64,000 nucleotides of DNA from Mobula hypostoma (lineage: Eukaryota). Each line of letters opens with the position of its first letter. Position 1 is the stretch's first letter. The position numbers and the translations under genes are program-made. Positions 1 to 64,000 of the stretch are shown piece after piece. The stretch is taken from NCBI RefSeq assembly GCF_963921235.1, contig NC_086108.1, positions 42,472,001-42,536,000 on the forward strand. Direction: 5' to 3'. The notes below the pieces were generated by a model, which had not been told where the DNA came from, searched no databases, and saw nothing but the letters and a program-made list of their open reading frames with translations.

Positions 1-834
1 AATATCAAAACAAGCCTGATGCATTTTGGAAACAAGTCCTATGGACTGATGAAGTTAAAATAGAAATTTTTGGCCACACTGAGCAAAGGTATGTTTGGAG
101 AAAAACAGGTGCAAAATTTCATGAAAAGAAACCCTCTCCAACTGTTAAGCACGGGGCTGGATCGATCATGCTTTGGACTTGTGTTGCAGCCAGTGGCACG
201 GGGAACATTTACTGGTAGAGGGAAGAATTAATTCAATTAAATACCAGCAAATTCTGGAAGCAAACATCACACCATCTGTAAAAAAAAAAGCCGAAGATGG
301 AAAGAGGATGACTTCTACAACAGGATAATGATCCTAAACACACCTCAACATCCACAATGGACTACCTCAAGAGGCGCAAGCTCAAGGTTTTGCCATGGCC
401 CTCACAGTCCCCTGACCTAAACATCATCGAGAATCTGTGGATAGACCTCAAAAGAGCAGTGCCTGCAAGACGGCCCAAGAATCTCACAGAACTAGAAGCC
501 TTTTGTAAGGAAGACTGGGCAAAAATCCCCCAAACAAGAATTGAGAGACTTAACTGGCTACAGAAAGCGTTTACAAGCTGTGATACTTGCGAAAGCAGGT
601 GTTACTAAGTACTGCCATGCAGAGTGCCTAAACTTTTGCTTTGGGCCCTTTTCCTTTTTTATTATTTTGAAACTGTAAAAGACGGAAATAAAAAAGTTTT
701 CTTGCTTAAAATATTAAAGAAATGTGTCATCTTTAACTTTATGCCTTTTGGAAATCAGGTCATCTTTTACTTGCTTAGCTATTCACAGTAACAGAAATTT
801 TGACCAGGGGTGCCCAAACTTTTGCATGCCACTG
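1..834 (+). mobile_element. Tc1/mariner DNA transposon, 3' part (decayed DD34E transposase plus right IR/DR end)
   Basis: WTDE, QDND and WPSQSPDLNIIENLW motifs with frameshifts; repeated gtgcc(t/c)aaacttttgc at ~623 and ~810; terminus ...ccactg followed by TA at 835-836. Confidence 0.92.
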
Positions 835-919
835 TAGGTCAATTAAGATTTAGCATCTTTAGTGCTATTATGTGAATAGATTAGTAATTAATCTGGGGGG
901 GGGAGGGGGTGGGTGCTGC

Positions 920-1303
920 GGATCTCTTGGAAACCTACCGAATGTTGAAAGGACTAGATAGGGCGGATGTGGAGAGTATGCTTCCTATGGTGCGGGTATC
1001 CAGAACTAGAGGCCACAGTCTCAAAACTGAGGGGAAACATTTTAGAACAGAGCTAAGGAGGAATTTTTATTTAAGCTAGTGAGTAGTGAATCTGTGGACT
1101 GCTCTCCCTGAGACTGCAATGGAGGCAAAGTCCATGGGTATATTTAAAGCAGAAGTTGATAGTTTCCTGATCAGTCAGGGCATCGAAGGATATGGCGAGA
1201 AGCATATGGGTTGAGTGAGAGCTGGGATCAGCCATAATGGAATAGCGGAGCAGACTCAATGGGCTGAATGACCTAATTCTACTCCTGTGTCTTATGGTCT
1301 TAT
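920..1303 (+). mobile_element. CR1 LINE 3' fragment
   Basis: ETYRMLKGLDR / VVNLW remnants and a tcttatggtctta tail. Confidence 0.85.
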
Positions 1304-1375
1304 TAAACCTAATTATCTGTTCACTTTTCATAAATTTTCAGGCTTTGTGTAGAATAATGCTTGTCTTTTCTACAG

Positions 1376-1417
1376 GATTTCAACAATCTAGAATCTGGAG
1401 AGAATCAAAGAACATGA
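1376..1417 (+). CDS. Candidate terminal coding exon of a convergent + strand gene (DFNNLESGENQRT* if phase 0); possibly CLCC1 by synteny
   Basis: Strong acceptor ttgtcttttctacag|G in non-repeat sequence, a short frame to TGA, AT-rich UTR-like sequence after it and AATAAA at 2219-2224. The identity rests only on the mammalian GPSM2/CLCC1 tail-to-tail arrangement. Confidence 0.3.
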   Translation, partial: DFNNLESGENQRT

Positions 1418-1639
1418 AGACATGTTGAAATCATGTTAAAGCAGATAACATAATTTGTGACAATTGATTGCTGGAAATTTAAGATAACTGAAAGATGAAA
1501 TAATTGAAGATAAAGCATGTCTTAATACAACAGCAATAACAAGAATTTACACTGTATATATACATCTCTGAAATTTTGGGAGTGAAAAAATACTAAGTTT
1601 TCTAGTAGTGCTTGCGTATCACTGCACAAATTACATTCA

Positions 1640-1920
1640 GAAACATGAGAAATTCTGCAGATGCTGGAAATCCAAAGCAACAAACACAAAATGCTGGAGG
1701 AACTCAGCAGGTCAGGCAGCATCTCAATAAACAGCCAACGTTTCAGGCCGAGGTCCTCCTTCTGGACTGGAAAGGAAGGGGGAAGACACCATAACAAAAA
1801 GGTGGGGTAAGGGAAGCAGGATAGCTTGAAGTTGATAGGTGGGTAGGAAAGGTAAAGGACTGGAGAGGAAGGAATCTGATAAGAGGAGTGACAGGGGGAG
1901 GTGCTAGGCAGGTGAGAAAA
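1640..1920 (-). mobile_element. PLE pLTR fragment
   Basis: ttctgcagatgctggaaatcc...acacaaaatgctggaggaactcagcaggtcaggcagcatct signature. Confidence 0.85.
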
Positions 1921-2063
1921 GGATATTTTCCAATAGTGATCAACATTAAAACAAAATCTGTTGTGGCGTCATTACTCATCCACAGGTGTAACATAGATCT
2001 GTATTCTACAGTTATCCAGCATCTCCGTGATCATTGAAAGATAGTTCTTACTTGTCAAAGGTA

Positions 2064-2069
2064 TTTATT
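2064..2069 (-). terminator. Candidate GPSM2 polyadenylation signal (AATAAA on minus strand)
   Basis: tttatt on + strand about 1.16 kb downstream of the stop codon; no transcript support. Confidence 0.35.
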
Positions 2070-2870
2070 TTCGAAACTCAGCATCTTAGAGTTCTTTAAA
2101 TGTTCTACTGTACAATAGGACACTCATTGTAATCAATAACTTGCGTATTCCCACTGCTGTATTTTAGAAAAGCTAAGAGTCAAATGTTTTGCAATTGCAT
2201 TACAGAACAAGTATTTTGAATAAAGGCAAAATAAGGGAATGCTTTAACATTTGCAAAGTAGATCTTTAGCAGTTTCTCAAACCAACTGTACATACGTTAA
2301 CTTCAAAATTTACAAATGCTTAAGCTCTTGCATTAATACATGGATATTTATGAAGGTTTTCCACAATTGTATTTGATCATTCCCTTCACAATTATAAAAT
2401 GTATACACATTCATCACTAAACTGGAAGCAAGAATACAAAAAAAAAGATCTGCAGGAGCAGGATTTTGAGTTTTAATTTAAACTTAATTTCTAAAAACGG
2501 TACACTGATTCCAAAGAATGTATACATTATTGAAATTATTTATGCATAATTCAACCATAAGTTTATCATACGTGTTTCTTCCTGTCGCAATTGAAAAAAA
2601 AACCTAAAATTCTGTAGTTTCATGAAAGGATCTTGAAACGGAGAATCAGCCCAAGATTGGCAGCACCAGTCATCAAGTAAGCCTGCAATTTATGTACATT
2701 TGAGAATTGTTCCATTTATAAATACAATTTCCTGTAGGCATTGCCAAAACAAGTCAAACAATAAGTAGTGTAATTTTTCTGTAATTAAAATGTTACTATT
2801 TTTTGCTATTAATTCCAATGTTTGTTGATCTCATAACATGTAAACCTAAAAATCATAATAATTCTTTTCA

Positions 2871-3000
2871 AACGAGAAAATTTGCAGATGCTGGAAATCC
2901 AAGCAATACACAAAGCACTGGAGGAACTCAGCAGGTCAGGCAGCATCTACGTAAAGCTGCTGCCTGGCCTTCTGAGTTCCTCCAGCATTTTGTGTGTGTT
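2871..3000. mobile_element. PLE-derived hairpin in the presumed GPSM2 3' UTR
   Basis: ctggaggaactcagcaggtcaggcagc ... gctgcctggccttctgagttcctccag inverted arms preceded by the tgcagatgctggaaatcc extension. Confidence 0.85.
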
Positions 3001-3224
3001 GATAATATTTTCATTTTACTCTTAAGCAATTTGCATTAAAATTATATTCCTGTAAAATTTTAACAGGTCAATAAAAAAAGCAAACAATTACTCAATTGAG
3101 TACATTTTAGACAAAATTGCCGGTTGCTGGAAATCCAAAGTGCAGTGTAAATTTTACCAATTTCTCATGAATATTTACTATTTTCATTATCAGTCAGCAT
3201 CCATTCATTTCAGTGGGATCGATT

Positions 3225-3383
3225 TTACTTTGTTCCCTCACTGGAACAAAGTGTAACACGTTGTTCATTCATCCGTTTGGCCTGAGATCGTACGATCAGG
3301 CTAAAAAAGTCTTCATCGGGAACAGTTACACACTTCTGTGTAAATTGTGGAGGCGTACATCTCTGGTCATCCAGCCTACAGCC
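3225..3383 (-). CDS. GPSM2: GPSM2 last coding exon, end of GoLoco 3 and GoLoco 4 (GCRLDDQRCTPPQFTQKCVTVPDEDFFSLIVRSQAKRMNEQRVTLCSSEGTK*)
   Basis: atttcag| acceptor; stop TAA at 3227-3225. Confidence 0.96.
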   Translation of the reverse strand, partial: GCRLDDQRCTPPQFTQKCVTVPDEDFFSLIVRSQAKRMNEQRVTLCSSEGTK

Positions 3384-6300
3384 CTGAAATGTATAAATTC
3401 AATAATTGCTTTAATAACATCAATTATTTTTGTAAAAGCTATTTAAAATGGATGCCTAAAACACTAAATGTTTCACTATCAAACTGTGTGTTTAATATTA
3501 CACCTCAGTTCACAAAGCTGCATATTTGTCTCAAGAGGCAGTTAAAATCTACGTACAAGGGAATATCTTTTCCAAAGTTTATATTTTATGTACACTAAAT
3601 GTTCTATTGCCTGGAAGAATTGTCTGATAGAGCTGGAGAATGTGGAATCTGCATCACTGCCAACATTTAAGTAGTATCTAAATTAGCCTGAATCACCTAG
3701 GTATAGAAAATATGGCCCAAAGACTGGAAGATGGGATTAATATGGATGGGTGCCCACAACTGAAAGCAAATTGTATCCCTCTAAAATTCAAAATACACAC
3801 AAGTATACTTTACAAATACCACACTGTCACTTAATTTTTCATTGGAAAATAAAATTACTAAAATCTGGTCCTTGTAATAGGCAGAATCATACCTAATGGC
3901 ATTTATAGGATCTGGATATCACTGGAAATGTCAGCATTTATTGTGCATCTATAACTGCCCCCCCCCCCAAAGTGAGTAGACATTTACAGATTTAGAGGCA
4001 TATAGGTGTGTGTAATCAATTTGGTTATGAGCAATGGTTACCTTCAAAGGACTTCAGTGAACCAGGTTAAATTTAACCACAATGCAGTAAATTGTTATTG
4101 TTACTGATATTAGCTTTAATGTCCATTTAATTTAATAACTTGAATTTATATTCTTTGAGGTATCCTAGGCCAATTAACCGTTTGAACAGTGACAAAACGT
4201 AACTAAAATGATTGGTCAATGCAGTAACAGCCAAGTCTTATCAGTGAAGAATCAGAATTCAGAGAGAGGCTGTAAGGCCAACTTATTTATTAGTGAGAGA
4301 ATACATGGGCCACTGATGACTTTTTTTCTTCTTCTATATTATGTATTGCATTGAACTGCTATTGCCAAGTTAACAAATTTCACAGCACATGCCGGTGTAA
4401 TAAACCTGATTTTGATTCTGATAAGGATTAGATATGTAATGCAGTAGGGTAGGAGTAATCTTTAAATAGAACTTCACAGATGATGACAAACTAATGTAAT
4501 TATGGGACTTAACCAAATGGAACTAAAGGCTCAGATGTAAAATTACAAATGGGAGTTATTAAAGAAAGTGCAGGCCCTTCAGCCCATCATGGTCTGCCAA
4601 CCTATATAAACCCTCTCCGTGATCAATCTAACCTCTCCCTCCCACTTAGCCCATAATGCTCCAGTTTTCTTTCATCCATATGCCTAAGAATCTCTCAAAT
4701 GTCCCTAATGTATCAGACTCTACCGCCACTCTTGGCAGTGTATCTACTATTCTGAGTAGAAAGCCTACTTCAGATATATCCCCTAAACTTCCTTCCACTC
4801 ACTCTAAAAGGATGTGTTTTGGTATTAGCCATTACCACCCTGGGAAAAAAGCAGTGGTTGTCTACTTGATTTGTGCCTCTTATCATCGGATACCCCTCTA
4901 TCAAGTCGCCTCTCATCCTCCTTCCCTCCAAAGAGAAAAGCCTTAGCTCACTCAACCTTTCCACAGCAGATAAGTTCTCTGATCCAGGCAGCATCCAGAT
5001 AAATCTCTGCTACAATCTCTCTAAAAACATCCACGTCCTTATAATGATGCAACCAGAAATGAACACAATACTCTGGTCTAACCAGTTTTATAGAACTGCA
5101 ACATTACCTCACAGCTCTTAACCTCAATCCCATATGACACAGGAGCAGAATCAGGCCATTTGGCCCATCGATTCTACACCACAATTCCATCATGGCTAAT
5201 TTATTATCCATCTCAACACCATTTTCTTGTGTACTCCCAATAACCTAATTAATAATGACTAATTAAATACCTATCAACCTCCTTTTCAAATACACCCAGT
5301 GTCTTGGCCTCCACAGTTGTCTGTGGCAATGAATTTACAGATTCACTACCCTCTGGCTAAAGAAATTTCTCCTAATTTCTGTTCTAAATGGTAATTCCTC
5401 AATTCTGAGGCTGTGTCTCTGGTGCTACATTCCCCCACTATAGGAAGCATCCCCTCCATATCCACTCTATCTAGGCCTTTCAATATTCTATAGGTTTCAA
5501 TGAGATTCCTTATCATTCTTCTAAGTTCTAGCAAGTACAGGCCAGGAACCATCAAATGCTCCCCTTATGATAACCCTTTCATTCCCAGAATCATTCTTGT
5601 GAACCTCCTCTGGACCCTCTCCAATGCCAGCACATCTTGGATAAGGAGTCCAAAACTGCTCACAATATTCCAAGTGCAATGTGGCCAACACCTTATGGAA
5701 AGTATCAACTTTACATAAACACAAGGAAGTCTGCAAACGCTGGAAACACACACAAAATGCTGGCAGAACTCAGCAGTCAGGCAGCATCTATGGAAATGAA
5801 TAAATAGTCTTCCCCCTTCCATCTCAGTCCTGAAGGAGGGTCTCAGCCCAAAACATTGACTTTTTCTTTTAAACCACCCTATCAACTTGCACAGCAACTT
5901 TGAGAGATCTATGGATATCAAAACCCCTCTATTCCTCCACACTACTAAGATAGATAGATATACTTTATTGATCTCGAGGGAAATTGGGTTTCGTTACAGC
6001 TGCACCAACCAAGAATACAGCATAAATATAGCAATACAAAACCCACAAACAATCAAACAACAAATGTAAACTATGCCAGATGGAAAGTAAGTCCAGGACC
6101 AGTCTATTGGCTCAGGGTGTCTGACCCTCCACGGGAGGAGCTGCAAATTTGATGGCCACAGGCAGGAACGACCTTCCGTGCTGCCCAGTGTTGTATCTCG
6201 GTGGGATATGACCGAAGTCCAACAGTAAAAAGTTCAATATCTGGTCTACAAACATGTTCCTCAATCGTAATCCTGCCATTAATCATGTACTCTTAATTTC

Positions 6301-9300
6301 AAGTTCGATCTTTCAAACACTTTCCAAATTGAATTCCATCTGCCACTTCTCAGCCCAACTCTGTATCCTGTCAATATCCTGTTATAATGAGACTCTTGAG
6401 GAAAGCTAGAGTTCTTTATGAAACCAGAGTAATCTCAGACTCTTCTTCGCCTTTGTGTTCTATCCTGTGTGATACCACCATATGGCATGTGGGGCCCTTT
6501 GCATTTGCTCCTTCTGCGCACAGACAGGGCAATGGACAATTTTAGCCTGTGTTTTTCTGCTACCACTTGAAGTTACCATTTAAAGAATAATGATGTACCT
6601 TGTTTTTTCCAAAGCAAATGCCAAGCTGACACCAACACAGTCAAGTATGGAAATTTTCAGAACCATATACTAAGATAGGTGGAGTTGTGGATAATGAAGT
6701 AGGTTTTCAAAGCTTGCAGAGAGATTTAGGCCAGTTAGAAGAGTGGGCTGAAAGATGGCAGATGGAGTTTAATGCTGATAAATGTGAGGTGCTACATTTT
6801 GGTAGGACTAATCAAAATAGGACATACATAGTAAATGGTAGGGCACTGAAGAATGCAGTAGAACAGAGGGATCTAGGAATAATGATGCATAGTTCCCTGA
6901 AGGTGGAATCTCATGTGGATAGGGTAGTGAAGAAAGCTTTTGGTATGCTGGCCTTTATAAATCAGAGCATTGAGTATAGGAGTTGGGATGTAATGTTGAA
7001 ATTGTACAAGACATTGGTAGGCCAAATTTGGAGTATTGTGTACAGTTCTGGTCACCAAATTATAGGAAAGATGTCAACAAAATAGAGAGAGTACGGAGAA
7101 GATTTACTAGAATGTCACCTGGGTTTCATCACCCAAGTTACAGAGAAAGGTTGAACAAATTGGGTCTTTATTCTTTGGAGCATAGAAGGTTGAGGGGGGA
7201 CTTGATAGAGGTATTTAAAATTATGAGGGGGATTGATAGAGTTGACGTGGATCGGCTTTTTCAATTGAGAGTAGGGGAGATTGAAACAAGAGGATATGAG
7301 TTGAGAGTTAAAGGGCAAAAGTTTAGGGGTAACATGAGGGGGAACTTCTTTACTCAGAGAGTGGTAGCTGTGTGGAATGAGCTTCCAGCAGAAGTGGTAG
7401 AGGCATGTTCGATGTTGTCATTTAAAGTTAAATTGGATAGGTATATGGACAGGAAAGGAATGGAGGGTTATGGGCTGAGTGCAGGTTGGTGGGACTAGGT
7501 GAGAGTAAACGTTCGGCACGGACTAGAAGGGCCGAGATGGCCTGCTTCCGTGCTGTAATTGTTATATGGTTATAATTTAAAGAAAAGTTACTTCAGGTAT
7601 AGGGTAGGTATAATCCTACAAAGGGAAAAGATACAGAACCAAAGTCAGTGCTCCCTAGCTGATCATTTTCTACCATTTAAACAAAACTTTTCACAACTCT
7701 GTCACGGCCCTTAGCAGCAAGGATCAGAAACTGGTTTAACTAAGGAGCAAAGGTGTTGGAGAGTAGGCTGAATATCACAGTCTGAGGCAGGGGGGAGATG
7801 CATTAAGAGCAAATTGGACTAGGATGTCAATTAACATAAAAGGGAACCCAAAAAAGTCCCTACAGACAGAATAAGAGAACTGGGAAGATTGGCAGTGTAC
7901 TGACGCCACAAAAAAATAATAACAATCAGGTGTGGTAGAAAAGATGGAAATACAGGAAAAGGTTAATGGAAGGGAGCTGCAATGGAACTGGGGTAGAGAT
8001 CACAAAAGTATATGCCTTCTCTGGACAGTGTGAAGTTTCCAGAAGAATATCCAGAAAAGTACTGTAACATCCAACAACTATAAAGATCAGTCTGTTTAAG
8101 CTCAATGCGAGGGAAATAACAAGAAAAAAATAAAATATATACGTATTTGCAGGTTTTACATTAAGCTAACAAACAGCATTTGACCAACCCAATTTGAATA
8201 TTGTAAATTAACTGACAAAATTACCAAGAAGAATGTAACAGGTATTATCTATGCTTTAGAAAAGCTAGAGCTTCATAAATGGCTGATGAGCAAGTTAGGG
8301 CCCATGGCATCAAAAATAATTTGTTTAAGAACAATGTTGTGGCAAATTTTTGATTAAACTAGAGAATGGTAAAAAGTGGTAAAAGGGGTCACACATTCCC
8401 AAATCACAGGTTATCAATTTGCTGACAAGACCTATATTTGTGCAGAAAGAAATGAGAATAGTAAAGGATTGCAAAATAGCAGCATGGCATATGAAAAATT
8501 AAATTTAATAAAGTCTAAAGTGGTTACACAGATTTTATAGTTCTAAAGGGGTTGTCCGTAAGCTTAGAAAGGTAAGTGAACATGTTGGAACTTAGGTCTC
8601 ATAAATGAAAGCATAGAATACAAAAGCAGGCAGATTATTTCATGAAGGTTCAACATGCTAGTTAAGCCATTTAGATGTACTGAATACAGTACTAGTCCCC
8701 ACAGTTTAGGAAGGATTTTAATATCCTGGAAAAGATGCAAATGTTCTTATCTATGAATGATTTGTGGACTAGGAAATGCATTTAAAGTGATGGACAAAAT
8801 ATAGAGAAACAATGTGAGGAATAAGTTGTTTTAATTAAAATGCAAAGTGAATATGAATCAAACATTATTGCCTGTAAAGAGCAGTGAGGTAATGGTCAAC
8901 TATACTCATGAAAGGGAACTGGATAAGCATTAATACATTAAAAGACAACAATCTGCAGCAAATAAGGAATTAAGGTGGTCTGAATTGCTCAACAAAGCTG
9001 CATAGACCATTTTGGCACATAAGGGAGCCTTTATGATTCTGCCCTGTATTTCCATTTACATTTATTGCCCATCCCTATATTTGCTTTTGGGAGGTGGGAT
9101 TTAATCCCAAATGGCACAAGTTGATGCATTGTGCAAAATCAGATAGGGACAGGACACTAAGGAATGTTGTCAAACTGAGGAACCTTGGGGTCTAAACCAT
9201 AGTTCCCCAGAAGACAGGGTGGTGAAGGCAGCAAATGGCATGCTTGCCTTCATAGATCAGGACAGAGTTGGCTGTTATGTTACAACTTTTTCTGACTGAG

Positions 9301-12300
9301 ATTTTATACGCTTGTAAGAAGTGATTGGTAGATAGTCAAAACCTTTTTCCATGCTAGAGGTATCAGAAACAAGACAGCATAATTTTACTATGCATAATCT
9401 CTTACTAGCTCTTCTTTCAGTTAGTCCTGATGAAGGGTCTCGGCCCGAAATGTCGACTGTACCTCTTCCTATAGATGCTGCCTGGCCTGCTGCGTTCACC
9501 AGCAACTTTTATGTGTGGAGTATAATTTTAAGGTGAAAAACAGGAGATTTAAAGGAAATCTGCGGGGCAAGTTGCTTTTTACTGACACAAGCTGAAATCT
9601 GGAGCACAGTACCAAAGGTGGGGTGGTGGAATCAGAAACAATTACTATGTTTCAGAAGCATTTAGATATTTAGGTATACAAGGCTTAGGGAGGATACAGT
9701 CCCAATGCAGACATATAACATTAGTGTAGATGAGATGGAAAGGTTGCAGAGAGATGATGGGCTGAAGGCTATACAATTCTATGACTCTGTAACACTTGTC
9801 AGAAGTATTCTGACACGGTCATACAATTTTTATTTGTCACTTTTAATTACAAATGTTGTAATTAAAATTACAACCCTGTTAGAACTATTCCACTCTAAAA
9901 CCCCCCTGCTCTTTGATTTAATCATTTGGATTTAATCTTGGTGTATTCTCATTCTACATCCATTAAACTTGACCAGAAATTGTCAGAGAAATCTATATTC
10001 AGAAATGACATGAACTCTTGCTGATTAAAAGTGAAACACTTGGTAAAACTAAAGACTTACTTGACATTTTAGTAGCATGTCAAAGAAAGGATCATCTGGT
10101 TCCATGCTGTCACCACTGATCAGCTGACTGTGAATAGTGTGGTTATTATACCTGCTCAGTCGCAAGCCAGGAAGATTGCCAGTGCTAGCACGTTGATTAT
10201 CTAATCGACGGCTCTGGGAACTAGCAAGCAGGTCCAAAAACTCGGTCTGTGGTGAGACCACTGATTTGGAGTGAGCTGAAATTAGAGAAAATAGCTCAGC
10301 ATAAAAATTACTGAATGTATCTCAATAAACAACTTTCTGCTGGGTTTCGAAGTTAGTATTTAAAGGTTACTGTGTCTGAATCAAGCAAGAACAGTTCTGC
10401 TAGTGAACAAATGTGATATGTAGTAAATCTATGCAGTTTTAATAAACAATTTCAATGTAGAAATGCTTTAAATTCAAGGAAATTACTGGAAAACTCCAAT
10501 AATTTGCTTTTCCAGTGTTAGTTAATCCATATGTTCAGCACTCAGCTCACCAAAGGCTATTTTCTCTGCTCCCTTTAAACTTACTGAGACAATTTCACCA
10601 TTCTGCTTTCACATGTTCCCTTTAAATATGGCAGGTTCACTGGAAAATTTATTTCATTACTGTGTGGCATCTTGTTGACCAGAAAGAACTACAGTCTGCA
10701 ATCAGTGAATTCAAATGAATCAAAGACAATGGAAGAAGATGGACCAATTACCTTTGTTCTTGCCATAAGGGAGGAGAGAGGATGCCATTTTATGAAAAGT
10801 TATCTATTTTGAGCAAAAGTCGCTTGACTTGATCAGTGGTTTTAAAGTCGACAAAATGATGCCTCAGGTAACCTGCTGAACTAGATATCATTTCCAAATA
10901 AGTTATTTGTGAGGTGTTCTTTGGTTGGATATAACATCCAAGTTTGTGAATGCTGGTCTATGTGATTCAAGCTGGTGGCTGATTGAGAACAAAGAGCCAT
11001 AAATTATGGATTGTCTCTTGCTGGGAAGAGGGCAATAAATGGATGCTGGCCTGCAGCGGAGCCAATAAAAAGGTGTTAAAGATCAGACATGTGACCCACA
11101 GCCAAAGACACTGGAATGCAATGTTTGAATTGGTAAGAAATGAATATGAATCAGATGCTTCAAGTGTGCTGGCAGCAGTAACTCTATAGGAGAACAACTT
11201 TTGTGAATGTGAGGTGTCCCATGGACACAAGAAGATATAAAACTGAACTACAGGGAATGGAATTATCTTTTGTTTTTTGACTGTTCATGGAAGATCACAA
11301 AAACTTAGTAGGTGTGCATACAGGTATTGGTAGTGTAAGTTCATGTGTTCTTCCATGGGATAATAAAAGTATTTATCAGTAATTACAGATTCTCTCTCTG
11401 TATCTCCATGATCATTATTAGAGGGAATGATTCTTGTAACAGTTTAAAGTGAATTTAGTGTGTTGGAGTATTAATAACAGTTACATCACTCAATGACTAG
11501 TTTGGAAAATCTGTCAGTCCAACCCCAAGGTTTTGAGGCTGCTAGATAATTGGTATTTTGCTGTAAATGAAATACTTACCACTTAAATATTGACCTCTGC
11601 ATCTTCAAAGTGATCTTCCTTTTTAAAGGTTTTATTCAACAAGATTGAGTCAAAATCTATCAGTCTCAATCGAGTTAAAACTACTTGTCAGAATTCCCTA
11701 TTATCTGAAAACGTACCTCCTTATTTTAAAAAGCACCTCACACTAAACTTCTGTTAATTAGATTGTTGTGTTTCCATTCCTCTAGTAGGGAACAGAACGT
11801 TCATTCTAATGCACCTGCTGCGGATCAACTGGATGCAAGTTGACAACACAAGAAATATTAGAGTGTGCAGGTGTGTTGTTGAGGTTGAGCACCTGAAAAG
11901 TAAACAAGTACCATGCAGAGAGGATTTTGCTGCATGTGCATTTCTCAACATGTCACTCGCACAAGGATGACAGCAGTAGATGCACCATCACTTTACGTTG
12001 CAATGTGTGCAGTTACTGAAATTTGGAACAAAATCCCAACTAATGAAACCTAATACATGATTCTTCTACTGAATTAATATCCGCCACTGGCTGTTCATGA
12101 GACAGCATATCCACATGTTCCTCAACTATGCAGGACATTGCTCCAATTTCATTAATGAGTAATGACTGCCTTAAGAAATCTTGATATTACATTATTTTAA
12201 TTATTCAACATTATTTTCTTCATTTCAGGTATCCCTCTTCATTTATTCTGAAGGAAATGTAGTTGTCATTCAATCTGCCAAAGAAGGAAAAACTTCATAC

Positions 12301-15300
12301 GAAAATCAGATACAATAAAGTTTGTGCTAAAGATTCCCTTCAACCAAATTGGGCAGAAGTGCAAGGAAAGTAAATATACAAAAAAAATTCAGTGAGCTAA
12401 GTTTCCCCATGCCAATAGGAAAAAGCATCTGTGGAAAATCATGGAACTTAATTCAGGTGTAATGTCATGAAAGGTTTAAAGCACACTCACCCAAGGGTTT
12501 TGGTGGTGTGGATGTGACAGGTAAAGCCTTCGCCGCACAACTCTGATTTCCTGTGAATGAACATCGCTGGTCATCCATACGATTACTCTGGAACTGACTC
12601 AGCAAGTCAAAGAAGCCTTCATCTCCCATTAAATCTGAATTGATTTTCTGAAAATAAGTTTCACAAACTACGCTCAATCTCATTCTAACATTCAACAATA
12701 CTACACAGATATGTGAAAAAAATCATTTCACTTCCCTTGAACCAATTCCGAAATGGGGATAGTTATTTGAAACATTAATAGAGTGAATATTCTATCCAAT
12801 ATTGGCCTGGTAATAAATCATAGAAATCCAAGTGCTCTGTTATACCACAAATGTAGAGAAAAACAAAATGCCTAAATTTATACAAATGGCAAAAGAACCC
12901 AAAGCAGTCAAAAGGTAATTTTTTTTTTCTTACACAAGAAGTTATAAGTTGGAATGCAATACCTAAAAAGGTGAACTTAACATCCTGGCTTAGACTTCAA
13001 CTTTATATCCAGTCTAAATTGCATCACTTGTTCTCTGTTACATTGTAATGTAACAAGTGAGTGCCCCTCCCTTGATCGAGGTTGTCCGTGGATGTTGCAT
13101 CCTAGCTATCTATGTTGTTGGTGATGGCTGGCAAGAATAATGCGTAGGTGGCAGTCTCTCATGCAAAAGTTGCATCTTTATGTGATCTGGGCTCTGCAGG
13201 AGATGCAGTGTTCCTTTCTATGGGCCCATTTGTCTTCTGCTGTTTTCCACACCTGACTTAAGGTGTCGTTTTAGGCTGCTGCTTTCTCTATTTGGCGCAG
13301 TGGGCTGCAAGTTCCTCCCAGAACTCAGTGTTGATGTCCAGTGGCTTCATGTCCTGCTTGCAGATGATATTGTAGCGCAGTTGCAGGCAGCCAGCAGTTC
13401 TCTTACCTGGAGCCAGCTCACTGTCGAGGATGTCTTTGGGATGCAGCCATCCTGCATGCAGCAGACATGGCCCAGCCAGCACAGTCTACGCAGGTGTACA
13501 CAGTAGGGAGGCCAGTATAAGAGAGAACCTCAGCATTTGGTACTCGTTCTCTCCAGGAAGTGCATAAGATACAAAGACGACACCTTAAATGGAAGGTGTT
13601 AAGCCTTCTTTCATGCTTAGTATATGTTGTCTAGGTCTCACTGCCGTACAGCAGTGTACTGGTGACACAAGCATTACCTACAGCCATCTTTGTTTTGACT
13701 GAGAGTCTGGAGTTCTCCCATACACCTATTGTTGAGGCAAGAGTTGTTGCAGCCTTCCCAACGCACTTGCCAATTTCTGCCTCCAAAGGGAGGTTGTCAC
13801 TGATGGTGGACCCCAGGTATGCAAACTGATGAACAACATCCAGTTTACCGTTATCAATGGTAATGATTGGTAGTGCCTTCATGTCTTGTCCCAAGACATT
13901 TGTCTTTTTCAGGTTGATTGCCAGACCAAATTCCTTCACAAGCTAAATATTGTTAAAATATTCAAAGACTTAAATACACTGTTTTGGAACTACATTTTAG
14001 CTGGGGAAAAAGTACTTCTATTTGCTTCCACACATCCTTCTATAATAACCACTTACGTAGTCGGGCTCCTTTCTTTTCCTTGTCTCCTCTCAGCCCCTTC
14101 CTCAGCCATATATACACCTCCAAAATTACTACCTATTCAAGCTATTCTCTTCAGGATAAGTGTTGTTTGGCTGGAATAATATTAAACATTTCATTCAAAT
14201 AAATATCTTGTGATTTGCATGACCCTTTGGAACAACTCATCCATTTAATTCAGCATCAATAAAATTAAGTAATTTTGCTTATACTACAGGTGTTCTAGGT
14301 TGGTTTTCTTCGTGAATGACTCAAGATGATACAGAAATAATCCAGGGAATGAAGTTGGTACACAGAATTCAAAACAAACAAAATATAAAATCTGTATATT
14401 CCGCATCATTTAGCAAACCAAAACATGGCATAATGGTGCAAATACAGAAACTATAAACAGAAAACCAAATTTCTTAAATTAGCTTACCTTTTTTGGAGTA
14501 TGGACTTGAGCATCATTTAAGACCACAGAATTACTGGCATCTTTTAAAGCTTTTGCAGATGAATTGTTACTTTTATGCTTTTTTCCCCTGAATCGGTTTA
14601 TAAACAACAACTTAGTCGATGGTTTCCAAAGGGCAGGTTTCTGTTTCATGAGAATTTCACTCTTCCAATTCTGAACCTAGACAAAAATAAGTTCATCAGT
14701 ATTACAAAACTAGCACATAAAATCTCAAAAAAATAGTTGCTAGTCAGTGGAATACAAGATGAGTTGGACGTAGTTGTGTTTTAAAGAGCATCTTTTTAAC
14801 CCCACTCTGTTAGGGAAGATGCTAAAACAGATCCCTCTGACAAAGAGGAAGCAAGACCTCATTTCATTGCATTGAAATTACTTGTTACTTTCCAGTTAGA
14901 CCTACTGAAAACATCTTAAACTTCAGTACATTGCATAGCATCTGAGAATTTTCCAGAATGGTTAATATGTCCCATTTTGCACACGTCTGCCTTCATTCCT
15001 TTGCACTTCCAAAATATAACTTCACTCCCTTTCAGCTTCCACAACTCATGTTCCAAACAATTTGAGAAATTCAAGCATCTCTACCAAAGAAAACTTCCCA
15101 GTCCATTTGGCATTCTGAAGAGACTGTTAACTCCCAGCATCAAAGCCCTTTCCCACTTAAGCAAAGATACATCAACATTTTCACTTCCCCCTCATCACCC
15201 TTCTTTTTATTTTTAGAATATGCTCTGCTCATTGATGTAGTTTTATCCAAATTGACCTTCTATTTTAAGGCAACTAAACATACATCGCTTGTTTTCTTAA

Positions 15301-18300
15301 GTGCTTTCATTCAGTTTCTTGGTTAGTTCTAAATCTCAAGGGAAATAAATGCAACATGTTTCATTTAAGCAATGTTCAGAGTGACAAAACACCAATTGAA
15401 TTTAATCTTGCCTAATCCAAAATTGTTGGCCATAACTGGGACTCTGAACAGAACACTCCACTGCAAGTCTAGGTCACTCCTGTTGTCTTACCACATAGGA
15501 TTAGAAACTCCAAGGCAATTGGACTCGCACATCTCTACAAGATTAGTATGGGCACAAGGATGGCACAGTAATGGTGAAAATAATGTAGAACACATCCATA
15601 AGTTGCACCCATAAGCATCTGGCCAGCAACAAGTAACAGCAATCCAAAACACTGGTGTCTATTTTACCTTAGAAATACTGAAATCCAATAACCATCTTAT
15701 TCCAGAATCAGATTTCTCATTCACAAAAAGCTATTCAAGTACAATTTTTACAGCATACAAAATGAAATAAAATAAAAACTATGATGGAAGTGTAAGTACT
15801 TTCATGGTAAATAAATGTTAAATTCAGTGTGCAAAGGCTATGATGGAAAGATGTATCTTCAGTGAGAGGAAATACTATTTTGTTGTAGTTTTACATTAAG
15901 TTTCTACACAGTACCAAAGTAACATTTATGCAAAAGAGTGAAAAATTACTTGATACCCAGAAATCAAATCCACAGTATAGAAAAGAGCCCTTTTTGGCTA
16001 GCTCGTCTACATGAGCTCCACTCTACCCTCATCATTGCTTTTCAATAAACGTAACAGCATACCATTTTATTCTTTTCACCTTCATATAAATTTCAGGTTT
16101 TGTATTTATGCTACTGCTTCATAAACTTAATATTCTTTTAATTCCTTATTTGGTATATTTGTCTCATTATTTATGTCAAATGGTCTTCAAATCTCCAAAA
16201 CGTGGAAACATTTATCCATAATCTCAATGCAACTCAAATGCTAATTCCACTATCAATCACCCATTTAAACCTGTCCTACGTTTTTTTAAATTTTCTTTTT
16301 CCTGAATTCTGATCAACATCTTTTATATTAGCTTACACATTTTTGGCAATTTACAGTAGCCAATCAACTTATCATCCCATGTAATTGGGATCTAGGAAGA
16401 AACCAGAGCATTCAGTAGAAACTCATGCCATCAAAGGAAGAAAGTGCAAGCTTCACACAAAAAGCATCCAAAGTCTGGGTTGAAGCCAGGTTTCCAGCAC
16501 CAGCTATACTACTGTGCTACTCCAGTTGTCCAATAATTCAGGTCTTTATGGATCCAGTTTATCTTTGCTCCACTGCTGAAGGTGTGTCACCTCAATGTTT
16601 GGGCATCAAGCCTTTCCATTTTTCTAAAACGTCCTTGAAATCTTCTCCATCAATGTTTCCTTTTATTGGCTTATGAAATATTACAATTGGCATAATTATT
16701 TCTAGAACTACCAATACCCATACCTTTTCTGGTGTTAACTTCATAAGTTCCATTTTCTCCATACTCTGCCGACGGCCCAATCTTGGTCGAGCTCCTGCAA
16801 AGAACAAAGTTACCTTCTTTGGTTCTGTTTTCACTCTTGAATATTTTAACCAGGGGGTGACACTAATGATAACAGCTGTCTATATACACAGTCTTTCATA
16901 TTCTTCTGCTGCCTATCTGAATGATCTATTAAGTATGTTAATTGAACATGTCCATTTTATGACCACCACCAGAGCTAATTTGTGCACCACTACCCTTTTT
17001 TAATTGAGGGATGTCCTGAAAGATTACAAGTTGCATCCCATTGGCAGCTCAATTGTCAATGCAGCAGTAGTAGTGATAGAAGTAGTGACAGCAGTAGTAG
17101 TGATAGAAGTAGTAGTGACAGCAGTAGTAGTGATAGAAGTAGTGACAGCAGTAGTAGTGATAGAAGTAGTGACAGCAGTAGTAGTGACAGAAGAAGCCAG
17201 AGACTGATTATGTGGAAAATGCACATGATGCATTACTGCAACTGACACCACCAAGCTCCACTTCCAATACTAACACCATGAGGGTACATAGAAACATAGA
17301 AACATAGAAAATAGGTGCAGGAGTAGGCCATTCGGCCCTTCGAGCCTGCACCGCCATTTATTATGATCATGGCTGATCATCCAACTCAGAACCCAGCCTT
17401 CCCTCCATACCCACTGACCCCTGTAGCCACAAGGGCCATATCTAACTTCCTTTTAAACATAGCTAATGAACTGGCCTCAACAGTTTGCTGTGGCAGAGAA
17501 TTCCACAGATTCACCACTCTCTGTGTGAAGAAGTTTTTCCTAACCTCGGTCCTAAAAGGCTTCCCCTCTATCCTCAAACTGTGACCCCTCGTTCTAGACC
17601 TCCCCAACATCGGGAACAATCTTCCTGCATCTAGCCTGTCCAATCCCTTTAGGATCTTATACGTTTCAATCAGATCCCCCCTCAATCTTCTAAATTCCAA
17701 CGAGTACAAGCCCAGTTCATCCAGTCTTTCTTCATATGAAAGACCTGCCATCCCAGGAATCAATCTGGTGAACCTTCTTTGTACTCCCTCTATGGCAAAG
17801 ATGTCTTTCCTCAGATTAGGGGACCAAAACTGCACACAATACTCCAGGTGTGGTCTCACCAAGGCCTTGTACAACTGCAGTAGTACCTCCCTGCTCCTGT
17901 ACTCGAATCCTCTCGCTATAAATGCCAGCATACCGTTCGCAAGTACAAGTAGGCTTGTGAGACAAGAGCCACAGTAAAAGACAGAAGGCCACAGGAGTGT
18001 TAGGAAATCTGGGGTGCCAACCTGGCAAAAAGGAGGGAAGCCTGCACATCAGAATACCACAGAATTATCTGGCAGGAAAACTTTCTAAGACAAAGCAACA
18101 CACAAAATGCTGGCCACGCAGGCAGCATCTACAGAGAAGGGTAAACAGTCGACGTTTTGGGCTGTGACCCGTCATCTGAACCAGTAGGATGCACCAATAG
18201 CTGGCAAGTTGTCAGGATGACCTGACCGATTGCAACAGACTGCAAGGATCATGAAGCAATTCACTTTGCAATTATTGCAGGTGACTGCTCAGACCAGGAA

Positions 18301-21300
18301 TGCATCATTTCCACCCTGGAGGAGATATCCACATTCACTCGTTGGTCCATCCACAATCTCACTGTTAGCTGGCAAGGAAGCACAGACAGAAGCCATCCAA
18401 CATCTTCGTGCCTCATGGGTGGGTCCTACCAAGGCACAGAAAGTTCAAGCACAGTATGCATTGCCCACTGACCATAATGTTTATGGAATGTGGTCTTTGG
18501 AGAACTGATGGTCTTTTAAACATTTATTGGTTTAGTTTTTTCTGCAGTATTCATCTGTAGCAGTAAATGGTATGTGTAAATAGCCAGAAAAGCTGATCAA
18601 TGTCAAGAAGTTAGAGGCATGTGTAAGCATAATCATGGGAGATTTTAATTTACCTACAGAGCAAACAAAGTTAGCAATGATGGTGTGGAGGACAATTTAA
18701 GGATTATGTGCAATACAATTGAGAAAACAATGAGGAAACATGCTATTGTAATCTAGAATTATTGAATGAGAAAACGTTAATCTGGTATTAAGAGAAATGA
18801 TTAGTAATAATGCTAGTTTTATAGTAGTCGGGGTGCAAATTAAGCTATGATAGTTTGGAAAAACACAAGACCTATAGAAACAATGAAAACAAGAAATCAA
18901 GTGCAAGCGAGGAGCCAAGGAGAGAAAAATGTAGAAATAAAAATAAAAATGGGAAGAGAGAGTAATCATTTCCTCAATCCAGTATCTGAAAGAGTTGGCT
19001 TTGGGTGCACTGGTGTCAAATTTCCAAAATTACAGCAATTCTCTACCAGTTACCAGACATCCCACCCTACAAAAACTCATTTCAGGGAGGTAGCAGCCCC
19101 GCCTCCCGTGACCCCATATCCAACCCCGCCCCCCCGACCTCCAAGGGTGTATGTAATACTTTGTTTAGTGATTTTGTCTAATCTGTAAACCAAGTTGGGT
19201 ATATGCAGAAAATATGACATTAAAATATGTACATATATTATATTATATTATAATGTTTATTCTATTACAACTTTAAGCAAGTTTACAGGGAGTTTGGCAT
19301 CATCACGTAGGACATCAATAGAGAGCTCCTTAGCAGCTAGCCAGCTAGTTTAAATAACGTTAGCTACGCTAATGAACGAATGACACCTGTTAAACTCACC
19401 TCAACATGTCTTCTACATTTTAACCCACCATGGGCAATAGAAAAGTCACTGTTGCAAACAGTGCAGCGAGCAACACTGTCATTATTTTTGAGGTCGACTG
19501 TAGAGCCCGCCCACAGAGAAAACTGATAGGTCTACTTAGCACGAAGAGAGAACAATCAGGATGCTCGCTCTCCCTCTCAAAAAAATCAATTTGCAGGATA
19601 TTGTATATAATTTCCGGGCATCAGGGAGCCACTATCAATATGCAGGAGACTCCCGGAACTTCTGGGAGAGGTGGGATGTCTGAGTTACTATTAGAAAGAT
19701 GAGAATTACATTTCCTACCTTCCATTCATAAACAGGGAAAGAAAATGGGAACCACAGACCAGTTAGTGTGACACCATCAGCTGGAGGAAGTGGTTACAGG
19801 GCACTTGGAAATTACTGATAGGATTGGGCAAAAAGGAAAATCATGCTTGGCAGATCTTTCGTAGGTAGCAACAATCAGATAAGGTACTATACAAAAGGGA
19901 ATAAAATTAGGGCACATAGGACTAGAAATTGTATACCAGCATGGACTGAAAATTGGTTAACAGACAGAGAGCAGTCAGAAAAAATATGTAATTTTCAGGG
20001 ATTGAAGTTGTATCTAATGATGCAATCTCTCTATCAATGGTTTGGAATGAAGAAATTAATTGTATTGATGATACAAAACTGACTGGCAATATGGGTGATA
20101 AGAAGTTAGATGACTAAGTGGAAATAAACAAACTGTACGAATAGGCAAGAATATAGTAGATGAGAATATAATGTGAAAATGAGAGGTCTTCTACTTCGGT
20201 AGAAAAAAAATGAAATGTAGTGTACAGGTGAGAGATTGAAAAGCTGTTAGTGTTCAGGAGCCTCCTGAGTGTCCTTGTACAGAAACTATTGAAAATCAAC
20301 AAGCAATTAAAAAGATACAAGGTCTGTTGAACTTTGTTGCAATATAACCAATAACCATACAGTTATGAAGAAACATTGATCAGTTCTTGTGGGTACAAAA
20401 GCCTCCAACTAAGAAAATTAAACAAGCCCATCAGGTTCCTATATGCTCCATATCAGAACTAATAGTTGTTTACCCAGAGAAATAAGTACATTTAAGTACC
20501 GAAACATGGAAAATTGCAGGGCTGACGGGCAGAAAATTGCCATTACCAGGCGTAATATATATGCTGAGATTCGCATAAAGCAACTTTGATGATTGCCCTG
20601 AATGCTGCTCCCCACAACAGCACAAGGTTAAAATGAAATCCCAGGAGTTCCTTTACTGAATTTTTCTGTACTCACCTTGATAGCTGTAGTCCAATTCATG
20701 ACTTGTGGATAAGAAAGAGCTGTTTGTACTATAGCTAACACCCAACACCAACTGAAGATCTGAAAGATTCATTCGGGCTGTGAGTTCACCACTCTTATCC
20801 CCTACCTGCAAAAAGACAATGACAGTAAAACATGTTTTATTTAATCTTAGGGGCTGTAGTTCCATTTTGTAAGCTACACTTCAAAAGCTACACAGAGAAT
20901 ATCACAGTGTTAGGTAAAATAACTATTTATAAAACCACATTCGTCCCACACCCAAGAACTAAAGATTGTATTTTTGTGCAAGTAATTTAACAATGTTGGA
21001 AGTAAGAGATTTTGCCCACTTATTATTCTCCATTATTCACATATTTACTCACAATTTCTTTTGTGAAATATGCTATGTTTCTGAGAAACAACAGTCCTGA
21101 TAGTATGCAGTACTAGGTTGGGAATACAAAGCAGAAGACTGGAATTCTGGTTGAAAAACATGAACAAATAACTCATTTGGTTTTAATTACTCATCAGTGA
21201 CCTTCCATCCATCGCAAACATCACAAATGTGGATTTTGTCTTCATAATTTCCCAGCAAATAAACAGTCCATGTCTCTATTAACATTCAGATAACATTATA

Positions 21301-24300
21301 ACTGACAAGTAATATTCACCCCATGAAATGCCAGGCAATGTTCATTACTAAGAGAGAGAATAAACATTTACCCTTGACAGTGGCATTGACATCACTAAAT
21401 TCCCCCACCATCAAGATCCAGTCATTGACTATAGACCAGAAAATCAACTGGACCAGCCACACAAAAATGATAGCTGCAAAGAAAAGTAGGTGGCTGGATA
21501 TCTAGAAGCCAATGGCTTGCCTCCTAACGTCCTCATAGTCCACAAGATACCAGTGAGAATTGTGATGGAGTACCCTCCATTTCCTTGATCGCTATGTAGT
21601 TTCAGAATCTCTGAGGAAGCTCAGCAAAAGGCAACCTGCTCAAATGGATGTTTCCATCTTTCTGAACTAAGGCACTCAGGAAACCTTTGCAGTCACAAGG
21701 AGACAGCACCAGCTCTAAACTGTGCTTCTCCTCACCTATTGCAAATCAACATTCTATCATAACAATGGAACATATTGGAAATACTCAGCAATTGGACAGT
21801 CTTTGTTGGGAGAGAAATTTGAACAGATTACATATTCAAGGATGTGCATAACAGGTACAGACAGCAAGGAACAAAAATGAGATACTTGAGAGATACAAGA
21901 AATGCAAGAGAACACTGAAGGAAATTAGAATGGATAAAAGAAAGCATGAGGCTTCTCTATCAGACAAGAACAAGAAGAATGCCAAGGGCTTCTACAAATA
22001 AATTAAGAGCAAAATGAGAACAAGGGACAAAATTGGTCCTCTTGAAGATCAGTGGTCATCTATGCATAGATCCGAGAAAATTGGGAAGATCTTAAAAGGA
22101 ATTTTTGCATCTGTTTTAACTGATGAAACAGAGAGTCCATAGAAGTGAGGTAAAACAGCAGTAAAATCATGGATTGTATTGGTTTCAACTAATCATATAA
22201 AATTTTGAGGAAGTTACCAGGAAAGTTCATGAAGGCAAGTCAGTGGACGTTGTTTACATGGACTTAGCAAGGCTTTTGATAAGGTCCTGCTTGGGAGGAT
22301 GGTTAAGAAGATTCGATCACTTGACATTCGGGATGAGGTAATAAATTGGATTAGACCTTGTCTTTGGTTGCCCCTCTGACTGCAGGCCTGTGACTAGTGG
22401 TGTCACAGAGATCAGAGATTTGCTGGGTCCATTGCTGCATCTCATATATATCAACAAACTGAATGATTTTGTGGCAGATTGGATCTGCAAATTTGCGGAT
22501 GACACCAAGATTGGGGGTTTGGTGGAAAGTGAGGAAGCCTATCAAAGCTTGCAGCTGGATCTGGAGCAGGTGGAAAAATGGGCTGATAAATGGCAGATGA
22601 AATTTAACGCAGACCAGTGTGAAGTGTTACACTTTGGGAAGACATACCAGGGCAGGACCAGTAAGCAGTAGGGCACTGCGGAGTGCAGTAGAACAGATCT
22701 GGTAATACAGATCCATAATTCCTTGAAAATGGCATCACAGTAGGATAGGATCATAAAGAGAACTTTTGGCACATTGGCCTTCATTAATCAAAGTACTGAA
22801 TACAGAAGCTGAGTTGTTGAAGTGGTAGAAGATGTTGGTGAGGTCTAAGTTGGAGTATTGCAGCCAGTTTTGGTCACCTACCTAAAGGAAAGAGAAAAAT
22901 TAGAAGTATGTTGCCAGGACTTGAGGACCTGACTTATAGGGAAAGGTTGAATAGATTAGGACTTTATTCAATGGAGCCGAGGAAAAAGAAGGGAGATTTG
23001 ATAGAGGTGTACAAAATTATGAGGGGTATAGTTAGGGCAAGCGGAAACAGGCTCTTTCCACTGAGTCTGGGTGAGATCAGAACTAGAATTAAAGGTGAAA
23101 TGTTTACCGGAGAACATGAGGCGGATCTTCTTAACTCTCAGGGTGGTGAGAGTGTGGAATGAGTTGTCAGCTGAAGTGGTGGATAGGTACAGTACTGTGC
23201 AAAAGAATGAGGCACATATATATAGTTAGTGTGCCTAAGACTTTTGCACAATACTGTATGTGTTAACGTGTACTTTTGGTCCAGGTTTTGGAATTTTTTC
23301 CATGAACTACTGTATCTCTTTCAATTTCCTCTTGCAAGCTTTTCCGATATCTGTTACAATGAAACAATCCACAGTTGTAATTTTGCGATGTATGGAAGGT
23401 CATTGAGGAAACAGTTTAAGGTGTATGTGCATAGTCACTGCAGTAACACCCTGGGACTGGGCTAATTGTTACATTTGTACGCTTGGTGCTCCAATTTTCT
23501 AGTACTGAAGAAAAGTGAAACACTGGAGTGTGTTGTATCTGACATCTTAGCTTTCTCTGTTTAGGATTTGGATGCATTTCTACATAGCTTTATTTTCCCC
23601 TTTGTTTAAATACCAACAGTAAAGTATGCCCAATAACTCTTAGTTATAGAACAAGCTAGTACTTTTTCTTCTAGTTAAACTTGTGCCCAATGTGAAACCA
23701 AACAACACCAATATTAATTGCATCATCTATGACTTGGGAATTCCCAAAATATCCCTGATCCGATATTCTGCTCCTTACAGTTGCCAGCTCAGGGTGGACT
23801 TCTAGATGACAACCTTATAGTATGCTGCATCTCATGTTTACCTCTCTTGAAATTTCAAAGTGTTTCTCTGCAAAATGCACTGCTTGTTCGTGATCTCCTA
23901 ATGCAGTATAAGCATTTCCCAAACTCCAACAAGCTCTTCCTTCACCAATCCTAAAATTAAAATAAAAAGATGAGTTTAGAAATCTATGCCATATTATTTT
24001 ATTCTTTCATCTATTTTTAATCTGTATTAACTTAAATGGTCTATATCTACTGATTAAAAATTGAGTCAAATCTATTTCACCCCAGAAAGGAAAATGCATC
24101 AAAAAGCTTCCATCTTATGGAACACCAACAACAATTTGATAGGTCAAAGGACAGCTTGCCATACATGAGCAGCTAAATTGCAGATGACAGACCACAGTTC
24201 ACAACGGCATACAGTTAGGTTCTCAGAAGAATGGCAGCTTGAACATTCCACATATTGTTTTCAGAGAAGGAAGAGAAACTGTGAAGATGATCAAAGAATC

Positions 24301-27300
24301 ACTGAAGTTGGCTGAATAATCAGTATACAAATATCTTCACCTACTGCGATCCCCTATTGTGAAGACCTCTGCAGGCAAGCTAAAATGCTTCAACTGCAAA
24401 AAGACAGCTAAAACCAAAAGAGCATGAACGGTCAAGGGACAAAGGGCTCTGGCACTGTTGAGAGTTGGACATACCATAAAGATATACCATGTCAGACTAA
24501 TATCAAATGTGTTAGAAGGAAGTGGTACCAATAGTGACACAACTACTCTACGTCCACAAACAACAGGAATTCTGCAGATGCTGGAAATTCAAGCAACACA
24601 CATCAAAGTTGCTGGTGAACACAGCAGGCCAGGCAGCATCTCTAAGAAGAGGTACAGTCGACGTTTCAGGCCGAGACCCTTCGTCGTCGGCCTGAAACGT
24701 CAACTGTACCTTTTCCTAGAGATGCTGCCTGGCCTGCTGCGTTCACCAGCAACTTTGATGTGTGTTACTCTACGTCCAACTGGTGTGAACAATTATCTCT
24801 CTTAAAGCAATATATTTGCTGACCACAACCACCTCTTCCAAGTGGAAGAATACTAATGAAGGAACACCTTACTTAGGAATCTGCAGGATATTTCTTTGCA
24901 ATATTTAATGCCAGATTTCATCTGGTCACGAGTACACATCATGGACCACTGGCAGGTTTCCTTTTGAATGAGAACCACTGTGCCATTACTGCTAGTGGAT
25001 CTTCTCTGCTTTTGAAACTGACATATACGGGAATGATGATGGTGGCAGATTCATTCAAGATTTAAGATTGGTTAATGTAATTTCCAGTACACAAGTGTAA
25101 AGGAGAATGAAGTGTCTGACCAACTACCACAAACATGTCAGCTGACGAATTTAAGGAGCTAACACACTCCATCACTTTCACACCATCGAGAATGCTCTCC
25201 ATGCCATCCCACACCTACACTTTGGAAAGCCTAATCACTTCTACTACTGGCATGTCGGCAGAGACTGGGGACTGCAACACCAATGAGGACCATGCAGGTC
25301 TGGTCAAGGAAGGCTGAGGAGTACTTAAGGGACTGCTTTGTGGACTGGACCACATTCAAGGATTCAATATGCCACAGCCGTCACCAATTTCATCAAGACC
25401 AACATCAATGAATATGTGCCTTTAAAAACAGAGGTTTCCCAGATCAGAAGCCCTGGATGAATCAAGAGGTTCGCAGCTATGTCTGTGGCATTCAAGAACA
25501 GGATCGAGAACCCTACCAGAAATTGAGATACAGCTACGGGAGATCATCATGAGAGCAAAAAGGCAATTTGGTGTGAAGTCAGAAACACAATCAGATGCAC
25601 AACAGCTCTACCAGGATTTGCATGCTATTATGAGGCAAAACTCAACAGCATAAATAGTATACACGAGGAATTCTGCAGATGCTGGAAATTCAAGCAACAC
25701 ACATCAAAGTTGCTGGTGAACGCAGAAGGCCAGGCAGCATCTCTAGGAAGAGGTACAGTCGACGTTTCAGGCCGAGACCCTTCATCAGGACTAACTGAAA
25801 GAAGAGTTAGTAAGAGATTTGAAAGTGGGAGGGGGAGGGGGAGATCCAAAATGATAGGAGAAGACAGGAGGGGGAGGGATGGAGCCAACAGCTGGACAGG
25901 TGATTGGCAAAAGGAATATGAGAGGATCATGGGACAGGAGGCCCAGGGAGAAGGGGGGAAAAAACCCAGAAGATGGGCAAGGGGTATAGTCAGAGGGACA
26001 GAGGGAGAAAAAGGAGAGAGAGAGAAAGAATTGTGTATATAAATAAATAACGGAATGGGTACGAGGGGGAGGTGGGGCATTAGCGGAAGTTAGAGAAGTC
26101 AATGTTCATGCCATCAGGTTGAAGGCTATCCAGACAGAATATAAGGTGTTGTTCCTCCAACCTGAGTGTGGCTTCATTTTGGATTTCCCAATCTTCATTT
26201 GGGAGATTTTGGATCTCCCCCTCCCCCTCCCCTCCCACTTTCAAACATGTTACTAGTTCTTCCTTCAGTTAGTCCTGACGAAGGGTCTCGGCCTGAAAGG
26301 TCGACTGTACCTCTTCCTAGAGATGCTGCCTGGCCTGCTGCGTTCACCAGCAACTTTGATGTGTGTAGCATAAATAGTATTGATGCTTCACTCCCCAATG
26401 AGTACAATACCTTTTATGCATACTGTGAAAAGCAGAATAAACACCAAATACCCACAGTACATAGTGACCTTGTGACCCCATCTCAGAAACCAATGTCAGA
26501 ACATCATTCAGGAGGGTGGAGCTTCACAAAGCATCAAGCCCAAACAGTGTACGTGGCCAGGTACTGAAAACCTGTGCCAACCAATGTGCTGCAGTAACAA
26601 TCAACAAAGGCGCATCTCAAAGATGCATGCTTAGCCCACCATTCTACTCTCTCTACACTTACAACTGGGTAGATAGTCACAGCTTAAAAGCCATCTGTAA
26701 ATTTTGTAATGATATTACTTTTTTTTGGTGTGTGCCTGCATGCGTGCGAGTCTGTGCGTGTGCGTGCGTGCGTCCGTGATGATGTCTTTTTCATGTCTTT
26801 TTACAAGGCGCGGAGCGAGAGCGAGAGAGAGAGCGAGAGAGAGAGACTGCGTGGCCGCCACTCCTCACACAGGCATTTTTGCAGTATTTTTCCCTTTATT
26901 TTATGAGGTCGAGCAGCGATCTCGACACTCAACCTGGCATGGATGGAAAGCGTACTCAGGAGCGGACCCGACTGGTTTCAAACCAGGGAACCTCCGCTCC
27001 TGGGTCCGGCGCCGGTTTCATTGCGCCACCAGCCGGCCCCTAATGACATTACTGTCGTTGGTAGAATCTCAGATGGTGACACGTACAGAAGTGAGACCGG
27101 CCACCTGGTTAAGTGGTGTTACAACAACCTCAGATTCAGTGTCAACAAAGCCATGGAATTGATTGTGGACTTCAGGAAGGGGAAATACACTTGTCCTCAT
27201 TGAGGGCTCAGTGGTTCCTGGGCATCAAGACTAGATAACTTACCCTAGGCCCAACGGATTGATGGAATTATGAAGGTGGCACATTAGCAGCTCTACTTCA

Positions 27301-30300
27301 TTAGGAGTTTCAGGAGATTTGGTGCCTCCAAATTCTCTGTAAATGTCTATAGATGCGCAGTGGACTGGCTGCATCACAGCCTGTAATGGAGGTTCCAATG
27401 CACTGGGGGACAGAAAATCTCATATTCAGTAGCTTTAAGAAGGAAAACTAAAGCGGAACTTTTAGTGATTACTAATAGCATTAAAGAAATAGATAAAGTT
27501 TATTCAGTAACACCTAGTGAAGATCTATATAAGGGTGAAACTTCAAACACAACATGATCTGCTTTTGACTTTTCCCATTGAGCCGCAACTTTTGAAATCT
27601 AAAAGTCAATTTTATATACATGGGGATAAGTCAGGTAAATTGTTGGCCGGTCAGCTTAAAGCAAGCATGGCTAGGAGGCAGATTTTGAAAATACGAATAA
27701 CTGATAGAACTGAAACGTCAGATTGTCAGGAAATTAATGAGCTATTTTTGGAGTTTTACTCTAATCTTTATAAATCTGATTTTCAAGACAATACTACTTC
27801 TATGAATAGATTCTTGCAAAGATTGAATATACCCAAAATTTCTATTCACGATATGAATACATTAGATGCGCCTATTAAACGAGAGGAAATAGCAAGGGCT
27901 ATATCCTCTTTTCAATCAGGTAAAGCTCCAGGACCAGATGGATTTACAGTAGCATTTTTTAAGACTTTTACTGAAATACTTACACCTCATTTATGCCAAA
28001 TTTTCACTGATTCTATATCCTCTGGGACCCTTCTGAAAACTTTCTATGGGGCATCAATTTCATTAATTCCCAAAAAAAAAGATTATCTGAATGTGCCTCT
28101 TACAGACCAATTGTCTTATTAAATGTGGTTTCCAAAATTCTTTCTAAGATTTTGGCTAACAGGCTCGAGAATATTTTACCTAAGGTTATTTCTAAGGATC
28201 AAACTGGATTTACTAAGAATAGATATTCATATTTTAATATTTGGAGATTATCAAACATTATTCATTCCTCTCCATCTAAAGAATCCGAATGTGTTGTTTC
28301 CCTTGATGCAGAGAAAGCCTTTGATAGGGTAGACTGGTCCTATTTATTCGAGGTTTTAGAAAGATTTAATTTTAGTCCAGGTTTTATTTCCTGGATTAAG
28401 CTGATCTATCAAGCTCCTATGGCAGCAGTTATAACTAACAATCAAAAGTCTCCTTATTTTAGGCTATACAGAAGTACCTGGGGGGGTTGTCCTCTTAGTC
28501 CGCTGTTATTCAACCTGGCTTTAGAACCTCTTGTTATTGCTGTTCGGGATTCCAATAATGTTCAAGGTATTAAGAGAGGAGATAAAGCGCATAAGTTTTG
28601 CTGTATGCAGATGACTTGTTAGTTTATATTTCAGATCCTAAGAAATCTATTCTTTCTACGTTATCTATATTTTCTGAATTTTCTGAATTTGGCTCTTCCC
28701 ACTTTCTTCAGACCAAGGGTGTAGCTATGGGAACTCGCATGGGCCCTAGCTATGTCTGCCTCTTCGTTGGTTATGTGGAACAGTCTGTGCTCCAAACCTA
28801 TTCTGGTACTGCTCCCCAACTTTTCCTTCGATACATTGACGACTACATTGGTGCTGCTTCCTGCACCCATGCTGAGCTCATCAATTTCATCAACTTTACT
28901 TCTAACTTCCACCCAGCCCTCAAATTCAATTGGTCTATCTCGGACACTTCTCTCCCCTTTCTCGATCTCTCGGTCTCCATCTCTGGGGACAGACTGTCCA
29001 CTGACATCTTCTACAAGCCCACTGCCTCTCATAACTACCTCAACTATACCTCTTCCCACCCCGCCACATGCAAAAATGTCATTCCCTATTCCCAGTTCCT
29101 CCGTCTCTGCCGCATCTGCTCCAAGGATGAGGGTTTCCGTTCCAGGACATCTCAAATGTCCTCTTTCTTTAAAGATCGTGGTTTCCCTTCTGCTGTCATT
29201 AATGATGCCCTCGCCCACACCTCCTCCATTTCCTGCACTTCAGCTTTCACCCCATCCTCCCTCAACCACAACAGGGACAGAGTTCCCCTTGTCCTCACCT
29301 ACCACCCCACTAGCCTCCGCATCCAACACATTATCCTCCGCAACTTCCGCCACCTTCAACAGGACCCCACCATTAACCACATCTTCCCCTCTCCATCCCT
29401 CTCTGCTTTCCGCAGGGATTGGTCCCTCCGCAACTCCCTTATCCGCACATCCATCCCCACGGATCTCCCACCTGGCACTTACCCCTGTAAGCGCAAGTGC
29501 TACACCTGTCCCTACACCTCCTCTCTTGCCACCATTCAGGGCCCTAAACAGTACTTCCAAGTGAGGCAACACTTCACTTGAGAGTCTGTTGGGGTCACCT
29601 ATTGCATCCGGTGCTCCTGGTGCAGCCTCCTCTACATCGGTGAAACCCAACGCAGATTGGGGGACCGCTTCGTCGAGCACCTCCGCTCCGTCCGCCAAAA
29701 CAGACAGGATCTCCCAGTAGCCACCCACTTCAACTCTGCTTCCCACTCCCATTCAGATATGTCCATACATGGCCTCCTCTACTGTCATGATGAGGCTAAG
29801 CTCAGGTTGGAGGAGCAACACCTCATATACCATCTAGGTAGTCTCCAGCCCCTTGGTGTGAACATAGAATTCTCCAACTTCCGGTAATTCCCTCCCCCTC
29901 CCTTCCCCTATCCCTATGTCACTCTGCCCCCTCCCCCAGCTGCCTATCACCTCTGTGCTTCCCCTCCCCCACCCCTTTGTCTTTCCCCTTACTGGTTTTT
30001 CACCTGGAACCTACCAGCCTTCTCCTTCCCACCCTCCCCCCACCTTCTTTATAGGGCCTCTGCCCCTTCCCTCTACAGTCCTGACGAAGGGTTCCGGCCC
30101 GAAACGTCAACCGATCTTTTCCACGGATGCTGCCCGACCTGCTGAGTTCCTCCAGCGTGTTGTGAGTGTTGCTTTGACCCCAGCATCTGCAGATTATTTT
30201 GTGCTTATAATTGCAAACTGTAGTCAATAATAATGGAAGAATCAACCTAACACAAATAACTTTAAATGTTACCTATCACAAAGTTCTTGTGCTATCATAA

Positions 30301-33300
30301 GATGTTTCAGATGGTATTCAATGGCCTTTTCATAGTCCTGAAGCAGGGTGTAAGTGTTTCCCAGGCTGTAGCAGGCTTGTGCTTCCACAGCCCTGTCTCT
30401 TAGTTGTCGAGCCAGATCAAATGTTCTCCTAAATAGACAGCAAAAATTTGGGTCAAGATTTTTACTCCAACATTCAAGTATTTTAGTGTAAATGTCATAC
30501 TTCAGTTTTAAAAAAACAAACTGAAAGTTTTTACAACCACTTCTACCCTCCAGCCATATCAATCCCTACACGCCAGCTCCTTATGAAAATGAATAAATCT
30601 TACACATTGCATTTACATTGGCATACCACTAATCTAAGAGTGATCTCAGTAAACCTTCCACAGTCCTACCAGTGGCAACTCACTGCAAAAGCTGTCCCAA
30701 TCCTCATGTGGCTCAGGAACATAACATGGAATCAGGACAAATAAACACCACTCAGAAAACCCGACAATGATCTGTTGTACTGATGTAACTATATGTTATG
30801 ATTATGTGGTTTTTGTCAGTTTTAGTCTTTGTCTGCTTTGTGTTCCTGTGATGTCATACTGGAGGAATATTGTATCATTTCTTAATGCATGCATTACTAA
30901 ATGACAATAAACGAGGACTGAGTGTCCTCATAGTCTAAATAATCTAAAAAATTTGATTTTTAGAGCCAAGCCACATACCCTGATACAGCTAAAACACACT
31001 TAGATAAAAACTATAGTCCTCTGCAGTTCATGTCTGTAACTAAGAAATCCCGGCTACAATGTCCACTCTGCTATGAATTCCTTGAGTAGGTCCCGTGGTA
31101 GGTGATGAGAAATCTGAACAATTGTACACAAGCTGACAAAACCATAGAAGAGTTGAAGAGATGCTAATAGCTATCAGCCATTTTATGACTATTCACACAT
31201 GCAGAAATCCCAAACCATAACACATACTCACATACAATGCTACAGTCATTTCTTCTATAATATCTGGATTATTATAACAGTATTCAAAGCCTGCCTAGAT
31301 GACTGAGTGTATTCCAAAGTAAATGGGCATTGTAATTGGTTCCTGGTCAATACCTAGTTAATTGTTTAATATCCAGGACTTCATATAGGTTATTGAAAAT
31401 GGCCAAAGCATCTCTTATTAAAGATCAAACAAGCTACATGTTTTGTGTTCATTAACTATGGACGCTTATCGAGTAGCAACTTTTCCAATCCTTCACCATC
31501 TGAACTCCCCCTTACCCTAAACACAAAGGTAAAACAATATAATGGTTTCACAACGTTTAGCTATAAATTTTTAAAGACTGAAGGCTTCAAATATACATAA
31601 TGCTCACTTGTAATATTCAGCAGCCACTGCAAATTCACCAAGAAAGACATGGGCATTTCCCAAATTGCTGCAAGCTCTCCTTTCAGCAGATTTATCTCCA
31701 AACTCTTTTGCAATTTTTAAGCGCTGCAATCAAGAAATGAATTAATTAAAGACAAAAGCTAATTGCAATTTACGCCCAAGAAATTTACTGCATGATACGG
31801 AACGCTTGTATCTGACATGGCAAATTGAATTTTTCTCTGAATTGTATGTATTTAGATTCAGGATCCTTTACACTAATTTATTAATATATACTATGAATGT
31901 CTGAATTATTTGTAAATCACTTAAGCAACCAGTCTTGGAAATTCATTGAATAGATAATATATTAAATCTGTTCTCTAAAACTCCAAGTTGGCCAGGTGAA
32001 TGCAGGTACGGAGGACTGCAAGTAAAATGCATCCCTAAGTTTAGAACATGTGCTTCATATTCACAGGCCAACCATCTACTACTTTAAGAATAGTTTCTAA
32101 TCTAATTTTAAGAAGTAAAACTAATAAGAAATAAAGCATAAAGAATGAGTACAGTTGAGAGCTTTACATCTTAAAGGTGTTTGCAGTGAGATTGACTAGC
32201 TTCAGGTTTATGCATTTAGCACATGAAATACAAAGAGATCCAAACTTAATTTTTCATCAAGATGTAAAATATTCTTTCCTAATCCATGCAAAACTACATT
32301 AACACAAATAATCTATTTAAACCTCCATAATGGCACAATGAAATATAGTACAATGCCTTTGACATCCTATACCTCCTGATGGGATCGCACTGCTTTTCTA
32401 AAGTTCCCCAAAAGATAATGTGTATTTCCCAGATTCCCATAAGCACGTCCCTGGGCTGCTCTGTCTCCAAGCTCTTTCACCATTGCCAGGTTTGCCCTGT
32501 GAATAAAATTGTTACAGATTAAACACTTAATCATTACAACCTTGCTGAACACAAGAAAATATAATGATGAATTTGCATCATAAATTAATGACTATCCATA
32601 TTAACAACTCCAGTGACTTAGTTTGAAATTCAGCTGTTACCAGAAGATTTGACCCTTGAGGAAAACATGGAAACAGCAGGTGTGATCAAAAGAGCAATGT
32701 TAAGATCCATTGTACTGTCTTTCCCTCTCTCATCTTCATTTCTCCCCTTCCAGGCACAAACCAGTACCACTGCTTGGGAAACTTAAGGACTAATCAAAAT
32801 TGTCAAGCAAACATCCCACTGGAGGTGCACAAATGAACTCTGCCATTTTGAAAAACGTAACTTAGCCTTTAAAGACGGAGTATGTTCTACACACTTTTGG
32901 TTTGGTATCTTTCTACAAAAATACATTTAGTCCAACCTGTTAATACTTTGGGTTTTGATTGGACTGGCTTAATTTCTGCAAGTTTTTTCCCCCCAATTTC
33001 TTTGTTCTACCTGACAAATAAATCTTTAATGTTGTAGTATACCAACATAAATTTGATTGCAGTATGAGCTCTGAGGGAAACTTGGACAAATTTGAGTTGC
33101 TGTCCTTAGCATTGGAGGCTGAATGGTGACTTAATAAAGGTCTTTCAAATCATAAATGTAGATGGTCAGAATCTTTTCCCCAGGATAGAAATATCAAACA
33201 ACAAAGACGTGCTTTTAAAGTCAGAAGGGGGGATTTTTAAAAATTATTATTAGACAGAGTGGTAGGTGTCTAAGATGAGTTCAAAGTAAGCTTATTATTG

Positions 33301-36300
33301 AAGTATATGTATTACCATATACTACCTTGGAATTCACTTTTTTGCAGGCACATACAGGAAAAAGAAATACAATAGAATTTTACAAAAAAAGAGACTTACA
33401 AACACCGATGTTCAAAAAGACGAACTGTAGAAATAAAAGTAATATTGAGATAATGAGTCCTTGAAAGTGAGTCTGTGGATTGTAGGATCAGTTCAGATTA
33501 GTGGTAAGTGAAGTTATCCACTCTGGTTCAGAAGCCTGGTGGTTGTAGGGTAATAAATGATCCTGAGTCTGGTGGCGTGGGACCTAAAGGCTCTGTAACT
33601 CTTACCCTTAAAGTACAGAAGATACTCTAAGGTTAGAAGGAACAAGAAGGGTGGAACAAGATTTTATATTATGTTAAGTAGGGAGTGGTAGGTGCTTGGA
33701 ATAAGGTACCGGGGTAATAGTGGAAGCAGGCACTTTGGTGGAGTTTAAGAGGCTTTTAAATAGACTCAGGAATATGAAGGGAATGGAAGGATATAGATGA
33801 TACATGGGAAGAGGATATTTAGTATAAATTAGTATCACAGACAATGCGACATCATGGGCTGAATGCCCTGTCCAATGCTATACAGTTCCATGTTCTTAAT
33901 ATTCTCTGGAGGTAATAAAATACCCTTCGAGATCAGAAAGTTATCTGTTTCCTGCAAATTATTTAATGACTTGGCATTTATGCCCTTCTTATGATAGCCA
34001 ATTCCACACACACTTACAATGGCTTCATTTGCAAAGTAAGTAACTACAATACGAGCATTTAAAAGCAGAAATCGATTTGTGGTTAAAACTACAACAATCT
34101 GAACTCTACAAAATTACATTAGCAAGCAGGCTCATGTGACAAAGTTTAATCTCTTCATTGTGTTCAAGTATATTTATCAACAATTGCTTTAATGCTCTTT
34201 CAGATACAAATTTATGCTAAACAAGGAATCAAAATATCCTCTATTAACAAAAAGATATATATGCTTTTCCCTTCTGTGAAGCAAATGTTAGATCATACAA
34301 CATGGAACAGACCAATTGGACGACTGTGTCCATGCAGACCAATAGGCACCCATTTATATTAATTTCATCTTCAACATTTAGCTCATAGCCTTCTACACCT
34401 ATGCAACTTATGTGCTCATTGAGACACTTCTTCCATCAATCTCTGACAGTGCATCCAGATTTTCACCAGTCTGGGTGAAAAAGGTTCCTCTCAGATTCAT
34501 TCTAAATCTCTTACTCCTTATCCTGAATTTATGCTTTCTAGTTTTATTTACCTTTTGATATGCAGAAACGTTTCCTGCCATCTACCCTGTCTATATCCCT
34601 CAATTTTGTATCTTATAATTGTGTCCACTCTTAACCTTCTCTACCCGAGGGAATTCTCAACAGGCCTCTCAGAATTGGGTTTACTAACGTTGGTATATGT
34701 CGTGCAATTTGTTGTTATAGATTTAATATCACTGGCTTATCTTTCCAATCTCTCCTCATAAGTGAAACACTCCATCCCAAGCAACATCCAGGCAAATCTT
34801 CTCTACACCTTCTCCAGTGCTATTACATCATTCCCACCTTCGTTCGCGAAGCAAAGCCATGAATGAATTGGCAGAGGCGGGAGGAGAAGATGGCAGCGCG
34901 ACGCAGCGCGCGCGGCCATTCCAAATAATATCGTTATGTGCTAACTAGGGGGCCGTGCACAATCCTGATATGATGGAGACAGACGTGAAGAAGCACGGAG
35001 GAACATCTGGAGAAACTTCTGAAATGCCTGCTTCGCTGCTGCTGCTACTGTGCGATCGAGAATCTCTGGAGGGGAAAGCCCCAAATCCTCAGCTTTGCCT
35101 GTTGCCTGTTGCCGAGGCCAGGGTCGAAGCACTCAGCAGAGATGGTGCTCGGTGCTCGGTGTCGGAGAGCTGGTCGGAGGCTCGGAGTTTTCGAACGGAC
35201 TCGGAGTCGGACTGTGATCGGATGCTTCCAGGATGCTGCATCAGCAAATTTGTGGCACTGGAGGTTCACTGTCTGTGTGAGATGATGGGACTTTCGAAAG
35301 AGTTTGAGACTTTTTACCGTGCCCATGGTCTGTTCTTATCAAATTACGGTATTGCTTTGCACTGTTGTAACTATATGTTATAATTATGTGGTTTTTGTCA
35401 GTTTTTCCGTCGGTTTGTCATGTGTTTCTGTGATATCATTCTGGAAAAACATTGCATCATTTCTTAATGCATGCATTACTAAATGACAATAAAAGAGGAC
35501 TGCGTGTCCTCATAATCTAAATCTAAAAATCTAAATTGTGTGGTGACCAGAAATACATGCAGTATTCCAGGTCAACGCTGAACAAGTTAGAGCATAAGCT
35601 CTCCGCTGTTGTATTCAAAGCTCCATGGAATAGAGACTGGTCTCTCAAATGCTTTTTTTTAAAACCATGTACCATCACCGCTACTTTCAAGGATCTATGA
35701 ATTGCATTTCAAGGTTTCCCCAATACTCCCATTCATGGTGTACATTAATAGAAGCAGGATTAAACTCCATCTGCATTTCTGAGTCCAATTCGTAACTACA
35801 ATTATCATTCTGTAATCAAAAATCACACTCCACGTTATCAACAACTCCATTAATCTTCATCCATTAATTATGCCCCCTACATTCACAATGAATTTATTAC
35901 AAACAGCACCAATTCCTGGGTAACTATTAGTCACAGGCATCCAGTCACAAAAATAGCCCAACATATCACCTTTATCACCTATTGTCAAGCAAATTTTGAA
36001 TCAAATTTGTTGACGCCAGGATTCCATTGGCCCTAATCATTGGACCATTCTCCTGTGAGACCTTATAGAAGGATTCACTGAACTTTGTGTAACCTGCATC
36101 TACCTCACTGCCCTCATCAATACATTTTAAGCTGTGAATATTAGGGCAAAGAGGTAATACATCAACAAAAATAAGCATTATTTCCTCTGATATTTTCCCT
36201 CCCCCAAAATGGTTAGGGATGTAACATCCATCATTACCACAAATTTATGACAAGAGGAATATTTAAAAATAAAGTAAAATGATGTGCATTGGCAGGATCC

Positions 36301-39300
36301 TGGATAGAAGAATTTGTTCTGAAAAAATGGTCTAAATGGTTTACTTATCTGCTTTAATATTCTATGAACTAATCAATGAGGTTACTCACTCATAGTATTC
36401 CAAAGCTTTGTGTAACACCACCATCACCTCTTCGGGAAAGTTTCCTGGGTCCTGTGCTGCTGCACAAGCCAGTGCTTTGCTTTTAGCATGGTATACGTTG
36501 CCAAGGTTGTAAAGAGCTCTTGCTTCACCTCCCTGTTATTAAAACACAAAAGCAAAACAGTATGAAGTAGAGCAATGCAGAAGGGGCAGGGAAAAGGCCT
36601 GCACCCAATAATCATTAATATGTTAAGGATCGGTGCATGTTTGTAATCATGGTCATAATAATAATAATAATAATAATGGCTCCGGCTGTCTATGTAGACA
36701 ATGGATGCAGCCAGTAATCATTCCTCTCCGGAGCGCAGACCAGGGCGATGAATATGGAGATCGTGGGCTGCCCAGACATCAAGACCCCCCACTCGGCCTC
36801 GTGGATGTGATCCAAAGGAATGCGAAGCAGTACATTTGGCATCAGCTTGGCTGCAGGAGTTGCCGGGAGGTGACGTGATATGTCATGCAACTGCCTCAGG
36901 GGCTCCACTCCAGATTTGTGTTGGGTTTACTCCTTAGCCTTCTCTTCCCCTGAAGATACCCACAAGGCAGTGGGATCCGTAACCCTGGATAGGGGCCCAT
37001 ACCGGATACTATCAACTGGAGCCAGCTGAGCCCAGGACTCGTGTAAGGCAGGGTCATCACACCCTGTAGTAGTGACATATGGAGCTACTACCCACAACCA
37101 ATGGGTCAATGCTTGGTCAATGGTCATGGTTATGGTCAATGCTCATCCTAAAACAGCCAAATTTTGACTCTTGGGATTGCCTACCAAGTACTGAAACACC
37201 TAGATAGAGTGAACATGGAGAGAATGTTTCCAACAGTAGGAGAGCCCATGGTCAGCCTCAGAATAGAAGGACATCCTTTTAGAATAGAGTTCAGAAGGAA
37301 TTTCTTTAGCCAGAGGGTGGTGAACTTGAGAAAATCACTGCCACAGCCGTACAGGCCAAATCATTGGGCATATTTAAAATGGAGGTTGGTTAGTAAGAAC
37401 TTGATTAGTAAGGGCATCATTACGGGAAGGCAGGAGAAGAGCATTGAGGGGGAAGGTAAGTCAGCTGTGATTGATGGTGGAACAGACTCAATGGCCAAAA
37501 TGGCCTAATTCTACTCCTATGCCTTATAGCCCCAGTATGATGAAAGTCTAACGAAACTGCAGATTACTTTTATAATATATTCTGTTGGTTAGCCAATTTT
37601 GAATTTAAGTGATACTATAAGTTATCAATTGTTCAAACAAGTCTCAAGGCAGAGGAAATACATGTCATATGCTGTTCAGTTAAGGAAATCAGTAACCGGA
37701 TCAATTTCAAATGTAAAATAAGCATCATATGCCATAAATGGGACCACCTCAAAAATAATGCAAACACTCCGGCTTTTCCTTTATTGGCACAGAATAATGC
37801 GGAGTTCTTGATTAGTAAGGACATCATTACGGGAAGGCAGGAGAACAGCATTGAGAGGGAAAGTAAGTCAGCCATGATTGATGGTGGAACAGTCAACTGG
37901 AAAATTATGATGAATTCACGATTAATTTTCGAGCTATTCACTTCCTGTTCTTAAAAAGGAAAATTCACTTTACATTTCAAGATCTTCAGTAAACTAAATG
38001 CTACAGTGCTAGTTCACCAAAAAATACAGCTAAGGATTGGCACATTTTCTCTTAAACATAAAAGCTTATGCAATTAACTGAGGTATTTAAGAAGAAAATC
38101 AAAAGATCAAAAGAGTAAAAGTTCTCCCTTGCACACACCAGGGTCACGTTTCCCGCACTCCCTTCAAACTCAGCTGGTTCACCAAAAAATTATTCTACAG
38201 TGTAATATCTAATAATAGTTCATTGGAAGTTTGCTGGAATATTAACATAAAATAATCTCCAAACATCTGGAAAATGTGCTTGTCCAGCCTCACCCAAAGT
38301 TCTGTGCATATTGAATTTAACAGTACTTTACTATAGTTTGTCCAGGATGTGCAAGATAATTTTATCAACTCCACAGTAATTTAGTTTCACTACAGAACAT
38401 AAGAAATAGGAGCAGGAGTAGGCCATCTGGCCCGTTAAGCCTGCTTCACCATTCAATAAGATCATTGTTGATCTGGCCATGGACTCATCTCCACCTACCG
38501 ACATTTTCCCCAAAACCCTTAATTTCCCCTACTATGCAAAAATCTATCCAAACTTATCTTAAATATATTTACTGAGGTAGCCTCCACTGCTTCATTGGGC
38601 AGAGAATTCCACAGATTCACCACCGTCTGGGAAAAGCAGTTCTTCCCCATCTCAGACCTAACTTTACTCCCCCAGATCTTGAGGCTATATCTCCGAGTTC
38701 TAATCTCACCTACCAGTGGAAACAACTTTCCTGCCTCTATCTTATCTATCCCTCTTATGATCCTATATGATTTTATAAGCTCTCCTTTTATTCTTCCGAA
38801 TTCCAGCGAGTACAGTCCCAGGCGACTCAATCTCTCCTCAAAGTCTAACCCCCCCATCTCTGGAATCTACCTGGTGAACTTCCTCTGCACCGCCTCCAAA
38901 GCCAGTATATCCTTCCTCAAGTAAGGAGACCAGAACTGCATGCAGTACTCCAGTTGCAGCCTCACCTGTACCCTATACACTGTTTAACTTTCTTCATTTT
39001 ATTGTTAATTCAAAGTAATGACAATAAGCAATTATTTAACATGATCAACCTTCCAGTGAACATCATGGCAATAAACAATTACTTGATCTCTACCATTTCC
39101 TTTCAATTTCTAATACCACCATAAAAAAGTCACATCCTAACACCTGAATGGCAAATATATGCAAATGTTAATATCATTACATAAAACCGCATAGATGGTG
39201 AGGCACATTAAAGTTTTTATAATGATCATTACCTTATCACAAAGTTCTCTTGAAATATCTAGATGTCTTTGGCAGCAAACTATAGCTTCATCAAACCGCC

Positions 39301-42300
39301 TCAAAACCTTAAAAGTATTGCCAAGGTTGCCACTAGCCTTAGCTTCTCCTAGTCGATCGCCAATTGTTCTGAAAATTAAGCAAATAAATTAAAACATGCA
39401 ACTGGCAATGTTTCCGCATGGCACTTGTTCTTAATGCCCATCTCACCTTTTAAGCCGCTTACACTGTGATCTTGTTGAAAGAATTTACTCTGATTAAAAC
39501 AAATTAGCTACATTTATTCCCAAGAACCTTTTGGTCACCTATTTGGTGGTGATAACTACAAACTTGCCTGGAATGCGAATATTAACACGTGCACTCTGTT
39601 TATTTCATCATTACAACATCTAGACTTGATTATTTTATTGTCGCAACTCTGTAGAACATTGTCAGGCAAGCTACAAATCAAATGTTGACCATCTCTTCTC
39701 CCCCCCACCCCCATTTCCCACTCTGACCTTTCACTTCTCACCTGCCTATTAATTCCCTATGTCCCCACCTCCTTCCTTTTTACCTATTGTCCACTCTCCT
39801 CTCCTATCAGATTCTTTCTTCTCCAGCCCTTGACCTTTCCCACCCACCCGGCTTCACATTATCACCTTCCAGCTAGCGTCTTTCCCCTCCTGCCACCTTT
39901 TTATTCTGGCTTCTTCCCCCTTCCTTCTCAGTCCTGAAGAAGGATCTCTGCCGGAACATTGACTGTTTACTCTTTTCCATAGATGCTTTCTGACCTGCTG
40001 AGTTCCTCCAGCTGTGAGAAAGAGGGAGATAGTGAGAGAGTGAGAAGCTGCTTTGGAGTTCCAGCACTTCTAGACTTTGTCGTGTTTGTTTTCAACAAGG
40101 ATAAATTGAAATATTGGTGGAATTTCAACATCAGAACAAGAATTTTAAACCACCATGGGAAGGGGTGGGAAAACAGGACATGCTGAATTGGGAAATGTAG
40201 AGCAGGGTTTTAAACGTTTCACATGCTGACACAATATGGTCTCACTTCTTTTTTAATATATTTATTCATTCTTGGGATGCAAGCAAGTTTGATATTTATT
40301 AGTCATTACAATTCCCCACCTCCACGTGGTGAGGATACAACCTGAAATTAATATTGTGGGAGAGGTTCCAAGATTTTATCAAGATTCAAGATTTTAAAGT
40401 TCCAAAAAATTTCAAGATGTAGCATAGTGGTTCGTGAGATGTGTTACAGCTCGGGACATTCTGGAGTTTGGAGATCGATTTCAGCGCCACGCTGTAAGGA
40501 GTCTCTGTACACTTTCCCCATGGACTGCGCAGTTTCCCCCGGGCGCTCTGGTTTCCTCCCACAGTCCAAAGACATACCAGGTAGGTTAACTGGTCATGGT
40601 AAATTGTCCTGTAATTAGGTTAGGGTTAATTGGGGTTGTTGGGGCAGAAGGGCCTAGTCCACTGTGTGTTGCTGAATAAAATAATGTTTTAACCAAAACA
40701 TAACAGCCTCATATACCAAGATCAATGGTGTGACTCTGAAGTAGGAGGTGGTAATATTACAATGTGATAGCTGATCTTGTGCTTATAGGCAGTAGAGGTA
40801 ATGAGTTTTTGAGGAAGATTTTTATCATGTTGAGAGGGAGAAGTTCATACTCAGTTTCTAATCCATTACAATACCAGCAATATTCATGTATTTTTTTCAA
40901 GTTTGTGCTGGCTGACACAAGAAATGCATGGAATGTCAAAGGGAAGACCTCCCACCTCTTTGTGTAGTTGATATATCCCCCCCCCCATTTATCATCCTTA
41001 CCTCCTCAGACTAAATGATTCACTAAAAAAATCATTATTAGAGCTAATAATCATGCAATAAGAGGCCATTCCTAACTCTGATAGTTTTAATAATCTTCTT
41101 TCCATAACAAAAAAAAAGGATACCAGGAACCCCAGCAACAAAACAGGTTCTGTGCAGACTGAATTCCAATAACTCCTTTTTCAGTTTTAGGGACTTAGAG
41201 GACAGTGATGTGTTTTCTAAAGCAATTGTCATCAATTTCAGAGTTTCTTAGTATTATACTCAGCCCAATGCTACATGAAAGCAAGGGTGGTCAGTCACTC
41301 TCAGCTCGGTGCTGGAATTTGACTCTTGTTTATAATTGGATTCAGGTAGTAATGGACATTGATTAGAAAAAATAAACCTGCTCCTTAATACTTAGGTTAA
41401 GTATTCCAAAGTTACACAATCAATGATGTCCCATTGTTATTTTGTGAGGAATCAACAATAGCTCATGTTATATTGTTTTCTGTTTTGCTGTCAGGAAACA
41501 AATCACACAGTTTTACTTTGATGGGTAAATGCTCTTAACTATATGGGAAAAGCTGGGCTAAAGTTACAGCAACATCTGAAGCCTGTGCCTTTTTCACATT
41601 GGTCAAAAAAATAGAGCTCGTTTACTTTAATGAGATTCCAAGTCTGGGCCTCAGAAAGCAGCTTAAAGGAAGTAGCAACATGGCACCTCAGCCTGGGGGT
41701 TGTACGGGCTTCCATCTCAGGATGAACTCTCTAATTAAAGCTCAAGATGATCATGGAACCTCCAGCTGCTTTTAAAAAAAGTATAATTATCCACCACACA
41801 CTAAAACTTGAGTCTTCAGTTACAGGGATACTTTGCTTTTTGTACAGCTTTGCATTATGCCTCTGCCATTTAATTAGAAGTCATTTGGTCCAATCTAGTT
41901 ACATTAAGCTTTTGAAGAAATGTAAGAAATTCAAGCTATGTTTATTGTCATAAGCACAATGCACAGGTGCAATGAAAGACGTACCAGTACCAGGACCACA
42001 AACACATAGCATCGGATAAACAGTGTATACAAGAAAAACAAATTATACACAACTTTGACAAGAAAGAACACAATTAAAAAAAAAAGCCCTCTTTAGTGCA
42101 AACTGATAACAGTGGTCAAAGTGGTTGTGTCAGTTGATTTAAGAACCAAATGGTTGAAGAGAAGCAGCTGTTCTCGAGCCTGGTGGCTTAGGACTTCAGA
42201 CGTCTGTACCTTCTGCGCAATGGTAGCTGCAAGAAGATGACATGGCCCAGATGGCGGGGACCTTTGATGATGGGTGTTGCCTTCTTGAGTCAGTACCTCC

Positions 42301-45300
42301 TGTGGTAACTACTGATACTGAAGAGAGATATGCTCATGGTGTACTGAGCAGAGTCCACTACACTGCAGCTTCTAACATTCCTGCACATTTCAGCTGCTGT
42401 ACCAGATCATGATACAATCAGTCAGGACACTTTCAATAGAACACCCGTAAAGTTTGTTAGGTTGTTCCTGAACATCCTTAATCTCCTAAGAAAAGTAAAG
42501 ATGCTGGCAGAGTTTCCTTCTATATGCACGACCCAGGATAGGTCATCCACAAACTTAAAGCTGCAGACTTTACACTGCTGATTCCCCCAATGTACACTGA
42601 CAATGTTCACTTTCCAAAATTTGCAATCAGCTCAAGTGAAGGTTGATAACCTCCCCTTAAGGTGTTTAGGAATCCTTAATATCCTTAAGGAGATAGCTTA
42701 AGCTCTAACCACAATATTTAATCAAACTGAATAACAATTTAGCCAAATCAACAAGCAAATTGTAAAATGTTCTTATTTAAAACTCTGAAGGAACAGTCAA
42801 ATCAGATAATATTATGGAAAAACTACTGGGAAACACTGTCAAGAACTTTTTTAAAAATTGCACTTAGGTAAGCATATAATGTAGTCATGCATAAACACAA
42901 AGTTCTTACAAGGCAGTCAGCAATGGAAGCTAAATAATGCTCAACTAATGTTGATCTGGTTATTTAAGTGAAGAGATTGAAAGAGGTGGGGCAAGAATAT
43001 ACTATGGTAAGTCATAAGGATGAGATTCTGCAGATGCTGGAAGACAGCAGGTCAGAGAGCATCTATGGAAAAGAATGGAGAGAAGGGATGAAGTAAGATG
43101 CTGAGAGGTGGTAGGTGGAAGAGATAAGGGGTTGAAAGAGGAATCCAACAGGAGAGGGGAGTGGACCACGGGAGAAAAGGAAGGAGTGGGGCAGGTGAAG
43201 AGAAAGGAAGGGGTAAGAGAGGAACCAGAAGGAGGAATGGAAAAGCAAGAAGGAGGAAGGATGAGAAATTACCAAAAGTTAATGGGGAAAGAAGATCAAT
43301 GATCATGCTGTTAGTTTGGAGGCTACCGAGGCACAATATGAGGTGTTGTTCCTCCAGCCTCAGAGTAGTAGAAGAGGTCATTGACCAACAAGTCTGAATG
43401 GGAATGGGAAATCAAATTGAAGTGGGTGGCCATCGGGAAATCCTATGTCTTCTGAGAAGGATGGAGCATAAGTGCTATATATCACCTAAAAATTAAATTA
43501 AATTAGCACTGCAAGAGCAGAGAGAGAAAAAAAGAAAAAATAGTGAGGTAGTGTACATGGATTCATTGCCCAGTAAGAAATTTGATGGCAGTGGGGAAGA
43601 AGCTGTTTCAAAAGCGTTGAATGTCTCTTCAGGATCCTGTACCACTTCTTAAATGGGAACAATGAGAAGAGAGCAAATTTATAGATGACATTTGAGCTGT
43701 ACCTAGCCGCACAGTCATAGATGTAGAGAATAGAGCAGTCAGCAAAGCACACATCCTTGAGGTATGCCAGTGTTGATTGGCAACAAAGAAATGATGTTAT
43801 TTCTGTTCTACACTTACTGTGGTCTCCCAACGAGGAAGTCAAGGATCCAGTTGCAGAGGGAGGTACAGAGGACCAAGTTTAAATGGTTCTGTTTATTATC
43901 AGAGAATGTATACAGTATACAACCTGAAATGCTTAGTCTTAGCAGACATCCATGGAAAACAGAACCCAAAAGAATGAACGACAGAAAAAAATGTTAGAAC
44001 CCCAAAGCCCCCACTCCTCCACACAGGCAGCAACAATGCATCAACCTCCACATCCCCATCCACTTCAGCAAAAAGTGTCAGTGTTTCTCTCTCACTCAGT
44101 CACTCACATGGGACAGAGAGATTGTCTTCCCTTCCCCTCTGAAATGGGTAAGGGAAGACTAACAGTCACTGTTACGATGTTATAGTCTGCTGCATCACTT
44201 TTAATTCCAAAATGCGTGGCAGAAAGCAGGATCTCCCAGTGGCCATGCATTTTGGTTCCACGTCCCATTCCCATTCTGGCGTGTCTGTCCGTGGCCTCCT
44301 CTGCTGTGGAGATGGGGCCGCAATCGGGTTGGAGGAGCAGCGCCTTGTGTTCCGCCTGGGTGGCCTCCAGCCTGGTGGTGTGGACGTCGACTTCTCTGGC
44401 TTCCGCTGGTGCCCCGCCTCCCCCTCGTGCCCCATCCGTTATTTGTTTTTATACACACATTCTTTCTCTCGCTCTCCTTTTTCTCCCTCTGTCCCTCTGA
44501 CTGTACCCCTTGCCCATCCTCTGGTTCCCCCCACCCCCCGCTTGTCTTTCTCCCCGGACCTCCTGTCCTGTGATCCTCTCATATCCCTTTTGCCAATCAC
44601 CTGTCCAGCTCTTGGCTCCATCCCTCCCCCTCCTGTCTTCTCCTATCATTTTGGATCTCCCCTTCCCCTCCCACTTTCAAATCTCTTACTAACTCTTCCT
44701 TCAGTTAGTCCTGACGAAGGGTCTCGGCCTGAAACGTCGACTGTACCTCTTCCTAGAGATGCTGCCTGGCCTGCTGCGTTCACCAGCAACTTTGATGTGT
44801 GTTACCCTTATACTTTATACTTTATTGTCGCCAAACAATTGATATTAGAACATACAATCATCACAGCGATATTTGATTCTGCGCTTCCCACTCCCTGGAT
44901 TACAAATCGATAGTAAATATTAAAAATTTAAATTATAAATCATAAATAGAAAATAGAAAATAGAAAAATGGAAAGTAAGGTAGTGCAAAAAAACCGAGAG
45001 GCAGGTTCGGATATCTGGAGGGTACGGCCCAGATCCGGGTCAGGATCCGTTCAGCAGTCTTATCACAGTTGGAAAGAAGCTATTCCCAAATCTGGCCGTA
45101 AGAGTCTTCAAGCTCCTGAGCCTTCTCCCGGAGGGAAGAGGGACAAAAAGTGTGTTGGCTGGGTGGGTCGTGTCCTTGATTATCCGGGGCAGCACTGCTC
45201 TGACAGCGTGCGGTGTAAAGTGAGTCCAAGGACGGAAGACTGGTTTGTGTGATGTGCTGCGCCGTGTTCACGATCCTCTGCAGCTTCTTCTGGTCTTGGA

Positions 45301-48300
45301 CAGGACAACTTCCATACCAGGTTGTGATGCACCCTAGAAGAATGCTTTCAACGGTGCATCTATAAAAATTAGTGAGGGTTTTATGGGACAGGTCAAATTT
45401 CTTTAGTTTTCTCAGGAAGTAAAGGCGCTGGTGGGCCTTCTTGGCAGTGGACTCTGTTTGGTTGGACCAAGTCAGGTCATTTGTGATATTGACCCTGAGG
45501 AACTTAAAGCTTTTGACCTGTTCCACTTGCGCACCATCGATGTAAATTGGGTTGTGCGGTCTGCTACTCCTTCTGAAGTCAACAACCAATTCCTTCGTCT
45601 TGCTGACGTTGAGGGATGCTCTGACATCAGCCTGAGAGACACAGATTACAGGGTCACAGATGCTGCATGGGTTCACACAGTGTAGCTTTATTCTCCCTTT
45701 TAAAGTGTGCATAAAAGGCATTTAGCTCATCTGGGTGTGAAGCGTCTGTCATTCATGTTAGATTTTGCCTCATAGGAAGTAATGGCCTGCAAACACTGCC
45801 AGAGCTGACAAGCATCTACCCGATTCAGTCTCTAACCTCAATCAGAAATTTTCTCACCTTAGAATAGCTTTCCATAGGTTGTACCTGGATTTCTTGTACA
45901 GTTCTGGATCACCAGTCTTGAATGGCCTGGGCATATACTCGTAGGCAAACATTCACCCACACCGGTCTTGAAGAAGTCAGTGACAATTGTGGCATATTCA
46001 TTCAGACTTAAAGATGAATCCCTGAATATTGTCCAGTCCAACAACTCAAAGCACTCTTCTGCATCCCTTGACCATACCTGCTTGGTCCTCAGCACTGGTG
46101 CTGTGGTCTTTAGACTCTGTCTATGCGCTAGAGTAGAAGTACAGCCAGGTGATTGGACTTTCCAAAGTGTGTCTTGGGATGGAACAGTAGGTATTCTTGA
46201 TGGTGGTCGAGTGTATTGGCTCCTGGTGATATATCAGTGGGAGTTGTTCAGAGACATCTTCCAAGTTGGCCTGGTCAAAATCCAGGATGTGGCTGCTGGT
46301 CACGGTGCTCAGCTCCTCCAGTGCCTGCCTGATGTTGACAAAGAATGGAATGAACACCGCTACCAGTAAGACAGCAGAAAATTCGGTCGGCAGATAAAAT
46401 GGATCATACATGACTGTGAGCTGTTCCAGGTCAAGGGAGCAGGAATGGAACTGAACCATCAAGTCTTTGTACCACGATGAGTTAATTATGAAGCATATTC
46501 CCCCTCCTCTAACCTTAAAAGACTCAATTGACCCGCCTTTACAGTGAATGGTGAAGCCATTCATTTGCAGCACCTCATCCAAAATGATGGGGGTCAGCTA
46601 TGTTTCTGTGAAGCAAAGTACGCAGCAGTCTGTGATGTCCCTTGGTACTGCAATCTTGCTCTGAGCTCTTACAGTTTTATTTTCCAAGAGACTGTACTTT
46701 CACTAACAGGATAGTGGGGGGGGGGGAGCCTCTACGTTTTAATCGTACTTTAGCCCAGCACGCCTTCCCAACTTCCATTTTCTTAAATGTGAACGGCCCT
46801 CGTGACCTGAGTCTGCCATCCAGGGTCTGTCACTTTTGAGAATCGATAGATTTTTTAAAAATGTCTTAAAAAGATGATGCCTCCTGAAGTACCCAAGGCT
46901 GTGACTGGAGTTCGGCTGTATTACTCCTAAACAAGAAATGTTTGCTGATTCCCATCGGAGCTGCATGCTTATTGGCACTGCCTTGAAGGAAAGGAAAATT
47001 GAAAAATGGAAAGAAAATTGGTAGTAGAAAGGAAACCCTGTTCTTTGAAGAAGGAAGTTATCTTACATGTTCTGGAATGGAAAGCTTCACCCTGAGAACA
47101 GATACAGCAGAGATGTTGGAACTAAAGAAACAACTGAAGAAGGTGAGAAGAGGTCTAGTCAGGATAGCTGTGAGAGAGTGGATTTATAAAGTAAATCACT
47201 AGATATTCTGCCTCCAAGAACTTTGTATACATTGATATTAAAATGGATGAAGAGGGATGAACCAAGCCAAATAAATCAGTTTTCGAACTAAGTCCGTAAC
47301 CTGAATTAAATCCAGTGACCTTTGTATACTTGCAGGTAAATATTTACAGGCAGAGTGTTTGCTTACCTTGCGAGTGTCAGGTCATGATGGTGGTACTCCA
47401 GAGCTTTAGAATAATCATGCAAATAAAAATAAGCATTTCCAAGCTGACTGTAGATAGCACTGAGAGTTTTCAGATCCTCTGTTCCAACCTGAACTGCTGC
47501 TTCAAAAAATGATACCCCAGCTCGACAGTCTCCTGCTTTACAGAGTCGTTCACCTTCTAAAGCTAGCTCCAAACAGGAAGCCTCCATTCTGAAAAAAACC
47601 AAGAAGCATTAAGGAATTCTTGTCATCTGCTCTTAAGCAAATAAAAGGAGAGAGATCCAAATGAATAAAGGCCCCTAGAATTGAAGGTGGGGAAAATGCG
47701 GAAGAGTTAAACTGATATGTGTACCCAATAATCCTAAAAGAAGCAAGTACTAAAATAGCAGATGCAGTAGTTGGAATACAAATATGAAAAAGTCTGCAAA
47801 TGCAGGAAATCCAAAGCAACACGCACACAAATGCTGGAGGAGCAGCGGGCAGCATCTAAGGAAAAGAATAAAGAATAAAAATCGATGTTTCACGCCAAGG
47901 CCCCTCTTCAGGACTGAGAAGGGGAAAGATGCCAGGATAAAAAGGTGGGGGGCGGAGAGGGAAAGAGGTTTGCTGGAAGGTGATGGGTGAAGCCAGGTGG
48001 GTGGGGAAGATCAAAGGCTGGAGAAGAAAGAATCTGATAGGAGAGGAGAATGGATAATGGGAGAAAAGGGAGGAGGGGGGAACCCAGAGGGAAGTAATAG
48101 GCAGATGAGAGGGAAAAAAAATCAATCCATGGTCTTCTAGTGCCAGGAGGAGGCCACCTTCAGGGTGGAGGAGCAACACCTTATATTCCGTTTGTGTACC
48201 CTCCAAACTAATGGCATGAGTATCGATTTCTCCTTCCAGTAAACAAATACCCCCGCCCCAAACTCCTCTATTCCCCACTCAGACCTTCTACTTCTTTTCA

Positions 48301-51300
48301 CCTGCCTGTTACTTCTCCCTGGGTCCCTTCCTCCTTCCCTTTCTATTGTGGTCCACTCCCCTCTCTTATCAGATTCTTTCTCCAGCCCCTGACCATTCCC
48401 ATCCACCTGGCTTCACCTATCACCTTCCAGAGAGCCTCTTTCCCCCTTCCCCACCTTTTTTATTCTGGCATCTTCCCCCTTTCCTTCAGTCCTGAAGAAA
48501 GGTCTCAGCCCAAAAAGTCAACTGTTTATTCTTTACCATAGATGCTGCCTGACGTGCTGATTTCCTCCAACATTTTGTGTTTGCTCTTTTGCAGTAGTTG
48601 TAATTTTGCAAAAAAAACTCAAGAGAAATATCAATGCATTAAAAAAACTAGCAAAGTGACACCATTGTTCAAAGCAGTGAGAGGGCCAAGAACAAAATTA
48701 GCCAAAACATTATTCAAATCATTTAGGAAGTAATAATAGTTTATTTGGAAGAAATCGATGTATCAAGGCAAGTCAGCATGGCTTCATGAAAAGGAAACTG
48801 GGTGCTGTATACTACTACTAGGGCTCAAAAACCCCTCCCATTCACTTTCTGTCATCCCTACTGTTCAAGGGGAAGATAGGCATGAAAGGATATGGTGTGG
48901 GAAAAGGACAAGGTTGTACCATGTCATGAAATACTGTAGCCAGAGGCCCACCAAGGAAGCAGTACAGAATTTCTCTAAAATTTACACAGACCCTCAAAAC
49001 TCTAACAGTTCAATGCTGCAGAAAGTATTGATCTTTCTTTTTTGTGAAAGCTGGTGAACAAGGACAGTAAATGATAATAGTAAACAGGATCTCTTTAGCA
49101 ATAAGTTGAAAATAAAATGCAATGCATGAGAAGCTACATGGGACTAGCAGGATATGATACTGTTGAAGCCGTTTATGGTACATTGCCACTGACTCAGACG
49201 AGTTACGACTATTCTCTTCTGTGGAAAAGTAGGAGATAACTTAACCAGGGTGATTACAATGTACTAATGGACTATGATTACATTGGAGAAGTAAATCGAT
49301 CACAAGTGCTAGGATCTGTATCTTTTTGTTCCAGATAATAAATGGACCAGACAGCAAGTTGGAGAAGCAACAAAAAGATGATCATTACTGAAGAGCATGT
49401 CCACGCAGAATTTGCGTATTCAAGGGAAGCAAGTGTACTCTATGATTGGGGCAGGGGGAGATAAAGCAAGTGTACACACTTCTCAGTAGCTTGAGAATAG
49501 GTTTCAACTAAATACAAGGTGTTTTAACATGCAACAGTTCACTTCGGCTACTCTGACAATAGACTACATCTCAGCTCAAGTGGACATAGAGCCTGCACTT
49601 AACCCCACTCCAGCCAACAGCTTTGAAACTGGATACCCAGAGGCCCTTTTCATCAGTGCCGGTGACTTCAACTAGGTCAACTTCAGGAGTGTTACCAAAA
49701 TACCACCAACACCTCTCCTGTCCTACTCCATTGCTTAACAGCCTCAACCTTTGCTACATAATTATCAAAAATACTATAGAAAGCATCCTATCTGGATGGA
49801 GAACAGCTTGGTATGGCAACTCCTCTGTCCACGGCTGTGTAGCATCTTGTGGTCACAGGCACAGTTCAGTATCATTCTTTTGACTGTCAATACTTTTCAC
49901 TGCCTCAAGGCAGCCAGCACAATCAAAGATCCCATCCAGCCTTTCTTTCTTCTCCCCTCTCCCATCAGAAAGAAGATACAAAGACATGAAAGCACATACT
50001 TCTAGACTCAAGGACAGCTTCTGCCACACTGTATGATAAGTTGGACTCATGTCTTCATCATCTACCTCTTTATGACCTTACACTTTATTGTTTACTTGAC
50101 AGGTTGCACCGAAACTGGAGGGAAACCAGTATCCTGGCTAGGAGGTTTGCTGGTGCTACTCAGGAGTGTTTAAACCAGGTTGGCAGGGGGATGGGATTCT
50201 GAGCATCAGGTCAGAAAGTGGAGATATGGAGAGGAAAGCAGATGTCAGTGCTGGTAAAAACAGGCAGGAGTAAAGTTTGAAGTGTGTGTATTTTAATGCT
50301 GGGAGTACTATGAGTAAAGCTGATGAACTTAAGAGCATGGATCAGTATGTGGATCTATGATGTTATGGCCATTACAGGGACTTGGTTAAGAGAGGAACAG
50401 GAATGGGTGCTTGAAATCCCAGGGTTTTGAAGTTTTCGAAAAGATAGAGAGAGAGGTATAAGAGGTGTGGGAGTTCCACTACTAATCAGGGGCAATATCA
50501 CAGCTGCACTCAGAGGGGATATAACGAAGGGCTTGTCCACTGAGTCTATAAAGGTAGAATTCAAAAATAGGAAGGGTGCAATAACTCTGATGGGGGTGTT
50601 ATACAGACACCCCCCCCCGCCCCCCGCAAAAGCCACTGGGACATTGTGGGAGATACGCATACAGGTTAAGGAAAGGTGTATAAAACAATAAGGTTGCTGT
50701 CATGAGGGACTTCAACTTCCCTAATATAAACTGGGACCTTCTGAGTGGAAATAGTATAGATGGGGCAGAATTTCTTAGGGGCACCCAGGAGGATTTCTTA
50801 AATCAAAATATTGATAATCTAACAAGAGGAGGGGCTGTAATGGATCTGGTGTTGGGCAATGTACATGGCCAGGTGACCGACAATTAGGGGACAGTGACCA
50901 CAACCCCTTAAGTTTTAGGATAGCTATACACCAGGATAAGCATGAACCTTGCAGGAGAGTATTAAATTGGCGCAGGACAAATTGCATTAAGCAGGGACAA
51001 GGAAGAGTTCATTGGGAACAGCTATTTTTGGGCAAGTCCACATCTGACACGTGGAGAGCGCTTAAAGAACAAATGCACAGAGTACATGACAGGTGTATTT
51101 CACCTAGAAGGATGAACAAGGATGGCAAGGTAAGAGAATCTTGGATGTCAAGGGAAGTGATGAATTTAGTCAAGAAGAAAAAGGAGTAAGTAAAGCTTAG
51201 GAAGCTAGAATCAAACAGAGTCCTTGAGGATCATAAAAACCAGCAAATAACTCAAGAAGGGAATTAGGAAAGCCAGAAGGGGCTACGAAATGTCCTTGGC

Positions 51301-54300
51301 AAGTAGAATTAAAGAGAATTTCAGGGTACATACATCATTTCTATATATACATCAAGAGCAAAAGGATAACTAGGAAGAGGGTAGGATCACTCAAGGATAA
51401 AGGGGGAACATTTCCTTGGATGTGGAGGATGTGGATGAGGTCCTTAATGAGTGCTTTACATTAGTAATTACCAAGGAGGACATGGAGGATAAGGAGATCA
51501 GTGTTGAACATACGCATATGCCAGGGCATTGGGTCTCTTAAAAGCATTAAGGTTGACAAGTTTCCAAATCCTGATGGGATATAACCAAGTTTATTAACAG
51601 AGGGACGAGAAGAGATTGCTGGGGCCTTGACCAATATCTTCATGTCCTCTGTAGCCACAGGCAAGTAGTTAATGTTGTTTCATTATTCAAGATAATCCTG
51701 GAAACTAAAGACTGGTGAGTCTCATGTCAGTTTTAGGGAAGTTATTGGAGAGAATTCTTAAGGATAGGATTTATGAGCTTTTGGAAAACCATGGCCTAAT
51801 TAGGAAGAGCCCCATGGCTTTGTGCAAGGCAGGTCATGTCTTACTAACCTGACTGAGTTTTTTGATGAGGGTGTTGTATACATTGGTTCTAGTAAGGCAT
51901 TTGACAAGGTCCCTCATGGGAGACTCATGCAGAAAATTAAGATGCACAGGATCCATGATGACTTGACTGTTTCGATTCAGAACTGGCTTGCCCACAGAAG
52001 GCAGAGGATAGTGGTCAAAGGGACTTATTCTAGCTGGAGGTCTGTTATCAGCGGTATTCTGCAGGGATCTGTACTGGGACCTCTGCTGTTTGTGATGTAT
52101 ATAAATGACATGGATGAAAATGTAGATGGTGAGTTAGTAAGTCTGCAGATGATACAAAGACTGGCAGTGTTGTGGAAAGCATAGGCAACTGGCAAAGAAT
52201 ACAATGGAATATAGATCATTTGCAGATATGGGCAAAGAAATTGCAGGTGGAATTTAACCCAACCAAATGTGAAGTATTGCACCTTCGTGGGTCAAATGCA
52301 AAGAGACAGTACACTGTAAAAGGTAAGATCCTTAATGGTGTTGATGAGCAGAGGGATCTTGGGGTCCAAGTTCATAGTTCTCTGAAAGTGACTACAGAGG
52401 TTGATAGGATAGTTAAGACGACACATGGCCTGCTTGCCTTTATTGATCAAGGTACTGAGTTCCAAAGTCAGGAAGTTATGTTGCAACTTCATAAAACTCT
52501 AGTTAGGCTGCATCTTAAGTACTGCATACAGTTCTGTCACCCCATTATAGGAAGGATGTCAAGGCTCTACAGAAGGTGCAGAAGAGGTTTACCAAGATGT
52601 TGCCTGGTTTAAAGGCCATGTGCTATAACGAGAGTTTGAACAAACGTGGGTTGTTTTCTCTGGAGCGCCAGAGGCTACAGGGAGATCTGAAAAAGATGTA
52701 TAAGATTGAGAGGCAGAGATAGAGTATTCAGACAAATATCTTTTTCCAAGTGTTGAAATGTCTAATACCAGAGGGCATGCATTTAAGGTGAGGTGGTGTA
52801 ATTTCAAAGGAGATTTGAGGAGCAAGTTTTTCTCCCCCCACTCGGAGTGGTGGGTGTCTGGAATGCACTGCCTGGGGTGTGGTAGAGGCAGATACATTAG
52901 GGACTCTTAAGAGACACTTAGATAGGCACATGAATGTGAGAAAAATGGAAGGATAGGACATTGTGTCGGTGGAAGAGATTGGTTTAATTAGCCATGTAAT
53001 TATTAATTTAATTAGTTTGATGCAATATTGTGGGCCAAAGAGCCTGTTCCTGTGCTGTACTGTTCTCTGTTGCCCTGCACTTTCTCAGTAGTGATTAGAC
53101 CATTCTGCATTGTTATTGCTTTACCTTGTTCTACCTTAGGGCATTGTGTAGTGGTCTGATTGATATGAACTGCATGCAAGACAACCTTTTTTACTGTATC
53201 TCAATAGATGTGACAATAATAAAAAAGGAAACAAATTTTAGCCCAACACAAAAAACACTATCATCTTTTGGATGAACCAGATAACTTCCATCTACAGCTC
53301 ACCTGGTATCTTTAAAAGTAATCAAATTTACAAGAAAAAAACTTCAGTGCTTTGTTTACACACATTTCTAACTGATTTAAAATGGAGAAAAGAAAATGGA
53401 TACGAATATTTTCAGGTTTTATTTCTTCTTGGTTTAAGAAATGCTGAAGTACTAAAACACCGAAAGCATTTCAAAGAGAAGGTCTGACAAATTTGTGCTG
53501 TTGTTCATCTACCCCTTTCAACATGCTGTTAGTTGAGCATTCCTAAAAAGCAGCATCTTTCTCTCATAAATAGATTGGGCTGGATTTAAGATATCACACA
53601 TTTACCTAAATTAGCAGTTGCACATAGAAAACAGCAACCATTTCTTCAGCAACAACTAAATCTGAGTCTCAGCTGACTCAGATTACACGTTTCTCAATAT
53701 CCATCCATATTTTATTACATCATTAATTTTTAAGCCAGTTATTCAATAGCACTGCATTTAATTCAGATCCATTTCAACTACTGGAGGTTTAAGCCTTTGT
53801 ACTGAAAGAAGATGAACAGTTTAAAAACACCATTTATAATCAGCTCAAGACAAAAACCAAGGCAATCAAAATACTGTAGGGTTAGTTATGAAATTTCCAG
53901 TAATTGACCTACTAGTTTTGGGTTAACAAGCAAGAAAGTAAAAACTTCAGGCTTACCCTGAGTTCAGTGGGCAATGCCACTGGTAGTACTGCTTATGGCT
54001 TGGTAATTACCTACTCTGATTGTGATTGGCTGACTTTGGGTATCAGTTGCACTCAGGATTTTGTTTTAAATAGTTGATGGTGTCAGGGGTCATATCAGAA
54101 GAAACAACCTACACACAAGCTCAGGTGAGAAAGGGGCTAGAAGGCTTCCTAAAGAAACTGACCATAAAGTACCGCCTAAAAGGAGTATTGATAACTCCCA
54201 ACATTTTGTGAAGTTGTTGCACATTTAACTCTTCTGATGAAAGCAGTTAATGTCATTGGACACTTTCAAACAGAAGAATGAGGCCAGGCACCATCAGAAA

Positions 54301-57300
54301 CTAAGATTTTTACTAAGATTGTGGAGGGCAAGCTAGCACCAGGTTACACTTTTCTAGATGCTTATTTTCAACTTGCCAAAAAATATTGCTTGATTTTGTG
54401 GATGTAAGTGTAGTTGTAGAGGATAAGGATATAGTCCACAGTCATCATGATGATACATTTAGTAGGCTTTTAAGAACATAGAACAGTACAGCACTGGACA
54501 GGCCATAATGTTGCACAGATCATGATGCCAATGTATACCACATATATCCTTTCCCTATATATCATCCCTATTGCCCCATTCCCTTCATATTCATGAGTCT
54601 AAAACAGGGGCCCCCAACCTGGGTTCCAGGGACCCCTTGGTTAATGGCAAACCTCCATGGCATAAAAAGGTTGAGAGCCCCTGGTCTAACTCTCCCAAAC
54701 TGTCTGCATCCAGTACTACCCCTGGTATATCTACATGGAGTGCTGCCAAAGGAAGTAGCATCCATTAAAGACCAACATCCAGGCTACGCCCTCTTCTCGC
54801 TACTACCTGGAGGTACAGCTCTTCTCTACCTCAAAGGGTAACAGCTGCAGAGCCTTTAGGTCCCACACCACCAGACTCAGGATCATTTATTACCCTACAA
54901 CCACCAGGCTCCTAAACCAGAGTGGATAACTTCACTTACCACTAATCTGAACTGATCCTACAATCCACAGACTCACTTTCAAGGACTCATTATCTCAATA
55001 TTACTTCTACAATTCATCTTTTTGAACATTGGTGTTTGTATGTCTCTATTTTTTTTTTGTAAAATTCTATTGCATTTCTTTTTCCTGTATGTGCCTGCAA
55101 GAAAATGAATTCCAAGGTAGTATATGGTAATCCATGTACTGCAATAATAAATTTACTTTGAACTCATTTTAGACACCTACCACTCTGTCTAATATTAAAA
55201 ATAAATCAACCGTTCTGACTTTAACATTTCTATCCTGGGGAAAAGACAGGGACAACTCTGGTAGAGCCTGACTGCTTTAATTCTGGTGTTGACGGTTTTA
55301 AGTGAGATCAACATGATGATCAATATTTTAGATCATTTCTATTACTCTTGGCTAACATGCAGGAAATATTAAGAATAGTCGCATTGATCTTATTCTAAAC
55401 ATAAGCAATCCAATTCAATTGAAAAACATTGACAATTAGGACATATATCACTATTAGCCCTATATTACTCGAGGTGTTGGTAAAATCATGGCTAGGCAAT
55501 TGGCTGAAGCATTCACCCTAGATGTACAGAAAGGGTTTTTCTTAAGCTGCAATTCCAAGTGTTATTAAAATATCTTGATTATGAATAATTAGCAAGGTCC
55601 ACAAGGAATATGAATAGATTGGTAGAGGTTTTTTGAAATATCTTTATCTTTATCATTCAAGGCCTTTGACCCTATAGGCTACAAGTTTAAGGATTTTGGC
55701 TGCGTGGGAGTCTGTGTCAATTTTATAAATCGAATTTTAGGCTTTTTTTACTCTAAACTTTTATTGACACTACCCTTATCATGAGGGCATTTAATCACAG
55801 CTAAGTTCTCTCTCCCAAACATCTTATTTAATGAAGTAATGGACATAGTCTTCTCTTGATAGGGAAGTGTTGCTCATCTAGAAGACTGCAATATATGGTC
55901 TACAACCTTGGCTTTTGCTGACATTGCCCTTGAGTAACTGTCACAATGGGGATGGTAGCACAGATGGTAGAGTCACTGCCTGTCAGAGCCAGAGACCTCA
56001 GTTCAATCCCAAACTTAAGTGCAGAGTTTGCATATTCTCTTTGTGACCACAGAGGTTTCTGCCAGGTGTTCCAGTTTCCACCCACTTCCCAAAGTAGGTT
56101 ATTTGCCCACTTTATGTTGCTCCTAGCATGTAGATGAATCCAGGGGAAGGAGAGGGGTCATGGGTGCTGGCACTTAATGACACTGTGGGATCAATGGAGA
56201 ATTTGTGTTAATGGGTGGCTGATGGTCAGTGAAGACTGCATGTGACAAAAGGCCCCTATATGTGCTGTATCCCTCTATGACCATGTCAACAAGCCTTAAT
56301 CCTGTTGAAAATAATGACAATAAAACTGCAATTTAAAAAAATTTAATATAGTGGATTCCGGTTAATCGGAACACATCAGGTCTAGTGCATTTGGGCCCAA
56401 TTAAGTAGCTGCCCCAATTAGCTGAAGTTTCATAGAAAGTTAAAATGGCATAAAAGACAAACTATTGCTTAACTGAGTAACAAATTGTGTATTTAAATGA
56501 AATACAGAACAAATTAGAACATTACCACTACAGTACCATAAAATTGTATTAGCTCTAATAGTTAGACAGTAATCCATCCAGTGTATGCTTCCACGTTCTT
56601 TTAATTGACTGTAAAGGAACAAAAGTAGCATAGACACCTAGTGCAGATAATGGACAGCCCTCAAACAATGATTTGATGATTGAATCCTCCAAGTTTTCAT
56701 TTTCATTGCAACATCCAAGATGATTGTCGATACTTTCAAATTCTTCATAGTTCCTAACTTGTAGTAGTGAAACAGTTTTATTTTCACTCCCAGCTATTTC
56801 TGGCATCTCCAAGCCTCAATCCTTGAAACTGCAGTGAGCAAAACTGTTCTGAATTGTCTTACTTCTTGCCAACTATCAGTGACAAAAATAGCTGTTTTTT
56901 GAACACAACCGCATGTAAATGATACTACTTAAAGCTGTTTGCTCTCAAGAGAGGCCATGTTCTCTTCTTATTGCTGCCATCAGGAAGGTACAGGAGCCTC
57001 AAGACCCATACCTCCAGTTTCAGGGTCATTTTTACCCCTCAACCATCAGCCTCTTGAACCAGAGGTGACAACTTGACTCGCTTCATCACTGAACTGTTCC
57101 CATTGAGCAGAACTCACTTTCAAGGACTCGTCATTCCATGTTCTCAGTACTTATTGCTTATTTATGATTTCTCTTTGTATATGCAGAGGTTGGATTTTTT
57201 TTGCATACGTTGTTGTCCACCCTGATGGGTGCGATCTTTCATTGATTCTATCGTGTTTCTTGTATTTACTATGAATGCCCACAAGAAAATGAACCTCAGG

Positions 57301-60300
57301 TTTGTATATGTATTTTACTAAAAAAAAATGAACCTTCAAACAAGCACAGTGTACTGTTTAACAGCCCACCAGCGCACGTGACTGATGCTAGTTAGAAACT
57401 CATTCAGCAACAGTCTCCTGCCCCAATTTAGCAGCAGAATGTCCCAAATAAGCAGCTGCCCCAATCGACCAGAATCCACTATACTGTATAAAGCACACAA
57501 CTTTAATATTAATCACATTAAGTGATCTATAAAACATAGCAATTTAGAATTTATTGAGCAGCGATCTTTAGAAAATTATTTAGCTGCCTGCATCAACCAT
57601 GGCTAGGTAAATTAGAATGTTTGTCATACAGTTTGTTAAATAACTAAATAAAAGTTTCTAAATTGGTGTTCTTTAATTTTTTTTCATGATTTGTAGCATA
57701 TACTATTCCTCAATTCTTCATTAAAATATTTTGGAATAATTAAGTAGACAAAATAATTATTAGAAATTATGTTAAAGGATATTTTATATTTTCCTCCATG
57801 CATTAAGGTCAGCTTTCAATTCTAGTGTTAAAGACAGTGGTCTTGGCCATCCAAATTTGGAAGTTAAGATTACTAAGAAATTGATGTTTCCTTTAAAACA
57901 AAGGTTAACAGTGGCTTCATCTTTCAAGTTTGCAGTTTTCAGTTTAAAGGAATCCACTGTCAAAGAATTTTAACTATCCAAGAGCCAACACTGTTAATGA
58001 TTATGCATCAGTTAATGAAGTTGATCCAATAGTTGTTCCAGCAGGGAAAGGCCATATACAGTATGATCAGCAACTGGTGAAACTGAACACCCAAGCACAG
58101 TTGCCCCATCAAAGACATTAGCAGTATTAAAACTACTCATCTTCTAGAAGTCAGATCAAAGTATTTGTTCCTTTTAAGACCTATCCAATCAAAACAACGT
58201 AGCAAGATTTGCAGAAGATACCAGTCCATCCTTGAAACCTTGGAGCAATAAGCAAGAGATAGTACTGCTCGCTGAAGTCATGAGGTCAAGCAGCGAGTGA
58301 ATGCTCAACAGAATCCTTTGCCTCCACATACGTTACTTGACTCACGATTCTTACAACCAAATACAACCTTTGAACAGGTTTCTGACACTGCCTGGTGTTA
58401 ACAAAAACACCAGGATTAAGGATATAACTGTTGGAGATTTTATTACATAAAAGCCGCCCAAGCTGGATAATGTGATCCCAATGCTGTTTTTAAAACAAGT
58501 CCCTGCAATGGTCAATGTGTCTGAGAGACTAGAGGGTAATTTTGGATCTCTCAGAAAGGCCTTGGAAGTGAAAAATTGGCGAAGTGCACTTGTTTGCCGT
58601 GGGCCACAAAGGAAAACAGTCATGACAAATCAGTGAGATTCTTTGGTTTTCTTATTAGCACAAGAAATAAATGGCTCCTGGACTACAGCAAATGAAATTT
58701 CCCCAAGATCACCAGATTCAAGGGTATTCCTGCACATGTTTTGATCTCAATTGTACCTAAAGCAAGATTTTTATGGATTGTTTTTCCATGTTTATATTTG
58801 CTTTAATTTTGTAATAGATTTTAGTATTGAACAGATAAATCAAATGTAAATAACTTTATGTGCTTTACTTTAAAATGAGGTTTTAACCTTGGCGTTTGAT
58901 CACTAATGGCCACTTCTTTAAAAAAAAAACACCATTTCCAGCTAATCATTGCATTTGTAACTCTGGCAGATCAGCTTGTCTGAAATCCAAAAGAGATACA
59001 GTGCCTATTAAAAAGTATTCACCCCCCCCCACAAGTTTTCATGTTTTATTGTTTTACAACATTGAATCACAGCGGATTTAATTAGGCTTTTTTGACAACA
59101 GTAAACAGATCAACAGAAAAAGACTTTCATATCAAAGTGAAAACAAACCTCTACAAAGTGATCTAAATTAGTTACAAATATTAAATGCAAAATAATTGAT
59201 TGCACAAGTATTCGCCCCCTTCAAGTCAGTACTTAGTAGATGCACCTTTGGCAGCAATACAGACTTGAGTGTGTGTGAATAGGTCTCTTATCAGCTTTGC
59301 ACATCTGGACACTGCCATTTTCCCTCCATTCTTCTTTACAAAACTGCTCAAGCTCCATTTGATTGCATGGGGATTGTGAATGAACAGCCCTTTTCAAGTC
59401 CAACCATAAATTCTCAATAGGATTGGGGTCTAGACTCTGACTTGGCCACTCCAGGACATTAACTTTGTTGTTTTTAAGCCACTTCTGTGTAGCTTTGGCT
59501 TTAAGCTTGGGGTCATTGTCTTGCTGGAAAACAAATCTTCTCCCAAGTTGCAGTTCTCTTTCAGACTGCATCAGGATTTCCTGTATTTTGCTGTATTCAT
59601 TATACCCTCTACCGTCACAAGCCTTCCGGGGTCTGCTGCAGTGAAGCATCTCCATAGCATGATGCAGCCACCACCATGCTTCACGGTAGAGATGGTGTGC
59701 TTTTGATTATGTGCAGTGTTTGGCTTACGTCCAACATAGCTTTTAGTCTGACAGCCAAAAAGCTCAATTTTGGTTTCATCAGACCATAGAACCTTCTTCC
59801 AGCTGGCTTGTCTCCCACATGCCTTCTGGCAAACTCTAGCTGAGATTTTTTTCCAACAGTGGCTTTCTCTTTGCCACTCTCCCATAAAACAGCAACTGGT
59901 GAAGCACCTGGGCAACGGATGGTGTACGTGTAGTCTCTCCCATCTCAGCCACTGAAGCTTGTTATCCTTCCAGAGTTGTCATAAGTCTCTTGGTGGTCTC
60001 CCTCACTAGTCCCTTTCTTGCATGGTCATTCAGTTTTTGAGGATGGCCTGCTCTAGGCAGATTTACAGCTGTGCCATATTCTTTCCGTTTCTTGATAATT
60101 GGCTTGACGGTACTCCCAAGGAATATACAGTGACAGAAATTTTCTTGTATCCATCTCCCAACCTGTGCTTTTCAATAACCTTTTCAGATTGCTTGGAATG
60201 TTCTTTTGTCTTCATGGTGTAGTTTTTGCCAGGATACTGACTCACCAGCAATTGGGCCTTCCAGATACAGGTGTATTTTTGTTACAATCAATTGAAACAC

Positions 60301-62069
60301 CTGACCGCACACAGGGAGATCTCCATTTAACTAATTATGTGACTTGTAAAACCAACTGGCTGTACCAGCATGATTTGGAGTGTGATATTAAAGGGAGTGA
60401 ATACTTATGCAATGAATTATTTTGTGTTTTACATTTGTAATTAACTTACATCAATTTGTAGAGATCTGTTTTCACAAAGACACAAAGGAGTCTTTTTCTT
60501 TTGATCAGTATCAAAAAAGCTAGATTAAATCCAGTATGATTCAATATTGTAAAATAATACACAAAAATTTCTGGAGGGGCTGTGAATACTTTTTATAGGC
60601 ACTGTAGCTATGTATCTGCTACATTTTTGATGTATGGAGAGATAACAAGTCTTTTCAAAAACTTAACATGCAAAAAGGGCTGCTAAAATTCACATTTTAT
60701 AGCACAAAATAAATATAATGCATTTGACAAACCATAAAATGGAAGGCAAGAGCAAGCATGAAACTAAACAGTGAAGTTGAAGGGGAAAGGTACTCCAAAA
60801 TTTACAACTGACATTTGAAAAACAATTTAGGCAAAAATTTCATAATCCTAAAAAAGTTAATACTTCATTCCTTCCTGCTTACCCTGTACACCTCAGACTT
60901 TAGATACAAAAGTGAGTCATGTCATCTGCAGAAACACTCTGATGACTCAGCAATTGTTGGGTGTATAAAGGGAGGACAGGAGGATGAATGCAGGGCCCTG
61001 GTGGAGGACTTTGACAAATGGTGCTAGCTGAATCATCTGCAGCTCAACAATAGTAAGACAAAGTAGATGGTAATAGGCTTTAGAAAGACTAAGCCTGCAT
61101 TGCTCCCTGTTACTACTGGTGGTGTGGATGTGATGAGGAACTACACGACCTGGGGGTGCACCTGGATGACAAACTTGAGTGTAGCACCAACACAGAGGCA
61201 GTATACAAGAAGGACCAGAGTTGTCTCTACTTTCTGAGGAGACTGAGGTACTTTGGTGTATGCAGGTCAGGGTTTCACATTTTCTACCAGTCTACTGTCG
61301 CCAGCACAATCTTCTATGCAGTGGTGTGCTGGGGCAATGGCATCAACATGGGTGATGCCAACATGCTCAATAAACTGATTAGAAAGGCTGGCTCTGTTAT
61401 AGGAGACACTGTGGTAGAACAAAGAACACTACGGAAAATTGTTGCAGTTCTGTACAATGTTTCTCACCCTCTACGTGCCACCTTGGCTGAACAAAGGAGC
61501 ACTTTAATAGACCAAGACAACTGCACTGCTCCTAAGAGTGCTATACGAGGTCATTCTTACCATTGGCTCTGTAATGAGTCAATCTGTAGCCAGGGAGTGA
61601 TGACACCCTCATGTTAGTCTGTTCGTGGTAACTTATTCTTTAATCTTTCTACTTCTCTTCTAATATTTATATCTCTGCACTTGTAATGCTAATATGACAC
61701 TGTAATTTCCTTTGGAATCAATAGTTTGTCTTCTGAAGGAACCACTATTAGAACTTTAACATCTCAGGGAAATAAAAATGTAAAAACTGCATAATTGAAA
61801 CAAAATACAAGAACAAGGAAGGGGAAAAGACAAATCATAGACTTAGTTACATTAGCACTTTATATTCCAAGAAAAAGATTCAATTTAAAGTGTCTTTAAA
61901 AATGCAGCTAAATCAAATATTATTGCAAAGTAATAAATCAACTTTAATACAAAAATATTCTTTTTGCTATAATATTGAGAGTTCAAGGAGTAAATTGAAA
62001 TTAAACCTACCTGTAACGGATGTGATAGGGATATTCACGCAGGCTAACCAAAATATCACTTGCATCCAT
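3225..62069 (-). CDS. GPSM2: G-protein signaling modulator 2 (LGN), spliced CDS of 14 exons, 661 aa: join(62069-62011, 47588-47367, 39368-39233, 36532-36390, 32496-32373, 31723-31608, 30428-30273, 23950-23842, 20805-20676, 16794-16724, 14676-14488, 12647-12491, 10275-10061, 3383-3225)
   Basis: All introns are GT..AG and phases join into one open frame of 1986 nt. TPR repeats contain repeated LGN tripeptides and are followed by four GoLoco motifs. The N-terminus (MDASDILVSLREYPYHIRYR) and linker (RPRLGRRQSMEKMELMKLTPEKVQNWKSEILMKQKP) are LGN/GPSM2-type rather than AGS3/GPSM1-type. Confidence 0.96.
4565..6390 (-). mobile_element. Cluster of CR1 3' fragments (4565-5120, 5130-5700, 5870-6390) with a nested Rex1/L2-type 3' end at ~5950-6270
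   Basis: LFSLEGRRMRGDLIE, LERVQRRFTRMI and HLEYC motifs on minus. Confidence 0.85.
5716..5868. mobile_element. PLE pLTR fragments (rearranged, inverted)
   Basis: Same signature, plus a degenerate cagtcctgaagga...aaaacattgact motif. Confidence 0.75.
6675..7575 (+). mobile_element. CR1 LINE 3' fragment (fairly young)
   Basis: WQMEFNADKCEVLHFG, LEYCVQFWSP, RRLRGDLIEVFKIM; gttatatggttata tail. Confidence 0.93.
9388..9521 (+). mobile_element. PLE pLTR fragment with hammerhead motif, inserted in a CR1 remnant
   Basis: Near-identical to 44680-44800; flanked by ataatttta at 9379-9387 and 9522-9530. Confidence 0.85.
10061..10275 (-). CDS. GPSM2: GPSM2 coding exon 13, GoLoco 2 and start of GoLoco 3 (HSKSVVSPQTEFLDLLASSQSRRLDNQRA...DDPFFDMLLKCQ)
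   Basis: atttcag| acceptor, |gtaagt donor, 215 nt. Confidence 0.96.
12491..12647 (-). CDS. GPSM2: GPSM2 coding exon 12, GoLoco 1 (KINSDLMGDEGFFDLLSQFQSNRMDDQRCS...)
   Basis: ttttcag| acceptor, |gtgagt donor, 157 nt. Confidence 0.96.
13050..13945 (-). mobile_element. RTE-clade LINE 3' fragment
   Basis: FGLAINLKKTNVLGQ, FAYLGSTIS, LLYGSET, LRY...CKQDMK motifs. Confidence 0.85.
14488..14676 (-). CDS. GPSM2: GPSM2 coding exon 11 (VQNWKSEILMKQKPALWKPSTKLLFINRFRGKKHKSNNSSAKALKDASNSVVLNDAQVHTPKK)
   Basis: ttttgtctag| acceptor, |gtaagc donor, 189 nt. Confidence 0.94.
16724..16794 (-). CDS. GPSM2: GPSM2 coding exon 10 (GARPRLGRRQSMEKMELMKLTPEK), linker with the RRxS phosphosite equivalent to LGN S401
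   Basis: tttgcag| acceptor, |gtatgg donor, 71 nt. Confidence 0.95.
17064..17193. repeat. Minisatellite, ~27-bp unit GCAGTAGTAGTGATAGAAGTAGTGACA, ~4.7 copies
   Basis: Direct reading; built from AGT-type triplets, one copy has an extra GTA. Confidence 0.93.
17288..17940 (-). mobile_element. Young CR1 3' fragment with an uninterrupted 181-aa ORF2 C-terminus
   Basis: ORF 17386-17931; (atagaaac)n tail at 17288-17310. Confidence 0.95.
18088..18182 (-). mobile_element. PLE pLTR fragment
   Basis: acacacaaaatgctgg...ggcagcatct...cagtcgacgttt signature. Confidence 0.75.
19054..19682. mobile_element. Non-autonomous DNA transposon with 13-bp TIRs and 6-bp TSD (hAT-like termini)
   Basis: AGTTAC|CAGACATCCCACC ... 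GGTGGGATGTCTG|AGTTAC. Confidence 0.85.
20676..20805 (-). CDS. GPSM2: GPSM2 coding exon 9 (VGDKSGELTARMNLSDLQLVLGVSYSTNSSFLSTSHELDYSYQ)
   Basis: ttttgcag| acceptor, |gtgagt donor, 130 nt. Confidence 0.95.
21230..21640 (+). mobile_element. Old LINE (CR1/L2 group) RT C-terminal fragment
   Basis: KCQAM...IDQKINWTSH remnant. Confidence 0.6.
21900..23185 (+). mobile_element. CR1 ORF2 fragment (decayed)
   Basis: KAFDKV, CKFADDTKIGG, WQMKFNADQCEVLHFG, GDLIEVYKIM. Confidence 0.9.
23190..23256. mobile_element. Tc1/mariner-type MITE (67 bp)
   Basis: TA|CAGTACTGTGCAAAAG...CTTTTGCACAATACTG|TA, an almost fully palindromic element. Confidence 0.85.
23842..23950 (-). CDS. GPSM2: GPSM2 coding exon 8 (IGEGRACWSLGNAYTALGDHEQAVHFAEKHFEISRE)
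   Basis: ttttag| acceptor, |gtaaac donor, 109 nt. Confidence 0.96.
24557..24765. mobile_element. Minimal PLE hairpin insertion (two inverted pLTR ends)
   Basis: 13-bp TSD tactctacgtcca at 24544-24556 and 24766-24778; ~80-bp near-perfect inverted arms. Confidence 0.92.
25661..26366. mobile_element. PLE inverted-repeat insertion (minus-strand ORF end plus pLTR, then + strand partial pLTR)
   Basis: 14-bp TSD agcataaatagtat at 25647-25660 and 26367-26380; arms are inverted copies of each other. Confidence 0.92.
26720..27040 (-). mobile_element. tRNA-derived SINE (CpG-rich, young)
   Basis: Minus strand begins ggggccggctggTGGCGCAATG (A box) ... GGTTTGAAACC (B box); internal simple repeats; A-tail; TSD taatga(t/c)attact at 26707-26719 and 27041-27053. 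Confidence 0.88.
27405..28690 (+). mobile_element. L1-clade LINE ORF2 internal fragment (RT N-half)
   Basis: GDKSGKLLA, KAPGPDGF, SLDAEKAFDRV, GCPLSPLLF and LYADDLL motifs; two frameshifts. Confidence 0.92.
28690..30203 (+). mobile_element. Penelope-like element (Neptune-type), 5'-truncated: RT C-half, Cys-rich linker, GIY-YIG endonuclease and pseudo-LTR
   Basis: QTKGVAMGTRMGPSY, FLRYIDD, DIFYKPT, PCKRKCYTC, VTYCIRCSWCSLLYIGET, RFVEH and LQPLGVN motifs in one frame with a single in-frame TGA (29579-29581); ORF stop at 29887; the pLTR carries a hammerhead motif. Confidence 0.93.
30273..30428 (-). CDS. GPSM2: GPSM2 coding exon 7 (RTFDLARQLRDRAVEAQACYSLGNTYTLLQDYEKAIEYHLKHLMIAQELCDR)
   Basis: atttag| acceptor, |gtaaca donor, 156 nt. 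Confidence 0.96.
30785..30950 (+). mobile_element. 3' end of the same retroposon family as 34839-35536
   Basis: taatgcatgcattactaaatgacaataaa..gaggactgagtgtcctc..aatctaaa. Confidence 0.8.
31608..31723 (-). CDS. GPSM2: GPSM2 coding exon 6 (RLKIAKEFGDKSAERRACSNLGNAHVFLGEFAVAAEYYK)
   Basis: ttgcag| acceptor, |gtgagc donor, 116 nt. Confidence 0.96.
32373..32496 (-). CDS. GPSM2: GPSM2 coding exon 5 (ANLAMVKELGDRAAQGRAYGNLGNTHYLLGNFRKAVRSHQE)
   Basis: cacag| acceptor, |gtatag donor, 124 nt. Confidence 0.96.
34290..36120 (-). mobile_element. Old CR1 fragment, interrupted
   Basis: CR1 3' and RT remnants on both sides of the 34839-35536 insert. Confidence 0.7.
34839..35536 (+). mobile_element. Non-autonomous LINE-derived retroposon (CpG-rich 5' part, 3' stem-loop, (AATCTA)n tail) inserted in a CR1 remnant
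   Basis: No long ORF; 3' end shared with 30785-30950; it splits the minus-strand CR1 at 34290-36120. Confidence 0.75.
36390..36532 (-). CDS. GPSM2: GPSM2 coding exon 4 (GGEARALYNLGNVYHAKSKALACAAAQDPGNFPEEVMVVLHKALEYYE)
   Basis: aacag| acceptor, |gtgagt donor, 143 nt. Confidence 0.96.
36657..37119 (-). mobile_element. Short non-autonomous retroposon with (ATT)n tail, probably RTE/Vingi-related
   Basis: (aat)n at 36657-36677; possible 8-bp TSD atggtcat at 36649-36656 and 37120-37127; family assignment from general resemblance only. Confidence 0.55.
37180..37530 (+). mobile_element. CR1 3' fragment
   Basis: RRNFFSQRVVNL motif. Confidence 0.85.
38395..38980 (-). mobile_element. CR1 3' fragment
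   Basis: ERLSRLGLYSLEF, VVNLWNSLP; agaacataagaaatagg tail. Confidence 0.9.
39233..39368 (-). CDS. GPSM2: GPSM2 coding exon 3 (TIGDRLGEAKASGNLGNTFKVLRRFDEAIVCCQRHLDISRELCDK)
   Basis: ttttcag| acceptor, |gtaatg donor, 136 nt. Confidence 0.96.
39695..40090 (+). mobile_element. PLE pLTR
   Basis: Pyrimidine-rich pLTR ending gatgct...gacctgctgagttcctccagc. Confidence 0.8.
40420..40685 (+). mobile_element. tRNA-derived SINE with V-SINE-like central domain
   Basis: gtagcatagtgg A-box remnant; ggtttcctcccacagtccaaagac core. Confidence 0.7.
41930..42620 (-). mobile_element. Rex1/Babar LINE 3' fragment (old)
   Basis: DDLSW, FLRRLRMF and LTNF remnants. Confidence 0.7.
43020..43475 (-). mobile_element. 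PLE 3' ORF end plus pLTR (old copy)
   Basis: LRLEEQHLILCLGSLQTNSMIID on the minus strand. Confidence 0.8.
43495..43880 (-). mobile_element. Rex1/Babar fragments
   Basis: LYIYDCAARYSSNVIYKFA remnant joined to a 3' end. Confidence 0.65.
44213..44803 (+). mobile_element. PLE 3' fragment (end of GIY-YIG ORF plus pLTR), A>G hypermutated in its 5' half
   Basis: Homologous to 29690-30170 and to the reverse complement of 25695-26180. Confidence 0.92.
44707..44742 (+). ncRNA. Minimal type I hammerhead ribozyme motif in a PLE pLTR
   Basis: AGTC-CTGACGA-A-GGGT(ctcg)GCCT-GAAA-CG-TC-GACT: stem I AGTC/GACT, conserved core, short stem II and palindromic ACGT stem III. Sister copies at 9423-9458(+), 25757-25792(-), 26271-26306(+) and 30077-30112(+). 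Confidence 0.75.
44808..46650 (-). mobile_element. Rex1/Babar LINE: young 3' part (44808-45612) joined to an older APE-region fragment (45620-46650)
   Basis: LNVSKTKELVVDFRR, KAHQRLYFLRKL, FYRCTVESIL; aataaagtataaagtata tail; GGGICFIINSSW and PFYLPTEFS remnants. Confidence 0.88.
47367..47588 (-). CDS. GPSM2: GPSM2 coding exon 2 (MEASCLELALEGERLCKAGDCRAGVSFFEAAVQVGTEDLKTLSAIYSQLGNAYFYLHDYSKALEYHHHDLTLAR)
   Basis: ttttcag| acceptor, |gtaagc donor, 222 nt, TPR sequence. Confidence 0.97.
47774..48589. mobile_element. PLE inverted-repeat insertion (older subfamily)
   Basis: 11-bp TSD tgcagtagttg at 47763-47773 and 48590-48600; minus pLTR, then + strand ORF end and pLTR. Confidence 0.88.
50100..53070 (+). 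mobile_element. Long decayed CR1 (ORF1 end, APE, RT, 3' end) nested in a Rex1-type 3' fragment (49750-50095 and 53071-53225)
   Basis: KCVYFNA, YDVMAITGTWL, DFNFPNINW, GDSDH, GRSCLTNL, KAFDKVPH, QGSVLGPLLF; gcctgttcctgtgctgtactgttct tail. Confidence 0.92.
54605..54683. mobile_element. hAT-Charlie-type MITE (79 bp)
   Basis: TIRs CAGGGGCCCCCAACCT / AGGTTGAGAGCCCCTG; flanks gtctaaaa / gtctaact resemble a decayed 8-bp TSD. Confidence 0.75.
54740..55165 (+). mobile_element. Rex1/Babar 3' fragment
   Basis: IKDQHPGYALFSLLP remnant; aataaatttactttgaac tail. Confidence 0.75.
55945..56282 (+). mobile_element. tRNA-derived V-SINE/HE1-like SINE
   Basis: ggtagcacagatggtagag...agttcaatccc head, ccagtttccacccacttcccaaa core, tgctgtatccctctatgac tail. 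Confidence 0.7.
56349..57481 (-). mobile_element. Pogo/Tigger-like non-autonomous DNA transposon with a nested LINE 3' fragment (~56950-57340)
   Basis: TIRs tagtggattc(c/t)ggt with TA flanks, subterminal gctgccccaatt repeats and a transposase C-terminal remnant (RNYEEFESIDNHL). Confidence 0.75.
58999..60604 (-). mobile_element. Full-length (1606 bp) decayed Tc1 transposon
   Basis: TA|CAGTGCCTAT(T)AAAAAGTATTCAC TIRs at both ends with TA TSD and long (~200 bp) IRs. Transposase remnants on minus: MKTKEHSKQ, WSDETKIELFG, QQDNDPK, WPSQSLDPNPIENLW; frameshifted. Confidence 0.95.
60865..61725 (+). mobile_element. Rex1/Babar RT 3' fragment
   Basis: FLLTLYTSDF, QKHSDDSAIVG, LYFLRRLRYFG, FYQSTVASTIFYAVVCWG. 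Confidence 0.88.
62011..62069 (-). CDS. GPSM2: GPSM2 first coding exon (coding part), MDASDILVSLREYPYHIRY(R)
   Basis: ATG at 62069; donor AG|gtaggt at 62010; phase 2 joins the next exon. Resembles mammalian MEENLISMREDHSFHVRYR. Candidate acceptors for this exon end at 62293 (tttttgttctttttgcag) or 62211 (ttaattttttgcag). Confidence 0.88.
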
Positions 62070-62527
62070 TCAGCTGCTTAATGTAGGGGTTCTCCACATA
62101 ACCACAGTAGGCTCAGTCAGAATACTTAAAACTTAGTTAAGCAATTAAAATACAGGCTCCACAAGTATGAGGATGTTGACTACCTACAAAGCTCAGCATC
62201 ATGGTTTTCTCTGCAAAAAATTAATTTGGATCATAAAGGGTGCCGCAATTTTGTGTAATAATGGACCTTTTAATTCTTCAGCAGGCTGGAATCTGCAAAA
62301 AGAACAAAAACCCACAGTCTTGTAAATAAATATCATTATTAGTGACTGCCACTAAATAAAAGGCAATGGTGATTACAATGAAAAATTGCAGAAGTGCTTA
62401 TGTCATGCTGGAAAAACACAAAATTACAAATAGCACTGAATAGAGATTCAAGTGAAACATTATGCTCCAGCTCCCGAATTTTCTCCCTCAAATACAGATC
62501 TCCTAATGTGCACATGTCATAGATATA

Positions 62528-62975
62528 CATAGAAACATAGCACATTACAGGCCCTTTGGCCCATGATGTTGTGCCAACCATGTAACCTACTCTAGAAACT
62601 AGAATTTCCCTACCGCAAAGCACTCCATTTTTCTAAGCTCCATGTAATCTGAGAGTCTCTTAAAAAACCCTATTGTATCCGCCTCTACCACGGTCACTGG
62701 CAGTGCATTCCACGCACCCACCACTGTGTGAAAAACTTACCTCTGACATCTCCCTTGTACCTACTTCCAAGCACCTTAAAACTATGCCCCGTCGTGTTAG
62801 CCATTTCAGCCCTGGGAAAAAGCCTCTGACTATCCACATGATCAATGCCTCTCATCATCTTATACACCTCTATCAGGTCACTTCTCATCTTCCATTGCTC
62901 CAAGGAGAAAAGGCCGAGTTCACTCAACCTATTCTCATAAGGCATGCTCCCCAATCCAGGCAACATCCTCGTAAA
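62528..62975 (-). mobile_element. CR1 3' fragment
   Basis: LSELGLFSLEQ...DLIEVYKMMRG; atagaaacatag tail. Confidence 0.9.
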
Positions 62976-64000
62976 AGGAGGCCTTGAATTTCAAGTGAAA
63001 GGCAAATGGTGATGGTGATGGGAAAGAAGTGGGATGCAAGTAAAATAGAAGCAAGCAGGGAATTCGCATTACAGGCCCAAATTCATTGCAACGTCAGGAG
63101 TACTTAGTCGTGGTTCAAAAGACATCCTGCATAGAGAAATCTGTTACATAACCCCTCAAATGGAAATCATATCAAGTTGGGAGGGGGAGGTTGCTCAGTC
63201 AAATCTATGGGTAACATGGAAAACTGAGTTACTACAGATCACTCTCCTCCCCTTCCAGCCCACCAGAGAGACCCTTCTTAACTTCCTAGTCAAGGAGTTG
63301 CAAACCTTTTGGAGAGCATGTGCCCAAATTGGTGATAACTTTCTAAATAATTGTCTAGCATCCCATGGTAACTTTTAGCAGACATCATCATTGATTAATG
63401 ATCTAGTAACAGTAATTATGGACTACAAGGAAAAAGGTTGAGCCCTGTTCTTTCTTACATACATTCATTGTTTTTCTATTAATAAAAGTGAAACAGAGAG
63501 ATTGAAATCAATGAAGCATTTTAGATTGTTCAAAAATTAACATTGTCTTTTAAAAAAAATTAAAAAGTAACATTTCTAAATAGTATTGTAGCTGTTTACT
63601 ATCTAAATACTAATATGTACATCAGTCTGCAAGGAGTTCAAAGTGCATCATCAAATGTCAGGTATTCTTGTTATCATTTAGCTGACACCAAGCCAGTGTG
63701 AGACTTTTCCTATGGAAACATCTCATTATTCTTCAAATTGTATAAAATCATTCATTGCTTCATTTGGTATTAATGATAATCATTATGTATTTTTATGGTG
63801 GAATTTACAGAATCATGGGCAGCACTGCATGTAGTATGCCAAAAAAATTTTGCACATGCCATCTTGGGCATGCATACTTTAGGTTTGGCACTCCTGTGGG
63901 CCTAGTCCATTCTTCCATCCCCACAAACTACTTAGTTTGCCGTATAACCCAAAGGAGGTGCAACACCAGTTCTTTTACCTTTTCCGTTCCCACCAAGTTT

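Follow-up and report, generated by a model that had tools for sequence, protein, structure and literature searches.

Copy W, a 583-bp retroelement fragment in the 64-kb window (the whole stretch of DNA analysed here), is very probably the germline insertion of an RNA template whose adenosines had been deaminated to inosine, probably by ADAR, before reverse transcription. It carries a dense cluster of A>G changes on the sense strand of the element. Such clusters recur in other copies of the family; they are strand-specific, limited to one zone of the element, derived, biased in their 5′ neighbours in an ADAR-like manner, present in DNA, and old. An ADAR-edited RNA retrotransposed into the germline had been the main proposal of a sequence-only reading of the window. 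The wider data support it, and the three grounds on which that reading could have failed (DNA reads, subfamily structure, and strand bias against the true family majority) all turned out in its favour.

Copy W and its element family

Copy W (window 44221–44803, + strand) is a 5′-truncated copy, reduced to the 3′ end, of a retroelement that is young and very abundant; BLAST comparison with the long reference copy L002 and other loci places it at element positions ~1482–2063. The 3′ 36-mer of the family occurs 33,488 times in the genome with at most one mismatch. The coding order in the family is reverse transcriptase followed by a GIY-YIG nuclease, as expected for Penelope-like elements of the C-terminal endonuclease type. 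On the decayed frame of L002, Pfam RVT_1 scored E = 8.7e-4 and 19.5 bits, below its 29.6-bit cut-off, and YIDD is present; on the unedited frame of the same copy, which reads "GVIYC...LLYIGET", Pfam GIY-YIG scored E = 1.3e-3 and 19.4 bits, below its 22.6-bit cut-off. GIY-YIG was annotated in 56%, 13%, and 27% of the members of the three best Atlas clusters (scores 0.96–0.97). From the frame reading, together with the Pfam and Atlas comparisons, we assigned the stretch 44221–44409 (+) of W to the C-terminal remnant of the endonuclease. Where the family has its stop codon TAA, W reads TGG (44407–44409), so that the frame stays open, giving 233 codons from the ATG at 44212 (253 codons from stop to stop, 44152–44913); the origin previously suggested for this 233-aa open reading frame is thereby confirmed. 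W is non-functional irrespective of the loss of the stop.

Copies of the family stop at element position ~2064 or ~2101, and the 37-nt gap between these two ends is a one-sided tail, which is absent from W, where the element ends at 44803. Past this position, many contigs from sequencing runs continue with common sequence. At 44711–44741 (+), a putative hammerhead-like core was recognised by eye (CTGACGA, a short stem, GAAAC, and the palindrome GTCGAC), resembling the minimal hammerheads of Penelope-like elements, with the motif CUGANGA...GAAAC...GUCGAC. The Rfam hammerhead models gave no match in 42000–46000 or 44660–44810, even at lax thresholds (E ≤ 1 and ≤ 10), and the sub-threshold Rfam matches to mir-204 (E = 0.063) and PrrB/RsmZ (E = 0.016) in the region of W were taken as chance. 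The minus strand of the window contains three GoLoco-motif exons, which fit a GPSM-type host gene (GPSM1 or GPSM2) lying antisense to the element, and W sits in an intron-like part of this gene.

In the ungapped 137-nt alignment of 44312–44448 with the reverse complement of 26041–26177, which the sequence-only reading had relied on and which we reproduced exactly, W has G at 23 of the 33 A's of the sister copy, differs at 8 further positions, and shows no G>A. We then compared W, column by column, with the majority letter of 70 further copies, of which 32 came from an unbiased sample and 38 were young; this majority base rests on ~70 of >10,000 family copies. By this measure, 36/104 A's were changed to G as against 2/179 T's to C (Fisher p = 9e-16), and the remaining changes comprised 0 G>A, 6 C>T, and 4 transversions. 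With the 10 substitutions that remain, W matches ordinary young copies in load; such copies have 0–4 A>G each. All but one of the 36 sense A>G changes fall in a hypermutated stretch at 44247–44503 (+). Up to 44505, 35/65 A's are changed (54%), a share in line with what is known of promiscuous editing on long perfect duplexes, versus 1/39 beyond it (p = 1e-8); the distal 3′ part of W, that is its 3′ untranslated or pseudo-LTR part at 44506–44803 (+), is therefore unedited. Both the extent described earlier (~44250 to ~44570) and the sparing of the distal pLTR were borne out, with the difference that the outermost change, at 44570, is isolated. In comparison with the majority it belongs to a CA>TG change at 44569–44570 (+), outside the zone, which may be the 36th edit with a decayed new CpG or may represent two ordinary mutations.

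Recurrence, ancestry, and age of the A>G clusters

A 25-mer of W of the form GG..GG occurs 9 times in the genome, versus 10,969 occurrences of the AA..AA form, and its T>C control form occurs 0 times. For another motif, in which three G's are fixed, there were 18 occurrences as against 0 for the T>C control. When any change at 4 sites was counted, 576 copies had an A>G and 177 a T>C. None of 32 randomly placed copies was hypermutated. Altogether we collected 25 hypermutated copies, each with 6–39 A>G (the zone holds at most 71 A's) and with 0–4 T>C, while the A>G maximum in 72 reference copies was 4. Three pairs among them are later duplications, leaving 22 distinct copies; outside these pairs, any two copies have less than 60% of their sites in common. 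Pooled over the 22 distinct copies, 455/1451 A's were changed to G versus 29/1930 T's to C, so that the strand bias seen in W against the family majority (36 versus 2) holds across the set. Apart from W itself, the set was assembled by means of W-like queries or motifs, and the correction applied covers the 7 motif sites only; as a result, site sharing among them is inflated.

In one head-to-head insertion (L003), the two arms bear different edit sets. Nine of the first twelve copies (L004, L008, and L037–L043) have subfamily markers other than A>G in common, which W lacks, and site sharing among the first twelve does not fit a tree. Judged from these markers, hypermutation hit two subfamily backgrounds with differing site sets. 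We consider it highly improbable that the G's instead reflect subfamily structure, either as changes gained gradually in an older or separate lineage or as an acquisition of W by gene conversion. Some G's, for example those at 44399 and 44409, are indeed common to all the hypermutated copies first compared, and at a few positions of the zone some ordinary copies, a minority, also have G, which suggests that some edited RNAs derived from sources already bearing earlier G's. However, gradual change would not yield 455 A>G against 29 T>C, the motif counts are 9 versus 10,969 for the A form and 18 versus 0 for the T>C control, the remaining spectrum of W is ordinary, and the absence of a tree and the differing marker background of W also speak against a common lineage, as do the outgroups, which carry A.

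Further copies in the window served for comparison. The unedited sister copy, at 25696–26180 (−), forms a head-to-head pair with 26206–26366 (+). Three older, diverged relatives were used as outgroups: 29705–29900 (+), which is 79% identical to the unedited copy and 70% to W, and, from comparison within the window, 48122–48232 (+) and 43290–43444 (−). At the sites where W has G, the three outgroups kept A in 22/30, 18/28, and 19/24 cases, in agreement with the earlier remark that other copies in the window keep A at most of these positions. From this comparison, A is the ancestral and G the derived letter.

Edited copies occur on both chromosomal strands. The bias thus follows the sense strand of the element, which places the event before integration, and we infer that it was the RNA that was altered, ahead of reverse transcription. 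As to age, a C preceding an edited A is now T in 12/127 cases, versus 5/419 before an unedited A (p = 3e-5); CpGs created by the edits have decayed, indicating that the G's are old DNA that has resided in a methylated germline. DNA runs filed under two organism labels have contigs that span the zone, where no letter is listed as differing. The best DNA run for W may be the sample behind the assembly, and the contigs under the second label, which come from another study, cover the flanks of W and part of the zone. The possibility raised earlier, that DNA reads would show A and the G's would be an assembly artefact, is therefore not what these contigs display. An assembly or sequencing artefact is of negligible probability: the repeat is very abundant and the best DNA run is possibly from the same sample, but the second-label contigs show no differing letter in the zone, an artefact cannot yield decay of edit-created CpGs, and the pattern is present at 22 loci. 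Contigs of a possibly-RNA run also cover the flank of W; all four runs compared with this region consist of assembled contigs.

A process acting on DNA after insertion (transcription-associated A>G asymmetry, GC-biased gene conversion, or an unidentified DNA adenine deaminase) could draw on the antisense position of W in the intron-like part of the GoLoco-motif gene and on the possibly-RNA contigs over its flank. We regard it as very unlikely, since GC-biased conversion would raise T>C equally, which the 2 versus 36 changes in W contradict, and since 22 distinct loci, which lie on several chromosomes and on either strand, have the changes in this zone, with the adjoining element sequence and 72 other copies spared. 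That the same zone of the element was hit at 22 loci means that the bias tracks the element and not the locus.

The edit zone, the probable enzyme, and a putative duplex partner

Binning of long copies and a tally of changed sites defined a family-wide edit zone of ~310 nt, corresponding to element positions 1459–1766 and to 44198–44505 (+) of the window. All 25 hypermutated copies are changed in this common zone only. In the five long copies that were binned, A>G changes are confined to element 1450–1800: none occurs among the 40–58 A's upstream of the zone, the 1800 bin contains 1–3 (including one subfamily variant), and element 1850–2101 shows no cluster, with a single change in L038. Such a sharp, common zone argues for a defined duplex, whose partner is putative.

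The 5′ neighbours of the changed A's point to the enzyme. In W, changes occurred at 12/16 A's preceded by T, 8/12 by A, 11/25 by C, and 4/11 by G (rates of 0.75, 0.67, 0.44, and 0.36, respectively). At site level over the 22 copies, and without the 7 sites by which these had been located, the rates were 0.38, 0.31, 0.22, and 0.13 in the same order (Kruskal p = 0.001). The U>A>C>G preference ascribed to W by the sequence-only reading is thus reproduced as T>A>C>G both in W and in the pooled copies; its statement that nearly all TA sites are changed was roughly right, the real share being 75%. The 3′ neighbours showed no significant pattern (p = 0.20), with G lowest at 0.16 at site level. Mammalian ADAR hyperediting is usually enriched for a 3′ G, and the 3′ pattern here does not match it; this animal's own preferences may differ. 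Exons with the adenosine-deaminase domain (A_deamin) were found at 7 loci in the genome and, taking the sequence signature as a whole, the deaminating enzyme is most likely ADAR. APOBEC-type editing, which would act in the sense G>A direction, had been excluded before and was rejected here as well: no sense G>A cluster exists, with 0 in W and 21/877 in the zones of the 22 distinct copies. Editing of the host pre-mRNA, which had been argued against because it would appear as T>C on this strand, is beside the point, as it leaves no record in DNA.

ADAR hyperedits transcripts that contain inverted repeats, such as Alu pairs, changing about half of the A's in long duplexes and disfavouring a 5′ G. 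There, editing is restricted to RNA and is not inherited, whereas in this family the changes are inherited and the inverted pairs alone do not predict the edited part. Head-to-head pairs are abundant: as read from the table of loci, ~16/36 have such a partner within ~250 bp of their 5′ end, and 25696–26366 in the window is one example of an inverted pair abutting the 5′ end. The arms of these pairs always contain the 3′ end of the element, and that end stays unedited; for this reason we discarded a simple read-through hairpin across the pair. The earlier idea that hairpin-forming transcripts are the substrate likewise gained no support. Folding of the unedited sense RNA of the zone gave z = −0.73, with 25/100 shuffles folding at least as well and no long hairpin in the folded zone, and dimers would pair the unedited 3′ end. 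In a self-comparison of 8 kb around L002, no young complement of the zone was found, only one old inverted fragment with 68% identity. For the partner we offer, purely as a hypothesis built on the common head-to-head pairs, a fold-back model in which an antisense RNA would begin near element 1766–1800 of the inverted arm and run into the forward arm. The resulting stem would cover ~1459–1766 only, leaving the 3′ end single-stranded and open to the reverse transcriptase.

A duplex partner would not be needed if the reverse transcriptase itself were error-prone and placed dC opposite template rA, for example in a skewed dCTP/dTTP pool, with no RNA editing. Such errors would likewise be strand-specific and precede integration, folding and self-comparison found no partner, and the 3′ neighbour pattern is unlike textbook ADAR. 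Nevertheless, a pool imbalance should affect the whole cDNA, and surely the first-copied 3′ 300 nt, where W has 1/39 A's changed. The five long copies also lack a cluster both at element 1850–2101 and upstream of 1450, and the T>A>C>G order together with 54% saturation in a sharp zone fits a duplex-bound deaminase. We therefore judge this explanation unlikely.

With RNA editing as the preferred reading, W would be a dead-on-arrival, 5′-truncated Penelope-like insertion. ADAR would have deaminated A to I promiscuously on a long duplex over element ~1459–1766, the element's reverse transcriptase would have treated every inosine as a G, and through target-primed insertion into germline DNA the edits would have become inherited sense A>G substitutions; this sequence of editing and insertion would have recurred many times in the family. 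Whether such editing serves as transposon "defence or diversification", as had been suggested, is speculation. More specifically, the family might make a defined fold-back RNA, through an antisense start within the inverted arm of its own head-to-head insertions and with a ~300-bp stem at the end of the endonuclease gene, that is routinely hyperedited by ADAR and acts as a mutational brake, a proposal that we are inclined to doubt. If true, nuclease and stop codon would be destroyed in a measurable share of new insertions, and the brake would parallel APOBEC restriction at the level of RNA. It would act on a class of retroelements absent from mammals, with fossil hits genome-wide.

Relation to known editing systems

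ADAR-linked A-to-G hypermutation has been described in proviral DNA of Rous-associated virus 1 (Felder et al, 1994) and in avian leukosis virus (Hajjar & Linial, 1995), both as cited in PMC8586724. According to the account of these retroviral cases there, sense A>G clusters were made on RNA and fixed via reverse transcription, with an excess of 5′ A/U and a depletion of G, as in the present family. However, the retroviruses of that account were exogenous and observed in infection or culture, whereas here inherited Penelope-like copies are affected at at least 22 loci and in one ~310-nt zone. Endogenous retroviruses and retrotransposons hypermutated by APOBEC (G>A) are described for vertebrates in PMC4866542 (Knisbacher and Levanon) and PMC2873906 (Zaranek et al), and these too are deaminase footprints fossilised as strand-biased clusters in integrated copies. 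In those cases, minus-strand cDNA is the substrate and the change is G>A, in contrast to RNA and A>G here, with 0 G>A in W. Restriction of human LINE-1 by ADAR1 and ADAR2 (PMC5224506, PMC8677026) likewise involves ADAR meeting a target-primed retrotransposon. In PMC5224506, this restriction was editing-independent and no editing was seen in >2.5 kb of L1 RNA, whereas in the present family it is the edits that were found.

Penelope-like elements with a C-terminal GIY-YIG domain are described in excerpts from Craig et al (PMC8557442) and Frangieh et al (PMC11167929). The present family shares with them the order of reverse transcriptase and GIY-YIG, the frequent 5′ truncation, inverted 5′-truncated copies that abut the 5′ end, and a tail of 30–40 bp on one side. 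The anole element extends both target strands in vitro, which would make head-to-head pairs (PMC8557442, PMC11167929). The excerpts of these two papers make no mention of RNA editing of the elements.

In the literature searched, we found no description of inherited A>G clusters for any retrotransposon and no paper linking ADAR editing with Penelope-like elements. We judge that ADAR hypermutation via reverse transcription is known for retroviruses and not for inherited Penelope-like copies: APOBEC (G>A) footprints in inherited retroelements are well documented, and their ADAR counterpart was found in none of the literature searched. If the reading of W is true, the family holds a countable natural record of ADAR-edited RNAs completing retrotransposition in a vertebrate germline. 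It would also mean that a Penelope-like reverse transcriptase can copy a template in which about half of the A's are inosine over 300 nt, and the zone would mark out a discrete double-stranded stretch in the transcripts of a class of elements whose transcription and integration are poorly understood. For annotators there is a warning in it as well, since hypermutated copies look ~9% diverged though they are as young as copies that are 2–3% diverged.

Dense A>G changes in one Penelope-like copy

The retroelement 3′ end at 44221–44803 (+), hereafter W, belongs to a family whose copy number is huge: in the 3.48 Gb genome containing the window, a 36-mer of its 3′ part has 33,488 matches with at most one mismatch. 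A sequence-only reading had proposed that W stems from an ADAR-edited RNA reverse-transcribed into the germline. Its 137-nt hand alignment of W with a sister copy was reproduced exactly: G replaces A at 23 of 33 sites, the two differ at 8 further positions, and G>A is absent. Typical young copies are 95–97% identical to one another, whereas W reaches only 91% with its best relatives. Compared with the column majority of the other copies, W carries 36 A>G against 2 T>C and no G>A; its remaining differences are 6 C>T and 4 transversions. Its excess is entirely A>G, a change found 0–4 times per copy in the first reference set (36 copies). Per site, A>G affects 36 of 104 A's and T>C 2 of 179 T's (p = 9e-16).

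The changes are strongly clustered: 35 of the 36 A>G fall in 44247–44503, and up to 44505 more than half of the A's (54%) are changed. Past 44505, A>G was found at 1 of 39 A's, in agreement with the earlier description of the distal 3′ part as unedited. As also described, the family stop TAA has become TGG at 44407–44409, so that a frame of 233 codons runs open from an ATG at 44212, and other copies keep A at most of W's G sites. Three older relatives in the window have A at 22 of 30, 18 of 28 and 19 of 24 of W's G sites; as A is kept at most of them, G is the derived state. We regard the A>G observation in W as solid.

Genome-wide counts show that W does not belong to a subfamily defined by G alleles. 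For a 25-mer of the affected zone, W's GG..GG form has 9 matches, the A form 10,969 exact matches and a form with four T>C none. A second motif requiring three G's gave 18 matches, and its T>C control 0. With either A or G permitted at four A sites, 576 copies were added; with either T or C at four T sites, 177. We also took 33 copies in chromosomal order via an unedited 3′ motif, leaving out L050, which was too short; among the 32 that aligned over at least 300 nt none was hypermutated (A>G 0–8, T>C 0–15).

Three GoLoco-motif exons on the minus strand (3249–3314, 10184–10243 and 12555–12620) fit a GPSM-type gene, so that W probably lies antisense inside one of its introns. At 44110–44171 (−), the mir-204 precursor model matches weakly and below threshold, scoring 21.6 bits where 48.4 is its gathering score (E = 0.063), probably by chance.

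Recurrence within a fixed zone

Hypermutated copies, those with clustered sense A>G, were collected as motif matches and as copies brought in by BLAST with W. With at most 71 A's in the zone, the 25 obtained have 6–39 A>G, compared with just 0–4 T>C at about 100 T's; the maximum zone A>G in 72 reference copies is 4. Three pairs share both A>G and other variants and hence reflect later duplications, leaving 22 distinct copies. Pooled over these, the zone has A>G at 455/1451 sites, T>C at 29/1930, G>A at 21/877 and C>T at 81/2336. The paired hypermutated copies L086/L087 (C40, about 4 kb apart) and L092/L093 (C64, about 3 kb apart) lie on opposite strands and agree almost completely in their edits as well as their other variants; they look like inverted duplications after insertion.

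Element coordinates were taken from L002, a long reference copy (window position = element position + 42739). In the five hypermutated copies reaching well upstream, A>G occurs only within element 1450–1800, about 1459–1766 (window 44198–44505). None was found among their 40–58 A's upstream of the zone, nor in element 1850–2101 except for one in L038. The 5′ end of W is at element 1482, just within the zone. By hand count over L001–L094, about 19 of about 75 5′ ends and head-to-head junctions pile up at element 1432–1502 (window 44171–44241 equivalent), which coincides with the upstream border of the zone.

Several features indicate that favoured sites were hit in separate events: marker backgrounds differ, 9 of the first 12 compared copies having common non-A>G markers missing from W; G-site sharing among these twelve does not fit a tree; and the arms of one head-to-head locus, L003 (G000:C66:41260422-41261630), are unlike, with 16 and 11 sense A>G in the zone and 8 sites in common. 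The L003 arms probably derive from two RNA molecules that had been edited differently. Outside the three duplicated pairs, any two hypermutated copies have fewer than 60% of A>G sites in common. The amount of site sharing is inflated because copies were found via W-like queries or motifs. A cross-check eases this concern: copies from one motif had the other motif's hot-spot G's in 4–5 of 7 and 6–7 of 11 cases.

Neighbour preference and timing of the changes

Across distinct hypermutated copies, leaving out the seven sites used for finding copies, the share of copies edited at a site varied with the preceding base: 0.38 after T, 0.31 after A, 0.22 after C and 0.13 after G (p = 0.001). This order, T>A>C>G, is that of ADARs and bears out the bias first noticed in W. 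The 3′ neighbour had no significant effect, G being lowest, and the mammalian ADAR 3′ pattern was not matched. Since both chromosomal strands carry hypermutated copies, the direction of the bias is set by the sense strand of the element, which places the event before integration. We infer that, among deamination routes, only A-to-I on an RNA template yields sense A>G. RNA editing before reverse transcription is probably the source of W's A>G. Seven genomic loci have adenosine-deaminase-domain exons.

The G's also appear to be old. Where editing made a CpG out of CA, 12 of 127 such C's are now T, compared with 5 of 419 C's in unedited CA (p = 3e-5), and three of W's six C>T (44246, 44379 and 44569) are of this kind; such decay indicates that the G's have been in germline DNA for some time. 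DNA-run contigs of two organism labels cover all of 43900–45100, the second including a 64-nt contig on 44280–44341 with 3 differences. The presence of the G's in DNA was upheld in that no differing letter is listed in the zone, although an unlisted row is not proven identity and the best-matching DNA may come from the very sample that was assembled.

In X9, a run that is RNA only by guess, contigs at least 95% like W over 44269–44391 have a summed depth of 1600–3900, the unique flank 44105–44227 has 4.3–4.7, and two DNA runs have 13–631 in zone bins; each contig has a single mean depth, which cannot rank parts of a stretch and may mislead. The depth seen in X9 may reflect a transcribed W copy or abundant W-like G-rich (edited) family RNA, or have no meaning, and was not used as evidence.

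A-to-G hypermutation ascribed to ADAR and captured by reverse transcription has been described in avian retroviruses and in HTLV-2/STLV-3 in culture (PMC8586724). In inherited retroelements, APOBEC G>A footprints are well known, and an LTR-element survey describes other mismatch types as very rare (PMC4866542; PMC2873906). Our literature search, which left many subscription papers outside, returned no retrotransposon family described as carrying inherited ADAR-type clusters and nothing that ties ADAR editing to Penelope-like elements. For human L1, ADAR1 restriction is described as editing-independent, with no editing seen in L1 RNA (PMC5224506).

Insertion habits and a possible duplex partner

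In longer copies, one frame contains YIDD and weakly matches RVT_1, and a downstream frame contains GVIYC...LLYIGET and weakly matches GIY-YIG, with both scores below the Pfam cut-offs; GIY-YIG is present in the nearest Atlas clusters. The family shares the insertion habits described for Penelope-like elements (PMC8557442): 5′ truncation of variable extent, a second 5′-truncated copy that joins the 5′ end in head-to-head orientation (by our reading, at about 16 of 36 loci) and a tail on one side (37 nt). Within the window, 25696–26180 (−) pairs head-to-head with 26206–26366 (+), and 24595–24685 (−) with 24687–24771 (+), the latter a tiny fold-back of the 3′ end only with arms of about 90 nt.

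ADARs require a duplex. The zone sense RNA folded no better than shuffled sequence (z = −0.73), and no young internal complement was found in the reference element. A transcript through a head-to-head pair was considered as substrate and rejected: the arms always include the 3′ end, so the 3′ 300 nt would pair too, yet these are never edited. Instead, an antisense-direction RNA might start near element 1766–1800 in the inverted arm and run into the forward arm. Such an RNA would pair over about 1459–1766 only, leaving the 3′ end single-stranded, and the upstream border would be the junction of the pair, near which 5′ ends and junctions do accumulate (element 1432–1502). This model would fit both zone borders. 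In vitro, an anole element extends the two strands of its target, which would yield head-to-head pairs (PMC11167929).

By eye, a hammerhead-like core (CTGACGA, a short stem, GAAAC and the palindrome GTCGAC) lies at 44711–44741 (+); the Rfam hammerhead models gave no match in the searched sequence around W. Within this core, 44730 is C instead of T in about 15–20% of the family depth. At element 822/824, L002 is without about 197 bp present in most long copies (L011, L021, L026, L032, L034, L036), and L004 has there a 93-bp insert of the element's own 3′ end in direct orientation.
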